Virus record (IMG/VR): IMGVR_UViG_3300035182_000826
Span: 1 to 64,000 of that record
Length of the DNA: 64,000 nt
Source of the DNA: a virus
Reading direction: 5' to 3' (one strand)
The position numbers and the translations under genes were made by a program. The notes under the pieces are model-generated. The model ran no database searches. It was not told the DNA's origin and was given only the letters and a program-made list of their open reading frames with translations. How positions within the stretch are numbered: the stretch's first letter is position 1; every line of letters begins with the position of its first letter. Positions 1 to 64,000 of the stretch are shown one piece after another.

Positions 1-1
1 T

Positions 2-3000
2 ACAAGTTCACCAACGTTTGCCTCAGTGTCTGTTGCAGCTGATCCAGTCTCTGATTTGCAGCTTGCAACTAAGCGCTATGTTGACAATGCAGTTCAAGGT
101 CTTTCACCAAAGACAAGTGTCAGGGTGGCTACGACTGGAAACATCACCCTATCAGGTCTTCAAACCATTGATGGGGTTGATCTAGTTCAAGGCGATCGAG
201 TACTTGTCAAGTCACAAACTGCACTTGCTGAGAATGGCATCTACGTTGCATCAAGTGGAACATGGGCGCGGGCCGCTGACATGGACACGTGGGCTGAAGT
301 ACCGGGCGCTCTTGTCGTGGTGCAACAGGGCGCCTCCGAGGCTGATACTGCATGGTTATCAACCGCTGATACTGGAGGCGCTCTCGGCACCACGCCAGTG
401 ACCTGGACGCAGTTCCTGTCAGCAACTGACATTTCTGCAGGAACAGGCCTGATCCGTACTGGAAACATGATCAGTCTTACCAGCACCGGTGTCAGTCCTG
501 GGACATACAACACGATCACCGTGGATGCACAGGGCCGCGCAACAGCCGCGTCAAATACTCCTTACCTAACAGGTAATCAGGTGATCACATTGCAGGGGTC
601 AGTGCTTGGATCAGGAACAACGCTGATCAACACGACACTTTCAAGCACTGGTGTTACGGCTGGCACATACAAGTCGGTGTCAGTAAACGCAGATGGTCGT
701 GTCACCGCTGGCACTAACCCAACGACATTAGCAGGTTACGGCATTACAGATGCACAACCGCTCAGCACACTTCTCACGAACGTGTCTAATCTGTCTACGG
801 ACGGAATCATTGTCAAGTCTGGTTCGTCTTCACTAACTAGAGCCATTCAAGCTGGCTCAACGAAAGTCTCAATCACCAATGGTAATGGTATTGCTGGAAA
901 CCCAACAGTTGATGTAATTGAATCTAATCTGACGCTCACAAATCTCGGTGGCACCCTGTCACTAGCAAAGGGCGGTACAGGATTGACTGCTGGTGGTGCA
1001 GTCAATCAGCTGTTGGGTATGAATGCGACCGGTACAGGATTGGAATATAAGACCATTGCGGCCGGCACCGGAATCACGGTAACGCAAACAGCTGGCAACA
1101 TCACAATCTCAAGCCAGAACACTGGCACCGTCACTTCTGTTGCTGCGTCTTCAGCATCATCTGGTCTTGTGATCAGTGGATCGCCAATTACCTCTTCTGG
1201 AACTCTTGCCTTTAGTCTGAATTCAGAAATTCAAGGTCTTACCACTTTGACAGGTTCGACTGGATTGGTTGTTCATACAGCGAATGGGGGCTATGCCCAG
1301 CGTTCAGTTGTTTCTGGAAATGGAACGATCACCATTACTAACCCAGCAGGGCTAGCTGGTAATATTGGTGTTGAGCTGACGACGACTGGTACAGCTGGCA
1401 CTTACAAGTCCGTTACGACTGACGTGTACGGGCGCGTCACAGCTGGCACTAACCCAACGACACTTGCTGGCTACGGCATCACGGACGCTGTTTCAACATC
1501 GCAAATTGGAGTTCCTGGAGGTGTTGCGTCTCTTGATGGAACTGGCAAATTGCCAGTGTCTCAGCTCCCAGCAACAGCCATAGTGAACACAAATGTGGTC
1601 GCGTCGCAGTCAGCAATGCTGGCGCTGACCGCGCAAGTTGGTGACATTGCAGTCAGAACTGATCTGAACAAGACATACATCTTGGCAGCCGAGCCAGCAA
1701 GCACACTTGGGAACTGGCAAGAACTACTGACTTCAACTGCACCAGTCACATCGGTGAACGGACAAACTGGTGCAGTGAATGTTGGCACTGTGACTTCTGT
1801 TGCTGCAACTGCTGGAACTGGTTTGACGGTGACTGGATCACCAATCACGACTACTGGAACACTGTCCTTTGCGCTAGCAAATGACATTGCTGCCGTAGAG
1901 GCCTTGTCAGGAATTGGCCTAGCAGTCAGAACTGGCGCAGAGTCTTGGGCCACAAGAACTCTTGTGGCAGGCACAGGCATTAGCATCACTAATCCAGCTG
2001 GCACGGCTGGTGACATCACTATTGCAAACACTGGTGTGACATCTGTTGGAATGACCGTGCCAAGCTTCTTGTTGGTGGCCGGTTCGCCAATCACATCAAC
2101 TGGTACATTTGCGATTTCACTTGCCCCTCAAGCCGCAAAGACAGTCTTTGCGGCTCCAAGTACCGGTGCTGGCACTCCAACATTCAGAACCATTGCTCTT
2201 GGAACTGATCTTTCAGATGTCACGATCAGCTCACCTAGCACAAATCAAGTTCTGTCCTATGATGGAACAAAGTGGGTTAACTCTGGAGCAGTTGGTGCCT
2301 CGGCTTCTGGGTTGATTGGCGCAGGTCAAACTGGGGGCGCTGCCTGGACACTGCTGGCTGGCTCACGTTACTATGCTGATTTTGCACACGGCCTTGGAAC
2401 TACGAATGTCGTTGTGACTGTATATGATACCAGCAACAATGCCGTTGTTCAACCAGATTCAATTGTGTTGACCAGCACAACAACTATCAGAATCACAGTT
2501 CTTGGGAATACAAAGACCCTACGCGTTGTGGTTGTTGCGAATGGCCAATCGATTGTTGCGAACGGGTCAACACCATCTAGCATCATCACCGCAAAGGAAG
2601 GTGTCACTGTCACTACAGCAACCACAAAGCTGAACTTCATTGGCCAGAATGTTAGCGTTACTGATGCTGGTTCTGGCACAACTAACGTGTCCTTTGGTCA
2701 GCGCTTTGTGTACTTCGCCAGCTCAATGGACAGCCCTGTGTCTGATTACGCAGTGAACTCACTGGCACCAGCAATTCCAGATCCTTCATTCCCGTCATTG
2801 ATGGTTCGTTCATTTAGCAACACTACCGAGCAGGGTGTTGGGCTATTGGTTTCAATTCCAACAGGATGCACAACAATCACCTTCAAAATGAAGGGTAGAG
2901 CAGGTGTTAATCCGGGAACAACTGGCTACATTGTCCAGCCAAGAATTTACACGAGAGGTCTTCTTGACAACGCGGCGACGAGCAGCTGGTCTGGTGCACA

Positions 3001-3196
3001 CGAGTTGGCGAACATCACGATCAACAACAATCAATACTTCCAGTATGTGACGCAGACCTACTCATTATCAACACTTGGAATGACTGCTGGTACAACTTAC
3101 CAAGTTGAGCTCACGAGAAGAATTTCAGGCGTATCTGGTGGAACACAACTGGCTGGCGCATGGTATCTAATGGAACTGACTGTGGAGGTAAGCTGA
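2..3196 (+). CDS. Long tail fibre-like protein (5' end lies before the window)
   Basis: Frame is open from base 2 (TSSPTFASV...). G/T/S-rich. Contains ATKRYVD, a collar-like RVATTGNITLSGLQTIDGV...GDRVLVK...ENGIY module, two GTYKSV...GRVTAGTNPTTLAGYGITDA fibre repeats and a HGLG adaptor-like module. Confidence 0.8.
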   Translation, partial: TSSPTFASVSVAADPVSDLQLATKRYVDNAVQGLSPKTSVRVATTGNITLSGLQTIDGVDLVQGDRVLVKSQTALAENGIYVASSGTWARAADMDTWAEVPGALVVVQQGASEADTAWLSTADTGGALGTTPVTWTQFLSATDISAGTGLIRTGNMISLTSTGVSPGTYNTITVDAQGRATAASNTPYLTGNQVITLQGSVLGSGTTLINTTLSSTGVTAGTYKSVSVNADGRVTAGTNPTTLAGYGITDAQPLSTLLTNVSNLSTDGIIVKSGSSSLTRAIQAGSTKVSITNGNGIAGNPTVDVIESNLTLTNLGGTLSLAKGGTGLTAGGAVNQLLGMNATGTGLEYKTIAAGTGITVTQTAGNITISSQNTGTVTSVAASSASSGLVISGSPITSSGTLAFSLNSEIQGLTTLTGSTGLVVHTANGGYAQRSVVSGNGTITITNPAGLAGNIGVELTTTGTAGTYKSVTTDVYGRVTAGTNPTTLAGYGITDAVSTSQIGVPGGVASLDGTGKLPVSQLPATAIVNTNVVASQSAMLALTAQVGDIAVRTDLNKTYILAAEPASTLGNWQELLTSTAPVTSVNGQTGAVNVGTVTSVAATAGTGLTVTGSPITTTGTLSFALANDIAAVEALSGIGLAVRTGAESWATRTLVAGTGISITNPAGTAGDITIANTGVTSVGMTVPSFLLVAGSPITSTGTFAISLAPQAAKTVFAAPSTGAGTPTFRTIALGTDLSDVTISSPSTNQVLSYDGTKWVNSGAVGASASGLIGAGQTGGAAWTLLAGSRYYADFAHGLGTTNVVVTVYDTSNNAVVQPDSIVLTSTTTIRITVLGNTKTLRVVVVANGQSIVANGSTPSSIITAKEGVTVTTATTKLNFIGQNVSVTDAGSGTTNVSFGQRFVYFASSMDSPVSDYAVNSLAPAIPDPSFPSLMVRSFSNTTEQGVGLLVSIPTGCTTITFKMKGRAGVNPGTTGYIVQPRIYTRGLLDNAATSSWSGAHELANITINNNQYFQYVTQTYSLSTLGMTAGTTYQVELTRRISGVSGGTQLAGAWYLMELTVEVS

Positions 3197-3897
3197 TGTC
3201 GGTTCTTTGCAACGCCTCTGACATTCACTTGGTTTCAACTGTTGCCAATAACTTCACATCTACAACTGATCCACACACAATCACATGCTGGATTAACGCA
3301 AATTGGAACCCGGGGTCCACAAAGTCATTCATTGGCATATATGCTTATGGGTCTAGCGCGGCAGTTCAGATAGGAACACACACTGGCAATAATGACTTGA
3401 CGTGTTGGGCATGGGGTGGCATGACACTTACTGGAACTGCTACTGGTTTTATGTCAGCTTATAACGGGGTGTGGGTGAATATTGCTTACACTTTTGATGG
3501 AATAAACCACGCTATTTACTTGAATGGCAACCAAGTAGCATCAAGCACCGTGGCCAATGTCAGTGCCAAATATAATGAGATCTACATAAATGGGTATCCT
3601 AGTGGCGGGACAAGTGAAGTTTCAAACCACCGGGTTGCAACATTCTCCTATTTCAATCGCGCGCTAAGCCCAAATGAGATTCTGACGATTAGCTCAGAAC
3701 GCGGGCTTAGACACGGTATCAAAAATGGGCTGCTATCAGAACTCAGATTTGATAATGGGATTAATGGAAGCACAGTTTCGACAGTGGCTGACTTGTCAGG
3801 AAATGGAAATTCTGTCACATTAACTGGTGCAGGAACAGCCATGACGTATACATACTCAGATGAGCCTTGCACCAGTCACCTTAGGATGGTTTTATGA
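3196..3897 (+). CDS. LamG/ConA-like beta-sandwich protein (fibre-associated)
   Basis: TITCWI...WVNIAYTFDG...IYLNG...FNRALSPNEI...DLSGNGN is the LamG_3-like pattern. ATG at 3196 overlaps the upstream TGA (TGATG), so it is preferred over the 3160 start. Confidence 0.75.
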   Translation: MSVLCNASDIHLVSTVANNFTSTTDPHTITCWINANWNPGSTKSFIGIYAYGSSAAVQIGTHTGNNDLTCWAWGGMTLTGTATGFMSAYNGVWVNIAYTFDGINHAIYLNGNQVASSTVANVSAKYNEIYINGYPSGGTSEVSNHRVATFSYFNRALSPNEILTISSERGLRHGIKNGLLSELRFDNGINGSTVSTVADLSGNGNSVTLTGAGTAMTYTYSDEPCTSHLRMVL

Positions 3898-4772
3898 CGA
3901 CTCAAGTTTTAGGGAAATACTCTTTCCTTGATATTCCAGATGTGAACGGGAGCGATGTGCTTCTGAATGGCGGAGGTGTTCCGACAATTTTGGCAGGTGC
4001 AGTTACTGCTCTACCTGCTGCAGGCACCACCGGGCGCCTTTATCTTGACACCACAAATTCAGTGTTCTATCGAGATAATGGAACGTCATGGGATAACATG
4101 ACAGCACTGGTTCAGTTGACGGGCACCCCAAATCAAATTAGCATCACACCAGCTGTAGTTGGCACACCAGCTAACATTGCGCTGGCCACAAATCCGACTC
4201 TGCCGGGTCTTCAAAAGGTGACAATTCCTGGTGGTGCCACGACTGATAGACCTGCTTCGCCTGTTGCGGGTGATTTTCGGTACAATAGCACCATCACAAA
4301 GCATGAGGGCTATAACGGGTCTTATTGGATTCCTTTCGGCAATGTCATTCAAGCTGTTACTGGTTTAATTCCAGCATCATCTGGAACAACCACTGTACCG
4401 CTTGATAATACCATTCCAACTTCAACTGAAGGGTGGCAAGTTTTCAGCAATACCGTAACTCCCATCTCAGCATCATCAAAGATGTTGATCATCTTCTCAA
4501 TCACTTGTTCCATGTCAGCTACTGGTACAATGATTGGATCAGTATTTGCTGGAACCACGAATATTGGGTCAGCTGCAGTGCTAAGACCGGCCACCAACGT
4601 CGGATCACAGATGACATTTTCGGTTCTTCACCAGCCAGGGTCCACAAGCCCAATTACATACTCGTTTAGATTTGGTGGATCAGCTGCTTCGACAACCTAT
4701 GTGAACCAAATTGGCACAACAACTCTTGGTGGCGCTCTCGCATCCAACTACACAATTCTAGAGATCCTATGA
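3894..4772 (+). CDS. Short tail fibre / virion structural protein
   Basis: PGGATTDRPASPVAGDFRYNST...EGYNGSYW fibre motif; G/T/S-rich; overlaps both neighbours. Confidence 0.65.
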   Translation: MTTQVLGKYSFLDIPDVNGSDVLLNGGGVPTILAGAVTALPAAGTTGRLYLDTTNSVFYRDNGTSWDNMTALVQLTGTPNQISITPAVVGTPANIALATNPTLPGLQKVTIPGGATTDRPASPVAGDFRYNSTITKHEGYNGSYWIPFGNVIQAVTGLIPASSGTTTVPLDNTIPTSTEGWQVFSNTVTPISASSKMLIIFSITCSMSATGTMIGSVFAGTTNIGSAAVLRPATNVGSQMTFSVLHQPGSTSPITYSFRFGGSAASTTYVNQIGTTTLGGALASNYTILEIL

Positions 4773-5284
4773 GATACTTTGAACCATACTCTTATCTGGA
4801 AACACTTGCAGAAAAGTACCCAACACTACAAGTATCAACTATTGGTGATGGTACTGACTATGATTCGCTGGTTTGCCATAACGCACCGCTGCCGTCAAAA
4901 GCTGAACTTGACGCAGCAAAATTAGAACTAACAAAGCTCCGTGGTTGGTATGCGATCAAAAATGAACGTGACAGACGCCAAGCTGGTGGAGTTCTAGTTG
5001 GACATTACTGGTTTCACTCAGATGGTGTTTCGCGTATTCAACAGCTAGCACTAGTGATGCTTCAGTCGTCAATCCCATCAGGTTTGTTGTGGAAAACAAT
5101 GAGTGGTGCGCTTGTGCCTATGACACCGACATTAGCTGTGCAAATTTTCCAATGCGCCGTTCTCTCTGACACAAAGATATTTGCGATCGCTGAGCAACAT
5201 AAGGTAAATATGTATGCTGCAGAGGATCCAACACAGTACGATTTTCTATCTGGTTGGCCTTTGATTTACGAGGAAACAGTATGA
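4769..5284 (+). CDS. DUF4376-like tail fibre assembly/chaperone protein
   Basis: IKNERDRRQAGGV...WFHSD..SRIQQ...WKTMSG...MT...GWP pattern typical of this family; follows fibre genes. Confidence 0.7.
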   Translation: MRYFEPYSYLETLAEKYPTLQVSTIGDGTDYDSLVCHNAPLPSKAELDAAKLELTKLRGWYAIKNERDRRQAGGVLVGHYWFHSDGVSRIQQLALVMLQSSIPSGLLWKTMSGALVPMTPTLAVQIFQCAVLSDTKIFAIAEQHKVNMYAAEDPTQYDFLSGWPLIYEETV

Positions 5285-5901
5285 ACCTGATCAAAAAGCT
5301 TTACTCAAAAGTGGTTCTGTGGATTGGCACAATCCATTGGGCGCCAAAACGGCTGTTGACAGTTGAGCAGCAAGATGACATCAAGAAGTTGTTGAAGCTG
5401 AACTACTTCGTCATTCTGACACATCGTTCAAATCACCTCAGTTCATACTTCATTGGTCTTGCAAATTTCCTACTTACGGGCAAGTGGGGTTATTGGACAC
5501 ATGCGCTAATGAACCTTGAAGATGTGGTCACGACAGACGATGATTTCAGACTGATTGAGGCCATTGGCAAGGGCGTCGAAATCACGCCATTTGACAAGGT
5601 GTTTGATGTTCAGGGCGTAGTATTACTGAAGCCAAAGTACATGCCAATTGAGGACTGGACACTTGCTCTTGACAAAGCAAGAACTGAACTTGGCAAACCG
5701 TATGACACCCTGTTTGACCTGAAGTCTGATCAGAGTCTGAGCTGTGTTGAGCTTGTCAGAACTGCACTTATGGCAACACCAAACTATGAGCAGAACTTTG
5801 CAAGCTTTGAAGCCATGATCAAGAAGGAAAAGAACCTGACACCCCAGATGTTCTTTGAATGTGACGACTTTGAAATCATGTACTTGGTAAAGCGCTGGTA
5901 A
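5281..5901 (+). CDS. Permuted NlpC/P60 (YiiX/YebB-like) papain-like amidase
   Basis: His precedes Cys (WTHAL...IEA..KGV...GKPYD...LSCVELV). ATG at 5281 follows GAGGA and overlaps the upstream stop. Confidence 0.7.
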   Translation: MNLIKKLYSKVVLWIGTIHWAPKRLLTVEQQDDIKKLLKLNYFVILTHRSNHLSSYFIGLANFLLTGKWGYWTHALMNLEDVVTTDDDFRLIEAIGKGVEITPFDKVFDVQGVVLLKPKYMPIEDWTLALDKARTELGKPYDTLFDLKSDQSLSCVELVRTALMATPNYEQNFASFEAMIKKEKNLTPQMFFECDDFEIMYLVKRW

Positions 5902-5902
5902 A

Positions 5903-6268
5903 ATGTCGATTAACGCCTGTACGCTTGAGTCATCTACGTTGAACGTCTTTTGTTCAAACAGACGGTCCATAGTTGTCGGGCGGTTGATCAATGAACTTCA
6001 CCCACCAAAGAAAACCGTCAAGGGTGGCAACCCCGGCCCAGTAAATAGGTGGACTGGCTTCAGGCAAGAGGAACCAGTTCAAGTACCTACTGAGCGTCCG
6101 CAAATTCTTGTTCGTGCCTGGTATGGATCTGTTTATGGTGAAGACCTGCGTGATTACAGCCCAATGGTCCCGTTCTTCGTCTTTGTGAACGACTTGAAAT
6201 TTAATGGAATGGGTTCAGTAACCGTAAACATCACTAACCTGAGATTCAACGATGTTGAAGATAAATGA
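5903..6268 (+). CDS. Hypothetical protein
   Basis: 121-aa ORF packed in the operon. Confidence 0.6.
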   Translation: MSINACTLESSTLNVFCSNRRSIVVGRLINELHPPKKTVKGGNPGPVNRWTGFRQEEPVQVPTERPQILVRAWYGSVYGEDLRDYSPMVPFFVFVNDLKFNGMGSVTVNITNLRFNDVEDK

Positions 6269-6848
6269 AACAAACAAGATCACCTTTGTGATGGATATTG
6301 AAGGGACTGCTTCATTGCCAACTAAGGTACAGTGTGTTTTGGGGGCTGATCCGGAGCTAGTATTCGCGGCAACCCAAATGTTTGAAAAGAACTACTCTTG
6401 TGAGATCTTTGTGCCTGCTACAATGTCACCCGGTATGGTCCCATTCAAAATCCAAGCAATCGTGAATGGCAGGTTGTTTACACCAATTTCGATGATGACT
6501 GAACTTTCAGCGGCTGCTGAAATTCCAGCTGAATCAGCTCCAGAAATCTCTTCTCCAGCAGCACCAGCTGTGTCTAACGTTGCGGCAGAGGAGCTTGTTT
6601 CACTCCTTAAGCAGTTCCATAGTACGCCTAAATCTGAGCCAGCACAAGTTCAAGAAGAAGTTCAGCCTGAGGCTGAGTCGGTAAGGGAAATCACAATTGA
6701 TGTTGCTGATATTTTCAGCACCCCAATATCTGTTGAACGTAAAGAGATTCCAGAGGTGAAGATGACTCCCGCGCCAGCGCCAAGCGCCCTAAAGCAAGCA
6801 GTCATCAAATCACTATTCAACCCAAAGATCAAAGGAAAAGGCAAATGA
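6252..6848 (+). CDS. Hypothetical protein with A/P/E-rich C-terminal half
   Basis: 198-aa ORF overlapping both neighbours. Confidence 0.6.
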   Translation: MLKINETNKITFVMDIEGTASLPTKVQCVLGADPELVFAATQMFEKNYSCEIFVPATMSPGMVPFKIQAIVNGRLFTPISMMTELSAAAEIPAESAPEISSPAAPAVSNVAAEELVSLLKQFHSTPKSEPAQVQEEVQPEAESVREITIDVADIFSTPISVERKEIPEVKMTPAPAPSALKQAVIKSLFNPKIKGKGK

Positions 6849-6997
6849 AAATTCTAAGTGATGCCGTTGTTTCAAAGGAAGAGGTTACAGCGCTTGATGA
6901 GAAACAGTCTAGACAAATCAGACAACTCAAGGTGATGCTTGGTGTCTCATTTGTGTTGAACATTGCTCTCACCCTAGGTCTTAAATTTCTCATGTGA
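6845..6997 (+). CDS. Small membrane protein (50 aa, not in ORF track)
   Basis: ATGA overlap with the upstream stop and AAGGA upstream. Translates MKILSDAVVSKEEVTALDEKQSRQIRQLKVMLGVSFVLNIALTLGLKFLM, with a C-terminal hydrophobic helix. Confidence 0.6.
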   Translation: MKILSDAVVSKEEVTALDEKQSRQIRQLKVMLGVSFVLNIALTLGLKFLM

Positions 6998-7304
6998 ACC
7001 CTATTATTAGGTTCACCTTAACACTGCCTCAATCTAGAATTGCTTAAGCATTCTTGGAAAGAGGAGAAATGAACTTTATCCTGACTGGGTGTGATGGCAG
7101 TGTCAAATATATTCGCCCTCAAGTTCTTGCCTGAAGAACTTGTTGACTGCAGGTTCTATAGAGTAGATCCGGGTGGTAATTACCCGATCCTGCCCTAACT
7201 CAGCAACTTCCACCACTTACCTGGCAGATCTACTCGTCACACTCTCGTTGTTGAAACGCCAGAAAAGGACCCTGTGAAATCCACAGAGAAGAACTAAGGC
7301 AATC

Positions 7305-8507
7305 ATGTTTCCAAAAATCAAAACACTGGACGATTTTCTTCCATACATCCAGGGCAACCCACAGTTTCGTGTAGACCACCGGGCTGATGGATTCACCATT
7401 GTTTGCTACATGGTGAAAGATGAAGACACCTTCACTGGAGAGAATCAGGATTGGTACAAGGAATGCCGTGGAATCACGTTCGACTCCACAGGCCGCATCG
7501 TGTCTCGTACACTGCACAAGTTCCCTAACGTCGGCGAGACCGAGGACGATCAGCCAGAGCAGATTCCTTGGCACGACATTGTTCGCATTATGGACAAGCG
7601 CGATGGGTCAATGATCACTTTTGTCGAGACTGACAAAGGTGTTCGTGCTAAAACCAAGAAGACCTTTGACTCGGCTGAAGCAATCGAAGCGACTTATCTG
7701 TTGTACAGCGTGAACACTGGTCAGTATGGGTTGGAGTGGGTCAAGAAGGTCTTGCGTGCTGGCTACACCCCAACGTTCGAGTTCACATCGCCCCGCTTTC
7801 CAATCGTCCTTGTGTATGACAGGGATGAACTGACTTTGCTGCAGATCCGTGAAAACGTGACCGGTCGATACATCATGCCGAACACTGAAGAGTGGGATCA
7901 GCTGATGGTTGATTGCCCGTTCAACGTGGTCGAGAACCTGGTTGAACAGTTTAGCTGGGTGAGGGAAGATGAAGGGATCCCTAAGACCGTTGAAGTTCAA
8001 TGGGACAAGCTGAAGGCCGCCGCCGAAACTTGCACTGGTATCGAGGGCTTGATCATTCAAGCCTCTGACGGTCGGATGTGGAAGGTCAAGACCCTTTGGT
8101 ACTGCAATCTACATCATGCAGTGACATTTGTGCGCTGGCGTGATGTTGCAAAGCTGGTGCTTGCAGATCAGACAGATGACCTAAAAGGGGCGTTCACGCT
8201 GACTGGCCGTGATATTGAACCAATCAATCAGGTTCAGCATCAGATCTTCTCAAAGATTGAAGAGTGCCGAAAAGAGGTGAATGACATTGTGGAACAAGCA
8301 CGCCTTGATGGGCTGTCCTCATACAAGGAATTTGCGCTCAAGTTTGGGACTCACAAGTGGTTCAAGCAGATCATGACAATGGTTCGCGGTGGTGATTTCG
8401 ACTGGTTGTACTGGTACAAAAAGGAACATCTGAGATCGCACTCACTTGAGGTCATTCCATGCGCAGGAATGGATGACTACGTTCCGCCTGGAGATGATGC
8501 GGGATGA
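7305..8507 (+). CDS. rnlA: RNA ligase 1 (T4 RnlA family)
   Basis: ECRGITF...LHKFPNVGE, motif I KRDGS, TPTFEF, LLQIREN.TG, EGLII, KVK. Confidence 0.85.
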   Translation: MFPKIKTLDDFLPYIQGNPQFRVDHRADGFTIVCYMVKDEDTFTGENQDWYKECRGITFDSTGRIVSRTLHKFPNVGETEDDQPEQIPWHDIVRIMDKRDGSMITFVETDKGVRAKTKKTFDSAEAIEATYLLYSVNTGQYGLEWVKKVLRAGYTPTFEFTSPRFPIVLVYDRDELTLLQIRENVTGRYIMPNTEEWDQLMVDCPFNVVENLVEQFSWVREDEGIPKTVEVQWDKLKAAAETCTGIEGLIIQASDGRMWKVKTLWYCNLHHAVTFVRWRDVAKLVLADQTDDLKGAFTLTGRDIEPINQVQHQIFSKIEECRKEVNDIVEQARLDGLSSYKEFALKFGTHKWFKQIMTMVRGGDFDWLYWYKKEHLRSHSLEVIPCAGMDDYVPPGDDAG

Positions 8508-8571
8508 AGAAACCGCTTGGCCCAAATCATACTATTACCTTGAGCGTCGTAAGTTGAGACAGCACAAAGAG

Positions 8572-8730
8572 TTAAGCGGCCGGGCATAGCCTCGGCGACA
8601 CCAGGCGACGCCGGCTCACCTCAGACATAACGGCCAATAAGTTATGCGCAAACGATAAAGGGCACCGGTTGGTGCCCTTTATTTGCGTAGTGCCTCGAGC
8701 TATTCAACCCGCTATTCGTCGGCTAATGCG
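8572..8730 (+). repeat. Outlying, degenerate copy of the palindrome plus 32-bp repeat family
   Basis: ttaagcg...cctcggcgacaccaggcgacgccggctcacc...caataagttatgc, then ttcaacccgctattcgtcggctaatgcg at 8703; matches units at 22.6-24.5 kb and 50.3-50.5 kb. Confidence 0.85.
8655..8682. terminator. Probable bidirectional intrinsic terminator
   Basis: ataaagggcacc-ggtt-ggtgccctttat hairpin between convergent genes. Confidence 0.7.
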
Positions 8731-8823
8731 TATAACGCGTGCTCACACCAGATCTTACTGAACTTAACTTTCTTACTTCCATCTTCTGAGGTAACGCCTG
8801 CCTTCATGGAAGCAATCATGTCA

Positions 8824-9438
8824 TCAGTAATGTCTCTGCATCTTTTGATTCAATCGAGCACGCAGCTTTCCAGCATACTCATGTGCTTGCGCATAGCCAA
8901 CCTTCGTGTCATCAAAGGTGCGCACGTAGTCTCTTCCGTTCTTCTCATCTTCAAGAGCTACAGAGATCCGCTTATCATCATCAAGTGAAAGCACGATTGC
9001 CTTGGTCTCATCACCGTCATCACCGTAGGCAATGAGTGCTTTTCCACTTGCTGGGTGTTCAGCACCTTGGAAGGCCATGAAGTCATGCCTGTTCATTGGT
9101 TTGAAATCATCGAACATTGGCTTCTCGAGACCCTCTTGCATGCCTCTAATCCAATCAAGCTCAGCTGCACGACCTTGAGATGCCTGAGAGCGCATCGTGA
9201 CCTTGCCACGTTCCTTCTCCCATTGCTCCTCGTCTTCAATCCTCTTCTTTGCATTTTTGAAGATTGCATCCTTTTTCTTTTGTTCTTCCTTGCGCTTTGC
9301 AAGCAACGCCTCACGTTCAGCCTTCAGCTTCTCGATCTTTTCGCTGTTTCTGAAGATGCCGAAAATTTCATCGACACGTTCTTCTGTTAGGTCATCGGTC
9401 TCAACGAAGTCGTTGAACTGTTTGAAAGAGATTTTCAT
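8824..9438 (-). CDS. Hypothetical late protein, possible internal head protein
   Basis: 204 aa, highly charged; MKISFKQF N-terminus with several hydrophobic-x-E sites; TAAATA upstream on the minus strand. Confidence 0.6.
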   Translation of the reverse strand: MKISFKQFNDFVETDDLTEERVDEIFGIFRNSEKIEKLKAEREALLAKRKEEQKKKDAIFKNAKKRIEDEEQWEKERGKVTMRSQASQGRAAELDWIRGMQEGLEKPMFDDFKPMNRHDFMAFQGAEHPASGKALIAYGDDGDETKAIVLSLDDDKRISVALEDEKNGRDYVRTFDDTKVGYAQAHEYAGKLRARLNQKMQRHY

Positions 9439-9464
9439 AGTCTTTCCTAAATGAAACTATAGCG

Positions 9465-9489
9465 TATTTAGCATGAAATGAGATAAATA
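9465..9489. promoter_or_regulatory. Back-to-back TAAATA late-promoter motifs
   Basis: TATTTA at 9465-9470 (minus strand, ~27 nt before 9438) and TAAATA at 9484-9489 (~29 nt before 9518). Confidence 0.65.
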
Positions 9490-9517
9490 GAGCATAGTCA
9501 ACCAACTGGTCACAGAC

Positions 9518-10285
9518 ATGAAACTATTTGAACTGCTTTCTGCCTCTATCACCCTTCTCGAGAGCAGAATTGATTACACGGCGAAGCAATACAACCAAAA
9601 GCTTTTAGACCGTGCAAAGGAAGACCCTTCATACAATGGCGAGGCTGATTCACTTGAGATTGTGAAAGAGCTTGTGAAGGCAGACCCTGAGAATGGAAAG
9701 AACATTCAATTCATTGTCAGAATGTACTTGAAGGGCCTCTTCAAGATGGAAGACTGCAAGCGTCTCCATGATGATATCGAAAAGTTCCTGAAGTTCAAGT
9801 CAAAGATGGAAGTCAAGGACCTGAATGCATACAAGACGCTGAACGACTTCTATGATGCTATTGAGAAATTCAGCGACAAAGATGAGCCCGTGTCAGGCAA
9901 GGAAGCTGCTCGCCAAATCAAGAAGGATGCAGTTAAGGTATTCGACGAACCAGGCTTTTTGGTGCTTCACCCAAAGACAAAGGATGCTGCTTGCTTCTAT
10001 GGGTCTGGCACAAAGTGGTGCACAGCCGCTCGTGAAAATAACCAATTTAATTACTACTCAAATCAAGGCGATCTTTACATTTTGATTGTTGACTTGGGTG
10101 GTAAGCAGCGTAAGTTCCAACTGCACTATGAGTCTGATCAGTTCATGGATGAACGTGACCAAGAAGTGTCGAAGGCTGATATCGCCGAGCTTTCAAAGTT
10201 GCCAGCTTACACAGACTTCCTGAATTTCTTGATTAAGAAGCACTATGAGCCAGCTATCCTGGCTCTCAAAGGTGAAACGAAATAA
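9518..10285 (+). CDS. Hypothetical jumbo-phage protein with ACFYGSGTKWCTAA motif, possible packaged protein
   Basis: 255 aa; MKLFELL...LLES leader; TKWCTAA..N.F..Y...G.LY motif; late-promoter motif upstream. Confidence 0.65.
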   Translation: MKLFELLSASITLLESRIDYTAKQYNQKLLDRAKEDPSYNGEADSLEIVKELVKADPENGKNIQFIVRMYLKGLFKMEDCKRLHDDIEKFLKFKSKMEVKDLNAYKTLNDFYDAIEKFSDKDEPVSGKEAARQIKKDAVKVFDEPGFLVLHPKTKDAACFYGSGTKWCTAARENNQFNYYSNQGDLYILIVDLGGKQRKFQLHYESDQFMDERDQEVSKADIAELSKLPAYTDFLNFLIKKHYEPAILALKGETK

Positions 10286-10302
10286 GCTAACCCATTAGCA
10301 AA

Positions 10303-10340
10303 TTGTAAAGCCCCATTGTTTGGTTACAATGGGGCTTTAT
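10303..10340 (+). promoter_or_regulatory. Possible sigma70-type promoter overlapped by an inverted repeat
   Basis: TTGTAA (10303)-16 nt-TACAAT (10325) overlapped by aaagccccattgt...acaatggggcttt. The hairpin could instead be a terminator. Confidence 0.35.
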
Positions 10341-10357
10341 TCATTTTGGAGCGGGTT

Positions 10358-10960
10358 ATGGCGTACAACACATCGTACACAAGAGGCCATCCAGGTAAGT
10401 ATGGCCTGTGCATTGATTGGGAAACAAGCGGTTCGACCTTTGGCGGTGACTCATCAAAGGAGTGGCAAGGTCTTTCATTTGGCGCCGTGGTGTTCGACAC
10501 AGATACGTTTGAGCCTGTTGAAACCATGTACCGTGAGCTTCATTTTGACGACAAGAAGTACAAGTGGTCTGACGAAGCTGCAGCGATTCATGGTCTGACA
10601 CGAGAGCATCTGAAAGAGCATGGTGTCACACGTGAGCAAGCACTTTGCGATCTGCTTGAGATGATTTTGAAATACTGGGGCCCAGATCAAAAGATCATGT
10701 TAGCTGGTCACAATGTTGGCTTCGACGCTGATTTCACGAATCAGCTTTGTGAAGATTTTGGGATGCATCTGGTGTTCCATCACGTGATGCTTGACACATC
10801 AGCTGCGGCCTTCATTTTGATCGGTAAATACCGTTCGAACGACGTGTTTGATTTGCTTGGAAATGTCGTTCGCACAACTCACAACGCGCTAGAAGATGCG
10901 TTGATCACCCTGTCTTGCATGAAGACTATGAAGCTCATCTTCTCTCAAGCGCTCAAGTGA
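10358..10960 (+). CDS. DEDDh 3'-5' exonuclease (DnaQ/RNase T-like)
   Basis: IDWETSG, IHGLT, AGHNVGFDADF, LDT, HNALEDA. GGAG before ATG 10358. Confidence 0.85.
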   Translation: MAYNTSYTRGHPGKYGLCIDWETSGSTFGGDSSKEWQGLSFGAVVFDTDTFEPVETMYRELHFDDKKYKWSDEAAAIHGLTREHLKEHGVTREQALCDLLEMILKYWGPDQKIMLAGHNVGFDADFTNQLCEDFGMHLVFHHVMLDTSAAAFILIGKYRSNDVFDLLGNVVRTTHNALEDALITLSCMKTMKLIFSQALK

Positions 10961-10999
10961 ACCTTTTTCGGTTTTACATCAGAGATTGAGAGGCATAAA

Positions 11000-11191
11000 A
11001 TGACAACTTACATCACAAGGGATGGCATTGAAGTCAAGGCAACAGGTCGCACTGCTCAACGCACACTTCCAGCTTCACAGATGGTCGTGACTCTTATTGA
11101 GATCACACCAGTGTCAGAAGACGATGGCACTTGGAAGAAGTGGCTGCAGGCAAGTGACATGTATGTCGTGAACGAGCCTACTAAAGAATGA
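11000..11191 (+). CDS. Hypothetical protein
   Basis: 63 aa; GAGG RBS; overlaps the next gene. Confidence 0.6.
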   Translation: MTTYITRDGIEVKATGRTAQRTLPASQMVVTLIEITPVSEDDGTWKKWLQASDMYVVNEPTKE

Positions 11192-11469
11192 AGTACACAT
11201 GCGTTTCAAACTTTCAGCTATTCATTCTCGCGATCATGATCGCGGTTATTTCCGCCGGACTTACTGTGCTGTACTCTCAGTATGAGAGTCTGAAGCTGCT
11301 ACCATTGGTAGAAGTGACAGCAACCGGTGAGTGTGTGAAGGTCACAAACTATGAGAATGGCCATGCATTTGGTTGTCCTGACAAAGACGTGTTGCTTCGT
11401 CGGTACAGAACGGTTGTGACGAAGGCCACCGCGGCCCTGCCAGCAGGCGCCGCATCGGAGGCCCAATGA
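11188..11469 (+). CDS. Small membrane-anchored protein
   Basis: N-terminal hydrophobic helix; ATGA overlaps. Confidence 0.6.
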   Translation: MKYTCVSNFQLFILAIMIAVISAGLTVLYSQYESLKLLPLVEVTATGECVKVTNYENGHAFGCPDKDVLLRRYRTVVTKATAALPAGAASEAQ

Positions 11470-11651
11470 GCTTTGAATTTTACTTCTGGGTCTCATTCAT
11501 GGTGACATTCCTCTGTGGCATCATGATTCCATCGGAGATGTCACCGTTTGACAATCTGATTGGAACGCTGCTCTGCTCGCTGTTCGGCTTGATTCTCTGG
11601 CCGTTCTTTGTGATTTCCTTCATCAGGACATTCTTTTTCAAGAATTCATGA
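11466..11651 (+). CDS. Small two-helix membrane protein
   Basis: Hydrophobic; ends LILWPF, as in many small phage membrane proteins; GGAGG RBS. Confidence 0.55.
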   Translation: MSFEFYFWVSFMVTFLCGIMIPSEMSPFDNLIGTLLCSLFGLILWPFFVISFIRTFFFKNS

Positions 11652-11685
11652 CAGATAAATAGGCCTAACAAAAGGCCTGTCTGTC

Positions 11686-12822
11686 ATGAAAAAATACGTA
11701 CTCCTTACCTGTTCAGTTTGCGATAGATCAACGAAAGAACTTGTTGATCTGAAGCGATTCACTCCTGATAAGTGCACCATAACACTTGGGTGTGAAGGTC
11801 GTCTTCTATTCAAGGGGTACACCAATGACAATTCCAGTGTTGACACGGTTCCTCCAACCGGCACTGTGAATTGGTACAAGCGTGGCACAAAGCTCACACC
11901 CAACACCAGCCTTAAGACCGTCTCGCTCTTCAATCTGTCTACAGGTGGAACAAAGCAACTTGTTCTAGCTGTAAAGAAGAGCCTACTGCCGGCAGACACG
12001 AGTGGTGTCATAGAGCTAGGCCTCGAAGGTCCGCAACAGACCTCAAAAGACTACAGACAGTACACGTACCGAAAAACCACGTCGTTTGATACAGTGAATG
12101 GCGTTGAAGATGGCGCCTCCAAAAAGGTGCTACGTTACTCAGTGCTTGGAAGTGATCCAGACATCGTTCAGGTGTATCTGAACGGTGTCCTCAAGGAACA
12201 AGGCGTTGACTACGAGCTCTATGATGGAGTAGCCGCCGTCGCACCGAACTCTGTGAAATTCACCAGCACAGTTTCGGGCTCAAGCAATCAGGTTGATGTC
12301 ATTGTCTCCAAGGCCGGGACAAAGATTTCATTGAACTTGACCTTTGCAAGGCAGATCAGTGATGAGTCACGTGTTGGAACCGGCGCCTGGGAAGGCGTTC
12401 AGCACGTGACGTCAATCGATGATTACGCGCTGTTTTACTGCGATGGGACTACCTTCGTTGACCTGTCACCGCTGAATGTGACCTTCACACTGAGCTCACT
12501 GACTTATGTGCTCGGCGGTGTTCAGTATTCGCTTTCAGACGCTTATTTCTTACTGTCACGCTCAGGTGTACACACCCAGGTTGACAGAAACCTAGCCGCC
12601 TGGGTCCCATTATCTGGGTTAACTGCTGACACGAAATATGTGACAATAGCAAAACAAGATAATGAAAAATGGGTATTCTGCACGGAAGACTCAATTGCAC
12701 CGGTTTTCCCAGTTTTGAACGTGACTCAGTACACCACTAGAACACTTCTAACGACAGGGCTGACTGGTGATTCATCATCAGCTGAATATGATTCAACTCT
12801 CATTAAAGGACCAGACAGATGA
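11686..12822 (+). CDS. Hypothetical late/structural protein with N-terminal Cys cluster
   Basis: CSVC...C..TLGC, then a beta-rich body (VQVYLNGV..EQGVDY); TAAATA at 11656. Confidence 0.6.
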   Translation: MKKYVLLTCSVCDRSTKELVDLKRFTPDKCTITLGCEGRLLFKGYTNDNSSVDTVPPTGTVNWYKRGTKLTPNTSLKTVSLFNLSTGGTKQLVLAVKKSLLPADTSGVIELGLEGPQQTSKDYRQYTYRKTTSFDTVNGVEDGASKKVLRYSVLGSDPDIVQVYLNGVLKEQGVDYELYDGVAAVAPNSVKFTSTVSGSSNQVDVIVSKAGTKISLNLTFARQISDESRVGTGAWEGVQHVTSIDDYALFYCDGTTFVDLSPLNVTFTLSSLTYVLGGVQYSLSDAYFLLSRSGVHTQVDRNLAAWVPLSGLTADTKYVTIAKQDNEKWVFCTEDSIAPVFPVLNVTQYTTRTLLTTGLTGDSSSAEYDSTLIKGPDR

Positions 12823-13250
12823 TTGCAGCACCAGCACATGTTGGGTGCACATACTCAGTGTCTTTCACAGATGATGCTGGGAAGTATGTGACCGGATTGT
12901 TCTCATCGTTGTTTGAAGACATTACCTTAGTTGGGGTAACGTCTCAATGGATGAATGATATTGAGGCTACTCAAGAACTTGTTGAAGGTGTCAAGGCCGT
13001 GAACAAGGTAATCAATATCCGAAAAAAGCCAGAAATCGAGTACAACCCACTATTCACGGCTTCTGGTGAGGACATGGAACAGGCAATTAAGCTTGATGAT
13101 CATGGTGAGGCCGCAGGAGTTCAAGGTTTCAGTTCACCGTACGTTTTCGTTCGTGTACAGAATGACCAAATGACAGGTGCTGTGTTTTACGAGGAATTTG
13201 ATCTTCCATCGTTTGCAGAACTGAGAAGCGAAGAGGTAAAAATCCAATGA
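12819..13250 (+). CDS. Hypothetical protein
   Basis: 143-aa ORF with overlapping start and stop. Confidence 0.6.
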   Translation: MIAAPAHVGCTYSVSFTDDAGKYVTGLFSSLFEDITLVGVTSQWMNDIEATQELVEGVKAVNKVINIRKKPEIEYNPLFTASGEDMEQAIKLDDHGEAAGVQGFSSPYVFVRVQNDQMTGAVFYEEFDLPSFAELRSEEVKIQ

Positions 13251-13663
13251 GCACCACCATTACCCCAGCAGTCTTTTCATTCATGACAGAGCTGAAACTC
13301 TATGACTTTGAAGAGCACATCCTGTACACCATGTTTCCAAATGCGGAAACAGTCACAATGGTGTCAAAGGACTATGACGAGATTAGTGATGTAGCAGCCG
13401 CTGCTCAGAAATTCTGCAATTCACTAATGACTATCGCAAACCAAAACGTGAAGTCAGATCGTTATAGAGCGGTGGCTGAAGTGAATCCCGAGATTTCAGG
13501 AAAGCGTGGACTGACTGATGATTGGGAAGAGAATGAAGTGTCCAAGATTTGGATCATTTCACACGAAGGTCCGCTTGACACCATCACTGATGTCACTAAA
13601 ACAGCAATTTCTCTGACCACAATCGTCAAAACCCGTGGTGAGCAAACCTTGTTCCTAAATTGA
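13247..13663 (+). CDS. Hypothetical protein
   Basis: 138 aa; GAGG RBS. Confidence 0.6.
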   Translation: MSTTITPAVFSFMTELKLYDFEEHILYTMFPNAETVTMVSKDYDEISDVAAAAQKFCNSLMTIANQNVKSDRYRAVAEVNPEISGKRGLTDDWEENEVSKIWIISHEGPLDTITDVTKTAISLTTIVKTRGEQTLFLN

Positions 13664-13733
13664 GGACGAGTAGAAACCCCAATGAAACTTACAATGGCCT
13701 TTTAGGCCATTTATTGTCACAGGAGAAAACCCA

Positions 13734-14072
13734 ATGAGCAACATTACTCTGAAAGATCTTGATAAGAAGGCGCCTAAGTTCCTAGATGTGGCCGTGATCA
13801 TGCGTGATCCAGTTCTACGCAGCAAGCTCACGAACCTGATTGATGAGGCTGTGAAGTGCCAACAGAAGATCGCGATGCAAAAGGAAACCATCAAGCAGCT
13901 TCGCGAGACGGCCACTGAAGAAGTTAAGATCAATCCAAAGATGTTCAATGCATATTTGAACATGGCGTTCAACAATGATTATCTTGTCAAGAAGGCCAGC
14001 ACTGATGAAATGGCTACTCTGATTGACGAGCTGTTGCGCACTCTTCCTGATTACGATTCCAACGTCGCGTAA
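13734..14072 (+). CDS. dsbA: dsDNA-binding protein, T4 DsbA-like
   Basis: LIDEAVKCQQKIAMQKETIKQLRETATEEVKINPKMFN follows the T4 DsbA helical pattern (..IKEA....KI......IK.IR..A..E......KMFN, from memory); AGGAG RBS. Confidence 0.6.
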   Translation: MSNITLKDLDKKAPKFLDVAVIMRDPVLRSKLTNLIDEAVKCQQKIAMQKETIKQLRETATEEVKINPKMFNAYLNMAFNNDYLVKKASTDEMATLIDELLRTLPDYDSNVA

Positions 14073-17000
14073 TGCAAAACTACATCAGTTCTGTGTTCAA
14101 CCGTGAGGACAATGTTGTCCTCGTGTGGGAGAGACCGGTTCTCGGTGGGGATCGGTCTCTCCGTGTGTACAAGGCGCCCTGGTACTTTTTTATTCAAGAT
14201 CAGAATGGTACTGAAAAGGGTATTGATGGGCAAAGCCTCACTCGACTTGACTTCGACAGCCGAGCTGAGTTCGAGCTAGCAAGGAAGAAGTTCGGCCAAT
14301 GCTATGAAAGCGACATTCGGGCTGATGCAAAAGTCTTGATGGACTATTACTACGATCGGCCAACTCCGATCGTACACTATGCGTTCCTTGACATTGAGGT
14401 TGACTACACCTCAACAATCGGTTTCGCAGAAGTTGATGATCCTTACGCACCGGTGAACGCGATCACGATCTTCAAGTCATGGCTTGGCAAGTACGTCACG
14501 TTTGCGATCCCACCAAAGGGCTTGACAACTGAGGCTGATTTGGCAGCTGTCAAGGCAAAGATCTTAGAACAAGCCATCAAGTACAAGCTTGAGTTCACAC
14601 CAGATGTGAAGTTCTTCTTCGATGAGCAGGACCTCTTCAACGCAATGTTTGAAGAGATTGAAGACGCTGACATCGTCAGTGGTTGGAACTCACTGTTCTA
14701 TGACATTCCATATCTGGTAAATCGGGCCAAGCGGATCTTTAACCCAAATGAAATTGGGTCATTTGATCCAACAGCCAGGTTCTGCTTTCGCGGCGCGCCG
14801 AGCCCAATTCGACGTGAAGTCATGCGCTTTGGTGCGCCTCACACGACATATGATCTGAATGGTCGCACCCATTTGGATTATAAGGATCTGTACGAGAAGT
14901 TCACATTTGAGGGTCACACTTCATACAAGCTTGCAAATATTGCAGCTGAAGAGATTGACGCTCCGAAGCTGGAGTATGACGGCACTCTTGAGCACCTGTA
15001 CAAGGGCACCTATGAGCCAGATGTCAGCAATCTAAGCCTGTCTGAGGCAATTGCACATGAGCAAGATGATGATCGCGTTGCGTTCTGCGAACAGCGGGCC
15101 ATTCTGCGCCGAGCAATTGAAGCACTTGACACGGGAGAGCTGTTGGATCCTGAACTAAATCTTGATCGAGACACTTTAGTGACACTCTATCAGGAAGCTG
15201 ATCTACAAGCTCGCATCGCCTCGTTCGCGTACTTCTGTACTTACAACATGCGAGACGTTGAAGTCTTGGTGAAACTTGACAAGAAGCTAAAGCTGATGCA
15301 GCTCGTGAATCAGATGGCTCACGAGAACACGGTGCCATTCACAGCGATTCTAGGAACTGTGCGGTACGTCGAAACTGGCATTACAAACCGTGCGCACAAC
15401 GTGCACCGTCTCCGCGTGCCAGATAAGAAGCTCAGTAAGACAAAGAACAAGAAGGTTGAGGGTGCGATTGTGATGACCCCGTTGGCAGGGCTTCACAAGT
15501 TCCTCGGGTCAGTTGACATTGAGTCACTGTACCCAAGCACTATTCGCGCGTTGAATATGTCCATTGAGACCTTTATTGGACAGTTCGAAGGCGATGACGC
15601 GGCATGGTATGGAATCATGCATGGCGACCAAAACGTGAAATGGACATGTACCTTCAGAGATGGATCGACTGCAACGGCCACCGCGGCTGAATGGGTGCAG
15701 TACTTTAAGGATGAGAAGTACGCGTTGTCTGGCTTTGGCACGATCTTTGATCAAAAGGTGCCAGGCATGGTTGCTGATACCCTGACCTTCTGGTTCTCAG
15801 AACGTAAGCGTCTGAAGAATGAAAAGAAGATCTGGGACAAGAAAGCTGAAAAGCTTCGCGCAGAGCTTGGTCAGAAAGTCAACAATTGCATTGATGAACG
15901 GTTCTTTGAAGATGGGAAGCAGTACACTGAAGACGAGTGGAACCAGATTCAGGCAGCTGAAAAAGAAGCTGAGCACTATGACCTACTGCAACTAACAAAG
16001 AAGATTCAGCTGAACAGTACTTACGGTGCATTGCTGAATGAGGCGTTCAAGTTCGGCCGACGTGAAATTGGTGCTTCTGTGACTGGCACAGGTCGTCAGA
16101 TCACCTCACACATGGCAAAGACTATTGCCGAGCTGCGTAACCCTGGCAGACCAGTCAGGCTTATGAAGCGATTCGTGCCTGGTCAGTTCAAGGACATTGA
16201 GTGTCAAGAACCTGGTGGCCTTGCTGAAATGAAGGCGTGGAAGAAGCGAGCTCGTCGCGAAGGTGAAGAGGTTGAAGACATGTTCGCCCGAGCACGCAAG
16301 AACAATGACATGGAGTTCTTGCTGAACCTGCCAAAGGAAGTTCAGTACAATGTTGAAAAGGATGATGACGGAAATGAGTACGTTGCACCTACCGCTGCGC
16401 TGTATTGGCCGATGTTCCTAGACACCAATGAAGACTGCAATGACATCATCTATGGTGACACTGACAGTTGCTACTTCAGCACTGGTGAAATGAACTACGA
16501 TGCTGCCGTGAGCCGTGCCGACGAAATTGCTGAGCAGGTTAATGCCTCCTTCCCAGAGTTCATGCACCGCAATTTCAACAGCATTGGCGGCAACGAAAAG
16601 TTGATCAAGGCAGCTCGAGAGGTCGTTGGCGAAGCTGGCCTGTTCATGTTTGCGAAGAAGAAGTACACCATCAAGGTCGTTAATCTCGACGGCAAGGATC
16701 TTCGAGCTCACCCGAAGCAGAAGAGCATGGGTTCTGAAATCAAGAAGGCTGACACACCAAAGGTTGTGCAGAACTTCCTGAAGGAGCTCATGGATCATGT
16801 GCTTGATGGCGCTGACTACGATAAGCTTGAGCGTTTCGTGAATGATCACCGCGGTAAGCTGATCACCAAGAAGAATGCGATCCTCTTGGCACCGGCCAAG
16901 CAGGTGAATAGCCTTGATGAATACACGGCCGAGTTCAACCGGGTGGAACGTGATGGTTTCGGACGTGCCAAATTGCCAGGTAATGTCAGAGCAGCGATCA

Positions 17001-17293
17001 ACTTCAACTTACTACTTGAGGAACATGACACGGAACGCGAAATTGCTCCCATCAAGACGGGTGATAAGGCTGCTATCCTGTACGTGAAGCCGAACAACTA
17101 TGGAATGAAGTCCATTGGTGTCCCATCTGAAATCACTGCCTTGCCGCGTTGGTTCTCAGAGCGCTTTGAGGTTGACTTGGATCTGACCGAGCAGAAAATG
17201 ATTGACTCAAAGATCGATTCAATTTTCAAGGTGCTTGGCTATGAAACACCAACCCCGCACTTTGAGTTCCTGAGAAACGCATTTGATATTTAA
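14072..17293 (+). CDS. Family B DNA polymerase (gp43-like)
   Basis: ExoI DIE, ExoII GWNSLFYDIPY, ExoIII YNMRDV, motif A DIESLYPS, motif B KKIQLNSTYG, motif C YGDTDS, KKKY. Confidence 0.95.
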   Translation: MQNYISSVFNREDNVVLVWERPVLGGDRSLRVYKAPWYFFIQDQNGTEKGIDGQSLTRLDFDSRAEFELARKKFGQCYESDIRADAKVLMDYYYDRPTPIVHYAFLDIEVDYTSTIGFAEVDDPYAPVNAITIFKSWLGKYVTFAIPPKGLTTEADLAAVKAKILEQAIKYKLEFTPDVKFFFDEQDLFNAMFEEIEDADIVSGWNSLFYDIPYLVNRAKRIFNPNEIGSFDPTARFCFRGAPSPIRREVMRFGAPHTTYDLNGRTHLDYKDLYEKFTFEGHTSYKLANIAAEEIDAPKLEYDGTLEHLYKGTYEPDVSNLSLSEAIAHEQDDDRVAFCEQRAILRRAIEALDTGELLDPELNLDRDTLVTLYQEADLQARIASFAYFCTYNMRDVEVLVKLDKKLKLMQLVNQMAHENTVPFTAILGTVRYVETGITNRAHNVHRLRVPDKKLSKTKNKKVEGAIVMTPLAGLHKFLGSVDIESLYPSTIRALNMSIETFIGQFEGDDAAWYGIMHGDQNVKWTCTFRDGSTATATAAEWVQYFKDEKYALSGFGTIFDQKVPGMVADTLTFWFSERKRLKNEKKIWDKKAEKLRAELGQKVNNCIDERFFEDGKQYTEDEWNQIQAAEKEAEHYDLLQLTKKIQLNSTYGALLNEAFKFGRREIGASVTGTGRQITSHMAKTIAELRNPGRPVRLMKRFVPGQFKDIECQEPGGLAEMKAWKKRARREGEEVEDMFARARKNNDMEFLLNLPKEVQYNVEKDDDGNEYVAPTAALYWPMFLDTNEDCNDIIYGDTDSCYFSTGEMNYDAAVSRADEIAEQVNASFPEFMHRNFNSIGGNEKLIKAAREVVGEAGLFMFAKKKYTIKVVNLDGKDLRAHPKQKSMGSEIKKADTPKVVQNFLKELMDHVLDGADYDKLERFVNDHRGKLITKKNAILLAPAKQVNSLDEYTAEFNRVERDGFGRAKLPGNVRAAINFNLLLEEHDTEREIAPIKTGDKAAILYVKPNNYGMKSIGVPSEITALPRWFSERFEVDLDLTEQKMIDSKIDSIFKVLGYETPTPHFEFLRNAFDI

Positions 17294-17315
17294 CCCAACG
17301 ACTTAAAATCGGTGT

Positions 17316-18050
17316 ATGACTACATTTTCCAAAGAAGACGTAAAACGGCTTAAGATTGCAACAGGTGTTTGCAAGCAAACTGGCATTGAGCTAGTGGTCA
17401 TTTCTGGCGGGATGATCAAAGGTTTTAATGACCAGAAGACAGCCGCGATTTTTGCTGCGCTTCCACTTTCAGTGGACATTGAAATGGGGACAACCCGTCT
17501 CACTGAGCTTGACAAGCGGTTGAGCATCTTTGCCGACATTGAACAGCTGAGTATCACCCCTGAGTTCTCAAAAGACAACAAAGTCAGGTCTCTAACATGC
17601 AGGGGCGCTGGGACAAAGTTCGATTTTAAGTGCACTGACACCAAACTTTTGGAGCGTAAATACCCCAAGGGTTCAAATGCAAGATTCACTGGAGAGCTCG
17701 CCTTCACACGTGAAGAGTCAGCTCTCCTTGTTAGAGGCGCCAGAACCTTCAGCGCTGGGTCAATCACGATTCACGCTAATTCAGATGGCGTGGTGACTGT
17801 CCAAGCGATGAATGACTCACGCGAGTCATTTGAGATTAAGTTGAAGACACCTTCAATGAATCTCTCAAGTGGCTTTTCTTATGATCTGTCCACCAGCCCA
17901 GTTCTTCAACTCATCGACAAGGCAGATGCCGATGGTGATTTGGTGAAGCTCAAGATGGATTCTGGTGGCATTCTAGGAATGTCAATCAATGGTTTGGATA
18001 TTCTGATCACCCCAATTATTCACAGAACAGGAAGCAATGATGATGAATGA
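17316..18050 (+). CDS. Probable sliding clamp (gp45-like)
   Basis: 244 aa with alternating helix/strand pattern directly after the polymerase; call rests on size and position, with no diagnostic motif. Confidence 0.5.
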   Translation: MTTFSKEDVKRLKIATGVCKQTGIELVVISGGMIKGFNDQKTAAIFAALPLSVDIEMGTTRLTELDKRLSIFADIEQLSITPEFSKDNKVRSLTCRGAGTKFDFKCTDTKLLERKYPKGSNARFTGELAFTREESALLVRGARTFSAGSITIHANSDGVVTVQAMNDSRESFEIKLKTPSMNLSSGFSYDLSTSPVLQLIDKADADGDLVKLKMDSGGILGMSINGLDILITPIIHRTGSNDDE

Positions 18051-18396
18051 CGATATTGAAAAGAGCCGAGTGGAGTACGTCACGAAGCTAGAAACGCAAG
18101 TGTCTTATCTGAACAAGGAGCTTGTCAAGTACAAGTCACTTGCTGACAATTGGACGCCGAGCGTTACAGCTGAGGTTGGTGGTGATGGAACTGTGGCGTT
18201 CACCCTGCGATTTGGTGGGAAGCTGATTCAAACGCAGATCCCTCAGACAGTGCTAGCATCAACTGGATCAAGTGATCTTGCAATTGCGATTGCGGAATCA
18301 TTCATGAAGACAATGGTGACAACCAAGTTCAAGGACTTGATTGAACCAGAAGTCATTCGCATGTCTCGTAGTGCATCAACAAAGTCAACGCTATGA
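18037..18396 (+). CDS. Hypothetical protein
   Basis: 119 aa; N-terminal coiled coil. Confidence 0.6.
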   Translation: MMMNDDIEKSRVEYVTKLETQVSYLNKELVKYKSLADNWTPSVTAEVGGDGTVAFTLRFGGKLIQTQIPQTVLASTGSSDLAIAIAESFMKTMVTTKFKDLIEPEVIRMSRSASTKSTL

Positions 18397-18746
18397 ACTT
18401 CGATTTCATCAAGAAGCTCTTTCAGAAGAAGAACAATCTGGACGATCTGGCGGCCTTTGCTAGCTACGAGGACCCAATCCTTGTAGATGATCCAGTGCGT
18501 GAAAGCTACATCAAACAGCAGGAAGGAAAGCCTGCGCCTTGGGCCATGTTCGAGGTGATTGGGATTGATGAGGGGCAAGTCAAGATCCACATGTCTTGGA
18601 ATCCGACGTTCATCAAGTACATTCAAGCACTTGGTTTTGCGGCTGAAACTGAAGAGGACACGGTTCAGTTGTTCTTCAGAGCAAGTCAGATGCAACCAAA
18701 GACCCAAGACAGCACAGTTCAAAACCCAGATCTACCAGCACTATGA
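18393..18746 (+). CDS. Hypothetical protein
   Basis: 117 aa (PWAMFEVIGID...SWNPTFI); overlaps neighbours. Confidence 0.6.
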   Translation: MNFDFIKKLFQKKNNLDDLAAFASYEDPILVDDPVRESYIKQQEGKPAPWAMFEVIGIDEGQVKIHMSWNPTFIKYIQALGFAAETEEDTVQLFFRASQMQPKTQDSTVQNPDLPAL

Positions 18747-19750
18747 TCAGAATGATTGTTGACACGTCAAATTTGTTTTGGCGTTCTGTTTCTGCTTCCC
18801 AGCGGTACGGGGTTCCAGTAGAGGGCGAAGACGCTGCAGGTATGGGTCTGCACCTGAGTCTGATGTCACTCAAGAAGCATTGGAACAAAATTCGGCCAGA
18901 TTCATTGGCGATCAGCTTTGAAGGTTCTCGAAACTGGCGAAAAGCATACACACAGTCAGAAGAGTGCTACTCAAAGAGGCTGTATAAGGGCAATCGTGTT
19001 CTTGACCCAAGCATGGCAGTGCTCTTTGACGTGATCAAGGCCTTTGAAGACCTAGCAATCAACCACACGGCAATCACTGTCCTGTCAAATCCATTACTTG
19101 AAGGTGATGATTTGATTTCTGGGTATGCACTTCATTACGCAGCGCTTGGTGATGAGGTGGTGATCTTGTCAGGTGACAAGGACTTTGCAAGTTTGATCAG
19201 TGACAAGATCACCCTGATCAACCCAGATGACGGCAAGCCGCGAAGCCTTGTTGATCTGTGTGGTGTTGATGATGCTGAATACTTCATGTTCCAGAAGTGC
19301 TTCAGAGGTGATGCTGGTGATAATGTGCTACCGGCGTACCCACGTGTTCGTGCAACCAAGTTGCAGAAGGCGTTTGGTGTCAATGGCGCACCTAGAGACG
19401 AGTTCCTATTGAACTCACTCATGAATCATGAGTGGGAATACACTGACCCAGAAAACCCATCTGAAACAAGAAAGATGAACGTCGGAAAGCTGTTCGAAGA
19501 GAACAAACTGCTGATGGATCTTCGGGCGCAGCCGGAGCATATTCGCCAAGCCATCACAGACACCATTCTGGCAGCTGAAGAAAACCGTGGCAAGTTCAAC
19601 TACTTCAAATTCTGTCAGTTCCTAGGTGCGCACAATCTTGTTCAGATCGGCGAGAAATCAATGGACTTCGTCCCAATGTTCTCTGGAAAATCCCTTGGAC
19701 GTTTGCCAAATCAGAAGACTGATTTGTCAGTTTATGGGTTTGAAGTATAG
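18743..19750 (+). CDS. rnh: T4-type RNase H / 5'-3' flap exonuclease
   Basis: IVDTSN, WRK...YKGNR, EGDDLI, ILSGDKDF, GDAGDNV. Confidence 0.9.
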   Translation: MIRMIVDTSNLFWRSVSASQRYGVPVEGEDAAGMGLHLSLMSLKKHWNKIRPDSLAISFEGSRNWRKAYTQSEECYSKRLYKGNRVLDPSMAVLFDVIKAFEDLAINHTAITVLSNPLLEGDDLISGYALHYAALGDEVVILSGDKDFASLISDKITLINPDDGKPRSLVDLCGVDDAEYFMFQKCFRGDAGDNVLPAYPRVRATKLQKAFGVNGAPRDEFLLNSLMNHEWEYTDPENPSETRKMNVGKLFEENKLLMDLRAQPEHIRQAITDTILAAEENRGKFNYFKFCQFLGAHNLVQIGEKSMDFVPMFSGKSLGRLPNQKTDLSVYGFEV

Positions 19751-19853
19751 AGAAACACACGGCCGAATTGACTCAGCATGTCAATCACGCGATTGTGGCA
19801 AATCGACTTGAGAAGCAAGTTCAAGAGCTAACTGCATTGCTTAAGGATCAAAC

Positions 19854-20510
19854 ATGAAAATCATTCCAGTCATCCACATCAACAATATACGGCAGGCTGT
19901 TGAACAAGTCAAAATTGTCAAGGCTGTTGGATTGGACACTGTCGCGCTTATTCAAATGAGCGCCAAAGACGCTTGGGTTGACAGCGCAATGGCCGTGTGT
20001 CGAGATGAGTTCCCTGAGATGAAGTTCATTTTGAACTATCTTAGCGTGCAGAACATTCACGATGCAATGACACGAGCAAAACTCTCAGATGCTGCTGGCT
20101 TTTGGATCGACAACGCTGGAGTATATGAAGGGCATATGTCAGAGGAATTCGCCGCGACTAGCACCTTTCTTGAGACTCGAATGTTCAACGTCTACGCCGG
20201 GTTCAACTTCAAATACCAACCATGTGATAATGACCCGGCTGCCTCAATGAAGGTGATTCAAGATGCTGGCTTCATTCCGTGTACATCAGGTCCTGGCACT
20301 GGTGAAGCACCAGATCTTGAGTATCTTTCAGCGTTGAGAGCCAAGGTGCCTGAAGGTCGTCTTGCAATTGCCTCTGGCGTAACACCAGCGAATGTGGCCA
20401 AATTCCACGGTCTTGTAACTGACATCTTGGTAGGAACTGGGATTTCAAGCTCGTTCTATGAGATTGACCCAGTGAAGCTTGAAGCGTTGCTGGAGGCGAT
20501 TAGAAGATAA
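19854..20510 (+). CDS. BtpA/SgcQ-like TIM-barrel protein
   Basis: IIPVIH, FKYQ, TSGPGTG, ASGVTPANV, LVGT, IDP.KL. Confidence 0.7.
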   Translation: MKIIPVIHINNIRQAVEQVKIVKAVGLDTVALIQMSAKDAWVDSAMAVCRDEFPEMKFILNYLSVQNIHDAMTRAKLSDAAGFWIDNAGVYEGHMSEEFAATSTFLETRMFNVYAGFNFKYQPCDNDPAASMKVIQDAGFIPCTSGPGTGEAPDLEYLSALRAKVPEGRLAIASGVTPANVAKFHGLVTDILVGTGISSSFYEIDPVKLEALLEAIRR

Positions 20511-20616
20511 TCGCCAGAACAGCTAAATACTCTTGTACTCGTGAGAGTGCATAACGGGTTGAGGACCAGATGTCTTGTCTTCGTAAATCGTATTCGATCA
20601 CCCAAAAGGAGTAATC

Positions 20617-21048
20617 ATGACAGCTGTTACCAAAATTGAAAAGCACAAGACCGATCTTCGTCACATCTACGTCATTGACTGGAATGATGATGGTTTGTTG
20701 AAGGAATTTGCCGTTGTAATGGAAACACCTGATGGTTCCATCTGGGGCATTGAGATTGAAAAGCTGCACCCAATTGACAAGAGACGCCTCAAGAAGGTCA
20801 TTTCCTCAATTCACGCTGACAAGTATGAACTGTGGGAACTGCTGTCTCAGTCAACCCTGTCAAACGGCATGAACGCCCTTGACTTCTTCCACGCGAACTA
20901 CGTGAAGGTCAAGCGTCCACGTGGTGCTGTGGTTGGTGGTGGTCTGGCAAGCATCCAATTGGATTCAGAGCCAGAAGCAATGATTGGATCAAGCTTCTCT
21001 GATCCACGCGGGGCTGTTGTCTCGCGCGAAGCGCCAGTGGCACGATAA
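20617..21048 (+). CDS. Hypothetical protein
   Basis: 143 aa; AAGGAG RBS; TAAATA at 20524; terminator downstream. Confidence 0.7.
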   Translation: MTAVTKIEKHKTDLRHIYVIDWNDDGLLKEFAVVMETPDGSIWGIEIEKLHPIDKRRLKKVISSIHADKYELWELLSQSTLSNGMNALDFFHANYVKVKRPRGAVVGGGLASIQLDSEPEAMIGSSFSDPRGAVVSREAPVAR

Positions 21049-21068
21049 TCTCTTCAGTGCATGTCATC

Positions 21069-21094
21069 AAAGGCCAGCTCTGCTGGCCTTTTTT
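21069..21094 (+). terminator. Intrinsic terminator
   Basis: aaaggccagc-tct-gctggccttt followed by a T run. Confidence 0.75.
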
Positions 21095-21194
21095 GTCTAA
21101 ATACCCTCCCAGGTTTAGTTTGTGCGCAAAACACTGCGTGCTAAAATGACCTATCTCTGACAAATAGGCGCAAGCCAAATGCTAAGGAGCAAAC

Positions 21195-21830
21195 ATGTAC
21201 AAACCTCTTTTGGGAGTAGCTTTCTTTTTTGTGGTAGTGGTTTTTGGTGTTGTCAAGGCGGAAAAGATCATGCCTACACCAATCGCAAATTCAGTCATTG
21301 CTGAAAAACCAGAAAAGGCAATCGGTGGACAAGTCGCTGTATTGCTTCCAGCTTCACTCACAATGAAGCAGCACCAGCTGCTGAATGAGGCGTACACCAT
21401 CGCAAAGAATGATGGTCACAAAGACCCAGCAGTCCTGCAAGGTATCATCCTCCAGGAGACGCGTGCAGGTGGAATGTCATCGTTCCGTGTTGCTGGAAAT
21501 AAATCAGACCCATACTACGGAGTTGGCCAAGTAAAATTGGCAGCTGCTCGTGACGTAATGTCGTCATACCCAAAGCTCTGGACACAGTTCGGTTTTCACA
21601 CGCGAACTGATGATGAGCTGAAGGCGAACTTGATCTTGAATGACAAGTTCAATCTTGAGGTGGTGTCAAAGTACCTGTTGATCCTCAGACGAATGGGGTT
21701 CAGTGGACGTGACTTGGTGAACGCCTACAACCGAGGCCCTGGTGGTGTGGCTGCTGTTGACTCGGCAGATTTTCACTATGCGATCGGTGTGGAATCAAAA
21801 TTGGCGAACATGAAGAAAGGGAAGCTGTGA
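21195..21830 (+). CDS. Lytic transglycosylase (SLT-like) with N-terminal signal/TM segment
   Basis: IILQET (catalytic Glu), YGVGQV, NAYNRGPG; hydrophobic N-terminus LLGVAFFFVVVVFGVV. Confidence 0.8.
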   Translation: MYKPLLGVAFFFVVVVFGVVKAEKIMPTPIANSVIAEKPEKAIGGQVAVLLPASLTMKQHQLLNEAYTIAKNDGHKDPAVLQGIILQETRAGGMSSFRVAGNKSDPYYGVGQVKLAAARDVMSSYPKLWTQFGFHTRTDDELKANLILNDKFNLEVVSKYLLILRRMGFSGRDLVNAYNRGPGGVAAVDSADFHYAIGVESKLANMKKGKL

Positions 21831-22030
21831 TTACCTTACCACAAGCAAGAGCAGCTCAATCACTTGCGAGGGTTGAGCTGAGAAACATCTCTGTGCTTGG
21901 CAGCATTGATGTAGAACAGGAAAATGGCGATCACTTCCTGTTAGTCACCCTTTCCAGAGCGATGCCGATCAATGAGCACTTGCCAAAAACCCTGTTCGGT
22001 GTCCCAGTCAAATCAAAGGTTCTCTCATGA
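21827..22030 (+). CDS. Hypothetical protein
   Basis: 67 aa; GTGA overlap. Confidence 0.5.
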   Translation: MITLPQARAAQSLARVELRNISVLGSIDVEQENGDHFLLVTLSRAMPINEHLPKTLFGVPVKSKVLS

Positions 22031-22269
22031 GTGATGAGCGCGTCCAAATGAGTGATCTTCCACATATCCCAGAACCGCATGATCTTGAGGACATTCGTTG
22101 GGGATACGACTCAGACGACATGGTGAACTACGGTAGCGACTGCTTTGAGGCTGGTCGCCAGATTGAACGAGCGAAGATCAGAATTGCGGAACTTGCGCTT
22201 AAGAAGCTCATGGATGAAAGAACCAGCATTGAGCATCATGTTCAAGCTATTCTGGATATGTTGAAATGA
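22027..22269 (+). CDS. Hypothetical protein
   Basis: 80 aa; ATGA overlap. Confidence 0.55.
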   Translation: MSDERVQMSDLPHIPEPHDLEDIRWGYDSDDMVNYGSDCFEAGRQIERAKIRIAELALKKLMDERTSIEHHVQAILDMLK

Positions 22270-22547
22270 GACTGCGAAATCTAATCCTGTGTTTCAAGGA
22301 TCAATTGCCGATCAGGCGTTTCATCAAAAATTTCTGCATCACACGGAATGCATGGGGTCTTTTTCACAAGAACTCACATGTGAGCCAGGGTTCTGGAAAG
22401 CCGAAGGTGATGTACAACACGAAGGCCACGGCTGAGAAGGCTGCGCTCTCCATGAAGAAGAAGCACGGCTACCACTACAGTCCGTACAAGTGCTTGTGGT
22501 GCGATGGTTACCACATTGGTCGAAACAGAAGCAATAAGAGCCATTGA
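22266..22547 (+). CDS. Small basic protein with YxCxxCxGxH zinc-binding motif
   Basis: KVMYNTKATAEKAA...SPYKCLWCDGYHIG. Confidence 0.65.
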   Translation: MRLRNLILCFKDQLPIRRFIKNFCITRNAWGLFHKNSHVSQGSGKPKVMYNTKATAEKAALSMKKKHGYHYSPYKCLWCDGYHIGRNRSNKSH

Positions 22548-22704
22548 GCTAAGTCAATGTTCTAGTTCACTAGATGAGCTGGTTCAAATGGCCATTTACA
22601 AAACAGCGCACATGTTTTGAGGGCACATAGAGCATCACCTCGGCGACACCGGTGAGGTCCAGCTCACACCGGCAGGCGCGAGCAATAAGTTATACACAGT
22701 CATT

Positions 22705-22732
22705 AAGGGGCACCCAACCGGTGCCCCTTTTT
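22705..22732 (+). terminator. Intrinsic terminator at the array's left edge
   Basis: aaggggcacc-caacc-ggtgccccttttt. Confidence 0.7.
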
Positions 22733-24034
22733 CGCATTGAACCCGCTGGCGAGCACTGTGAGCAGCTGATCACCTCTCCAATGAAGAACCTATTGAACTC
22801 CGGCTTCACGGCAAATCTGATGATGTTGAACCCGCTATCTGTCGGCTAATGCGCTCTGTGTACGCCTCACCACTAAGAGCACCACCTAATTTGACACCTT
22901 TCTTAAGTGCAGCTCGCCTTAAGCGATAGAGCACAGCCTCGGCGACACCGGTGAGGCCCGGTGTGAGCCGGACGGTGCGGGCAATAAGTTATGCATAGCA
23001 CTTGGCCGGTGTGAGCCGGCGTCGCCTCGTGTCGCCGGCTCACGTTGAACCCGCTATTCGTCGGCTAATGCGCTCTGCGCACACGCCGCACCACAAAGAA
23101 CTGATCACCCACTCCAATGAAGACTGATCACCCACTCCAATGAAGAACTTGTTGAAGAACTTGTTGAAGAATCCATTGAACCCGCTATTCGTCGGCTAAT
23201 GCGCTCTACGCACGCCGCACTGTGTGAGCGACTGATCACCCACTCCAATGAAGAATCCATTGAACTGATCACCTACGAATCCATTGAACCCGCTATCTGT
23301 CGGCTAATGCGCTCTATGGGCACCACACAAACAAAGAACACCTTACCACTAAGATCAACACCTAATTTGGCGCCTTTCTTAAGTGCAGTTCGCCATAAGC
23401 GATAGAGCACACCCTCGGCGACACCGGTGAGGTCCAGCTCACACCGGGCCTCACCACCAATAAGTTATGCATAGCACTTGGCCGGTGTGAGCCGGCGTCG
23501 CCTCGTGTCGCCGGATGATGTTGAACCCGCTATCTGTCGGCTAATGCGCTCTGCGCACACGCTGCACTGTGAGCAACTGGCCATCTCTCCAATGAAGAAC
23601 TTGTTGAAGAACCAATTGAAGAATCCATTGAACCCGCTATCTGTCGGCTAATGCGCTCTGCGCACACGCTGCACTGTGAGCAACTGGCCATCTCTCCAAT
23701 GAAGAACTTGTTGAAGAACCAATTGAAGAATCCATTGAACCCGCTATTCGTCGGCTAATGCGCTCTGTGTACGCAGCACCACTAAGAGCCCCTTCTAATT
23801 TGACACTTTCTCAAGTTCGGCACAAATGGCGGCCCACCTTAAGCGATAGAGCACAGCCTCGGCGACACCGGTGAGGTCCGGCTCACACCGGACAGTGCGG
23901 GCAATAAGTTATGCATAGCACATAGCTGGGGGTGAGCCGGCGTCGCCTCGTGTCGCCGGCCCGCGTTGAACCCGCTATTCGTCGGCTAATGCGCTCTGCG
24001 CACACGCCACACTGTGAGCAACTATGATCACCTC

Positions 24035-24121
24035 AATCCATTGGAAGAATCCATTGGAAGAATCCATTGGAAGAATCCATTGGAAGAATCCATTGGAAGA
24101 ATCCATTGGAAGAATCCATTG
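24035..24121. repeat. 13-bp tandem repeat (aatccattggaag) x6 plus a partial copy
   Basis: Six exact copies at 24035-24112. Confidence 0.95.
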
Positions 24122-24592
24122 AACCCGCTATCTGTCGGCTAATGCGCTCTATGGGCACGCGCTCTGTGAGCAACTATGATCACCTCAATCCAATGAAGAA
24201 CCCATTGAAGAACTGATCACCTCAATCCAATGAAGAATCCGTTGAACCCGCCGGCTAATGCGCTCTATGGGCACACACTGTGAGCAGGGTACCAAAGGAG
24301 TTCCTAGCACCACCACCTAATTTGACACTTTCTCAAGTGCGACACAAATGGCGGCCCGCCTTAAGCGATAGAGCACACCCTCGGCGACACCGGTGAGGTC
24401 CGGCTCACACCGGACCTCACCGGTAATAAGTTATGCATAGCACATAGCCGGTGTGAGCCGGCGTCGCCTCGTGTCGCCGGCCCGCGTTGAACCCGCTATT
24501 CGTCGGCTACTGTGCTGCGCTCTCACAATGACTTTTTTGGGATCTTGCTTCTTTGTAAATAAGAAACTTCAGTCAAGCAACGAACCAATCGT

Positions 24593-27500
24593 ATGGCAAA
24601 CAAGGACTACAAACTAGCTCATCGCGATCTCGTAAAATACATTCCAGAGCGCCTGAGAAATCTAGTGAACACCTCTCTGGTAGACAACCTGTTCAATAGA
24701 CACATGACTCACGATGAGTCTGTGCCATTGTTTGGTTATGTAGGACGTAAGCCAAGTTCTCCAGACGACACAACACCAGCGGTTCCACAAAACACGGTGT
24801 CTCGTGACGTGAATGCACTCATTCCAGTGTTCTCGTTTAAGAACGGTAAAGAGCTCATTGCCTTTACGGCGGAGGACGTTATTCGAAAAGCTGAGGTGTT
24901 GGGTGTTGATGCTGACCAAAGCACTTGGCTGTATTCACAGGCAAACAACTACGCGCCCCCAATTGACTTTGACAAGTTCACGAACTTCTTCAACTACTAC
25001 TGGGTTGGTCAGTCATTACCAAACTCTCCAATCCTGAGCTGGAATCCGACTATAGCGCCAGAGTACTATGTGATCGCTAAGCCAGCGATCACAGATCTTG
25101 ACAAGCTAAATGTTCGTTTAGGTACTACATCTCAAATCACCACGACTGGAACTGGTTTCTTGTCAATGACCTGGGTCGTGACGTTTACTGATGCATTGAA
25201 CTTCACTGTTCAAGCACAAGGTGCCGGTGCTGGACAGTTGCTTCCATCTGAGGTGACTCAGTCTTTCACTCTTCCAACGGTGACTGTTGAATCAACAAGT
25301 GTCTTCACTGTTGAGTTCACTGTAAGTCATCCACTACCACGAACACTGCTGTCATTCAAGATTCAGCGTGACCCAATCTATGATGGTGATGGGAACTGGA
25401 CAGGAAATGAAACTTTCACGGCTGGTGATACCTTCACCATTACTGCACCATTCATTTCATCGTCTTACACGTTGACGTCTGTCGTGTCAAGCGGTGTTAA
25501 GGGCAAGATCAACAACGTGAATTCACTAGACACCTTCCAAACCATTGATGGTGTGCAATTGGTTGTTGGTGACCGAGTCCTTGTTAAGAATCAAGGCGTC
25601 AGCGCTGAGAATGGCATCTACATTGTCGCAGCCGGTGCATGGACCCGCGCTGCCGATTTCGCTGATCCATCCACAACTCTTACTGGTTCACGAGTTTATG
25701 TGACTAGTGGATTAGTGAATGCTGGTGTATTGTTCATCTCATCAGACACCTATGAGTTCAATCCAGCTGGCACTCAGAACAACACAAATGATTGGCAAGA
25801 GCACAACTATTGGATGACGAGTGATGAGGCGGTAGCCGCCGGGTTTGATGTGTCTACACTTGTTCAGGCCACGCGTCCAATCATTGAGTTCTCTGCGAAC
25901 GTAAGACTGAACGGCTTTGTGCAGAACGGCGTTCCGTCTGACGCCGGCACCGCGTACACACAATACAAGACTGAGTTCAATCAAGTTCCGCTGTTTGATC
26001 TGTACAGATATGATGGAACCCATGCAAAGCTGGTCTCGCCGTTGTTCTTCTACGTTGAGGACCCGACAGCTGACATCGACCCAGCTCTTCAGCGCCGCAC
26101 AAAGATTTCATCCAATGGAAGCTCAGACTTTTTGTTCTCACATGGCTTTGAGGATGATAATGGAAACCTGCTGTTCTGCAAGTACAAGGATGGTTCACTG
26201 AAGACCATTTGGCATGCTGGTTATGACACCCCAACAATCTCGAACACGAGTTTTAACGGTAATGGAAATGGCACAATTTCAGTTCAGCCGAGCACAAATG
26301 CATTTGCTGCTCAACAGATCTGGACATTTACGGCAACTGGTCCAACGTCATTTACTGTTGTTGGTTCAAAGAACGCTGAGCTTCCAGTTCCTTATCAAAC
26401 TGCTACAGTTGGTACACAGTACGACAACACACTGATCAAGGCCTTGATCACTGCTGGCTCAACGCCATTTGAAGCTGGAGATGTGTTCACTGTTCAATTT
26501 GGCAATCTTGAAACTACAAGGTACGTTTACCGTTCAGCTGATGCAAGAAGCATGTTTGATCTTTTTGGCGGACCAACAGCTGACACTGAAGGAGTTGGCG
26601 CCTGGCTTACACCACGCATGTTCTACAACAACGTGGCTGCTGTGAACAACGGCGAGATTCCAGAAGGCACGATCTACTCACACTTTAGGGGAATTTTGGC
26701 AAATCAAGCGGCCGGTAATATTGACAACGCCTTCGGTGGATCAATCAAGCTCTGGGGTGAGCAAACAAATCTGCTCGTGTCGCTGTTGATGCAACGTGAT
26801 TTGACACCTATCTCAATGATTGATTTTGCACAGAATCAATATGAGGTAGCGCTGAACGCGATCATTGACATCTTCTGCCAAAAGTTCCCTTCGTACGTCA
26901 GCACAAACACAATCGACACAAGCTCACTGGTAAGCTACATTCTAGCAGTAAGAGCCGCTGATATGGATGTGAAGAAAGTGCTGTATGACACAACAGCCAG
27001 TGTCATTGGTTTCCCAGTCACCTTGCCTGCGATGGGGGTTACCCCATTAGCTGTGCCAGGATATGTTTTTGACAATGAACTGGGCGCTACCGTCTTCAGA
27101 CACCATGACGGGCATCTGAGCTCCATCTTTACGATGTCGCAGTCATTCCTTGACAGGATGGTGACAGCGAAGACCACTGTCCTACGTTCAGACGGCTCAA
27201 CAACTCCTGCATTTGGCTCATACACAACAACAATGCCAGCTTCACCATACCGTGGTGAGTTCTGGCTGTACCCACAGCAATCAGGTGTCCAGTTCCGAAT
27301 GTTCAACGTGCTTGGCGACACTTCAATTGCGCCAACACCTACAGCAACAGGTGATTTCTGGTATGACAGACCAAATGGAACTCTCTATGTTTGGGATGGC
27401 GTATCGTGGGCAACCACCACGAACATGTCTGCTGCATGGGTCTCAATTGACCCAGCAGACATGTTGAATGATGTCCTGCTTGAGATTGAAACGCGGCTGT

Positions 27501-30500
27501 ACAATGGGGTCAATGGTGAACAGCGGTCTTACTTCTCTGACACTGATGTCCAGGACGCGCTAACTGGAGATTTGAGCGCTGGATTGGCTCGTGAACTTAG
27601 TACATGGGCTGCGTTGTACGGGTACGATCAGTTTGGATCAGACTACGTGAGCACAGATCCGTTTACATGGAACTACTCAGGTCTGACAACTGCACAGTTC
27701 GCGCCCGTGAATAGAAGCACGGTGCCTGCACGGTGGTACAAGGCGCTTCAGGCACACCAAGCGACCGTGCCTGGTGTGATCCCAACATCTCGACCAAATC
27801 TTGAACCATGGAAGCTGCTTGGTTTTTCTTCAAAGCCAAGCACATGGGACGCAATGTACAGCAGTACTGTGACACCTGACATGGTGTCAGATTCACAATT
27901 GGTAGGTGCTGTCAAGGCGGTTCTTTATTCAGGAACACCGTTGTTCACTACCTTGAATGGTTCAATTACTGTTGATGGCGTATTGCTGACGGCTGGTGAT
28001 TACATCCTGCTTGTATCTGAGGCAGCTCCAGCAAACAACGGCGTTTGGGTGGTGTCAAATGGAGGCTGGTCACGTCCATTTATGCAACAGGCTGGTCATG
28101 TTCTTACCGTTTCAAGTGGCATTGATTACAGTGCTACCGCATGGGAAATCACAACAACCCAGTCAACACCATCAGATCCTGTTCTTGTTTCTCAAGTCAG
28201 ATACTGGACAGCTTCAATGTGGGCAGATATTCAGGCAGCGCGCCCAACATTGAAGCTGTCAGTTGATACGAACAGAGAAATTCTGCTACCGCCTTATGTT
28301 AACCCATCATTCAGCGCTTCGTTGAACGCATTGACGACAACACTTCCACCAACACCGGCGAAGGCCTATGTTTACGGTGAAGGCTCTCCTGTTGAAACGG
28401 TGTGGCAGAAGTCTATTGAGTTCAGGTACTCACTAGCAAGAGCATTGTTTAGAAAAGACCCACTAGCATTCATTGGAAACTGCTGGGGCTTTGAGTGGGT
28501 GAATGTTGATGGCATTCTCTATGACGGGTTTGACGTTTCGATGCCAGGCATTGCAAATGCGCGCTTCCATGGTGATACTGAGACAAGAACTAGAACGCCA
28601 ACCTTTAGCTTAACCGCCCTTTCAGGCCCATCAGCGATTTCATTGATAATTACACATGATGGCTACACGGCTGATCGTAAGTTCTCATTCTCAGTTAAGA
28701 CCTCAACTGGGCTGACACTTGGATACCTGCATGAGGGCGAAACTGGAACTATCTCTAGCAATGGATATGTCATCACCGCATCCATTGAAGACAATGGCGT
28801 TCCGTTCCATGTTGGTGATTCCTTTACTGTGACAGCCAATGCTGACGGATCAGGTCAACTCATCACCTTCAACAATTCGCTTTATGTCAAGTTCCTTGGC
28901 TTTGGGCAGATCTTTGCCCAGTGTCTGAGAAACACTTCAATTGACATGACACGAGGTTATGCGGTTTCAGCCATGAAGAACTGGGGTGTCAATGTTGGAT
29001 ACCGGGCGGGCGGTCTCGTGGCAACTGATGATCTGAAGGTCTTCACTGACAGCACTGAACTTCCTCCATCAGCGTACACACTGATCTTCAAAAAATCACC
29101 TTACGCATCTGACACCTGGCTACAGGCGCTGCGTGTCACTGTGAGCCAATTCGGTGCGCACAAGACAGCATCTAACGGATTCAAGGTGCCATCATCAGAT
29201 GCAAGTGACTGGGTGTTCAAAGTTCAAGGCTATAACAATCGCTATCTGACCGTGAAGTACTTCACATATGATCACTCAGCGGATGTGACATTCTTGGCGT
29301 TGAATGGCGCTCATACTTCACTGCCTTGGCTACACCCAACAGTGAAGACTGGAACTGTTAGTGCTGAGCTTCCATTGACAATCACTGGTTTGCAATCGCT
29401 CGTAGATTTCTTGTTTGGTTACTCAGAGTATCTAGAATCACAAGGCTGGGAATTTGACAACGCGCTCGAGCCAACAATTGATGCTGAGACAGGTCGTGCT
29501 AGAAACTGGCAACTTGAAATTGAAAAACTGGTTGATCGTGTTTACGCTGGCACAGCTCAAGACACTGGTCATTTGATGAACCCATTTATGGACAAGGTGT
29601 GGTTCAATCAAGACACTGGATTGATTTCAGAGTTCAGAGATACGGCACTGTTTGACATCATCTCAGATCCAGCTGTGTTTGACACACTCGGCGTAAAGAT
29701 GGACTCTTCAAACGTCACGGTGCTGCGTGGCCGTGAACAATCTACTATCATCTCGTCCGTGCCAATGTTCTCTGTGCACGCACAAACTGATGAGTACGAA
29801 CACCTGTTCATCTTCAACAACTATATTTCACCAAGCACCAATGAAGGACTGATTTACGATCCATTCACTGGATCACGTGTTGCCACGATGAAATTCAATG
29901 GGCGTCGCCAGGCAACTGACACACTACGCCCTGAATTTGGTGGTCACTATCTTATTGGCCATGAGGTCAAGGAAAACATCCAAGCCTCAACTGATAAGCT
30001 TCAGCACTACTATGACACGAATTACGTGTTCAGAGACAGAACGAGTACGCTACACGCGATGGAGCTGCTTGGCTTTACACCAAAGCAGTATCTTGCTGAT
30101 CTTGATCTGACTGATAAGTCACAGTTCGAGTTCTGGCGTGGGTTGATTCAGATGAAGGGTACGAACGCGTCTGTTGATGCGTTCTTGAACAACAACCGCT
30201 TTCAAGACGCTAAGCTTGATGAATACTGGGCATACAAGGTTGCTGAGTACGGGGATGCACGTACTAAGGTGTTCCCAGAGCTGAAGTTGTATGCCGAAGA
30301 TGCACTTCAACAGTTCACAAAGTTCAGATTTGTTTCGGCTTATGACAACGACTCATCAACTGCTACCTTCACACAGGTAATTCCATCTGATGAATCGCGG
30401 TGGTACTCAATTGACGATTTGAATAGCGACATGAGCTTCACACCAATGATCATTGGTGAATTTGTTCTTGCCGCAGATCCATCAGTTGTTTACAGCCCAA

Positions 30501-33274
30501 TGATCGAGCCGGGCATGGTTCAGGTGCCATTCTCCGCAGACAGAATCACTGTGACCCTTGATGGCGGTGACACCGGCTTCACTGTGCTGAACAGCCGCAC
30601 GATCTTGGTGTCAACAGCAGGTGAGCTTCGCGTCACTGGTTATGGCCCTGATGCATCGAAGTACAGCCCTGTGAAGGTCATCAATTACGTGGCGAAGGAA
30701 GTGACGGCCGACCTCCCTATGTGGAGCCCAGCAATGAACTTCCATACACCAACAGCCATGGAAAGCGTGAACATCATCGCTGACACTGACCCTGCCCGCT
30801 ATAATCAATCCACACTCGTGAGCGGCAACGCGAACTATGATCCATTGCGAGCATGGGGCGCGAAGCAGGTCGGCCGCATTTGGTGGGACACTACCAATCT
30901 TGATTATGTGCCATATCATGACAGTACCATCTTCGGGTCCATTGATGAGAGACTGAACCGCTGGGGTGCGCTTGCTGACTACGCCGCAAATCACATTGTT
31001 GAATGGGTGCAGAGCACAGTGCCACCAGCTGAATATGACGCACAAGCAGCAACTGACGCCGGTAACTCAGACATCGACCCAGCCTCAAGAGCTGATGGCA
31101 CCCCATATGACAAGAAAGTCTACTCACGTACCAGAGAATGGATGATCAGACCGATTGCCTGGAGCCAGGCGGCTTCACCAACAGTTTCCGCTCATACTGG
31201 CGGTACGATTGGCAGCAGAGGTTCTTTCCTGTCTCAGTCATCAGACACTACCTTGTTCTTCATCATTAGCTCAAACATGGTAGCGCTTGACAATGAATCA
31301 TTCTCGGCTGACGTCGTTGTCGACACAAGAATTGGTTTGTTCAGCGACACCGCTGATTATCTTGGACCGGTGTCTGAGGCAAATGTGGTTTCACTCACAA
31401 AGAACATCACGACTGAATTGACACCGAATGCGCTTCAGAACATTGCTGATGTGAGTGGGTTCTCGTTCACTGTCACACCATCATCCTACAATGAGATGGT
31501 TTATGGGCAAGTACAACCGTCGATGTCGTACTCCATCAGCCAAGGTAGCGCAACTGATGGCACACTGATCAATGAGTGGACTGTGAGCTCATATCTAACT
31601 CTAACGGTGAATGGAATCTCAAGCACTGTCTTGATCAGATCTGATGTTGGTACATCGACATCTGGAACCACTCATAATGCGTCATTCTCAGTCCAGGTCG
31701 GTGATGCATTCTCATTCACATTCGCTGAACTTGGGCTAACGATTGTCGCAACTGCAACAATGGCTGGTACACATGACACTTTGGTTCTTGCGCAAGCCAT
31801 TGACACGGCTGCTGCAACACTGAACGTGTTTGATGCTCGTGAAATCACATTCCTAGTGCCAAACCCACAAGGCATTTCATCAGCTTCTAATGACCCTGAC
31901 AGTGCGTTGACCTACGGCTGGAGAGCTTGGAATGTGCCAACACAAGCGGAACTTGATGCTGATAGCAAGTACCCTAACTGTGAATGGTACCCAATGACTG
32001 GTGAGTTCGTTTCATTCACTCCATCAAATGCTGACATCAAGGAGGCAGTAGCCGCCCAATTGACTCTGAACAACGGAACTGTGATTGACCGTTATTCAAC
32101 AACATGGGGTGATTGGACAGTTCACACTGACAAGTACTTCAAGACTGTCGCTACCTCATCAACAGCTGATGTTGACATTGGTGAAATCGTTCATGCAAGC
32201 CGAGTAGCTGTATACGTGAACGGTGTTGCTCAACTATCAAGTACTTTCACGATCAGTGGTTCCGTAGTGTCAATCTCTACTTTGTCAACTGGTGATTACA
32301 TCACTGTAATCCTCAGAGCGTATTCACCAACTGCTGATGAGCTAAGTTTTGACCCAACTGTTGAAGATGACTTGACGGTTCAAGAACAGTACAAAGAGGA
32401 TTACCAGTATGTGTCAGTGCCTGTTCGGTCAGCCGATGACGGCACTATCACGAGTACGTTGTACTATTTCTGGGTAACTGGAAGATCTGTTGCGGCAAGT
32501 GGTAAGACGCTCTCAACAAAGGCAATTACCTCATTGTTGACCAATGGCCCATCTACCTACATGACTTTGCAACACTTAACTCCTGATTCTGATTTGCCAA
32601 CAGGCACAGTTCTGTCAAGCCCAGTCTATGACTCAATTGCCTTGTCTGGTCTGTCATACTTGGTGACCAAGGACAGCACGTTCAAGCTTCGGTTGATGAA
32701 TGACAATACACTGCGTGATGATCCAGAGGGGTTGAACCTCAAGGACACACATGCTGAGTGGACACTCATTAGACCTGGTCAACGCACAAGAATCCCAGAG
32801 GCTCTTTGGAACAAGTTAACTGACACTGCATGTGGTGCTGATGTTGCGGGAAATCCATTGCCTGCTCCAGAGCGCGTTGCCTATGACGAGCGGAATGGAA
32901 CACGTACGCAGTACGGTTTTGGCAGCGATCAAATCCTTGCTCCTTCAGATTTGGTCACTTCGACTATCCTGTACACGATTCTAAATACCACGGTTGTAGA
33001 TGATTCTGATGACACGGCGGCGCCATATTACATTCAGTTCCTTGACTTTAATGAGAGCGATACGTGGTTTGCTACAGCAGAAAGTACACGAAATATTCTC
33101 ACGAGAATCTGGAATGAAGCTGAGGTTTCGCAAGTGAATGAAATTTTCTTTGCAGTGCTGAATGATATTTGCGCCGCAAACTATGAACTCACGGATTTGT
33201 TCAAGACATCTCGACTAAGTGCGTATTCTGTGAAGGTGATGAACTCATCACCTGTGCAGCCAACTTATGAGTAA
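24593..33274 (+). CDS. Giant virion/baseplate structural protein (2893 aa)
   Basis: TAAATA at 24556. LFGYVGRK, PIDFDKFTNFFNYYW and FWRGLIQMKGT...DEYWAYKVAEYG resemble large wedge-type proteins of big myophages. Contains two collar-like GDRVLV modules. Confidence 0.7.
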   Translation: MANKDYKLAHRDLVKYIPERLRNLVNTSLVDNLFNRHMTHDESVPLFGYVGRKPSSPDDTTPAVPQNTVSRDVNALIPVFSFKNGKELIAFTAEDVIRKAEVLGVDADQSTWLYSQANNYAPPIDFDKFTNFFNYYWVGQSLPNSPILSWNPTIAPEYYVIAKPAITDLDKLNVRLGTTSQITTTGTGFLSMTWVVTFTDALNFTVQAQGAGAGQLLPSEVTQSFTLPTVTVESTSVFTVEFTVSHPLPRTLLSFKIQRDPIYDGDGNWTGNETFTAGDTFTITAPFISSSYTLTSVVSSGVKGKINNVNSLDTFQTIDGVQLVVGDRVLVKNQGVSAENGIYIVAAGAWTRAADFADPSTTLTGSRVYVTSGLVNAGVLFISSDTYEFNPAGTQNNTNDWQEHNYWMTSDEAVAAGFDVSTLVQATRPIIEFSANVRLNGFVQNGVPSDAGTAYTQYKTEFNQVPLFDLYRYDGTHAKLVSPLFFYVEDPTADIDPALQRRTKISSNGSSDFLFSHGFEDDNGNLLFCKYKDGSLKTIWHAGYDTPTISNTSFNGNGNGTISVQPSTNAFAAQQIWTFTATGPTSFTVVGSKNAELPVPYQTATVGTQYDNTLIKALITAGSTPFEAGDVFTVQFGNLETTRYVYRSADARSMFDLFGGPTADTEGVGAWLTPRMFYNNVAAVNNGEIPEGTIYSHFRGILANQAAGNIDNAFGGSIKLWGEQTNLLVSLLMQRDLTPISMIDFAQNQYEVALNAIIDIFCQKFPSYVSTNTIDTSSLVSYILAVRAADMDVKKVLYDTTASVIGFPVTLPAMGVTPLAVPGYVFDNELGATVFRHHDGHLSSIFTMSQSFLDRMVTAKTTVLRSDGSTTPAFGSYTTTMPASPYRGEFWLYPQQSGVQFRMFNVLGDTSIAPTPTATGDFWYDRPNGTLYVWDGVSWATTTNMSAAWVSIDPADMLNDVLLEIETRLYNGVNGEQRSYFSDTDVQDALTGDLSAGLARELSTWAALYGYDQFGSDYVSTDPFTWNYSGLTTAQFAPVNRSTVPARWYKALQAHQATVPGVIPTSRPNLEPWKLLGFSSKPSTWDAMYSSTVTPDMVSDSQLVGAVKAVLYSGTPLFTTLNGSITVDGVLLTAGDYILLVSEAAPANNGVWVVSNGGWSRPFMQQAGHVLTVSSGIDYSATAWEITTTQSTPSDPVLVSQVRYWTASMWADIQAARPTLKLSVDTNREILLPPYVNPSFSASLNALTTTLPPTPAKAYVYGEGSPVETVWQKSIEFRYSLARALFRKDPLAFIGNCWGFEWVNVDGILYDGFDVSMPGIANARFHGDTETRTRTPTFSLTALSGPSAISLIITHDGYTADRKFSFSVKTSTGLTLGYLHEGETGTISSNGYVITASIEDNGVPFHVGDSFTVTANADGSGQLITFNNSLYVKFLGFGQIFAQCLRNTSIDMTRGYAVSAMKNWGVNVGYRAGGLVATDDLKVFTDSTELPPSAYTLIFKKSPYASDTWLQALRVTVSQFGAHKTASNGFKVPSSDASDWVFKVQGYNNRYLTVKYFTYDHSADVTFLALNGAHTSLPWLHPTVKTGTVSAELPLTITGLQSLVDFLFGYSEYLESQGWEFDNALEPTIDAETGRARNWQLEIEKLVDRVYAGTAQDTGHLMNPFMDKVWFNQDTGLISEFRDTALFDIISDPAVFDTLGVKMDSSNVTVLRGREQSTIISSVPMFSVHAQTDEYEHLFIFNNYISPSTNEGLIYDPFTGSRVATMKFNGRRQATDTLRPEFGGHYLIGHEVKENIQASTDKLQHYYDTNYVFRDRTSTLHAMELLGFTPKQYLADLDLTDKSQFEFWRGLIQMKGTNASVDAFLNNNRFQDAKLDEYWAYKVAEYGDARTKVFPELKLYAEDALQQFTKFRFVSAYDNDSSTATFTQVIPSDESRWYSIDDLNSDMSFTPMIIGEFVLAADPSVVYSPMIEPGMVQVPFSADRITVTLDGGDTGFTVLNSRTILVSTAGELRVTGYGPDASKYSPVKVINYVAKEVTADLPMWSPAMNFHTPTAMESVNIIADTDPARYNQSTLVSGNANYDPLRAWGAKQVGRIWWDTTNLDYVPYHDSTIFGSIDERLNRWGALADYAANHIVEWVQSTVPPAEYDAQAATDAGNSDIDPASRADGTPYDKKVYSRTREWMIRPIAWSQAASPTVSAHTGGTIGSRGSFLSQSSDTTLFFIISSNMVALDNESFSADVVVDTRIGLFSDTADYLGPVSEANVVSLTKNITTELTPNALQNIADVSGFSFTVTPSSYNEMVYGQVQPSMSYSISQGSATDGTLINEWTVSSYLTLTVNGISSTVLIRSDVGTSTSGTTHNASFSVQVGDAFSFTFAELGLTIVATATMAGTHDTLVLAQAIDTAAATLNVFDAREITFLVPNPQGISSASNDPDSALTYGWRAWNVPTQAELDADSKYPNCEWYPMTGEFVSFTPSNADIKEAVAAQLTLNNGTVIDRYSTTWGDWTVHTDKYFKTVATSSTADVDIGEIVHASRVAVYVNGVAQLSSTFTISGSVVSISTLSTGDYITVILRAYSPTADELSFDPTVEDDLTVQEQYKEDYQYVSVPVRSADDGTITSTLYYFWVTGRSVAASGKTLSTKAITSLLTNGPSTYMTLQHLTPDSDLPTGTVLSSPVYDSIALSGLSYLVTKDSTFKLRLMNDNTLRDDPEGLNLKDTHAEWTLIRPGQRTRIPEALWNKLTDTACGADVAGNPLPAPERVAYDERNGTRTQYGFGSDQILAPSDLVTSTILYTILNTTVVDDSDDTAAPYYIQFLDFNESDTWFATAESTRNILTRIWNEAEVSQVNEIFFAVLNDICAANYELTDLFKTSRLSAYSVKVMNSSPVQPTYE

Positions 33275-33276
33275 CC

Positions 33277-36200
33277 ATGACAACATCCAATAAGAACTCT
33301 ACGTATGTTGCGGCCTTGGTGTCGTTTTTGAATGACACCAAGCCGTACAGCCGAAAGCTAACAGAGGTTATCGAGGAATATCGGTTTAGCGACAGCATGA
33401 ATGTCGCTATGTCTGAGAACATGAACAGCACTGTGCTAACCAAGTCTGCTTGGACTTATGAGTATTACTCTGGTGGCACGTCCTCATCGAACCCAACAGT
33501 GCTTTCTCACCGGCTGGTAATGCCTGAGTTCAGGGATCTTTACGTGAACACCGATCCTCTAAATCTTGGAGGTTTCAAGGTAGGTAGAGATGAAATCACT
33601 GACATCTCATTGGTTCCAAATGTCTTTGACCCAAAGTCTGGGACGACATACGGTTTCTCGGACGCCTTTGTGCAGCGCAGCTCTGGCGGGTTCACACCAC
33701 TACTGGAAGCACATGACATTCACCTGTCACATGGGGCTTACACATTCCAAATCAAGCGTACTGCTGGTGATCAAGCAACGATCACTGGTCGGTTTTCTGG
33801 TACTTACACTGCCTTAGAAACTTACCCACTCACGGTAACACTGTCATTCTCTTCATACGAGATGATTGTGTCTGGTCCTGCTGTTCAGGCTTCATCAAAC
33901 ACGATCACTGTCACCGGGCCTGGTGTCGTTTCCGTGATTGGATACTCGGACGCACCAGCATACAGTCCACTCTTTTCTGATCAAGCTAAGAGCGGCATGA
34001 TGGCCCAGGCCACAGCGACAATGCAGCAGAACGCGCTTGATGAGTCCAATCCAGATAGTCTAATCAGCAAAATCAGAGCAATGATGGCCCTTGTCCAGGC
34101 AGCCATCGATAACCTGCCTGCGCCAAATGTAGAATGTCAAACTGCGTTGGATGCAGTAATGGCAGTTCTTGACAGTGGCACGCTTCCTAATGACTACAAA
34201 GCGCTGATGTCTTCGCTTGAGGCTGCAGGCGCGGTGTGCCCAGCACCTTACGTAGCATGGCGTGGGCAAGACGTTACAGAGCCATTTACAGATCAGTACT
34301 TTGAACTCGAACTGGCTGCACTTTCGCCAAGCTTGTACTTCAACGCTTATACTGACTTAGCGCTTCGTGAAGATGGCACATTGACTTATGAGTCAGTGAC
34401 AGATAGACCGGATGTTGTCATCAGTGGCATCACTGCTGATTACACCAGAGAGAATTATGAGGAATTCACGGTTCTCCTTTACCCTTCATCATTCTTAGTG
34501 AAGGGTTCAGCCTCTGGGACAATTGGCAGTGGGGTGTACAACACTCTGTTTTCTTCAACTCAAGTGTCAATGCTCGTGACTCTGATTGACGCAAGCAGCC
34601 TTGTGCCAGGCACTGAAATCACGTTGACGCCTGCAGCGAAGATCACAATTCATGAATCAGCACCACTTGAAACATGGAGTCTAATCAAGGTCAATCCAAA
34701 GGCTTATAGCCGTCCAATGCTGAATAGCACAAGGTATGGCTACATCATTGATCAGACAGGTCATCTAGGCTTTGTCACAATTCTGAATCAGACAGTTCCT
34801 GGTGGTGTGTTAGTGCTCACTGCTACATCAAGCACAACATTCAGTGTTTCACTCACCTCTTCACCAGCGTATTCAGGAGTTGCAACTGTTGGCACTCCTT
34901 TCAATGATGGGGTGTTTGCCTTTACAATTGTTGCTGGATCTGCTTACACTTTCGAAGAGCATGACACGTTCTTCATCGAGATTGTAAATGACGCGCCAAA
35001 GTACATTGACTTCGCGTTGGTGTATGGCTATGACGCTGATCCATATGATGCATTCAATCTTGTCTATGACAATGTGAACACGGCCGTTACAGATTATTTG
35101 GTGGAACTTGGTTTTGGTTATGACTCAAGATTCTCTTCACTAGATGAAGCTAGCTTCAACTTGACACTTGCACCAAATGTTCAATCAGGTCGCAAGTGGA
35201 TCATGCGTGCTATTCCAGATCAAAGCAGACCACTGTTCTTGCAGAACAGCGTGCCATCAAACATTCTGAATTTGCTTGGTACAGATGACCCAGAAAATCC
35301 AAACGCTGCCGTACAATTTGATCTGGCTTCTCACATGCAGATCTGGTACGCGTCATCTTTCACATTGGAGTTCTCTGATAATGATGGATCAACATGGACT
35401 CAAGTTGGAACCATTCCAGTTGGCAGTTCATATTCAAGCACTACTTATGGAATTTCATTCACCCTGGTGGAACCAATCAAGCCATACATTGCGGTGACAC
35501 TAACAGACCCAATTGACGGTTCGTCTTTTGCCGGTGGTGACATCATCACATGGGAGGTGCTGAACAACCCGCCAGCTCAGGTTGACGCGGCAGGTCTTTC
35601 ATCTGTGAATGTGCCACGACTTGTGATGTTTGCGGATTCATACCACAGAGCAGTGAACGCCAAATGGGTGTTGACTGCGACTGGAATGAATACTTACACG
35701 CTGCAAGGTGTCGACACTTCGACTGGTAATCCAATCTACCCAGTGCCTAAGACATTTTCAGTTCAAACTGACGGCAGATACTACCAAGACCAATACCTTC
35801 ATTATGGGCTGAAGGTTGGTAAGGCAGGCTTTAGCACGAACGATACAATCTCGTTCTACACTTACGAATCTAGCCCAGCCGTCTTGGTTCATGGTACAGT
35901 ATCTGGCTTTACGGATCTTGCTTACTACGACACATGGTATTGGAACGGAAAGATTGGTTTCAAGCTTCAGGCGCCAGAGGTATCTCTCTTTGAGAATGAT
36001 GAGCTGCTCTCAAACATGGTATCGTCTGTTGGTCAAGTAGTACTTGACTACGTGAGAAACGACCATGAGTCAGCAGTGTACCAAATCAAATCTCATGTTG
36101 ATGGGTATTGGACGCTGTACAGAAACAGCGATGCTGTGGCTGGTGGAGTAAGTAAGCTTGACAACGGCTACATTGGCTTTACGATGCCGCCAGCTGTTCA

Positions 36201-37620
36201 GGGAACAGTGATTACTGTCAAGATCGTCGGTGCTGACATTGACTTCACCTTTGGTCAAGATGCGGCCATTGTGCTAACTGATGCTGGGCGCGCGCCACGT
36301 GCTGGTGATTTCATCCAGATTGAGCGGGCCGTGAATGATAAGTTCGACGTGTCTATCACGCCTCAGAACTCCACGCACTCAGCGACCCTTTCAGTTCTTG
36401 CGTTGCACACGACTGACGTGAATGTGGTTGATCACACTGTACTTTCTGGTGCTGAACTGTCTACTACGAGTCCAGAGACAGGGGTCCTCCAGGGGTGGTT
36501 CCAGACACTTCTTGAGCCAAACGTTGTAGGAACTACACCAGCCTATTTCAGTGAAACCGGGGTGAACGTCGTGGTCCGGGCCGCTGCTACGGGTGAAACT
36601 GTTGGAACACTTGCTAGCACAGCGGCTGATCCATCAGAGAATGTGTACTTCAACTGGGATGTTGACTTCCACACAAAGTACCTTCCACTGAACACTGAGA
36701 CGTTGATTGTGACACGCAGCGGTGGCATGAATGAAAACATGAAGGTGTCAATCACAGAGGTGCTGACTACTTGGATTAGCGGTGGTTCACTCACTGACAG
36801 CTCGCTTTTCATTGATAGCGCTTCGGTGAACTTCACAGATGACAGTGTCTTAAACATCACCACCACGAATAATGACTCTCTGGCAGCTCAATTCCAAGAT
36901 GGGTTCACTGGTTTCTTGCCAGGCTATGATAACTTACCATTTGATGCAGAGATTGACGTTAACACTGCGTTCTATGGAGCTGGTCAACCTTACACAGCAT
37001 GGTTTGATAGAGCTAGAGTGTTGCACGCGCTTGGCACTTCTAGAACTGAAGCTCAAACAAATGAGCTCCTCACCCTTGAGGCGCACCTCTCTTCGTTCCT
37101 TGTGAACGAGGATATTGGGCAAACGACTCTTGAGGACTTCTTGGCTGCTTTGGCTGCTGATACCGGTCCATCATCAACTACTGATTTTGGTGTACCAATT
37201 CAAGGCCTTGGCATCAGTGTTGATGAAAAGCCGGAAGGTACAGCGGCAACATCAGTCGTTGACGCGATGACAATGATGATTACGGATTATGGAACATCAT
37301 TGGACATGAACTTGTTGGACGTTGGTTTGCTAGATGCTCCAGCAGACACCATCGCAATGATCACCACGAACAGCAATATTCCAATTCCTGCTGTGATGCC
37401 AACAGGCACCTATGAGGAGTTCGACGCAGCGCTGATGGTACCAGCGCCAGGTGCTCACACGATCAATGTTGTGTTCATGTCTCCTCAACCAATGCCATCA
37501 GCGGTTTATGTCTGGAGAGCATCGCAACCAACACCTGACCCTGTGATTTTCACATTCACCAACCGCACCATTTCATTCACGATGTCAAATCTTGAAGAAT
37601 GCAAGATCATTGTGACGTAA
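33277..37620 (+). CDS. Large virion structural protein (1447 aa)
   Basis: FLNDTKPYSRKL and GYD..PYD/PFD motifs; acidic and beta-rich; co-transcribed with the giant gene. Confidence 0.65.
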   Translation: MTTSNKNSTYVAALVSFLNDTKPYSRKLTEVIEEYRFSDSMNVAMSENMNSTVLTKSAWTYEYYSGGTSSSNPTVLSHRLVMPEFRDLYVNTDPLNLGGFKVGRDEITDISLVPNVFDPKSGTTYGFSDAFVQRSSGGFTPLLEAHDIHLSHGAYTFQIKRTAGDQATITGRFSGTYTALETYPLTVTLSFSSYEMIVSGPAVQASSNTITVTGPGVVSVIGYSDAPAYSPLFSDQAKSGMMAQATATMQQNALDESNPDSLISKIRAMMALVQAAIDNLPAPNVECQTALDAVMAVLDSGTLPNDYKALMSSLEAAGAVCPAPYVAWRGQDVTEPFTDQYFELELAALSPSLYFNAYTDLALREDGTLTYESVTDRPDVVISGITADYTRENYEEFTVLLYPSSFLVKGSASGTIGSGVYNTLFSSTQVSMLVTLIDASSLVPGTEITLTPAAKITIHESAPLETWSLIKVNPKAYSRPMLNSTRYGYIIDQTGHLGFVTILNQTVPGGVLVLTATSSTTFSVSLTSSPAYSGVATVGTPFNDGVFAFTIVAGSAYTFEEHDTFFIEIVNDAPKYIDFALVYGYDADPYDAFNLVYDNVNTAVTDYLVELGFGYDSRFSSLDEASFNLTLAPNVQSGRKWIMRAIPDQSRPLFLQNSVPSNILNLLGTDDPENPNAAVQFDLASHMQIWYASSFTLEFSDNDGSTWTQVGTIPVGSSYSSTTYGISFTLVEPIKPYIAVTLTDPIDGSSFAGGDIITWEVLNNPPAQVDAAGLSSVNVPRLVMFADSYHRAVNAKWVLTATGMNTYTLQGVDTSTGNPIYPVPKTFSVQTDGRYYQDQYLHYGLKVGKAGFSTNDTISFYTYESSPAVLVHGTVSGFTDLAYYDTWYWNGKIGFKLQAPEVSLFENDELLSNMVSSVGQVVLDYVRNDHESAVYQIKSHVDGYWTLYRNSDAVAGGVSKLDNGYIGFTMPPAVQGTVITVKIVGADIDFTFGQDAAIVLTDAGRAPRAGDFIQIERAVNDKFDVSITPQNSTHSATLSVLALHTTDVNVVDHTVLSGAELSTTSPETGVLQGWFQTLLEPNVVGTTPAYFSETGVNVVVRAAATGETVGTLASTAADPSENVYFNWDVDFHTKYLPLNTETLIVTRSGGMNENMKVSITEVLTTWISGGSLTDSSLFIDSASVNFTDDSVLNITTTNNDSLAAQFQDGFTGFLPGYDNLPFDAEIDVNTAFYGAGQPYTAWFDRARVLHALGTSRTEAQTNELLTLEAHLSSFLVNEDIGQTTLEDFLAALAADTGPSSTTDFGVPIQGLGISVDEKPEGTAATSVVDAMTMMITDYGTSLDMNLLDVGLLDAPADTIAMITTNSNIPIPAVMPTGTYEEFDAALMVPAPGAHTINVVFMSPQPMPSAVYVWRASQPTPDPVIFTFTNRTISFTMSNLEECKIIVT

Positions 37621-37650
37621 ATAACGAACAACCTACTCCAGAGGAAAGAT

Positions 37651-38289
37651 ATGAAGGAATCCATCCAAACTAAGGTCCACGGACATGTCATGATCAAGGA
37701 TCAAGATGGAAACGTCTTGCTTGACAAGGACAATGCAATTCACACTGGGAACATGGCAGTCGCTATTGCACGTGGATTGTCAAACACCGCGCACTACCAG
37801 ATCTACAAGATGAAGCTTGGCAATCAAGGTACGTATGTTGACTCATCACTTCAGATCGTTTTCAGACCGCCAAATGTGACTGGAACATCTGCTGATTTGT
37901 ACAACCCAACATATGTTGAAGTTGTAGATGACAGTGACGCAAGCGTTGGATCAGGGAACTCAGTGACCTTCACGAACGTGGCAGGTACAACTAGCACCCG
38001 CGTCATTGTGACTACTGTGATTTCAGCGAATGAAGCTGTGAATCGCGCAACTGACCAAGCAGACACAACAACAAGCTCAAATGGTGGTCTTGACGGCGTG
38101 TCTTCAACTGCCTCAGAAGGGCAGTACTTCTTTGACGAGCTTGGTCTGTTTACGCAAGGCACTGGCTCTCCTGATCTGCTGAACGAAACAGATGAGCTGA
38201 TGCTATCACACTTGATCTTCTCTCCAATTGAACACACTGGAAACCGTGAACTGACAATTGTTTACACCATCACGATCACCGTGTCATAA
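37651..38289 (+). CDS. Baseplate / fibre-attachment protein
   Basis: GHVMIKD...KDNAIH..N and FDELGLF...SHLIFSPIE...RELTIVYTI; TAAATA at 37618. Confidence 0.6.
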   Translation: MKESIQTKVHGHVMIKDQDGNVLLDKDNAIHTGNMAVAIARGLSNTAHYQIYKMKLGNQGTYVDSSLQIVFRPPNVTGTSADLYNPTYVEVVDDSDASVGSGNSVTFTNVAGTTSTRVIVTTVISANEAVNRATDQADTTTSSNGGLDGVSSTASEGQYFFDELGLFTQGTGSPDLLNETDELMLSHLIFSPIEHTGNRELTIVYTITITVS

Positions 38290-38291
38290 TC

Positions 38292-38906
38292 ATGAATCTG
38301 TACAAGTACCATGAGAAGCCAACATCACTGCTACACCATGGCATAGCTCATGACTCAGTTCCATTATTATTATGGGAGAAGTACAAGGGCAATAGGACAC
38401 AGCTGAAGAAACGAGAACACGTGATTGCTACAAGTGCAAAGTACTCGTATGAGTACGCGAAAGATGTCCTCAATGGCCCATTTCCGGCTGGCAAAGCCGT
38501 AATTGCAAGAGACTCATATTTTGCATACCTTTACGCAAGAGATGTTCTTCATGGCCCATTTCCGGCTGGCGAAGCCGCAATTGCGAAGGACACACAATAT
38601 GCCTACCTTTACGCAAGAGATGTCCTCAATGGCCCATTTCCGGCTGGCGAAGCCGTAATTGCGAAGGACACACAATTTGCCTATTATTATGCCAAGGATG
38701 TTCTAAAAGAACCATGGCCAAAGGGAGAGGACGCGATTGCGAAGACACCAGCATCTGCATACATGTACGCGAGAGCTGTCCTCAATGGCAGGTTTCCAAA
38801 AGGAGAAGCCGCAATTGCGAAGGACCCAAACTTAGCACATGTGTACGCAAGAGAAGTTCTCAATGCCGACTTCTATTATGATGGTAAGTTAGTTGGAAAT
38901 AAATAG
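38292..38906 (+). CDS. 25-aa tandem-repeat protein (paralogue of 58317-58697)
   Basis: About six repeats of AYLYARDVLNGPFPAGEAAIAKDTQ (75-bp DNA period); N-terminus MNLYKYH...WEKYK shared with 58317-58697. Confidence 0.85.
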   Translation: MNLYKYHEKPTSLLHHGIAHDSVPLLLWEKYKGNRTQLKKREHVIATSAKYSYEYAKDVLNGPFPAGKAVIARDSYFAYLYARDVLHGPFPAGEAAIAKDTQYAYLYARDVLNGPFPAGEAVIAKDTQFAYYYAKDVLKEPWPKGEDAIAKTPASAYMYARAVLNGRFPKGEAAIAKDPNLAHVYAREVLNADFYYDGKLVGNK

Positions 38907-38963
38907 TGTGACTCGCAGCACCGTGCCATCGTCTAAATAAAAGAAACTCACCGAGGGCACAAC

Positions 38964-40604
38964 GTGAAGTTGTCATTCAGACAAGGCATTGTCAAGCATC
39001 AAACTGATGCCAACGGCAATCCAATTTTTCTACAGAACGGATCAGGTCAATTCATTGACCTGGTTGTTTCACCCGACACCACAGTGGTGTCATTTGCGCA
39101 TCGGTCTTCAACGTATCTCATTGAAGAAGTCAAGACTGTAAAGAACGCATGGGGGCCAATCACTGGTACTGGCACAAAGTACCTGTACTGGGATGTGAAC
39201 CTATTGAATGGTGAAGTGACGCGCGGCGTGACACTGTTGCCACCAATCTACACGTCTTCAGCTCCTACATCGCCACTGCCAGATCAATACTGGTTTGACA
39301 CTGTGGAAAATGTTTCACGCGTTTGGAATGGCGCTAAGTGGGTTGAGAAGATCAGAGCGTTCGCCGGTTACATCACATCGAACAGCATCATCAAAGCCGC
39401 AAGAATTGGATCAGAGGCCGGCATCACTGGAACGTTTGATGCCGGTTTCTTGGTGCTTGACAGCTTTGGAATGCCGCTCAGACAGAGTGATGGTTCTCTG
39501 TTGACGACAGTGGCGAGTATGAAGATTGTGAATCTTGGCACTACGACGGCTAGACTTGAGCAACCATTGATGTCAGCAATGGCAGCCGAGGAAATTCCAA
39601 TGTACTCATTGGTTCAGTTGAAGCGTGGTCGTAAGATGGTGCTTGCTAGATCAACTGATTACACCACTAGAGTCGCTGGGATTGTTGCAAGCGACATGTA
39701 CGAGGGTGAAGTAGACAACATCATCACGACTGGCGTAGTGAAGAATCAGAACTGGTCATTCACTGATGATCAAATCAGTAAGCCTGTATTTTGCGGCCCA
39801 ACCGGTCAGGTGTCTATCACCCCACCAACACAAGGTGTGAACCAGATCATTGGCTTTGTGTATGACACAGATTCAATCTTCATGAGCATCAAGCCTGTTG
39901 TGGTTCTTGATGTTCCAACAGTAATTACCCCACCACCGCCACCACCGCCAGTCGCTGCGCCAATTGCAAACTTCTATGGTGATGTGATGACAGGCGTGGC
40001 ACCGTTCACGGTGCAATTCACTGACACCTCCACTGGTGCAGAATTCAGAGAGTGGGATTTCACAAATGATGGGTATGTTGATTCAACAGACACAAACCCA
40101 AGCTATACTTTTGCAGCGGCCGGTCTTTACACTGTTCGCCTACGAGTAACGAACTCATTCGGCGCCGATGAGGAAATCAAGGCGAACTACATCACTGTGA
40201 CGGCTCCACAACAGAGCACTGAGGTGAATGTTGGCGTGTCGTTCGGAGCGCCAGTGAACGTTTCAGGCGGTCAAGCCTTTAGCTTCCAAGTCATCACTTC
40301 GAACGCTGGTGGAATTCAAGCTACGAATGTGGTGAGAGTACTCAAGCTGAGAACAAACAACACTACACCAGTAACTATTCTGAATCCTCCAGCCGGTGTC
40401 ACTGTTGAAACTCAAGGTGTGCTCACTGTAGTGACTCTTCCAACGACAGTAGTTGCAGGCGGTGGCACTGATGTGATTGTGCTTCAGGCATCAGCTGCTG
40501 CCACTGCAGGTACCATCCTAATCACTGGTACAGTTTCTTGCGCTGAAACCGATAACACACCACAAGATAACAGCGCAAGCCTTTCTATCACGGTGACACC
40601 ATGA
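38964..40604 (+). CDS. Virion protein with PKD domain and C-terminal Ig-like (DUF11-like) domain
   Basis: PIANF...G.APFTVQFTDTSTG...WDF...NPSYTF...YTVRLRVTN follows a poly-Pro linker; ends DNTPQDNSA; TAAATA at 38934. Confidence 0.75.
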   Translation: MKLSFRQGIVKHQTDANGNPIFLQNGSGQFIDLVVSPDTTVVSFAHRSSTYLIEEVKTVKNAWGPITGTGTKYLYWDVNLLNGEVTRGVTLLPPIYTSSAPTSPLPDQYWFDTVENVSRVWNGAKWVEKIRAFAGYITSNSIIKAARIGSEAGITGTFDAGFLVLDSFGMPLRQSDGSLLTTVASMKIVNLGTTTARLEQPLMSAMAAEEIPMYSLVQLKRGRKMVLARSTDYTTRVAGIVASDMYEGEVDNIITTGVVKNQNWSFTDDQISKPVFCGPTGQVSITPPTQGVNQIIGFVYDTDSIFMSIKPVVVLDVPTVITPPPPPPPVAAPIANFYGDVMTGVAPFTVQFTDTSTGAEFREWDFTNDGYVDSTDTNPSYTFAAAGLYTVRLRVTNSFGADEEIKANYITVTAPQQSTEVNVGVSFGAPVNVSGGQAFSFQVITSNAGGIQATNVVRVLKLRTNNTTPVTILNPPAGVTVETQGVLTVVTLPTTVVAGGGTDVIVLQASAAATAGTILITGTVSCAETDNTPQDNSASLSITVTP

Positions 40605-41545
40605 GCACAGTTTACGAAATTGTCTTTCTTGACAATGACCCAGCATCAGATAGCTATGGCGAAATTGCCAGACTGCCAGACTTAGGGATCATTAACGCTG
40701 GTGGAACTGTTGGTCCAACTTTCTATGTTGGTGATAAACCGCTCTTGTTCGCTGATGGAACTGCTACTGATGGTAGTGCATCGGCAGTCCTGTCAATCAC
40801 CCTTCAGAGTGCCTATGACAAAGGGAACAACATAAATCTGACAGCCGGTCGTGATTTGGTTTTTACCAGCACTTCTGGAAAAAAGGTTGTCGTTGATTCG
40901 AACACTGGCAAGGTCACAATTGACGGTGACCTTGCGGTAAAGGGTGACAGTACTACAGTTGAAGGCACGATCTACAACGTTGATCAGGTTGACATCAACC
41001 CGCCTAATGGGGCCATTACAGGGCTGATCATCAAGCCTGAAGCTGGTGTCACAATGACATCAGACCTTGTCCAGATTTCAGTGCAGAATGCCGGACCAAC
41101 AGTTTTTAGCATTGATGCTGCCGGTGTCACCCATATCGCCTCTCTTGATGTAGGCATAGTGAATGGGTATGACTTCTCATTGCTCGCGGCCAGCATCACT
41201 GATCACTTAAACGGATCTGGCATCAAGCACACTGGAACTGAAATCTCAGTTGCAGGCCCCTTCACAACATTGGTTGGCACGAATGTTGAAGAGGTGCTTG
41301 AATCCATTGATCAACACCTTGTAACACAGGCGGCTGAAATCCGCACATATGAGCATGTGCAAACCGTGAGCGCTGCGCATTGGCTCGTACAGCACAACAA
41401 GGCAAGCACACGACCAACGGTCACAATTTATGGTGATGATGGTTTTCAGTTCTGGCCTGATGAGATTCAAATTGTTGATCAAAATACCATTTCGATTTTC
41501 TTCAACTCACCAACTACCGGAAGAGCAGTAATTTTGTTGTTCTAA
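40601..41545 (+). CDS. Fibre/virion protein with C-terminal adaptor-like module
   Basis: TLQSAYD, TNVEEVLESID; C-terminal HWLVQHNK...PTVTIY...PDEI...ISIFF. Confidence 0.6.
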   Translation: MSTVYEIVFLDNDPASDSYGEIARLPDLGIINAGGTVGPTFYVGDKPLLFADGTATDGSASAVLSITLQSAYDKGNNINLTAGRDLVFTSTSGKKVVVDSNTGKVTIDGDLAVKGDSTTVEGTIYNVDQVDINPPNGAITGLIIKPEAGVTMTSDLVQISVQNAGPTVFSIDAAGVTHIASLDVGIVNGYDFSLLAASITDHLNGSGIKHTGTEISVAGPFTTLVGTNVEEVLESIDQHLVTQAAEIRTYEHVQTVSAAHWLVQHNKASTRPTVTIYGDDGFQFWPDEIQIVDQNTISIFFNSPTTGRAVILLF

Positions 41546-41589
41546 TTTAGATTCTTGGTAAATACCATATATGAATAGCAGTACAAGAC

Positions 41590-41817
41590 ATGAAAAGAAA
41601 TATCGAAACCGATGACATCGTCCTAGCCGCAACCCTGCGTGTTAAGGGATACTTGTTGGATCGTATTGAAAAAGATGGAAAACGCGGGAAGTTTTGCTTC
41701 AATGATGTTGAGCATAATATCCTGCAGGAATATGACCTCGGTCAAGCGTTGGTGGAGCCGGTGACATTCAACAACGCGGTTAAGGCACTCACCACCGCTG
41801 CAAAGCGTATCGTTTAA
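41590..41817 (+). CDS. Small protein, DUF5659-like
   Basis: TDDIVLAATLRVKG...F.F...VEPVTF; TAAATA at 41559. Confidence 0.5.
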   Translation: MKRNIETDDIVLAATLRVKGYLLDRIEKDGKRGKFCFNDVEHNILQEYDLGQALVEPVTFNNAVKALTTAAKRIV

Positions 41818-41834
41818 TCTCTTAGGAGTTCACA

Positions 41835-44144
41835 ATGAAGATTAATGGCTCACTCGTATTTGACGCATCGGCCGCATCAGAAATCCAGAACCTACGCGTT
41901 CAGAAGGTTTCTTCACTGCCAACGTTCGACACAAACTCAGACCCTGGTCGTCTGGTCTATGTCACTGGCACCGCGTCTCTGTACTTTGGTACAGCATCAA
42001 GCTGGCTGGCTGTTGCAACAGGCGGTAACGCTGCTGCTCTGCAAACTGAAGTCGACAATCTCGAAACATCACTTGGCGCTATCGTTGATGGCTCTGGTAC
42101 TTTCGTGGTCGGCGCAGTTACTGGTCCAGCTTTCACCGGTTCAGAAGCATCAGTTACAGAGCTGTTGCAAGCACTCTCTAACTACGCGAACGCAAACAAT
42201 GAATTGTCAGAACTTGATGATGTCGCTATCACCTCAATCGCCAACAAGGATTTGCTGGAATTTAACAGTGTCTCTGGTAAGTGGGTGAACAAGGCAATCG
42301 GCTCGGCATCAGGCGTTCAGGCTTGGGACGCTGGCCTTGACAATCTGGCCGCGCTCGCTGGCACCGGTGTCGTCGTTGAAACTGCTGATGGTCAGTTCGC
42401 TAACCGTTCACTAGTTCCACCTGCAGCCGGTCTTACAATCACTAATCCAGACGGCGTCGCTGGTAACCCAACATTCGCCCTTGCTAATGATCTAGCTGCT
42501 CTCGAGGGTTTGACAACCACTGGTTATGTCATTCGCACAGGTGACGGTACTGCTACAACTCGTTCAATCACTGGTACTACTGGTGACATCGTTGTGACGA
42601 ACGGTAATGGTGTTGCATCTGACACAAGCATTGACTTGGCTGATGTGGTACAAGCCTCTTCTGGTAACTTTGTCAAGGTCACTCTTGATGGCAAGGGCCG
42701 TGTTGTTGGTAACACCGCAGTCGTTGCGTCTGACATCACTACTTTGGTTGACTCAACCTACGTAAATGTCGCTGGCGACACAATGAACACCAATGCTAAC
42801 TTGGTGTTCTCTGGTGCTGGTACTGTCAAGGGCATTCCACTACCAACGGCTGACACTGACGCTGCTAACAAGGCCTATGTTGATGCAATGTCCAATGGTC
42901 TGTCATGGAAGCAAGCCGTTCGTGCTGCTTCAACGGCAAACATTAACGTCGCTACTGGTGGTCTGCTTTCAGTTGACGGTGTTGCACTTGTTGCTGGTAA
43001 TCGCGTGTTGGTCAAGAACCAAACCGCTCCTGCTGAGAACGGCATCTATGTTGTTGCTGCTGGTGCATGGACCCGCGCAGCCGACATGAATGACGCTGCT
43101 GAATTCGACGGTGCTGCTGTCTTCGTTCAAGAAGGTACGACACAAGAGGGGTCTGGCTGGACTGAAACCGCCACTGTTACTACTGTTGGTACTGATGCAG
43201 TTGTATTCTCGCAGTTCACTGGTGGCGCACTTTACACATGGGGTGTTGGTCTAAGCAACACAGGTAACACCATCAACGTGAACGTTGGTGCTGGTATCAC
43301 TGAACTCCCAACTGACGAAGTTGGTATTGACTTGTACGATTCCGCTAACAGCGCACTGATTCTGACTTCTGACGGTACAACCCGCACTACGAACTCAGCT
43401 GGTCAGCTGCACCTCTTGCTTGATGCAGCTGGTGCCCTTGCACAAACTTCAGCTGGCTTGAAGATCAGCAATGCTTCTGTCACGAATGCAATGCTCATGA
43501 ATGATCACGTCGGTCTGAATGGTGACGCTGGCACATCAACACTTGCGCTTGGTCAAACACTCCAAGTTAAGGGTGATTCAGTGCAAGGTGTTGCAACATC
43601 AGTAGCAGGTCAAAACGTTACGGTCACTGCAGTTGATGCAACTTACACTCAGAAGGGTGTCGCATCATTCAACGCTGACTTCTTCAGCGTTACTGCTGGT
43701 GTCGTCAGCCTTGCCGCAACCTTGGATGATCTAACCAATGTTTCAACTGCTGATGCAGCTGCAACTGGTTCTCTCCTGCAGAAGAGCGCAACTGACTGGG
43801 TCTCTGTTTCTCCAGCAACAGTGTTGAACGGCACATCGATCGATAATCTCGGTGATGTTACTTCAACCTCCCCAACTGCTGGTCAAACACTGGTTTACAG
43901 CCCAACGTCTTCAACCTATACCAACAGAAGCATCTACTTCCTGTATAACGGTTCAACGGCGGCTACAACCCACACCGTGACTCACAACCTTGGCCAGAAG
44001 TACTGCAACGTGACGGTTGTTGACGCTTCTGATGAAGTTGTGATTCCACAATCGATCACTTACGATAGCGCGAACGGTCTGACCGTGGTATTCAACACGT
44101 CGATCGCTTGCAAGGTGATTGTCATGGGTGTTAACCTGGCGTAA
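41835..44144 (+). CDS. Tail fibre-like protein
   Basis: DAANKAYVD, the collar-like module (GNRVLVKNQ...ENGIY...WTRAAD), L.DL.DV fibre repeats and a C-terminal THNLG module; related to the 2-3196 protein. Confidence 0.8.
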   Translation: MKINGSLVFDASAASEIQNLRVQKVSSLPTFDTNSDPGRLVYVTGTASLYFGTASSWLAVATGGNAAALQTEVDNLETSLGAIVDGSGTFVVGAVTGPAFTGSEASVTELLQALSNYANANNELSELDDVAITSIANKDLLEFNSVSGKWVNKAIGSASGVQAWDAGLDNLAALAGTGVVVETADGQFANRSLVPPAAGLTITNPDGVAGNPTFALANDLAALEGLTTTGYVIRTGDGTATTRSITGTTGDIVVTNGNGVASDTSIDLADVVQASSGNFVKVTLDGKGRVVGNTAVVASDITTLVDSTYVNVAGDTMNTNANLVFSGAGTVKGIPLPTADTDAANKAYVDAMSNGLSWKQAVRAASTANINVATGGLLSVDGVALVAGNRVLVKNQTAPAENGIYVVAAGAWTRAADMNDAAEFDGAAVFVQEGTTQEGSGWTETATVTTVGTDAVVFSQFTGGALYTWGVGLSNTGNTINVNVGAGITELPTDEVGIDLYDSANSALILTSDGTTRTTNSAGQLHLLLDAAGALAQTSAGLKISNASVTNAMLMNDHVGLNGDAGTSTLALGQTLQVKGDSVQGVATSVAGQNVTVTAVDATYTQKGVASFNADFFSVTAGVVSLAATLDDLTNVSTADAAATGSLLQKSATDWVSVSPATVLNGTSIDNLGDVTSTSPTAGQTLVYSPTSSTYTNRSIYFLYNGSTAATTHTVTHNLGQKYCNVTVVDASDEVVIPQSITYDSANGLTVVFNTSIACKVIVMGVNLA

Positions 44145-44174
44145 TGAGTAATGGGCAACATGCCCAACTATGAG

Positions 44175-44199
44175 TGGGCAGCCAATGGCTGCCCATTTT
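44175..44199 (+). terminator. Intrinsic terminator
   Basis: tgggcagcc-aat-ggctgccca-tttt. Confidence 0.7.
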
Positions 44200-44228
44200 C
44201 ATTCTAAATACTCGAAAGAGGGGATGTC

Positions 44229-44831
44229 ATGAAATTTTTTGGCCACGCTAATCTGCAACAGAACGAACTACAGCGTGCGGTTATTCCGCTGAATACAAAC
44301 TTTCCAACCACACCTGTTGTTGGTGAGCTTGCATTTACAAACAGCATCCTATACATTTGCGTATCAGTAGCTGATGACCTACCAGTCTGGGTTCCACTGA
44401 CGCGCGAAATCACACTCTATACCCATAATCAATCAACATCAAGTGCTAAATGGACCATCACACATGATTTGAACACTACTTCAGTCCTGGTGAATGTCTA
44501 TGATGCGGCGAACAAAATGGTAATTCCTAGTGACATCTCTGTTGACAGCCCATCACAGATCACTGTTTCGCTGAACACCGAGATGACGGGCCGTGCTGTA
44601 GTCTTGAGTGGGCACTTTGATGGAAATGTGAAGCCAACATATGCCTTCACGTACTATCAAACTGATTCCTCAACAACATGGACAATTGTTCACGGTCTTG
44701 GCTATCAACCAATCGTTCGTGTATTCATTGGCAATCAAGAAGTTCAACCACTTTCTATCGTTCATGATAGTGTCAATCAGGTAACTATCACCTTTACTAC
44801 TCCACAAGTTGGTGTTGTGCGTTTGATCTAA
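44229..44831 (+). CDS. Virion protein with two adaptor-like modules
   Basis: WTITHDLN... and WTIVHGLG... modules; TAAATA at 44205. Confidence 0.65.
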   Translation: MKFFGHANLQQNELQRAVIPLNTNFPTTPVVGELAFTNSILYICVSVADDLPVWVPLTREITLYTHNQSTSSAKWTITHDLNTTSVLVNVYDAANKMVIPSDISVDSPSQITVSLNTEMTGRAVVLSGHFDGNVKPTYAFTYYQTDSSTTWTIVHGLGYQPIVRVFIGNQEVQPLSIVHDSVNQVTITFTTPQVGVVRLI

Positions 44832-44838
44832 GGAGCTT

Positions 44839-45063
44839 ATGATGGATCATAGAGTTGCTACGAATTACAAACACGTGCAAACTGATCCATCAGACACATG
44901 GGTAATTGAACACAACTTGTTTGGTTACCCTGTGATTGATGCGTTCGTTGACGTTGATGGGACTATTCAAAAAGTCATGCCGGCTTCAGTGACATATACG
45001 TCAAACAAGATTTGCACACTTGTGTTTGTTGTGCCAAGAGCTGGATTTGCGGTGGTATCATGA
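44839..45063 (+). CDS. Stand-alone adaptor-like module protein
   Basis: HVQTDPSDTWVIEHNL..YPVID...VMP.SV...; AAGGAG RBS. Confidence 0.65.
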   Translation: MMDHRVATNYKHVQTDPSDTWVIEHNLFGYPVIDAFVDVDGTIQKVMPASVTYTSNKICTLVFVVPRAGFAVVS

Positions 45064-46658
45064 ATCTTTTAGCCCCTTTCTCTTACACAAAAACCCAATC
45101 AGATCCTTCTGGAACCTGGGTAGTAACACACAACTTAGGTCGCCCAGTAAATGTTGATGTGATGATTGACAATGTGATTCCTGGAATCACGGAGACAGTC
45201 ATAACTAATGAAACTGACAATGGCACCTCCAGTTCCACGACTGTGTCAAACACTATCAAGATCACTAATCCAACTGTGATCTATGATTCATTTTCAGCTA
45301 ATGGCGGAATTGCAAGTCATCCTGCCGATGTTGGATCTACTTGGGCCGCGATATCATCCATGAACACCATGTCCATGGATGGTGCATTACTTCACCCCGG
45401 TGAAACGTCAGATTCAATTCTGAATGGTGCTGTGAACAATCTTGTGATTGATTCAGACTACGAAATGATTGTTTCTGTTCAAGACAATCGCGGCAGCGGT
45501 GAAGACTATACGTTTCATTTCATTGCTAAATTCAATAAGCAAAATGGATATGGGTTTGCAATGGGCATCAACGTCTCTGATGTTGGGGCTCAACCAACGC
45601 TCACCTATGGTGTCTTCAGAGTTCAAGGTGGATCTGTTACATCATTTGACAATACTTCGTTAGACTTGCCTGCGGGTGGACCACAAGTTTTGAATGGGAA
45701 CTACAAGCTTACGTTCAAATTGAAGGGCAATGACGCGCTTTTCTACATTGATTCTCAGTTCATTGCGATGGTTGATATTTCAACACTTCCAAACTTTGGA
45801 ATGCTTGCAAATCTATGCGGTTTTGGATTTAGCAGTAACTTTAATTTTGCGGTTGATGAACTTTATGTGTATGAGAAAACCAATGGAGTAAGTTTGTCAA
45901 CTAAGGCTGATCCAGCAGATACTTACATGGAACAAATTTCGTCTCAGTATCCAAATGGCTTTTCATTCGTAAATGACACCTATGGAACATGGATTCGTGT
46001 ACCAGCTGGTGGAATGCTTTCTGTTCAAGGTGTTGATCTAGACGAAACCGGTGATTTCACTATTGAAGCAACACTGCGCAGATCATTCTTCACTGACCCA
46101 TTTGCCGAAGGTGCACCAGACGTCGGCTTAACAACTTTTGGTTTCGGTGGTGGTTATTACCCAGTCTTTCAGTACAAAGAAAATCAGGGATCAACACCAG
46201 TTGGCGGTGGTTTGCTTCTTTATTACGGCACATCTGGACTCGACGCTGTTCAAGATGAAACCTTGCAAGATGCCATCATTTACCCAGATGAAACACCATT
46301 TAAGCTTGCGTTCTACAAAGTTGGATCAATGCTTTACACGGCAATCAATGGACACATTGTTTCGTCTGTTGATGTGACTGCATATGAAGTAAGTGCGCAG
46401 GATAATTTTTACATTTTGCATGATCAATCTACTTGCTACAACTTTGACATTCTGAATATGAAGATCACAAGTGGTGTTTCACTTTACGGTGGAACTGATT
46501 TTTCACAAGGCAATATCATAAGCACCAGCTATCAGACCCAGGGGCCTAAGCTTGTTCTTGAAAAGGCAATGCCATCTAGCATTGCTTACAACTCAGACAA
46601 TGAGGTCCAAATTGAATTCTCATATTCCCAGTACACTGGGGTTGTGCGAGTGTTCTAA
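45060..46658 (+). CDS. Putative receptor-binding/lectin-like protein
   Basis: ATG at 45060 overlaps the upstream stop. Adaptor module split around a ~460-aa beta-rich, ConA/LamG-like insert (GDFTIEA...LYTAING). Confidence 0.6.
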   Translation: MNLLAPFSYTKTQSDPSGTWVVTHNLGRPVNVDVMIDNVIPGITETVITNETDNGTSSSTTVSNTIKITNPTVIYDSFSANGGIASHPADVGSTWAAISSMNTMSMDGALLHPGETSDSILNGAVNNLVIDSDYEMIVSVQDNRGSGEDYTFHFIAKFNKQNGYGFAMGINVSDVGAQPTLTYGVFRVQGGSVTSFDNTSLDLPAGGPQVLNGNYKLTFKLKGNDALFYIDSQFIAMVDISTLPNFGMLANLCGFGFSSNFNFAVDELYVYEKTNGVSLSTKADPADTYMEQISSQYPNGFSFVNDTYGTWIRVPAGGMLSVQGVDLDETGDFTIEATLRRSFFTDPFAEGAPDVGLTTFGFGGGYYPVFQYKENQGSTPVGGGLLLYYGTSGLDAVQDETLQDAIIYPDETPFKLAFYKVGSMLYTAINGHIVSSVDVTAYEVSAQDNFYILHDQSTCYNFDILNMKITSGVSLYGGTDFSQGNIISTSYQTQGPKLVLEKAMPSSIAYNSDNEVQIEFSYSQYTGVVRVF

Positions 46659-46666
46659 GGAAAATC

Positions 46667-47005
46667 ATGACAAAACTATACGCATACCTCATAGTCATCG
46701 CTTTAGTCTTCGGAGGAACCTGGGCAGGAGTGGAATATGTTTCCAATCTCCAGTCCTCCGTTGAGAAGCTTAAAAAATCAAACAAAGAGCTAAGTGATGC
46801 AATTGCTGTGCAAAACGAAGCAGTTAAGAAATTGAAGTCTGATGCTGACGAACGCTTAGCTAAAGCAGCAGCTGATTTAGCTGAAGCGAAAAAGCAATCA
46901 GCGCAAAAGACAACACAGGCAACAATCATCTACAAGACAAAGCCTGCTGATCCAAATGACCTTTGCGCTTCGGCTCTTACTTTGATGAACGGAGCTCAAA
47001 AATGA
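46667..47005 (+). CDS. Inner-membrane spanin (Rz-like)
   Basis: N-terminal TM, periplasmic coiled coil and C-terminal Cys; directly upstream of a lipoprotein. Confidence 0.8.
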   Translation: MTKLYAYLIVIALVFGGTWAGVEYVSNLQSSVEKLKKSNKELSDAIAVQNEAVKKLKSDADERLAKAAADLAEAKKQSAQKTTQATIIYKTKPADPNDLCASALTLMNGAQK

Positions 47006-47247
47006 GAGTTCTAATCTGTGCACTCGCAGTGATGCTACTTGCTGGATGTCAAACAGTGACAAAGACAGTGACTGTTGAGGTCCCAGTCCCAGTTGCCTGT
47101 AAAACGCCAGACCCCTCTGAACCAACACTTGCTTTCAATCCACCTTACCAAGACGTGTTTTCAGGAACACGTGATTTACTTGGTGATCGTGAGCTCATGA
47201 AAGGCTACATAATCGAATTGAAAGCCGCGCTTAAAAGCTGCAAGTGA
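47002..47247 (+). CDS. Outer-membrane spanin (Rz1-like lipoprotein)
   Basis: MRVLICALAVMLLAG-C lipobox, Pro-rich VEVPVPVAC segment and terminal Cys; ATGA overlap at 47002. Confidence 0.85.
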   Translation: MRVLICALAVMLLAGCQTVTKTVTVEVPVPVACKTPDPSEPTLAFNPPYQDVFSGTRDLLGDRELMKGYIIELKAALKSCK

Positions 47248-47254
47248 GGGGTAA

Positions 47255-48883
47255 ATGAGTTGCTGTCCTAAAGTAGATCCAGCTGCCGTCATAGGCGGTG
47301 CATTCAACGACAGCTTAGGACCTGAGAGCGATATTCACAAAGGTGAATCAGTCCCATGCTATATGAGCCGTGGAGGTAACACCTCTGGACTGCACGATGA
47401 TGCGAATGCTGACGCACCAGACAAGATTGACAACACAACTATTCCAATCAAGAAAAGCGGAACGAGCGTTTCTGTCGGAACTGATGGAGCTGGTGTCACC
47501 TTTAAACTGACAAGCACCTCTACTAAGACGGCGGTTTCTTGGTCAATTGATGCTACGCCGCCAGGGCTTTCATTCAACACTAGCACAGGTGTTTTGACTG
47601 GCACTTTCACTACACTGGACACAACGTACAACATCACCATATCGGCATATGATTCAACCGTTCAGGATGATTCACACCTGATTGACTCAAGAGCTTTTTC
47701 AGTGACGCCAACGCTGCAAAAGGATGGAGACATCAAGCTTAAAAGCCCACTACCAGGTGGAATCATTAACAGCAGGTTCGGACCACGAATGCACCCAATT
47801 CAGGGCGTCATGAAGCCGCATACCGGCATTGACATGAAGTACGCTGACAGGTCTGTTAAGGATGTTGTTGCGGCCGCTGATGGTGAGGTAATCCTACAAG
47901 GCGGCAATCCTGAATCTGGGTATGGATACCGAATCTGGCTGAAGCACACTGATGGTTCAGGTGCGCATGTGTGCACTACCACCTATAATCACTTGGCAAA
48001 GATCTATGTGAAGGATGGTCAGAAGGTCATGTGTGGCCAGGCTATTGGTCTTGAAGGGTCCACTGGCGCGAGCACTGGTAACCACTTGCACTTTGAAGTG
48101 AAGTTGCCAGATGGAAAGTTCATTGACCCTGAACCATTGATCAATGGTGAAGTCACAGTCGTGACTGCAAATGACTCTACTGGTACAGCTACAGCTCAAG
48201 AAACACGAACTGTTTCTGGTGCTTCCCTTTCAAAGGCAGAGGCTGATGGCACCATGAGTTCATGTGCACAATTCGGCTCTTCATATCCAGCGCCTAGCAC
48301 ACCAAATGGAACAGGCGTACCACCTGGAGGCTCAAGTGATCCATTTGAATTGGCATGGTACTTCACTATGAAACATGAGGTGGGCTCTTGGTGGAGCGTC
48401 AATCCAGGGGAAACACCATCCGACAATGACATTGCGGTTGGGGCAATTGACACACGTGATCAACGAAAGAAGGTTGGCTATGTGAATTTGTCAAATGACC
48501 CAGGTGGTGAGACAAAATTTGGCGTTGCTCAACGTCCAAACCCAAATATTGTCGTGAAGACGATTCAATACAGTCCAGCAAAAACCACAGGGTATCAAAA
48601 CTATTGGCAATCAGCAAAGTCACCCTGTGGCGACAAGTCAAAATTGGTTTCCATCATGCTGTTTGACATGAACTACATGCATGGCGCGGGAAATGCAAAG
48701 ACGATCTACTCAAGAGCAGGCATCTCAAGCTCAACATCAGATAGTCAGGAAAAACAACTTGCTGATGTTCAAGCACTGTATGAAGCACGGTTGGCATTCA
48801 TCAAAGCCATTCCAAGGCCAGAGTTTCAACGCGGTTGGCAGGCTCGTGCCGCTGAGTGTCTAGCATACGTCAAGTCACTGTAA
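47255..48883 (+). CDS. Multidomain peptidoglycan hydrolase: Ig-like + M23 peptidase + GH108-like
   Basis: PPGLSFNTSTGVLTGT (Ig-like); HTGID...YNHL...GSTG.STG.HLHFEV (M23); HE...GYVN...DPGGETKFGV...FD.....G...F.RGW..R (GH108). Confidence 0.85.
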   Translation: MSCCPKVDPAAVIGGAFNDSLGPESDIHKGESVPCYMSRGGNTSGLHDDANADAPDKIDNTTIPIKKSGTSVSVGTDGAGVTFKLTSTSTKTAVSWSIDATPPGLSFNTSTGVLTGTFTTLDTTYNITISAYDSTVQDDSHLIDSRAFSVTPTLQKDGDIKLKSPLPGGIINSRFGPRMHPIQGVMKPHTGIDMKYADRSVKDVVAAADGEVILQGGNPESGYGYRIWLKHTDGSGAHVCTTTYNHLAKIYVKDGQKVMCGQAIGLEGSTGASTGNHLHFEVKLPDGKFIDPEPLINGEVTVVTANDSTGTATAQETRTVSGASLSKAEADGTMSSCAQFGSSYPAPSTPNGTGVPPGGSSDPFELAWYFTMKHEVGSWWSVNPGETPSDNDIAVGAIDTRDQRKKVGYVNLSNDPGGETKFGVAQRPNPNIVVKTIQYSPAKTTGYQNYWQSAKSPCGDKSKLVSIMLFDMNYMHGAGNAKTIYSRAGISSSTSDSQEKQLADVQALYEARLAFIKAIPRPEFQRGWQARAAECLAYVKSL

Positions 48884-48892
48884 GGAATTCAA

Positions 48893-49189
48893 ATGGGGAA
48901 CGTGGTAAGAATTGGCGACTCTGTTTCATGCGGTGCGCACTCAGCAGCTGGTTCATCAAATGTGTTTGTGAATGGCTTGCCTGTCACACATGAAGGTAAG
49001 AGGAACGTGACAGGACATGGGTGCTTTGCACCAACTGTGTTCAACGGGCCTTGGACAAGTACAGTCTTCGTGAACAATGAACCAGTTGCACTTAAGGGTG
49101 TCACCATCATCGTGCCACATAAATGCGGTCATTCGGCGCACAAGGGAACAGCAAGTTCTGGTTCACCAGATGTATCGTTTGAAGAGTAA
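48893..49189 (+). CDS. PAAR-like spike-tip protein (gp5.4-like)
   Basis: VRIGDSVSCG....GSSNVFVNG.PV...H.C...VFVNN.PVA...CGH...GS.DV. Confidence 0.85.
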   Translation: MGNVVRIGDSVSCGAHSAAGSSNVFVNGLPVTHEGKRNVTGHGCFAPTVFNGPWTSTVFVNNEPVALKGVTIIVPHKCGHSAHKGTASSGSPDVSFEE

Positions 49190-49191
49190 TC

Positions 49192-50115
49192 ATGCTGAAT
49201 GATCCTAAAACCTACACGTATTCACCACGGTATGCCGGTGGTGACGTGAAGTTGCTTACCAGATCTAGTCGTAGATCAAAGCTGCTGGCTGGTGGTACGT
49301 ACTTCAGGTCTGTTCAGCGTGGTGAGCTATCGAACTTGATTAGCTGTGCTGTGCTCGAGGACGGGAACACCGGCGTGTTCATTCAGGTTCATGATGTGTT
49401 GAACTCGGCTGAAATGGTGACTCTGACTGGATTGAGCGCTCAAGTTCAAGTGCTGAGTTTTGATAGACCATTTGATAATGGGTATGAGACAGGCGTCTTA
49501 ATTCAAAAGAGTGGTGGTGAGGTGCGCGCACACATAATACGCATTAGGTGGCAGATAGCGGGTTCAACACTCACGTTCACATCAGAGACCATCACTGATC
49601 TTGGAACTATTCAGCTAAAGCAGTTGAACACTATTGGTGGAGTGCGATTTACCTTGTCAAACACCGCCTGGTCAGATGGTGACTCGCTTATGATTCATGC
49701 AAGATCGCAGTACACCATGCTGTCACAAATCACCGTGCAGGTAACTGACCCAGTCACTTCTGTTGTTACGCCAGTGACAGGCTGGAATATTGGCGCGCTT
49801 AGATCAGCATTGGCTAATTCGGCTACCACATGGGTAAAGATGCCTTCGCGTGGAACGACACAGACGCCAGCAACACCAGAGGATGTGTTAGACACAGGGG
49901 TGGATGAAGTTGTTATGACGGCGTTTCAGAAGACGTACATGAACGGTGGAGATGGCTTGCCAGCATCTCCTGATCTTGTTCTGACTGGCCCTGAACGTGC
50001 GCTGATTCACTTGAACTATGCTGAGTTAGATGACGGCTCACTAGGTGAGCACAACAAGGTGTACGAGTGGGTGGGTGAGTCATCTGCAGCCGGCTCATGG
50101 CAGATCTATGCTTAA
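49192..50115 (+). CDS. Hypothetical protein (probably virion-associated)
   Basis: 307 aa; last gene of the + strand structural operon. Confidence 0.6.
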   Translation: MLNDPKTYTYSPRYAGGDVKLLTRSSRRSKLLAGGTYFRSVQRGELSNLISCAVLEDGNTGVFIQVHDVLNSAEMVTLTGLSAQVQVLSFDRPFDNGYETGVLIQKSGGEVRAHIIRIRWQIAGSTLTFTSETITDLGTIQLKQLNTIGGVRFTLSNTAWSDGDSLMIHARSQYTMLSQITVQVTDPVTSVVTPVTGWNIGALRSALANSATTWVKMPSRGTTQTPATPEDVLDTGVDEVVMTAFQKTYMNGGDGLPASPDLVLTGPERALIHLNYAELDDGSLGEHNKVYEWVGESSAAGSWQIYA

Positions 50116-50255
50116 CCGGGTGTCGCCGGCTCACACCAAAATGCTCACCTATAGAACTTTATGTATTTTGAGACCGGTGTGAGCCGGGCCTCACCGGTGT
50201 CGCCGAGGGTGTACCCCGCTTAAGGTCGCCAGTTTCTGAGAAGGTGGCGCTTAGG
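50116..50255 (-). repeat. Inverted, degenerate copy of the palindromic module
   Basis: ccggtgtgagccgggcctcaccggtgtcgccgagggtgtaccccgcttaagg (50174-50225) is the reverse complement of the left arm plus flank; partner arm gtcgccggctcacacc at ~50122. Confidence 0.85.
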
Positions 50256-50297
50256 AAGGAAGCACTGCGTTGCAGTTGCTTTATTGGCTGAACTGGC

Positions 50298-50540
50298 GTA
50301 CGCCTCACCACAAAGAACACCTTCTAATTTGACACCTTTAAGTGCGGCACAAATGGCGCCCCACCTTAAGCGATAGAGCACACCCTCGGCGACACCGGTG
50401 AGGTCCGGCTCACACCGGCTAAGTGCTGTGCATAACTTATTGGCTGACCTGTCTGGTTTGAGCCGGCGTCGCCTCGTGTCGCCGGATGATGTTGAACCCG
50501 CTATCTGTCGGCTAATGCGCTCTATGGGCACGCACTGTGA
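50298..50540 (+). repeat. Complete outlying unit of the array
   Basis: ctaatttgacac...ccttaagcgatagagcac flank, 98-bp palindrome at 50387-50484 and 32-bp repeat at 50492. Confidence 0.95.
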
Positions 50541-50557
50541 ATGAAGATCGTGCAAAT

Positions 50558-50707
50558 TCGTTTCTTTGCCTTTGCAATCAACTTACCATCGTGGTAGAAG
50601 TCAGGTTGCGTAGGCCTGGTTGGACGCGGCCTCACCTTTTGATCAAGGACCGATGATGCAATTGTCACTTCACCTTTAGGAAATGGCCGGACATCTTTGT
50701 AGAGATT
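50558..50707 (-). pseudogene. Collapsed remnant of the 25-aa-repeat gene family
   Basis: The minus strand reads NLYKDVRPFPKGEVTIA...PDFYHDGKLI with no start codon, matching MNLYK, GPFPKGEDTIA and DFYYDGKLV of the two intact paralogues. Confidence 0.7.
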
Positions 50708-53700
50708 TACTTCACCTGTCTGATAACGGTTGATGTAAGCGCATCCACAATTTCAATGTCAGAGAGCTGTGCGCTTGAGAGCAGAATTTCATCAAACCCA
50801 CTTTCAACAGTGAAAAGGTCTCCAAAGGAGTTTGTTCCATATAGTGGAACCAACACAACGGACGCGACATCTACTGGCAGACGCTGGTGCATCAGTGACA
50901 ACAGATCAGTTGCATAGAACGTCTCACCGAAATCCCAATTCTTGATGTCAAAGTACGTGTTCACTACGTACAGCAGCTCTTCCTTGATGCGTTCATCGGT
51001 CAAGGTGCTTGATTGTGTCTTCACGACCTTGAACTTGGCTCTGTACTGAGGCTCAGCCAGTGATCCAAACAAGAGTTTGAACTTGCCAGAGTGAAGAACC
51101 ATTGTGTCGCTCATCATTTTGTTCTTCAATAGCGCTGAGTACGAGGTCTTTAGTTCAAGAGGAGTTGGCACATCTGGGGCGCTCGATTGCTCACCATTGA
51201 TGTATGAAACCATGCCGTCATAGTACCCCTGTGTAATCAGGTAAGCATCATGAATGTTCGTTGGTGAAGGATCAATCATGTTCGTGTATGGTGCAAAGTG
51301 CTGCCACATGAAGTCAAGACCGGTGTCATCACTTGAGATGGCTGGCATGCGCTGTCTTCTACCGAACACGGTTCCGTCTGTGCCCCATGCGGTAAACGAG
51401 CCGGCGCTCACACCACTGAATGCAGCCGCGGCCGTTGCAATGTCAGTGCTTGAGGTCAATAGGGTGATCGTTGAGGATGAAGGCTCAATCACGTAGTACT
51501 CGTAGCTACCAGCACTGAATGTCTCAAACTGCAACATGTAGTCTGGTGTCAAATCGCCAGAAGTGCTTGTTTGCAACATGTCACTTGGCATGATTTGGAG
51601 CTTATTGAAGTTTGTGACGCCGGTGCTGTCTTTGATTGGTCCTACCACATCATAGATCTGGTTCTTTTTCAAGACTGTGTTGTTCACATCGAGATTAGAG
51701 CGAAGGATCTTGATGTTGTCAAACACCCGCTTTTGAGTGTCATTGTCAATGAGTTGATCAACTTCATTGTACCAGAAGTTTGTTGTGTTAGATTCAACTG
51801 CCAATGACAAGTTCCGATAGTGGATTTCATAGCCAACGGATAGCTTCTTGATGAAAATCAACCAGCTGTATTGAGTGACATCTTGCGTGAACAAGAGCTC
51901 TTGCCCAACTGAAATCGTTCCACCAGCAAAATCTGGGAGCTGTGAGTACCCTAGGATCTCCCACCAACCGTTTAGATTGATCACTCCCGTGCTGTTGTAG
52001 TTCACATGATAAGCTGACGTGCGAGGTGTCAACACGCCATTGATAGTGTCAATCACGAAAGCGTCACCAGGTTCAAATGGAACACTACCAGCTGTAATCG
52101 TGAAGAAGCTCACAGATGTTTGGCTGCCTGGAGGTTGAACTTGGTATGTGTTGCCAACGACGCCGGTACTCAGTGTGCCCTGAATGCTTGAGCGCACATA
52201 GAAGGTTTCACCGTCAGCCGCGATTTCAATCGTCCACACGTCTGCATTTGGGACAGTTGTTAGGACACCACCAACGTAAGTTGTGTAAGTGCCGTTGATT
52301 ATCGCAGCATCTGTTGTTGACAATGTCAACGTACCAGAGCCAATGCCAAGCATGGTTCTATTGAACTTCAGTGCGAAGTAATCTTGTTCAGCAATTGGCT
52401 GCAGCCCAGAGCCAACGTCACCAGGTGGATACTTTGTAACACCGTCAATTGTGCGAGGCACAGTAGATTGATAGATCCGTGAGTCATCCTTTGGATAGAG
52501 CGCTGGGTCAGGAATCACGGCCCAAATCTGATTGTTCGTGCCTTCGACGTAGGAAAGTGGTTCACCATACCAGTGTCTGTCAATCAGACCTTGCATGGCG
52601 GTTTTTTCTTTCAATGATCCATCTGGAGTTGTACCGTCAATCAGCTTCACGTAACCATTTGATGATGAGAACAATCCAGACCTGTTGTCCTCAATGAAGG
52701 AGGTTCTTGGCGTTGACACAACACCGACAGTTGCAGCATCTGTAGCAGACAAGTGAGTAAGCGCTGTGATCATTCCATTTGTCGACAACAGTGGTTCGAT
52801 CACAGAGTCGATAAGGGCTTGGCCAGAAACCGTGGTCGTCAGTGAGTCAAGACCAAGCTCATATCGCGTCACCAAATCATCGCCGAACAGCTTCACATTT
52901 TCATATGACCCAGATGCATCGTTCCAGTCGATGTACTTTGGTTGGCCAGCAAAGGTTCTGTTGATCGTCTTCAACCGAAGGATTGATGGGTCCTTCAACA
53001 GGAACGTGTTGTAGTCCTGTCCATTCACCATTCGGTTCTGTGAATAGTAAGTGGCTGGAGCTGATTGTCTGATGTGTTCAATCGTTTCAGAGCCAGAGCC
53101 GTTCTGAAGAGTAGAGCACAAGCTGAACGTGAATGTGCACGTCTCGCTGTTGCCAGTGCTTGACTGATAAGTCACTGGCATTGCCGTGTTCACAATCTTG
53201 TTCTTTGCGATGACAATTGATCGGTTAATCGACTGTCTCATCCAAAATCTGAACAACCCCTGCGGCATATCAGCAAAGTCGCCATCACCGAACAGAACTG
53301 AAATCTGATCATTTTCGAGAGTGTCAACTTCGTACTTTGCACGAGTGGTTCTGTCAGTGTTGAAGATCAAGTTCTGTTCACTGATAGTGTCTACTTGAGC
53401 CCATCTTGCGGCAATGTCACCGTTTGAATTTACCTGCTGAACCCACACGTCAGTGTCATTCACGTTGTTTGGCAGGAATGTCAACTTACGGTTTGGTAAC
53501 TTGTCTTTGATGTTCAGATCAACCTTTGTCAGGGTGCCCTGCTTTGTGTAGCCAAGGAAGCCCGTGTAGTCAGACCCATCACCAATACCGTCATCAGCGT
53601 ATAAGATTGAGAACGAAGCTGATAGATCTGGCTCACGTTCAAATGGGCCATCTGCATCAAGATCAGCCGGAACTAGTTCCATCGGAAAGCTGTCCAGCCC

Positions 53701-54303
53701 TGTGTTTGCGGTGTAAGGAAAAACGCCATTCGTGAACGATGTCAGATCAGCGTCAAGCGAATAAAGATCCAAGTTCACATCATTCACTTGGAATGACTTT
53801 TGTGGTTGCCCATATCGTGTAGTCAAAACACGGTTCATAACCAAGAAGAACTGTTCCTTCCAGTTGCTGTTGTTCGGGTCATTCCACGTGATTGTCACAC
53901 CAGACAAATCAATACCACGGCTATCAATGACATGCTCAGTGGTTGTCACTGATGTGAACTTAACAAGCCCTCGCACAGGGATGTTTCTGGTCGCCTTGTA
54001 TGAAATCAGCTTTGCAAGTCTGAGAATGCTTTGCTTACGTTGTGCAGTCGTAATGAAGTTCTCATGTGACAACATGTCAACACGATATGAGAGTTGCTCA
54101 GCCACGTAGGCGAACATTTCAATCATTGCAATGAGTTCACTCGACTCTGTCAGGTCATTGAAGATTTCAGAGTAGTAAATCCGAAGGTAGTCAATGAGAG
54201 ACTGCTTGATCGTGTCAAAGTCGTACGCAGTAAAGTTCACCTCGCTAAATGCTTGGTAGATTGATTCCCACGTTTCGGCTGAATATGAAGTGCGAAGTGA
54301 CAT
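50707..54303 (-). CDS. Baseplate wedge protein (gp6-like)
   Basis: DFDTIKQSL..Y...FND..ESS....LSYRVDM...ENFITTA.R..SI.RLAK.ISY; V.FGDG; ETIE.IR..AP..Y..QNRMV...DY. TAAATA at 54332-54337 (minus). Confidence 0.85.
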   Translation of the reverse strand: MSLRTSYSAETWESIYQAFSEVNFTAYDFDTIKQSLIDYLRIYYSEIFNDLTESSELIAMIEMFAYVAEQLSYRVDMLSHENFITTAQRKQSILRLAKLISYKATRNIPVRGLVKFTSVTTTEHVIDSRGIDLSGVTITWNDPNNSNWKEQFFLVMNRVLTTRYGQPQKSFQVNDVNLDLYSLDADLTSFTNGVFPYTANTGLDSFPMELVPADLDADGPFEREPDLSASFSILYADDGIGDGSDYTGFLGYTKQGTLTKVDLNIKDKLPNRKLTFLPNNVNDTDVWVQQVNSNGDIAARWAQVDTISEQNLIFNTDRTTRAKYEVDTLENDQISVLFGDGDFADMPQGLFRFWMRQSINRSIVIAKNKIVNTAMPVTYQSSTGNSETCTFTFSLCSTLQNGSGSETIEHIRQSAPATYYSQNRMVNGQDYNTFLLKDPSILRLKTINRTFAGQPKYIDWNDASGSYENVKLFGDDLVTRYELGLDSLTTTVSGQALIDSVIEPLLSTNGMITALTHLSATDAATVGVVSTPRTSFIEDNRSGLFSSSNGYVKLIDGTTPDGSLKEKTAMQGLIDRHWYGEPLSYVEGTNNQIWAVIPDPALYPKDDSRIYQSTVPRTIDGVTKYPPGDVGSGLQPIAEQDYFALKFNRTMLGIGSGTLTLSTTDAAIINGTYTTYVGGVLTTVPNADVWTIEIAADGETFYVRSSIQGTLSTGVVGNTYQVQPPGSQTSVSFFTITAGSVPFEPGDAFVIDTINGVLTPRTSAYHVNYNSTGVINLNGWWEILGYSQLPDFAGGTISVGQELLFTQDVTQYSWLIFIKKLSVGYEIHYRNLSLAVESNTTNFWYNEVDQLIDNDTQKRVFDNIKILRSNLDVNNTVLKKNQIYDVVGPIKDSTGVTNFNKLQIMPSDMLQTSTSGDLTPDYMLQFETFSAGSYEYYVIEPSSSTITLLTSSTDIATAAAAFSGVSAGSFTAWGTDGTVFGRRQRMPAISSDDTGLDFMWQHFAPYTNMIDPSPTNIHDAYLITQGYYDGMVSYINGEQSSAPDVPTPLELKTSYSALLKNKMMSDTMVLHSGKFKLLFGSLAEPQYRAKFKVVKTQSSTLTDERIKEELLYVVNTYFDIKNWDFGETFYATDLLSLMHQRLPVDVASVVLVPLYGTNSFGDLFTVESGFDEILLSSAQLSDIEIVDALTSTVIRQVK

Positions 54304-54354
54304 GTTGTATCTTTGTCGTTGGACCTTGTGGTATTTACATTGATGGCCGATGCA

Positions 54355-54741
54355 TCAGGTCATGCTGAATTCAAGCTTCAGCGTTTCAGTGATGTTCAAT
54401 TCCACATAGTACAAGTCCATGAATGCAGCGATCATGTTGTTGTCTGGCAGCACCTGAATTGACAGATCCTTGAGCTGTAGTCTAGGGTCGTAGTCAACCG
54501 CCTTTTGCAAATCAGCCTTGATGATTTCCAATGTCTTTTGATCAGCCTGTTCAAAGGTAAGGAGTGGAATTCTCGTGCCAAATGATGGCATTCCAACACG
54601 CTCACCTGGTACAGTGTAAATGAAGTTCAACAAGTCCTGCTTTACAAGCTCAAGGTTCGTAAGCATGAACCCAGCCTTCTTGTCCTGCAAGAAGTTAGCC
54701 GTGCTGAACCCGCGATAAAGTGGTAGTGCTCTAGCCATCAT
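54355..54741 (-). CDS. gp25-like baseplate/sheath-initiation protein
   Basis: LVKQDLLN...T.PGERV.MP.FGT.I..L.FE...YDPRL. Confidence 0.85.
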   Translation of the reverse strand: MMARALPLYRGFSTANFLQDKKAGFMLTNLELVKQDLLNFIYTVPGERVGMPSFGTRIPLLTFEQADQKTLEIIKADLQKAVDYDPRLQLKDLSIQVLPDNNMIAAFMDLYYVELNITETLKLEFSMT

Positions 54742-55823
54742 GCTTTCCAATTCTTGTTTCTTGTCATAGATGAAGCAGCTCTAGTCCATGGCTCGTGTGT
54801 TGGCACGATCGTTGGGCTTTCAGGGCAGCTCGCGCTTTCAGCGGTTGGCCCATTCAGGTGAATGTTTGCTCCAGTCTGAATGATGTTCCCGCCGGCTAAC
54901 AAATTCATAGCTGCGCCAGAATCAATATTTACCCCCTTACCTGAGATGTTGAAATCATCACAGGCGGCTTGGTACATGCTACCGGTTGATTGAAGGTGAA
55001 TGTTTGCCGCTGACACTTTGAAGTCACCAACACAGGTGATGTTCATGTCACCACCAGTGCTGACACCAATGTCACCCTCGGCGTAAACATGGACACGTCC
55101 ATCCTGATCAAGTTCAATCCACGACCTGCCTTGAGCGGTTGAAACGTAAATCCGCTCATTAGCGTCGTCCATAATGAGCTGATGTCCAGCTGCGGTCTTG
55201 ATTCTGACTCTTCCAGTTGCAGGATTATCCTGCATGATGATTGAGTGCCTGCCGGGTGTTGTGATGCAGTATGTTTGCGGATCAAGTGCCGCAGAGTCAA
55301 CTACATCAGTCTGATAGCCTTCAGTTCCATCTTTCTCAGTCTTGTCCTGCGCGACGGCGCGCTCATAGACGCCACGAGTCTGTGCTTCACTGGCCGTAAG
55401 CTTGTTGTTGAACTGCACTTTCAGATTTGCAGCAGCAGGCTGAACTGGCTCAAACGTGTCAGTCAACGGGCCTGCTGCAATGTCAGGTCTGTTCCGCCCA
55501 GCAGGCAGTGATCTGTTTCCGTGGTCTCTGAAATATGAACCAACGTAGACACGGCGGTTTGGATCATTGTATAGGAAATCGACGTAGCAGAGGGCACCAG
55601 CCTTTGGTGGTGCCCAGAAGCCATATGAGACAAGTCCAGATGAAACTGTTCCGGCTGGACCGGCCGGGAAATCACGTGTCTGCCCCCCAATTGGGGTTGC
55701 GTACGAAGCCCATGGCAAATCTTGAATGGAGTATTCATCACCATCAACCGACGGCACCCAGATTTTTAGACGCCCCATTTGCTGGGGATCATTAGTGTCA
55801 AGCACAACGCCTTCACGCAGCAT
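54738..55823 (-). CDS. Baseplate central spike (gp5/gpV-like)
   Basis: OB-fold GVV.D.NDP..MGRLKIWVP...LPWA, then beta-helix repeats ending NIHLNG; no lysozyme domain. Confidence 0.85.
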   Translation of the reverse strand: MLREGVVLDTNDPQQMGRLKIWVPSVDGDEYSIQDLPWASYATPIGGQTRDFPAGPAGTVSSGLVSYGFWAPPKAGALCYVDFLYNDPNRRVYVGSYFRDHGNRSLPAGRNRPDIAAGPLTDTFEPVQPAAANLKVQFNNKLTASEAQTRGVYERAVAQDKTEKDGTEGYQTDVVDSAALDPQTYCITTPGRHSIIMQDNPATGRVRIKTAAGHQLIMDDANERIYVSTAQGRSWIELDQDGRVHVYAEGDIGVSTGGDMNITCVGDFKVSAANIHLQSTGSMYQAACDDFNISGKGVNIDSGAAMNLLAGGNIIQTGANIHLNGPTAESASCPESPTIVPTHEPWTRAASSMTRNKNWKA

Positions 55824-57937
55824 TACACGTCCTTCACGGTTGACGAGGTTGCGCCTTGAACTGTTTGCCCAGGGTAACCAAACACACTGAACGAGTGAAG
55901 TTCAACCTCTTGTGTAAATCTTGATCCACTGATTAGGCTCCTGATTGTGCCAGCCCAGTAGAAATTGTCGTAGAACAGCTGTGCTGAGTAATCACCGCTG
56001 AGCTGCTCATTTGTTCTGAAATCAACATTTGGACCGTACACATTCACCTTGAAGAATAATGGTGAAGTGGTAAAGCTTGGGCCGGTGAAGGCCTTTGACG
56101 TCAGGGTGAAAGTGCCGTCGCCATTGTTGGTGGCGCCAGAGGTAATGCCAAGCGACTTCTCGAACGCCGCTCTGTACTCTGACTTGACTCCAGTATTCAC
56201 AGAACTAGTGCCGGATGCACCGGTTGTCACCGAGTTCACATGCTGCTGAATGGTTGGTAGAGTCACACCAACTAATATGTCAGGGTTGCCGCGGAGCTCT
56301 AATTTAGCCGTGATTGGACCCGCGTTGTAGAACGCTGAAATGTTTCTTGTGTACTGCTGAGCCACAGACTGTGGCGTTTCACCATCTGTGTCACCCGCGA
56401 TCGCGCTGTAATTTGAAAAATTCTGACGCTCCAAGTGCGTTCTCTTTGGCAGCAGCATTGGGTCCTTTGCACGCATGCCATACACGTTCCGTTTGTCAGT
56501 GCTTGTTGTGTTCCCATCTGTTTGATTCTGCCCCTCATCAGCCGTGACGAACAACTCACTCTGCCCAAGCTTGACGCCTTGCATTAGCATGATGTTCAAG
56601 TTCTCAATTTTCAGATCAAGAGACAAAACATCAAGGTTCTTTCCAGAGAAGATGTAGTCATATTCAACAAAGTTCTTCGGCACTGATTTCACGACCCCGT
56701 TCTCTGTTGTTTGGGTGAACAGATTTTGAGGGTAATCACCGCTCGAGTTCTCTTTGGTTGCCATGTCGACGTTTGGCACAATGAACTCAACCACATCAAC
56801 GTGCACAGTGAAGTTCGTGTCATCACTGGTGATTGACACGATGTGCTTGTAGAACTTCACAGCTGTGGTCTTGTTCGTCTTTGAGAAGTTACCAAGCTTA
56901 GCTACTTCGATTGTCTGCTCAAAGATTTTGTCAAGCACTTCAGTTAGCGACAGCTCGGGGTCTACCGCAACATAGCTGTCCTTGGCGGTAGCAGGTGAGT
57001 TCTTGTTCGCTGCCTGTTTCTTAGTGGCTTCGTTCTTACGCTTGGCCTCTTCATTCTCAAGTAAGGTCTTGAAGTTGATTTCAGTGGCCGCCCCAGTTGT
57101 CGGACCAGCAAAGGTAAAGTTCTCCCAAGATGCTGGGATGGTGATCATGTACTGGACAGGTCGCCCAAAATTGCTGGTGGTCTCAACTGTTGTTGCCCCT
57201 GGTGTTGGGTTGATCTGAGCATTCAGCTGCTTGTACCGAACCATTGACAGATCGTTCAGCTGCTTTTCAAATGATGCAACCACTGCACCAAGGGTGTTCG
57301 CACTCTTGCCAGTGAAGTACGAAGAGGCCGTGCCAATTGAACTCCAGGCAAAGTTGTAATTGGAGTTCGTGCTAACACCGATCATTGGGTAGCACTTGCA
57401 CTCATAAATGCCACGCACCTCATTCAAATCAACTTGGATCTGAGAGAAGATGCATGGAATGCTTGTTGATTGAATCAACGAAGTTGACCCGTCTGGCTTG
57501 TGCCCAATGAACAGAATCTTCAGCAGTAGTGTCATGCCTTGGTATGACACCTGCAGCTTCTGATCCATAATGTACTGAAGAAAGTTCGCAAAGGAAATGC
57601 CAACACTGTCAATCACATTGAATGACATTTCTAGCCCAACAGCGTTCGGTGATCTTGAGCCGGGCACATTGAACCCAGCAACACTGGTCGTTAGCGCGAA
57701 GTTATCGATCGTGAATTGCGAGAACCGACGGGTGTCAATGACCAAGAACGCTGAGTTGTTGTCAATCGTCTTTATCTCAGATCCAAGTGCCGTTGCGCTA
57801 TCAATTCGAGCCAGCATCTCTTGATTTGACGCTGGCTCAGTAAAGCTTCTGACAGCTTCAGTGGATCTAGCTGCTAAGAGCACGTAATGAATACTGTGTG
57901 ATTGGTATTCATCAAGGGGGTTTTTGATCTTTGCCAT
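55823..57937 (-). CDS. Baseplate hub-like protein
   Basis: NPLDEY, EYDYIFSGKNLDVL and LELRGNPD; positioned between gp53-like and spike genes. Confidence 0.6.
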   Translation of the reverse strand: MAKIKNPLDEYQSHSIHYVLLAARSTEAVRSFTEPASNQEMLARIDSATALGSEIKTIDNNSAFLVIDTRRFSQFTIDNFALTTSVAGFNVPGSRSPNAVGLEMSFNVIDSVGISFANFLQYIMDQKLQVSYQGMTLLLKILFIGHKPDGSTSLIQSTSIPCIFSQIQVDLNEVRGIYECKCYPMIGVSTNSNYNFAWSSIGTASSYFTGKSANTLGAVVASFEKQLNDLSMVRYKQLNAQINPTPGATTVETTSNFGRPVQYMITIPASWENFTFAGPTTGAATEINFKTLLENEEAKRKNEATKKQAANKNSPATAKDSYVAVDPELSLTEVLDKIFEQTIEVAKLGNFSKTNKTTAVKFYKHIVSITSDDTNFTVHVDVVEFIVPNVDMATKENSSGDYPQNLFTQTTENGVVKSVPKNFVEYDYIFSGKNLDVLSLDLKIENLNIMLMQGVKLGQSELFVTADEGQNQTDGNTTSTDKRNVYGMRAKDPMLLPKRTHLERQNFSNYSAIAGDTDGETPQSVAQQYTRNISAFYNAGPITAKLELRGNPDILVGVTLPTIQQHVNSVTTGASGTSSVNTGVKSEYRAAFEKSLGITSGATNNGDGTFTLTSKAFTGPSFTTSPLFFKVNVYGPNVDFRTNEQLSGDYSAQLFYDNFYWAGTIRSLISGSRFTQEVELHSFSVFGYPGQTVQGATSSTVKDV

Positions 57938-58317
57938 TAGACGATCGGGGTAATTGGATTAGTCGGCACTGTTCGTGTGCTTGTGTACCCACCAAGTCGG
58001 CCTTGCATTAGCTGTTGTGCTCTTGACTTGGTTGGAATACGAAGAACTCGACCAACTGAAACCTCCTGTTCAGGATCAAGAATTGCGTTGTACTGAGCAA
58101 TTAGCCACCACATTGACCACTTGTCTTCTCCATAGTAAGCAGCTGCAATCAGATCGATTCTGCCTGCAGTTAGTGAATCCACAACATAGATCAAATCAGT
58201 TTCATCAGTCTGGAACTGGGTTCTCTCCCACCATTCCAATGCTGAACTGTTCACCTCGGTCTGGCCACCAGCTGTATACCGTGACGATGAAAGTAAAGTT
58301 GAGTTCTTTTCAGCCAT
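57937..58317 (-). CDS. gp53-like LysM baseplate wedge protein
   Basis: GRIDLIAAAYYG....WWLIAQYN.ILDP....VGRVLRIP. Confidence 0.8.
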   Translation of the reverse strand: MAEKNSTLLSSSRYTAGGQTEVNSSALEWWERTQFQTDETDLIYVVDSLTAGRIDLIAAAYYGEDKWSMWWLIAQYNAILDPEQEVSVGRVLRIPTKSRAQQLMQGRLGGYTSTRTVPTNPITPIV

Positions 58318-58697
58318 TATTTATTTCCACGAGGTGTGAGGTGTTTCTTCCAATCTGGGTCACCTAAGAATTTTCCGTATTCAAATGAGAACCCGTTGCT
58401 CTTCGCGATTGCTGGTTCGCCAGGTGGCCATCTGCCCTTGATGACATTTTTAACATAAAGATATGCACACACGGAACTTTTTGCAATCGTGTCTTCGCCC
58501 TTTGGAAATGGGCCGTGGAGGACATCTGTAGCATAAAGATATGCATACACTGGGTCTTTTGCAAGCGCATTTTCCCGCTTCTTCAGCTCACTTGGGTTAT
58601 TCTTATATTTCTCCCAAACCAATTTTGGCACAGCTTCATGCGCCGCGTCATAATGCTTAAGAGACTTTGGGTCTGAATGGTGCTTGTAGATGTTCAT
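58317..58697 (-). CDS. 25-aa-repeat protein, short paralogue of 38292-38906
   Basis: MNIYKHH...WEKYK...AYLYATDVLHGPFPKGEDTIAK; two to three repeats. Confidence 0.8.
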   Translation of the reverse strand: MNIYKHHSDPKSLKHYDAAHEAVPKLVWEKYKNNPSELKKRENALAKDPVYAYLYATDVLHGPFPKGEDTIAKSSVCAYLYVKNVIKGRWPPGEPAIAKSNGFSFEYGKFLGDPDWKKHLTPRGNK

Positions 58698-59899
58698 GGT
58701 GTGTTTGGTGTGTTTGAGACGTCCATTCCATACTCTTGGGATGGTTTCTTAATTGCATCAGCCCTAGATGCTAATCCTGAGTTGTTATAAACGGTTTCAG
58801 ACGTACTGGTGGTTGAACTTGTGGTAGCTGATTCAACACTCACCGTTGATCCATCACTTGTAGTAACAACAGAACTTGTTGATGTGTATGCGCTGGCGGT
58901 TGAACTTGATGTTGACTCTGACACGTACTCGTTCGTGCTTGTTGACTCTCTGAATGCACTCACCATGTCTCCATTTCTGAATGACACCAAATCGAAACCG
59001 TTGAACTGAAGTGGAGAGAATGATTCAATCAAGTCAATGTTCACATCCATCACTGTTGGAAATGGAATGAACTCACCATCTGCATCCTTGATGCTAGTTG
59101 GAATCCAGTCAACATCTGTTGGCCATGTCCAGTTCAGGCCAGTGATGACGGTCGGTACTTCACCAACGATCCCTCGCCAGCCGCTGAACATCACGATTGG
59201 TGGTGGCGCTCCTAGCTTGTTCTGGAATTGCACGCGTTGCTTTTCTCCAAAGTAAGGCATCACCCAACCACGAAGTGTGTTCAGCATGATGAAGTTCCGC
59301 TTTGCTTCATCACTAGTTCTGCAGGTGAACTTAGCAGTGATCTGCCATCCCGTTGACTTTGTACCCTTGTACTTTTGAAATTCACCAGGCATTTGTGGTG
59401 GTGAAATTGCCTCGTACTCAGCGTTTCGACGTTCACCTACTTGTGGCATGTTATCGAACTCAACAACATCTTGTGTAAACGGGTCAACTGGAAAATTAAC
59501 ATTTGCAACGATTGCCGATGCAGCTCCATTTGACGCAGCTGAGGTGAGCTTCACCTTGTGACCGGTGAGATTAGTGACAGCATTTCCAGAAGACGCATTC
59601 ACAGCAGTTGCGCTGACTTGTGACACGCTGGCCGATGCAGATGCAACAGAGCTTCCAACTGAGGAGTACGTGTTGCTCAGTGTACCAAGGTCATACCCAG
59701 TTGAAATTGACTTGAATGATTCAGTAGCGCTTGACAGGCCAGTGAATGAATTCAAGTTTCCATACGATGACTGGATCTTTTCGAATGACTCGCTGAGTGC
59801 TGTAGACACGTCAGACGATGTGTTGTTCACCAAAGAATCTGAAACTGTGCCAGTTCCAAATGATGGAAGTGAGCCTGAAAGACTGCTCATTAAGCTCAT
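58694..59899 (-). CDS. Tail-tube initiator/baseplate-like protein with Ser-rich termini
   Basis: Core LGAPPPIVMFSGW...PTVIT.L.W.WP.DVDWI...P...V.I.L.E; first gene of the baseplate operon. Confidence 0.55.
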   Translation of the reverse strand: MSLMSSLSGSLPSFGTGTVSDSLVNNTSSDVSTALSESFEKIQSSYGNLNSFTGLSSATESFKSISTGYDLGTLSNTYSSVGSSVASASASVSQVSATAVNASSGNAVTNLTGHKVKLTSAASNGAASAIVANVNFPVDPFTQDVVEFDNMPQVGERRNAEYEAISPPQMPGEFQKYKGTKSTGWQITAKFTCRTSDEAKRNFIMLNTLRGWVMPYFGEKQRVQFQNKLGAPPPIVMFSGWRGIVGEVPTVITGLNWTWPTDVDWIPTSIKDADGEFIPFPTVMDVNIDLIESFSPLQFNGFDLVSFRNGDMVSAFRESTSTNEYVSESTSSSTASAYTSTSSVVTTSDGSTVSVESATTSSTTSTSETVYNNSGLASRADAIKKPSQEYGMDVSNTPNTP

Positions 59900-60501
59900 G
59901 ATGCTGGTCCTTTGATTTTACGGATGATCTTTGTGGCAATCTCTGGAGAAACGTGAACCAACTTTGACACTGCCGCTACGTTATCAGACTTTGCTGCATG
60001 TCTAACAAGTGATCCAGATACCAAGTGCACTGGAAAATCATCATCAAGAAGTTTCAGCATTTCATTTGCTGAGTCTTCGTTGAACTCTTCATTTCGATTG
60101 AGCTCGATGATTGTGTGATCAATCTTTGACCCGTCCTCTGCAGTGTTGTACTTGTCCAACAACTTCTTGTAAGCCTTGATCCGATCAGAGCCACCAGCGA
60201 TCACTGTTGGCGTTAGTCCTTCAGCTTTAACTTTTTTCACGGCGTCCATTACCGAGTTTGCGACAATGATCTTCATACCATCGGCACGTTTCGAGGCATG
60301 CATAATTGCCTTGCGCTCCTCAGGGCTCAATGGGTTTCTGGTGTGGTCTTCAGAGGTTTTCTTACCATTGATGATGGCACAGATGGGAACTACTTCCATA
60401 TCTGGATTCTTTCTAACGTACGCCTTGACCTTATCAAAGAGTGCGTAATGCCCAATTGTCGGTGGTTGAAATCTACCAAAGATGATTGCTACTTTTTTCA
60501 T
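59896..60501 (-). CDS. Cytidylyltransferase-like (HxGH) nucleotidyltransferase
   Basis: FGRFQPPTIGH...NPL...GSDR...SGSLVR. Start re-placed at MKKVAII (60501), with TAAATA at 60527-60532 (minus). Confidence 0.75.
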   Translation of the reverse strand: MKKVAIIFGRFQPPTIGHYALFDKVKAYVRKNPDMEVVPICAIINGKKTSEDHTRNPLSPEERKAIMHASKRADGMKIIVANSVMDAVKKVKAEGLTPTVIAGGSDRIKAYKKLLDKYNTAEDGSKIDHTIIELNRNEEFNEDSANEMLKLLDDDFPVHLVSGSLVRHAAKSDNVAAVSKLVHVSPEIATKIIRKIKGPAS

Positions 60502-60635
60502 TGCACTTTTCTTAAGGGTGACCTCATATTTAGCCAGCAGTGAAGTTCGTCGATTTGATCCTGAGAGCCCCAGTCTTGTGCTGCATAACCCAAATACAAT
60601 ACCTATTAGAGCCGTTTCTTCACCTAGGTAGTTCA

Positions 60636-61100
60636 ATGACGGCACCCAAAAAAGTTAAACCAGCAAAACGTGAGCGCTCAACATCAACAAAGGGGCATTA
60701 CGTTGACAACAAAGATCTTTTAGCAGCATTCCTTGAGGCAAGGGAAAAGGGCGTTCTTACTGATCGCCTTGCAAAGTACTTGATGCTCATTGCAGAGCGG
60801 TACTCATATCACCCTTGGTTCGCATCATTTTCATGGCGTGAAGACATGGTGGCGACAGCTGTGTTGAACCTCTGTTCGAATTGGCACAAGTTTGATCCGA
60901 CTAAGAGTGACAGTCCGAATCCGTTCTCATACTACAGCACTGCTGTTTACCGCAGTTTTCTCTCATATCTTGACACTGAGCGTGGTGAGCGAAAGGTCAA
61001 GGACCTGTTGCTGATTGCTGCTGGAGCAAATCCCTCATTCAATTTTGATGGTGGCATGTCGTCTGATGATTCGGCCTTTTCGAGTAGAAGTGACGAATAA
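60636..61100 (+). CDS. Late-transcription sigma factor (gp55-like)
   Basis: HYVDNKDLL...LIAE..S....F....WREDM......FDP.KS..PNPFSY.....RSF...E; sits before gp47/gp46 as in T4. Confidence 0.85.
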   Translation: MTAPKKVKPAKRERSTSTKGHYVDNKDLLAAFLEAREKGVLTDRLAKYLMLIAERYSYHPWFASFSWREDMVATAVLNLCSNWHKFDPTKSDSPNPFSYYSTAVYRSFLSYLDTERGERKVKDLLLIAAGANPSFNFDGGMSSDDSAFSSRSDE

Positions 61101-61177
61101 CCCAATCATGAAAAGTCGGGCTTGCCCTGATAGCTAAAATAGCATTAGGCCGTTCAACACCACTTGAAATACGGCCA

Positions 61178-62221
61178 ATGAAATTTGACATCAAACGTTT
61201 ACTTTGTTTCACTGACATCCACTTTGGCGCTAGGCTGAATTCAGAGCAGCATCTTCAAGACTGCTCTGAATTCATTGCTTGGTTCATTCGGAAAGCCAAA
61301 GACACAAAGGCAACCCATATTGCCTTTCTCGGCGACTGGTTCGAGAACCGATCAGCCATCAATGTCAGAACGCTTCAAGTTGCATCAGAGTGCGCCGATG
61401 CGCTGAACGCGCTTGGCCTACCAGTGTTTTTCATTGTTGGTAACCATGACCTATTCTTCAGACACAATAGGTCAGTGTTCAGCACTGCACCCTACAAGAG
61501 CCTAGAGAACTTTCACTTGATCAGTGATACCACTGAGCTCAGTGACACGGTGCTGGCGGCTCCATTCCTGTTCAAGCAAGAATACATTGATCAGGCAGAG
61601 CAGATCAACAAATACAAGTTCGTGCTTGGGCACTTTGAGTTCAAGAACTTCGTCGTCACTGGACAGACGAAGATGCTTGATCATGGGCCAGATGCTGATC
61701 TGTTCTTCGGCCCGAAATACATTCTCTCTGGTCACTTCCACAAGCGTCAGGTAAACAAGAACATCGTGTACATTGGGAACACATTCCCAACCAACTACGG
61801 TGATGTGTGGGACACGGAGCGCGGTTGCGCATTGCTTGACCTAGAGTCTGAGACCATTGAGTTCTTCGACTATGATGGGCCGACCTTCTACTCAATGCTG
61901 CTTTCAGACATGCTGATGAAGGCGCCAGTGTTCAAAAATGGTGGTCGTGTTCGATGCATTCTTGATGTTGATATGACCTACTCTGAGGTTCAGCTCTTGC
62001 GAGATGAGTTCACTAAGCAATTCAATCTTCGTGAGTTCTGCATTGAGGAAGACATCGAGACCAAAATGTCAACGCTGAACGATGGTATTGAATTGGCAAC
62101 GGAACTTGACACTTCCTCTTTAGATGCCACTGTTCAACAGTTGATTGCCGAGGGCGTTCAGCCATCACCTAATATCAGTCCAGTAGAGCTCATCGCGATT
62201 TACAAGGAATTGGACCAATGA
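61178..62221 (+). CDS. Recombination endonuclease, Mre11/SbcD-like (gp47)
   Basis: DIHFG, LGDWF, VGNHD, GHFE, SGHFH. Confidence 0.9.
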   Translation: MKFDIKRLLCFTDIHFGARLNSEQHLQDCSEFIAWFIRKAKDTKATHIAFLGDWFENRSAINVRTLQVASECADALNALGLPVFFIVGNHDLFFRHNRSVFSTAPYKSLENFHLISDTTELSDTVLAAPFLFKQEYIDQAEQINKYKFVLGHFEFKNFVVTGQTKMLDHGPDADLFFGPKYILSGHFHKRQVNKNIVYIGNTFPTNYGDVWDTERGCALLDLESETIEFFDYDGPTFYSMLLSDMLMKAPVFKNGGRVRCILDVDMTYSEVQLLRDEFTKQFNLREFCIEEDIETKMSTLNDGIELATELDTSSLDATVQQLIAEGVQPSPNISPVELIAIYKELDQ

Positions 62222-63957
62222 AGCAGTTCGATCTTCATTTCATCAGTCTTGTTCTTCAGAACTTCATGTCATTTGGGAATTCACCAATTGAGGTGAACTT
62301 GAGTGAGCCTGGTACCATTCTGGTTGAAGGCGTTAATCTTGACAAGGGCGGATCAAACGGATCTGGCAAGACAACAATTTTGAATGCAATTTGTTACGCG
62401 CTGTTCAACAAGCCGTTTGACAATATCAGTCTACAGCGGCTGATCAACAACACGAATGCTACCAAAAACACCAAGATGGAGGTCTCCCTGACCTTTATCA
62501 AATCAGGCATAGAGTACACGGTGACTCGTGTACGTGGTGAAACAAATAACATCAACATCACACGAGATGGAGAGGACATCACTCCTGGAAAGGGTGTGAC
62601 TGAATGTGATGCAATGATCCAAGACATCATTGGAATCTCATTCGAGCTGTTCGTGATCATGGTGATCTTCTCTGGGTCATCATCACCGTTCCTAGATCGG
62701 CCAATTGCGCAGCAGCGTAATCTGATCGAAGAGCTGTTCAATATCTCAATGTTGTCAGAGAGGGCAGTGAAGCTTAAGGAGCTGATCAGAGCGACTGAGA
62801 CAGACATTAAGGTCCAAGAAGCCATCATCAAGCAACAGCAGATCGCGAATGAGCTTCATGTGAAGCAGATCAAGGACGCTGAGAACCGAATCCTTACGTG
62901 GGAATCACAGCGCCAAGACAAGATCTTCCGTATGGAACACGATCTGAAACGCATCGGCGACATCGACTTTGTGGCTGAACAGGCTCTACACCAACAAAAG
63001 GCAGAACTCACTGCGGCACTGTCTAGTGCAAAGCAGCGGTATAAGACCGTGATGCAGGAGCATCATCGAGTCAGCACCGACTTGGACCGGCATTTGTTTG
63101 AGGGGGAAAAACTCAAGAACTCAATATGCCCGTACTGCGAACAGCACCTTGCCTCAGCCAAGGAAAAGCTGGCCATTACACTAGGTAAGATTGACCAGAT
63201 GGCAGTTCAGTTCGAGGGCCTTTCAACAAATGCTGAAGCGCTCAAGACTGAGGTGCAGCGTCTTGAAAGTGAACTGAACGAGGTGACCAGCAAGATCAAG
63301 CACCAAGATCTGATTTCACTGCTGTCAATCCGCGAGAACTCCACACTGACCCAAACAAAGCTTGACGAGTTACGTGTTGCAGTAAACCCGCACACCGAGG
63401 CGCTGCAAGCGCTCATGGAGCAGGAACAAGTAAAGGTTCAGACGGAGGAGTTTGACGCTCTGAAGCGCCGCCAGGAACACCAGCAATTCTTGCTAAAGCT
63501 CTTGACAAGTAAGGACTCATTCGTGCGTCGTCGGATTTTGAATTCATTGATTCCATATCTGAACCAGCGGTTGAACTTCTATGCAACAATTCTTGGTTTG
63601 CCGCACCGCGTCACCTTTAACCCAGACCTATCATGCACATTGAGTGAGTATGGTCGCGAGCTTGACTTTGGGAACTTATCAAATGGCGAGAAGAAGCGAG
63701 TGAACATCGCAATGGCACTTGCCTTCAGAAATGTCACACACAAGCTCCACATGTCCGTTAATCTGTTCTTTGTCGACGAGCTAGAGGGTGGTGCTCTTGA
63801 CACACCAGGCATTGATGGTATCATCAAGATTCTGAAGGATCTGGCAAGAGATGAAGACATGACTGTGTTCGTAATCAGTCATAGCCCACAAATCATTGGC
63901 CGTCTTGATCGAACAATGACAGTCACAAAGCAATTTGGGTTCAGCACCATCTCCTAA
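62218..63957 (+). CDS. Recombination ATPase, Rad50/SbcC-like (gp46)
   Basis: NFMSFG, Walker A NGSGKT, coiled coil with CPYC hook, LSNGEK, Walker B FVDE, ISH. Confidence 0.92.
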   Translation: MKQFDLHFISLVLQNFMSFGNSPIEVNLSEPGTILVEGVNLDKGGSNGSGKTTILNAICYALFNKPFDNISLQRLINNTNATKNTKMEVSLTFIKSGIEYTVTRVRGETNNINITRDGEDITPGKGVTECDAMIQDIIGISFELFVIMVIFSGSSSPFLDRPIAQQRNLIEELFNISMLSERAVKLKELIRATETDIKVQEAIIKQQQIANELHVKQIKDAENRILTWESQRQDKIFRMEHDLKRIGDIDFVAEQALHQQKAELTAALSSAKQRYKTVMQEHHRVSTDLDRHLFEGEKLKNSICPYCEQHLASAKEKLAITLGKIDQMAVQFEGLSTNAEALKTEVQRLESELNEVTSKIKHQDLISLLSIRENSTLTQTKLDELRVAVNPHTEALQALMEQEQVKVQTEEFDALKRRQEHQQFLLKLLTSKDSFVRRRILNSLIPYLNQRLNFYATILGLPHRVTFNPDLSCTLSEYGRELDFGNLSNGEKKRVNIAMALAFRNVTHKLHMSVNLFFVDELEGGALDTPGIDGIIKILKDLARDEDMTVFVISHSPQIIGRLDRTMTVTKQFGFSTIS

Positions 63958-63980
63958 ATAGAGAAAACAAGGAGAGATTG

Positions 63981-64000
63981 ATGAAGTTATCAGATTTTGG
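63981..64000 (+). CDS. Start of a late gene (truncated by the window)
   Basis: TAAATA at 63955, AAGGAG RBS, ATG giving MKLSDF. Confidence 0.55.

Follow-up and report, generated by a model that had tools for sequence, protein, structure and literature searches.

A gene-free palindrome-and-repeat array in an uncultured T4-like jumbo phage: a candidate amplified regulatory cassette

The genome of a T4-like jumbo phage from an uncultured clade contains a gene-free array of about 1.9 kb, which we propose represents an intergenic regulatory cassette, specific to the clade, that has been amplified in tandem. The array occupies positions 22624-24516 of the window, the whole stretch of 64,000 nt that was analysed (positions 1 to 64,000 of the 161-kb IMG/VR record IMGVR_UViG_3300035182_000826). 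Direct reading, TRF and a repeat search agree on these limits, and the repeat pattern is far beyond chance. Our best explanation is that the cassette couples a terminator or insulator, resembling the PeSL elements of T4-type phages, to a factor-dependent promoter, and that it has been amplified and shuffled by homologous recombination. We put this forward tentatively, giving it somewhat less than an even chance.

The array holds 4.5 units, each built from a flank (F), a 98-nt palindrome (P), about three 32-mers (D) and linkers of 12 or 13 bp (Table 1). Higher-order units of 444-522 bp had been predicted, and the repeat search recovers them as one family with spacings of 476, 444 and 522 bp; the four palindromes, expected to measure 98-99 bp, all do so. 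Their arms have 72-78% GC against 41-50% in the loop, and the loop motif AATAAGTTATGCATAGCAC is present in four of four array copies, as claimed. A 9-bp block of the arms had been described as non-matching, but five pairs, one of them G.U, still form there on the + strand. The expected three 32-mers are found in units 1 and 2 and not in unit 3, which has two and a copy with a 7-nt deletion; truncated 32-mers mark the array ends (22737, 24487). The linkers are indeed short motifs of variable copy number, such as the 13-mer repeated 6.7 times detected by TRF, and they include a 23-bp tandem motif besides those of 12 and 13 bp. The distance from palindrome start to first 32-mer, predicted to be fixed at 105-106 bp, is a constant and equivalent 107-108 nt when counted from CTCGGC, and the same arm-start-to-D spacing recurs at 50.4 kb and at three loci outside the window. 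Because stop-free stretches do not exceed 94 codons and the unit spacings are not multiples of three, we agree with the original prediction that the array is non-coding. The array palindromes fold at about -60 kcal/mol and are not classical intrinsic terminators, since they have no U-tract.

Table 1. Coordinates of the array, its components and related features in the window
Feature	Position	Strand	Remarks
Solo cassette	8590..8740	+	double-box arm 8591-8622, loop motif CCAATAAGTTATGC, intrinsic terminator 8657-8684, D
Unit 0	22627..22733	+	box arm (CTCGGCGACACCGGTGAGG + CCAGCTCACACCGG), loop motif, terminator hairpin with T-run (~22705-22733) replacing the right arm
Truncated D, linkers, full D	22737..22857	+	truncated D 22737-22749, linker modules, full D 32-mer 22826-22857
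Flank module F	22883..22937	+	CTAATTTGACAC...CTTAAGCGATAGAGCAC; more copies at 23359-23413, 23792-23857, 24314-24379
Palindrome P1	22940..23037	+	inner CCGG-N6-CCGG core flipped relative to other copies
Three D 32-mers	23045..23315	+	at 23045, 23176, 23284; linkers 23-bp x2, 12-bp x2.6
Palindrome P2	23416..23513	+	
Three D 32-mers	23521..23766	+	at 23521, 23628, 23735; first two 107-bp D-units 100% identical
Palindrome P3	23860..23958	+	RNA fold -63.2 kcal/mol on + strand (z -6.2), -55.5 on - strand
D copies of unit 3	23966..24266	+	D at 23966, 24119; 7-nt-deleted D 24242-24266; 13-bp x6.7 linker 24035-24121
Palindrome P4	24382..24479	+	perfect 15-6-15 inner palindrome at 24389-24424
Last D	24487..24510	+	diverges after core start (TTGAACCCGCTATTCGTCGGCTAC...)
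T4-type late promoter	24554..24561	+	TGTAAATA, 32 nt before the ATG of the giant gene; outside the repeat
2893-aa virion structural protein gene (phrog_10938)	24593..33274	+	downstream neighbour of the array
Inverted palindrome copy	50117..50207	-	different A+T-rich centre; directly past the stop of gene 49192-50115
Single F-P-D unit	50321..50523	+	P 50387-50484 with inverted loop, D 50492-50523
gp55-like late sigma factor gene	60540..61100	+	

The array is not an isolated structure. Two loci had originally been described; six array or unit loci and additional solo cassettes are found in the 161-kb record, the six making up about 3.4% of its DNA, and about three D per unit are kept at several of them. 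A 13-nt core of D, allowing at most two mismatches, has 30 matches in the record against three for the reversed control, and 29 of the 30 carry CTAATGC. The unit at 50321-50523 is directed into the baseplate-wedge gene 50707-54303(-) at its 3' end, and the D of the solo cassette (8703-8736), which has a TATAAC -10-like hexamer, likewise into the 3' end of the late gene 8824-9438(-). The T4-like core of the phage comprises a gp55-type late sigma factor, gp46/47 (SbcCD-like) and 36 positioned TAAATA late-promoter motifs, which the sigma factor explains. A k-mer search for a further recurrent promoter class returned only TAAATA and terminator stems (ATAACCC...GGGTTAT), and a tRNA scan found nothing. 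We found no phage RNA polymerase, although the control of the T7-like polymerase search was uninformative, and the nearest isolate is reported to have none (PMC8504454). The sole phage DNA match is a 120-nt piece of the upstream 93-aa gene, shared with Caulobacter phiCbK-like phages, which are not relatives.

The D core, CTATyyGTCrGCTAATGC, is found in related jumbo phages (44-58% amino acid identity) about once per 30 kb, mostly just past a hairpin or terminator. The relatives G001, G002, G004 and G005 have 11, 9, 8 and 4 copies against 0-1 in reversed controls; the core is also present in more IMG/VR contigs of the clade, most relatives carrying a single cassette (one match per stretch), and in the nearest isolate, RsoM2USA, matches occur only near control level. 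In two lineages the palindrome arm box GGCGACACnrGGCGAC and D are separated by a constant 117-119 nt. GGCGACACGAGGCGAC has 13 occurrences in G001 and four in G006 (controls 0). At four G001 loci with differing interiors, three of them inspected, the box precedes the D core by 117 nt, and the distance in our phage (G000) is 118-119 nt. The predicted fixed geometry is kept even where the intervening sequence is not. The palindrome centre of G001 is a transcription terminator, and D of G002 directly follows a T-run hairpin that a scanner scored as a terminator. A D element is located upstream of the late promoter of the giant gene in G000, G001, G002 and G003, and D or array loci adjoin late promoters in G000 and G003. 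G003, which belongs to a distant second lineage, independently has five ORF-less arrays of 3-4 D-like units. The idea of a cis-element under constraint gains from the retention of D core and arm box in relatives at ~50% amino acid identity: conservation of both motifs across related phages points to a real functional element, not junk, whose precise role we infer from sequence.

How might such a cassette operate? Its first part is a GC-rich arm with two GGCGACRC boxes 11 bp apart and a CCGG-N6-CCGG mini-palindrome, its second a closing hairpin, and its third element D, in which the 18-nt core precedes a -10-like hexamer. The closing hairpin is an intrinsic terminator in solo copies and relatives and an inverted second arm in the array copies, thereby creating the 98-nt palindrome. 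Unit 0, which has a true terminator in the place of the right arm just as the copy at 8590-8740 does, supports this logic. The hairpin may halt or insulate transcription arriving from the upstream operon, while host RNA polymerase would initiate at D with the help of a phage factor whose recognition site would be the invariant core, perhaps together with the boxes 117-119 nt upstream; such help is assumed because no phage polymerase was found. Initiation of this kind would make D a class of pre-late promoter bordering T4-type late operons, with transcripts running sense or antisense into adjacent late genes or remaining non-coding. Stacks of cassettes, perhaps of some benefit to the phage, would grow by unequal homologous recombination between copies through the T4-like recombination machinery, so that the cassettes would double as recombination hot-spots.

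The promoter model draws on the -10-like features of D in three relatives: in G002 and G005 the terminal TGC of the core runs on into TATAAT, which makes an extended -10, and in G003 this place is taken by a TATTTy hexamer. A two-hexamer sigma-70 scan did not call D in our phage or in G002, conservation between genomes does not extend to a -35 element, -10 hexamers are poor in the array copies (TCTAYG, TCTGCG), and the offset from core to hexamer differs by 0-4 nt among genomes. In relatives the two orientations of D with respect to the downstream gene are about equally frequent (50/50), and D is flipped relative to the same orthologous genes (L040 versus L049, L050 versus L038), which is unusual for mRNA promoters. 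Inspected by eye, D fits neither sigma-54, DnaA-box, IHF nor ECF readings. The reverse complement of D in G004 has a 10-nt identity to the SP6 promoter; a reverse-strand SP6/T7-like promoter was rejected, as it would fire straight into the adjoining terminator and no T7-like polymerase was found.

The closest described system is the T4-type PeSL (PMC2839356, PMC4122927), which was absent from the candidates first listed. Both are repeated and dispersed intergenic composites of stem-loop and promoter in phages with a T4-like core (here six loci and solo copies in 161 kb, with dispersed copies in relatives), short homologies mediate indels and shuffling in PeSLs and may do so here, where the loci show recombination footprints and lie at synteny breaks, and the G002 copies reproduce the order of hairpin, A/T-rich stretch and promoter. 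The stable stem-loop of a PeSL lies upstream of its promoter and serves as terminator or attenuator. In the cassettes an upstream hairpin is always present, as an intrinsic terminator in solo copies, G001 and G002 and as a palindrome with no U-tract in the array. PeSL promoters match the sigma-70 -35/-10 consensus, whereas D does not: a TGnTATAAT-type extended -10 is found in G002 and G005 only, and what is invariant in D is a block of 18 nt that falls between the places where -35 and -10 elements usually lie. PeSLs border ORFans and share the orientation of the genes, whereas the cassettes form ORF-less stacks that face either direction, and their hairpin is a compound 98-nt palindrome with conserved boxes at a fixed distance. 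Intergenic repeats of 29-58 bp in halovirus HF2 proved to be promoters by reporter assay (PMC8707807). They too are conserved intergenic repeats of a large tailed virus, but the virus is archaeal, the promoter type is another, and they form neither palindromes nor arrays. The early region of T7 has tandem A1/A2/A3 promoters ~100 bp apart and RNase III hairpins, and resembles the array in its three tandem elements at ~100-bp spacing and long imperfect hairpins in intergenic RNA; unlike the dispersed cassettes, it occurs only once, at the end of the genome, and its promoters follow the sigma-70 consensus.

A different account treats the loci as replication origins or enhancers, like baculovirus hr or T4 ori elements, with box arms that bind an initiator or activator. 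D would then supply a primer, an activating transcript or a clamp-loading site, and the loci would act as multiple origins or possibly as sliding-clamp entry sites that switch on adjacent T4-type late promoters. The failure of the sigma-70 scan and the parity of sense and antisense copies leave room for this role, which we regard as unlikely but deserving of attention. D is orientation-independent relative to genes, inverted GC-rich boxes surround a lower-GC centre, the box-to-D spacing is constant across lineages, loci adjoin late promoters in G000 and G003, and arrays recur in two lineages. The density of about one locus per 30 kb is comparable to the at least five origins in the 169 kb of T4, where oriE combines 12-nt repeats with an early promoter and oriF and oriG a promoter with an unwinding element (PMC3016281). 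The likeness lies in several origins per genome, in a promoter-type element serving other than mRNA and, for oriE, in its association with short (here 12/13-bp) direct repeats, but the T4 origins have no common motif while the D/box loci share a strict one. Against an origin, no A+T-rich unwinding element lies downstream of D (46-52% GC versus 48% for the genome) and there is no common G-rich, R-loop-prone skew past D (+0.46 in G003, -0.24 in G000, about zero elsewhere); both results speak against an R-loop origin of the oriF/oriG type. GC skew, proposed as a check for origin activity, has no inflection at the arrays and tracks gene orientation only, and the palindrome centre of G001 is a terminator rather than a melting region. 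Classical iteron origins have closely spaced 17-22-bp direct repeats, an adjoining A+T-rich unwinding element and a skew shift; the 32-mers, 107-153 bp apart, are too widely spaced, and the suggested iteron-type origin is not supported.

In baculovirus hrs, direct repeats that each contain an imperfect palindrome form dispersed arrays, variable in copy number and orientation-independent relative to genes; they bind a viral transactivator and serve as enhancers and origins. The analogy drawn to them is fair as a resemblance of form, in that palindrome-bearing arrays are dispersed here too, but theirs is a eukaryotic virus and neither sequence nor protein (IE1) relates it to the phage loci. That the loci are phage counterparts of hrs, dispersed and orientation-independent nucleoprotein sites, seems to us rather improbable. 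At such sites a conserved phage factor would recognise both the 18-nt core and, at a distance of 117-119 nt, the GGCGACRC boxes, and would initiate replication or load the sliding clamp. If true, such loci would couple replication to activation of the adjoining T4-type late promoters, and tandem amplification in G000 and G003 would tune the strength of each site.

The cassette regions show recombination footprints. Two copies, that at 50.4 kb and another beyond the window, carry the loop in inverted orientation; two copies have a flipped 6-nt core in the inner CCGG hairpin, and copies are mosaic in their alleles. The array unit at 121759-121872 holds a copy of the region downstream of the solo D 123174(-) with a 110-nt deletion; this captured gene fragment retains 45+31 nt antisense to gene 122506-123153. 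The array itself sits where an ancestral adjacency of baseplate-wedge and giant gene, still seen in 14 of 18 relatives, has been disrupted; in L025 the junction is rearranged in the same way, and no array lies there. A single inversion of the giant-gene block was rejected, as comparison with G004 requires more than one event. The footprints, together with the gp46/47 genes, favour amplification and shuffling of the cassette by homologous recombination. A rival view sees selfish or neutral expansion, in which only the ancestral cassette was functional and the 4.5-unit stack is a functionless by-product of slippage and unequal crossing-over in a recombination-prone phage. Expansion was very recent, to judge from D-units of 107 bp that are 100% identical and from perfect runs of the 13-mer, and the mosaic copies, the single cassettes of most relatives and the more degenerate -10-like hexamers of array than of solo copies also favour neutrality. 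We nevertheless judge it improbable: distant G003 independently maintains five arrays of 3-4 units, our phage keeps about three D per unit at several loci, and 3.4% of a compact genome is given to them.

Equally doubtful is the proposal that D drives short non-coding RNAs whose output is antisense to late-gene 3' ends or a structured P RNA. D copies at 8717(+), 123174(-) and 50492(+) aim into the 3' ends of genes with TAAATA promoters, three D copies of G001 are followed ~45-50 nt later by a bidirectional terminator, the antisense segments of the 121759-121872 unit have been retained, and P folds better on the + than on the - strand. The structured RNAs of the original prediction were not borne out, however: no Rfam family matches at the gathering threshold (best relaxed match E 0.26), and the covariation check gave compensatory changes in 0 of 29 pairs. 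Moreover, sequence transcribed past D is not conserved between genomes, and late promoters are weakly enriched among the antisense targets of relatives (3 of ~13 versus 15 of 120 in the background).

We consider it very improbable that the loci are inverton- or lox-like, serving as switches by site-specific inversion or as recombination sites, with the nested inverted repeats as recombinase targets and the loop as an invertible promoter fragment. The loop, bounded by 14-bp inverted repeats, does occur either way round and is similar to the 3' half of D, two copies have a flipped 6-nt core, and P4 contains a perfect inner palindrome. Yet in contigs, which do not display heterogeneity within a locus, the flips are seen between different loci and not at one, and a 35-bp invertible segment is too short for intramolecular synapsis. 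The recombination site suggested earlier also lacks an enzyme: tyrosine and serine recombinases and Y1 transposases (PF00589, PF00239, PF01797) are absent from our phage (45% complete) and from the complete relative G001, which has the same arms, while controls were detected. Mis-collapse or mis-expansion of dispersed repeats in short-read assembly is scarcely credible. No public contig spans the array, contigs from four short-read runs break at repeats, and unit order and copy number rest on the assembly of the record itself, but pieces and flanks were recovered independently: each flank continues into the array, several unique pieces from internal junctions are matched at 100% identity by three or four independent runs, five further loci show the same syntax, and analogous arrays exist in the unrelated assembly G003. 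A CRISPR array, with its unique spacers of similar length, was rejected because the 'spacers' here are repeated modules of 75-121 bp.

What does the array imply for the biology of these phages? Despite a compact genome, ~3.4% of the DNA lies in gene-free arrays, and the motifs are near-invariant where proteins are ~50% identical. They constitute a second genome-wide cis-signal besides the TAAATA late promoter for this uncultured T4-like jumbo phage clade, and offer handles for DNA pull-downs, reporter assays and the annotation of clade genomes. Should the loci serve as origins or enhancers, no hr-like system would have been described in a phage before them; should D prove to be a factor-dependent promoter, it would mark a new pre-late regulatory class together with its regulator. 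The cassettes also illustrate how regulatory modules may drive modular rearrangement.

We conclude that the repeat stack upstream of the giant gene, which encodes a 2893-aa virion structural protein, belongs to a real, constrained family of cis-elements. This stack, array A, is ORF-poor, its longest stop-free run being 94 codons. TRF and a repeat search recovered higher-order spacings of 476, 444 and 522 bp, a 107-bp unit recurring at 98-100% identity and short tandem repeats (a 13-mer in 6.7 copies, 12-mers and a 23-mer in two copies). Each unit runs from a conserved flank, F (CTAATTTGACAC...CTTAAGCGATAGAGCAC), through a 98-99-nt palindrome, P, whose arms are 72-78% GC and whose loop (41-50% GC) carries AATAAGTTATGCATAGCAC, to about three copies of a promoter-like 32-mer, D (TTGAACCCGCTATyyGTCGGCTAATGCGCTCT), with short linkers between them; the distance from arm start to first D is constant. 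This organization was described correctly in the original prediction, except that five positions of the 9-bp block considered unmatched between the arms still pair on the + strand, and that the loop is flipped in some copies, as is the inner core in others. Nor is the family confined to two loci: across the 161-kb IMG/VR record (estimated completeness 45%), whose first 64 kb make up the window, there are six loci of F-P-D type as well as solo pieces, which account for 5.4 kb in total, 3.4% of the whole record. A 111-aa ORF, listed on the minus strand and wholly enclosed by a repeat unit, is most likely spurious.

Features of the phage record and of related arrays
Feature	Position	Strand	Remark
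F-P-D-D-D locus	22.6-24.5 kb	+	array A, window 22624-24516
F-P-D-D-D locus	50.3-50.5 kb	+	
F-P only locus	69.5 kb	+	
F-P-D-D-D locus	92.4-93.6 kb	-	
F-P-D-D-D locus	121.5-122.5 kb	+	
F-P-D-D-D locus	156.2-156.7 kb	-	
Solo cassette	8590-8740		lone arm-terminator-D copy
93-aa gene	22266-22547		upstream neighbour of array A
2893-aa virion gene	24593-33274		giant gene, downstream neighbour of array A
769-aa virion gene	41835-44144		
111-aa ORF	50220-50555	-	within repeat unit
gp55-type late sigma	60540-61100		phrog_234, 1e-27
gp47/gp46 (SbcD/SbcC-like)	61178-63957		
78-bp coding repeats	38454-38865		within ORF 38292-38906
112-nt DNA repeat	25545-25656 and 42973-43084		joins giant and 769-aa virion genes
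G003 arrays	51.9-52.6, 60.7-61.4, 122.6-123.2, 153.6-154.5, 182.6-183.3 kb		relative G003; also L024 4786-6000

The most informative copy is the solo cassette, in which a double-box arm and the loop motif are followed by a bona fide intrinsic terminator and then by D, with TATAAC at the -10-like position where array copies have TCTAYG or TCTGCG. In unit 0, the first partial unit of array A, a terminator stands at the end in place of the right arm. Since both carry a terminator where the right arm sits, the array palindrome is a variant form of a cassette with the order arm, centre, hairpin, D, an inverted second arm replacing the terminator.

Lack of conservation in relatives had been named as part of a refuting outcome; both the D core and the arm box recur in relatives, for which 18 loci encoding the giant protein (44-58% identity) were fetched. 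The D core, CTATyyGTCrGCTAATGC, is scattered through the genomes, with 11 copies in G001, 9 in G002, 8 in G004 and 4 in G005 (reversed controls 0-1 each), and is present in additional IMG/VR contigs of the clade; between genomes only this block of ~18 nt is invariant, while its flanks vary. In G002 and G005 the terminal TGC leads directly into TATAAT, and D in G002 lies directly 3' of a T-run hairpin called a terminator by the scanner. The GC-rich arm box, GGCGACACGAGGCGAC, has 13 copies in G001 and 4 in G006 (controls 0) and is present in other contigs as well. At four G001 loci with differing interiors the distance from the box to the D core downstream of it is exactly 117 nt, and two of the three interiors inspected contain a terminator; the spacing in this phage is 118-119 nt, and an inner CCGG-yTCAyy-CCGG element is also common to both. 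The distant relative G003 (44% identity, 42% GC) has a D variant of its own, CTTATTTGTCACCTA...TATTTy, in 17 copies (controls 0), which form five ORF-less arrays of 3-4 units each, on both strands, with variable short tandem repeats as linkers. Arrays of about three D are thus a recurrent architecture and not peculiar to a single assembly. Each G003 unit is followed downstream by short tandem repeats that are strongly G/T-rich (AGTC, GGTT runs).

In which transcriptional setting do these elements lie? The annotated gene set of the record has a T4-like core, including baseplate wedge and hub genes and a family-B DNA polymerase. The motif nnTAAATA occurs 20-35 nt ahead of 36 gene starts (sites e.g. 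at 9465-, 38932+, 54332-), a late promoter class of T4 type, in agreement with the gp55-like sigma. One such motif, TGTAAATA at 24554-24561, precedes the giant gene, and TC(A/T)TAAATA occupies the matching place in every relative; the giant gene therefore has its own late promoter, with array A upstream of it. A D element lies upstream of this promoter here and in G001, G002 and G003. Five relatives' loci (L013, L014, L022, L025, L080) carry another conserved intergenic motif, GTCGCC-N2-4-CGTTACA, ~60-70 nt before it; a further motif there, ATGCTCTGCAC, is similar to the loop motif and to the 3' half of D alike. This suggests that the clade has a small vocabulary of modules in common. The nearest isolate, Ralstonia jumbo phage RsoM2USA (37% aa identity), reportedly has no RNA polymerase (PMC8504454), and a search whose control was uninformative turned up no T7-like RNAP in this phage. 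The SbcD/SbcC-like proteins are palindrome-processing nucleases, and the same genome has more than ten 98-nt palindromes. Among the virion genes, the 2893-aa and 769-aa products have in common a ~100-aa domain (phrog_2647/24595/27782, head decoration / tail fibre-like). The ORF with 78-bp (26-aa) repeats is a member of a multicopy repeat-protein family, found also at 70.2-70.9 and 76.0-77.2 kb.

We tentatively favour the reading that the family is a hairpin/terminator plus factor-dependent promoter cassette, similar to the promoter-early stem-loop (PeSL) cassettes of T4-type phages and amplified into ORF-less stacks. It is favoured by a -10-like hexamer right behind the core in G002, G003, G005 and the solo copies of this phage, by the position of D after a hairpin and at operon borders, and by reliance on the host RNAP; PeSL cassettes (PMC2839356, PMC4122927) and HF2 repeats (PMC8707807) provide precedents. 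Several observations argue against a plain sigma-70 mRNA promoter: a scan found no two-hexamer sigma-70 match for D, no conserved -35 element was found, the -10 hexamers of array copies are poor, D in relatives is sense to the next gene in ~15 cases and antisense in 14, and at two syntenic sites it has the opposite orientation with respect to the same orthologues. The solo D copies of this phage and its 50.5-kb unit aim into late genes at their 3' ends, and arrays A and E aim, in sense, at late promoters.

The main rival, an origin or enhancer resembling baculovirus homologous regions or T4 origins, appears unlikely. There is no A+T-rich segment downstream of D, strand skew is not shared between genomes, and GC skew, suggested earlier as a sign of origin activity, has no inflection at the arrays. 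These points only weaken it, because T4 origins are heterogeneous and may be made up of a promoter together with 12-nt repeats (PMC3016281). Genes for non-coding or antisense RNA are improbable: no Rfam family matched, and compensatory change was seen in 0 of 29 pairs, the copies being too alike. Neutral repeat expansion is given equally little credence.

The family bears several footprints of recombination. Sub-segments assort as mosaics between copies, and the array unit at 121759-121872 duplicates solo D 123174(-) together with its downstream sequence (source region 122980-123199), a stretch antisense to the 3' end of the neighbouring gene 122506-123153; the duplicate has a 110-nt internal deletion, with 80 nt at 90% identity and 31 nt at 100%. 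In 14 of 18 relatives the baseplate-wedge gene precedes the giant gene in the same orientation; here it is inverted (50707-54303) and adjoins the 50-kb unit, array A lies at the broken junction, and the 69.5-kb copy is also at a breakpoint in comparison with G004. The association with rearrangement breakpoints is suggestive only, because more than one event is needed and L025 has this new junction but no array. Two copies, at 50385 and 93234, carry the 35-nt loop in inverted orientation, and two others, at 22958 and 122375, have the 6-nt inner core of the palindrome flipped. A recombinase-driven inversion switch is very improbable: no tyrosine recombinase, serine recombinase or Y1 transposase was found in this record or in the complete G001. 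Least credible of all is an assembly artefact, as the region occurs in four DNA runs, each from a different study (sediment and microbial mat), whose contigs enter both array ends and reproduce several of the internal junction pieces exactly; no contig crosses the whole array, so unit order and exact copy number rest on the original assembly.

The main interest of the family lies in a clade-wide 18-nt signal, in the fixed 117-119-nt geometry between box and D, and in arrays that recur in two lineages.

Follow-up and report, generated by a model that had tools for sequence, protein, structure and literature searches.

The 98-bp palindromic element at positions 50387-50484 carries a 34-base loop that reads in the direction opposite to that of the loops in an array of related elements located at 22-24 kb, and the question raised by this locus is whether such a loop is a switch that the phage keeps flipping or a mutation that became fixed at one place. 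The window, i.e., the whole stretch of DNA that was analysed, is 64,000 nucleotides long and comprises bases 1-64000 of a 161,452-bp IMG/VR virus record (IMGVR_UViG_3300035182_000826), whose completeness is estimated by CheckV at ~45%. The baseplate wedge protein encoded at 50707-54303 (-) matches phrog_10646 with an E value of 2e-256 and is 43.5% identical to its counterpart in Ralstonia phage RsoM2USA, whereas its identity to the proteins of the Xanthomonas phages XacN1 and Xoo-sp13 is ~40%; its identity to the proteins of uncultured relatives in IMG/VR is 60-68%. On account of these matches we place the phage among the jumbo myophages of the RsoM2USA/XacN1 group, and the record is a fragment of the genome of such a phage.

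The 50387 copy is situated in a 590-bp gap where the 3' ends of two convergent genes meet, back to back with a second, diverged element (Table 1). A small terminator-like hairpin with a T-rich tail is present at 50264-50276, between the back-to-back elements, where two structural operons converge. The possibility that the element belongs to a known RNA family or is a tRNA remnant was rejected because no Rfam match was obtained at gathering thresholds in the whole window (the array gave sub-threshold noise only) and no tRNA or tmRNA genes were found.

Table 1. Parts of the element at 50387-50484 and related elements elsewhere in the window
Feature	Position	Strand	Remark
Upstream conserved blocks, two motifs	50324-50335, 50367-50381	+	orientation as in array copies
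Left outer 17-base site	50387-50403	+	first variant of the conserved site
Left inner arm, 14 bases	50405-50418	+	identical to family consensus
Loop, 34 bases	50419-50452	-	reverse-complemented relative to 9 of 11 full copies
Loop core motif, 14 bases	50429-50442	-	sole part on the - strand
Right inner arm	50453-50466	+	2 mismatches to family consensus
Right outer 17-base site	about 50467-50483	+	
Downstream 32-mer	50492-50523	+	array orientation, eight bases past the right outer site
Diverged second element (50205 copy)	50116-50215	-	directly after the stop of gene 49192-50115
Array copy, majority loop	22940-23037	+	6-base core of left inner arm (22958-22971) inverted
Array copy, majority loop	23416-23513	+	loop start complementary to the left flank at 7 of 12 positions
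Array copy, majority loop	23860-23958	+	imperfect right inner arm, one extra base
Array copy, majority loop	24382-24479	+	nested 15-bp palindrome around the 6-base centre
Half-element, first site variant	22641-22745	+	majority loop, then GC-rich terminator-like hairpin and T run replacing the right arm
Half-element, second site variant (8594)	8573-8734	+	majority loop, terminator-like hairpin, 32-mer-like block

A reading made earlier from the sequence alone (hereafter, the sequence-only reading) had held that the flanks, the arms, the total length and the downstream 32-mer of this copy keep the orientation seen in the array and that the loop alone is reversed, and both parts of this description stand. 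The length is made up of 17+1+14+34+14+18 = 98 bp, with one link base between the left site and the arm, and the order, spacing and strand of all parts are those of the array copies, the loop excepted. When the 50387 loop was compared with the nine majority loops, the mean identity was 7.1/34 in the direct and 27.8/34 in the reverse-complemented orientation, and the best reverse-complemented match, to the copy at genome position 69529, reached 32/34; the pair that had been offered as an example, with the copy at 22940, was reproduced at 27/34. The best identity attained in 100,000 composition-preserving shuffles was 23/34. Nine self-complementary bases occupy the middle of the loop and could inflate reverse-complement matches, and when they are excluded the 50387 loop agrees with the majority loops at 5-6 of 25 positions directly and at 16-23 of 25 after reverse complementation. 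The inverted stretch is precisely the 34 bases that separate the inner arms, the flanks being unchanged, and the break points lie inside, or at the edge of, the 14-base arms, in line with the proposal that the exchange took place within them. The segment 50419-50452 is a true micro-inversion of the spacer in a non-coding element that is quasi-palindromic and present in multiple copies in a jumbo myophage.

Multi-copy palindromic elements tangle assembly graphs, and an assembler may have threaded the loop backwards through the inverted repeat. We consider such an artefact highly improbable. The perfect repeat is 14 bases long and its outer neighbours differ, and k-mers of at least 21 bases should tie the loop ends to their flanks; the 50387 loop carries a private substitution (column 5) and so was not borrowed from another copy; and a like flip is found both at a second locus and in the assembly of a different phage.

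The second locus came from a family search anchored on the left site, which yielded ~16 copies in the 161-kb record. Scoring of loop orientation across these copies gave 11 full 98-bp palindromes with alignable loops, nine in the majority orientation and two, at 50387 and 93232, flipped. The flipped copy at genome position 93232 lies on the - strand, and its loop matches the majority at 28.0/34 when reverse-complemented vs 5.2/34 directly. The loops of two further full copies, at 50205 (-) and 121528, gave alignment scores within the shuffle range, being too diverged to orient. The full palindrome is built of two variants of one site that face each other across a single asymmetric loop, and therefore a flip changes only which of the sites is in cis with the loop motif. 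The core motif of the loop is present in 14 copies with at most one mismatch, all of them within elements. A rule linking the absolute strand of the loop to the direction of local genes was tried and rejected: most copies agree with the upstream gene and the array at 92-94 kb disagrees. Copies of the outer site with 1-3 mismatches are also found inside long open reading frames (e.g., 73338-75605, -), namely at genome positions 75314-75330 (-) and 146486-146583 (+), with a partial partner site ~80 bases off.

In addition to full palindromes, the family contains five half-elements, in which a GC-rich terminator-like hairpin, in some cases with a T run, takes the place of the right arm; the full copies form a long hairpin without a T run. 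In the three loop-bearing half-elements (22641, 8594 and 93594) the outer site may be either the left-end or the right-end variant of full palindromes, and all three present the same succession of upstream block, outer site, inner arm, majority loop and hairpin. Loops of opposite orientation could arise from such modules if full palindromes were half-elements joined head to head and the copies that look flipped descended from a half-element with the second site variant. Stand-alone half-elements with the first (22641) and with the second variant (8594, 93594) do exist, the orientation of their loops is constant relative to their own site, with the terminator-like hairpin after it, and the usual unit of a relative described below is also compatible with a modular build. 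This origin of the 50387 copy is nevertheless unlikely, since the copy has the upstream blocks, sites, arms, 32-mer and 98-bp spacing of the unflipped copies, and with 32/34 identity to the reverse complement of an unflipped loop a one-step inversion is to be set against the rebuilding of every junction.

The regions between the 32-mers of the array (24035-24121 and 23100-23171) contain perfect tandem repeats (13 bp x 6.7, 23 bp x 2 and 12 bp x 2.6), which may point to slippage having taken place there very recently. A further tandem repeat, with a unit of 78 bp (26 codons), occupies 38454-38865 inside the gene 38292-38906.

Relatives of the element are few. A blastn search with the array and the 50-kb junction returned nothing from INPHARED phages, IMG/VR contained no exact copy of either the 32-mer or the right arm joined to its site, and the latter was also absent from JGI metagenomes. 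An exact scan of IMG/VR with the left 17-mer gave 22 loci, all of them chance matches in GC-rich coding DNA except one (L009, IMGVR_UViG_3300020577_004375), where a single element of the terminator type shares 78% identity across 91 bases with the copy at genome positions 109020-109109. This element is located at about 1400-1490 of a 46-kb contig, right after another terminator hairpin, and the layout resembles a small transcription unit. The 307-aa protein encoded next to the element had no relative in metagenome contigs, and the collections searched yielded no near-identical contig with an orthologous locus.

A more distant genome proved informative. In a complete relative of 342,591 bp (G002, the record of L064), the right-hand 17-mer occurs 10 times exactly and 13 times with at most one mismatch; the exact copies are spaced roughly 8-50 kb apart on both strands, and the baseplate wedge protein of this phage is only ~63% identical. 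The right-hand site thus appears, from this comparison, to be conserved between the two phages far above the protein level. A recognisable homologue of the 32-mer is located just outside the site, six bases after it (L102, L103), with a 2-base insertion that changes the spacing of two promoter-like hexamers from 15 to 17; this difference would argue against a strict sigma-70 promoter in the 32-mer. Four elements of this genome share a common geometry, with the reversed 32-mer at -117, the outer 9-mer at -80 and the site at 0, and the usual unit (~97 bp) runs from the outer 9-mer through a hairpin and an interior to the full site. Orientation could be scored in this relative as well: a non-palindromic interior motif of 17 bases occurs in two elements, at -37 and -35 from the site, in opposite orientations and with 17/17 identity after reverse complementation, and it is on this one motif that the presence of both interior orientations rests. 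The interior of the element would then have taken both orientations in a second lineage, which fits either a recurring mutational process or a modular build.

The number of inversions in our record can be approached by comparing the two flipped loops, which differ at four columns when co-oriented. At columns 6, 25 and 31 both alleles also occur among the unflipped loops, and the four-gamete test with orientation fails at these three columns; such a failure would require two or more independent flips, conversion of one copy by another, or point mutations that recurred. Over its first 24 bases the 50387 loop (+) coincides fully with what the + strand reads at the loop of the 92493 copy, which itself lies on the - strand, and therefore gene conversion by an oppositely oriented copy fits equally well. 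Switching in situ and conversion by an oppositely oriented copy are inseparable here, as both use the 14-base arms.

Inversion of the loop is not the only peculiarity of this family that may be attributed to its palindromes. Two copies (22940 and 122357) carry an inversion of the 6-base core within the left inner arm. In five copies, 7-11 loop bases have been rewritten en bloc so that the start of the loop is the complement of the bases to the left of the inner arm: contiguous complementary runs of 11, 9 and 8 bases are found in the copies at 24382, 122357 and 121994, respectively, and 8/12 and 7/12 complementary positions in the copies at 156553 and 23416, vs 3-5/12 in the remaining copies. 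As a result of the rewriting, a further palindrome is nested around the 6-base core, where both RNA and DNA folding pick it up, and single strands of the elements are predicted to fold into strong hairpins (-28 to -35 kcal/mol for DNA, z -3.3 to -7.3). Template switching at quasi-palindromes is known to perfect imperfect inverted repeats and was first seen in rIIB of phage T4 (Ripley 1982; PMC7202029), and small inversions of 4-50 bp at hairpins form a recognised, recurrent class in plastid DNA (PMC12371153). The 34-base and the nested 6-base events both fit the latter size range. Inversion of the spacer, inversion of the core and perfection of the palindrome can therefore be viewed as three probable footprints of one process, template switching at quasi-palindromes.

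The sequence-only reading had ascribed the inversion to a site-specific recombinase, to cruciform resolution or to replication template switching. Of these three, template switching fits best, because the same family also has the nested 6-base inversion and the en-bloc rewriting of loops; the recombinase part of the proposal found no gene to support it. The exchange would take place within the 14-base inverted inner arms while the DNA is being replicated, possibly in the recombination-dependent mode. After copying one arm, the nascent strand would pair with the same arm sequence on the other template strand or in an oppositely oriented copy elsewhere, copy the spacer backwards and return at the second arm, and the outcome would be a mutation fixed at the locus. 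Since the element is nearly symmetric, the flip is probably nearly neutral and hence tolerated. We consider it likely that the family undergoes recurrent micro-inversions and templated conversions through strand switching or short-homology exchange, which become fixed locus by locus with little effect on the phage and do not amount to a programmed switch; the replication mechanism, the fixation per locus and the neutrality of the flip are what we infer in this account.

The sequence-only reading went further and suggested that the loop, if directional, would act as a switch. In such a case, reversible and frequent inversion in the phage population would toggle which site is coupled to a directional loop and could set, for example, the direction of priming or transcription. 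Several observations are in keeping with this idea: two orientations exist among paralogues and apparently arose more than once, the core motif of the loop is strongly conserved in its 14 copies, and the constant order of site, arm and loop in the three loop-bearing half-elements looks like that of a directional functional part. A homologue of the T4 gp49-type Endonuclease VII (PF02945, E 2.3e-15) is also encoded at genome positions 64492-64701 (+), just past the end of the window, and this cruciform and Holliday-junction nuclease is thus found in a genome full of long palindromes. Endonuclease VII is usual in T4-type phages and cuts cruciforms without inverting loops.

The other observations point away from an active switch, which we regard as quite unlikely. 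A search for a recombinase, resolvase or protelomerase elsewhere in the genome, as a carrier of the switch, was negative: no phage integrase (PF00589), resolvase (PF00239) or ResT/TelK catalytic domain was detected in the ~45%-complete 161-kb record or in three relatives with completeness of 98%, 100% and 87%. Two duplex sites bound by recombinase could not synapse across a spacer of 34 bp. To our knowledge, invertible segments driven by a recombinase measure from about a hundred bp to kilobases, and the spacer is far below any of them. The arms of the 50387 copy pair at only 12/14 positions. The contig assembles through ~15 copies, a weak hint that one state dominates at each locus.

Nor was an output of the switch apparent. 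A scan for sigma-70-like consensus sequences found none between 49900 and 50900, phage-specific promoters being outside the reach of such scans, and one site in the array vs a shuffle mean of 1.7. Neither of the flipped copies has a promoter-like sequence or a gene start downstream; the 93232 copy belongs to an array that is inverted relative to the neighbouring genes, with no adjacent gene start. The 2893-aa protein encoded after the array was considered as a candidate virion RNA polymerase of the N4 type, for which hairpins serve as promoters, and this idea was unsupported by Pfam. A variant of the switch that dispenses with a recombinase may also be envisaged, in which the loop is flipped reversibly through a hairpin or cruciform, by strand switching at a stalled fork or origin, and the choice of the 17-base site sets the direction of firing, be it of priming or of transcription. 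This variant appears to us very unlikely.

With template switching as the preferred explanation, the element provides a clear natural example from a phage in which spacer inversion, nested core inversion and perfection of a palindrome are seen side by side. It also calls for caution in the alignment and annotation of such repeat arrays, where flipped loops mimic clusters of substitutions. The tolerance of the element to either orientation of the loop constrains ideas about the function of the conserved site and the loop. If it were true that both orientations coexist at one locus, the element would represent a very small DNA switch of a new kind, and recombinase-free flipping, if true, would place a 34-bp DNA switch inside a virus genome.

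The element is best described as a conserved cassette with a putative cis-acting function, and its closest analogue appears to be the PeSL (promoter-early stem-loop) cassette of T4-type phages (PMC2839356). PeSLs are, like our elements, small repeated non-coding stem-loop cassettes located between genes, in phages related to T4, and are substrates of recombination. Unlike PeSLs, which have a strong sigma-70-like early promoter, the element had no detected sigma-70-like promoter and is a 98-bp nested palindrome around a 17-base site that distant relatives share, and inversion of the loop is not known to have been described for PeSLs. Invertons are defined by an invertase acting on repeats, and their flanking repeats are about 10-40 bases long (PMC11892184). 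The resemblance to them lies in a segment that exists in two orientations, here among paralogues, and is flanked by 14-base inverted arms. The differences are that no invertase gene was found, that no sigma-70-like promoter was detected in the segment and no regulated gene lies next to it, and that it is only 34 bp long.

The terminal hairpins of parvoviruses and poxviruses are genome termini whose flip and flop forms are made in every round of replication. As in these hairpins, the asymmetric centre of the palindrome occurs in two mutually reverse-complemented forms, which in those viruses come about via hairpin replication. Unlike them, all copies of our element are internal, between genes, and the two forms are known here from different loci.

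The mutational systems are closer. In quasi-palindrome mutagenesis, studied in the Lovett laboratory (PMC7202029; for short-range template switching, PMC9435742), clusters of changes perfect an inverted repeat, as do the 7-11 rewritten loop bases in our family, and template switching across strands, first described in a T4-type phage, also yields inversion of the spacer; the distinction is that we deal with natural footprints inferred by comparison of paralogues and not with measured mutation events. Small inversions at plastid hairpins (Kelchner and Wendel 1996; Kim and Lee 2005; reviewed in PMC12371153) differ from the case presented here in that ours is a multi-copy phage element whose orientation varies between paralogues in one genome, in the extra route offered by conversion between oppositely oriented copies, and in the two nested scales (34 and 6 bases) at which inversion takes place. 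In both cases, a spacer, of 4-50 bp in plastids, is inverted exactly between short repeats that form a stem-loop in non-coding DNA, and it is to the plastid inversions, which are recurrent and homoplasious and proceed with no dedicated enzyme (PMC12371153), that we liken the flipped loop of the jumbo phage element.
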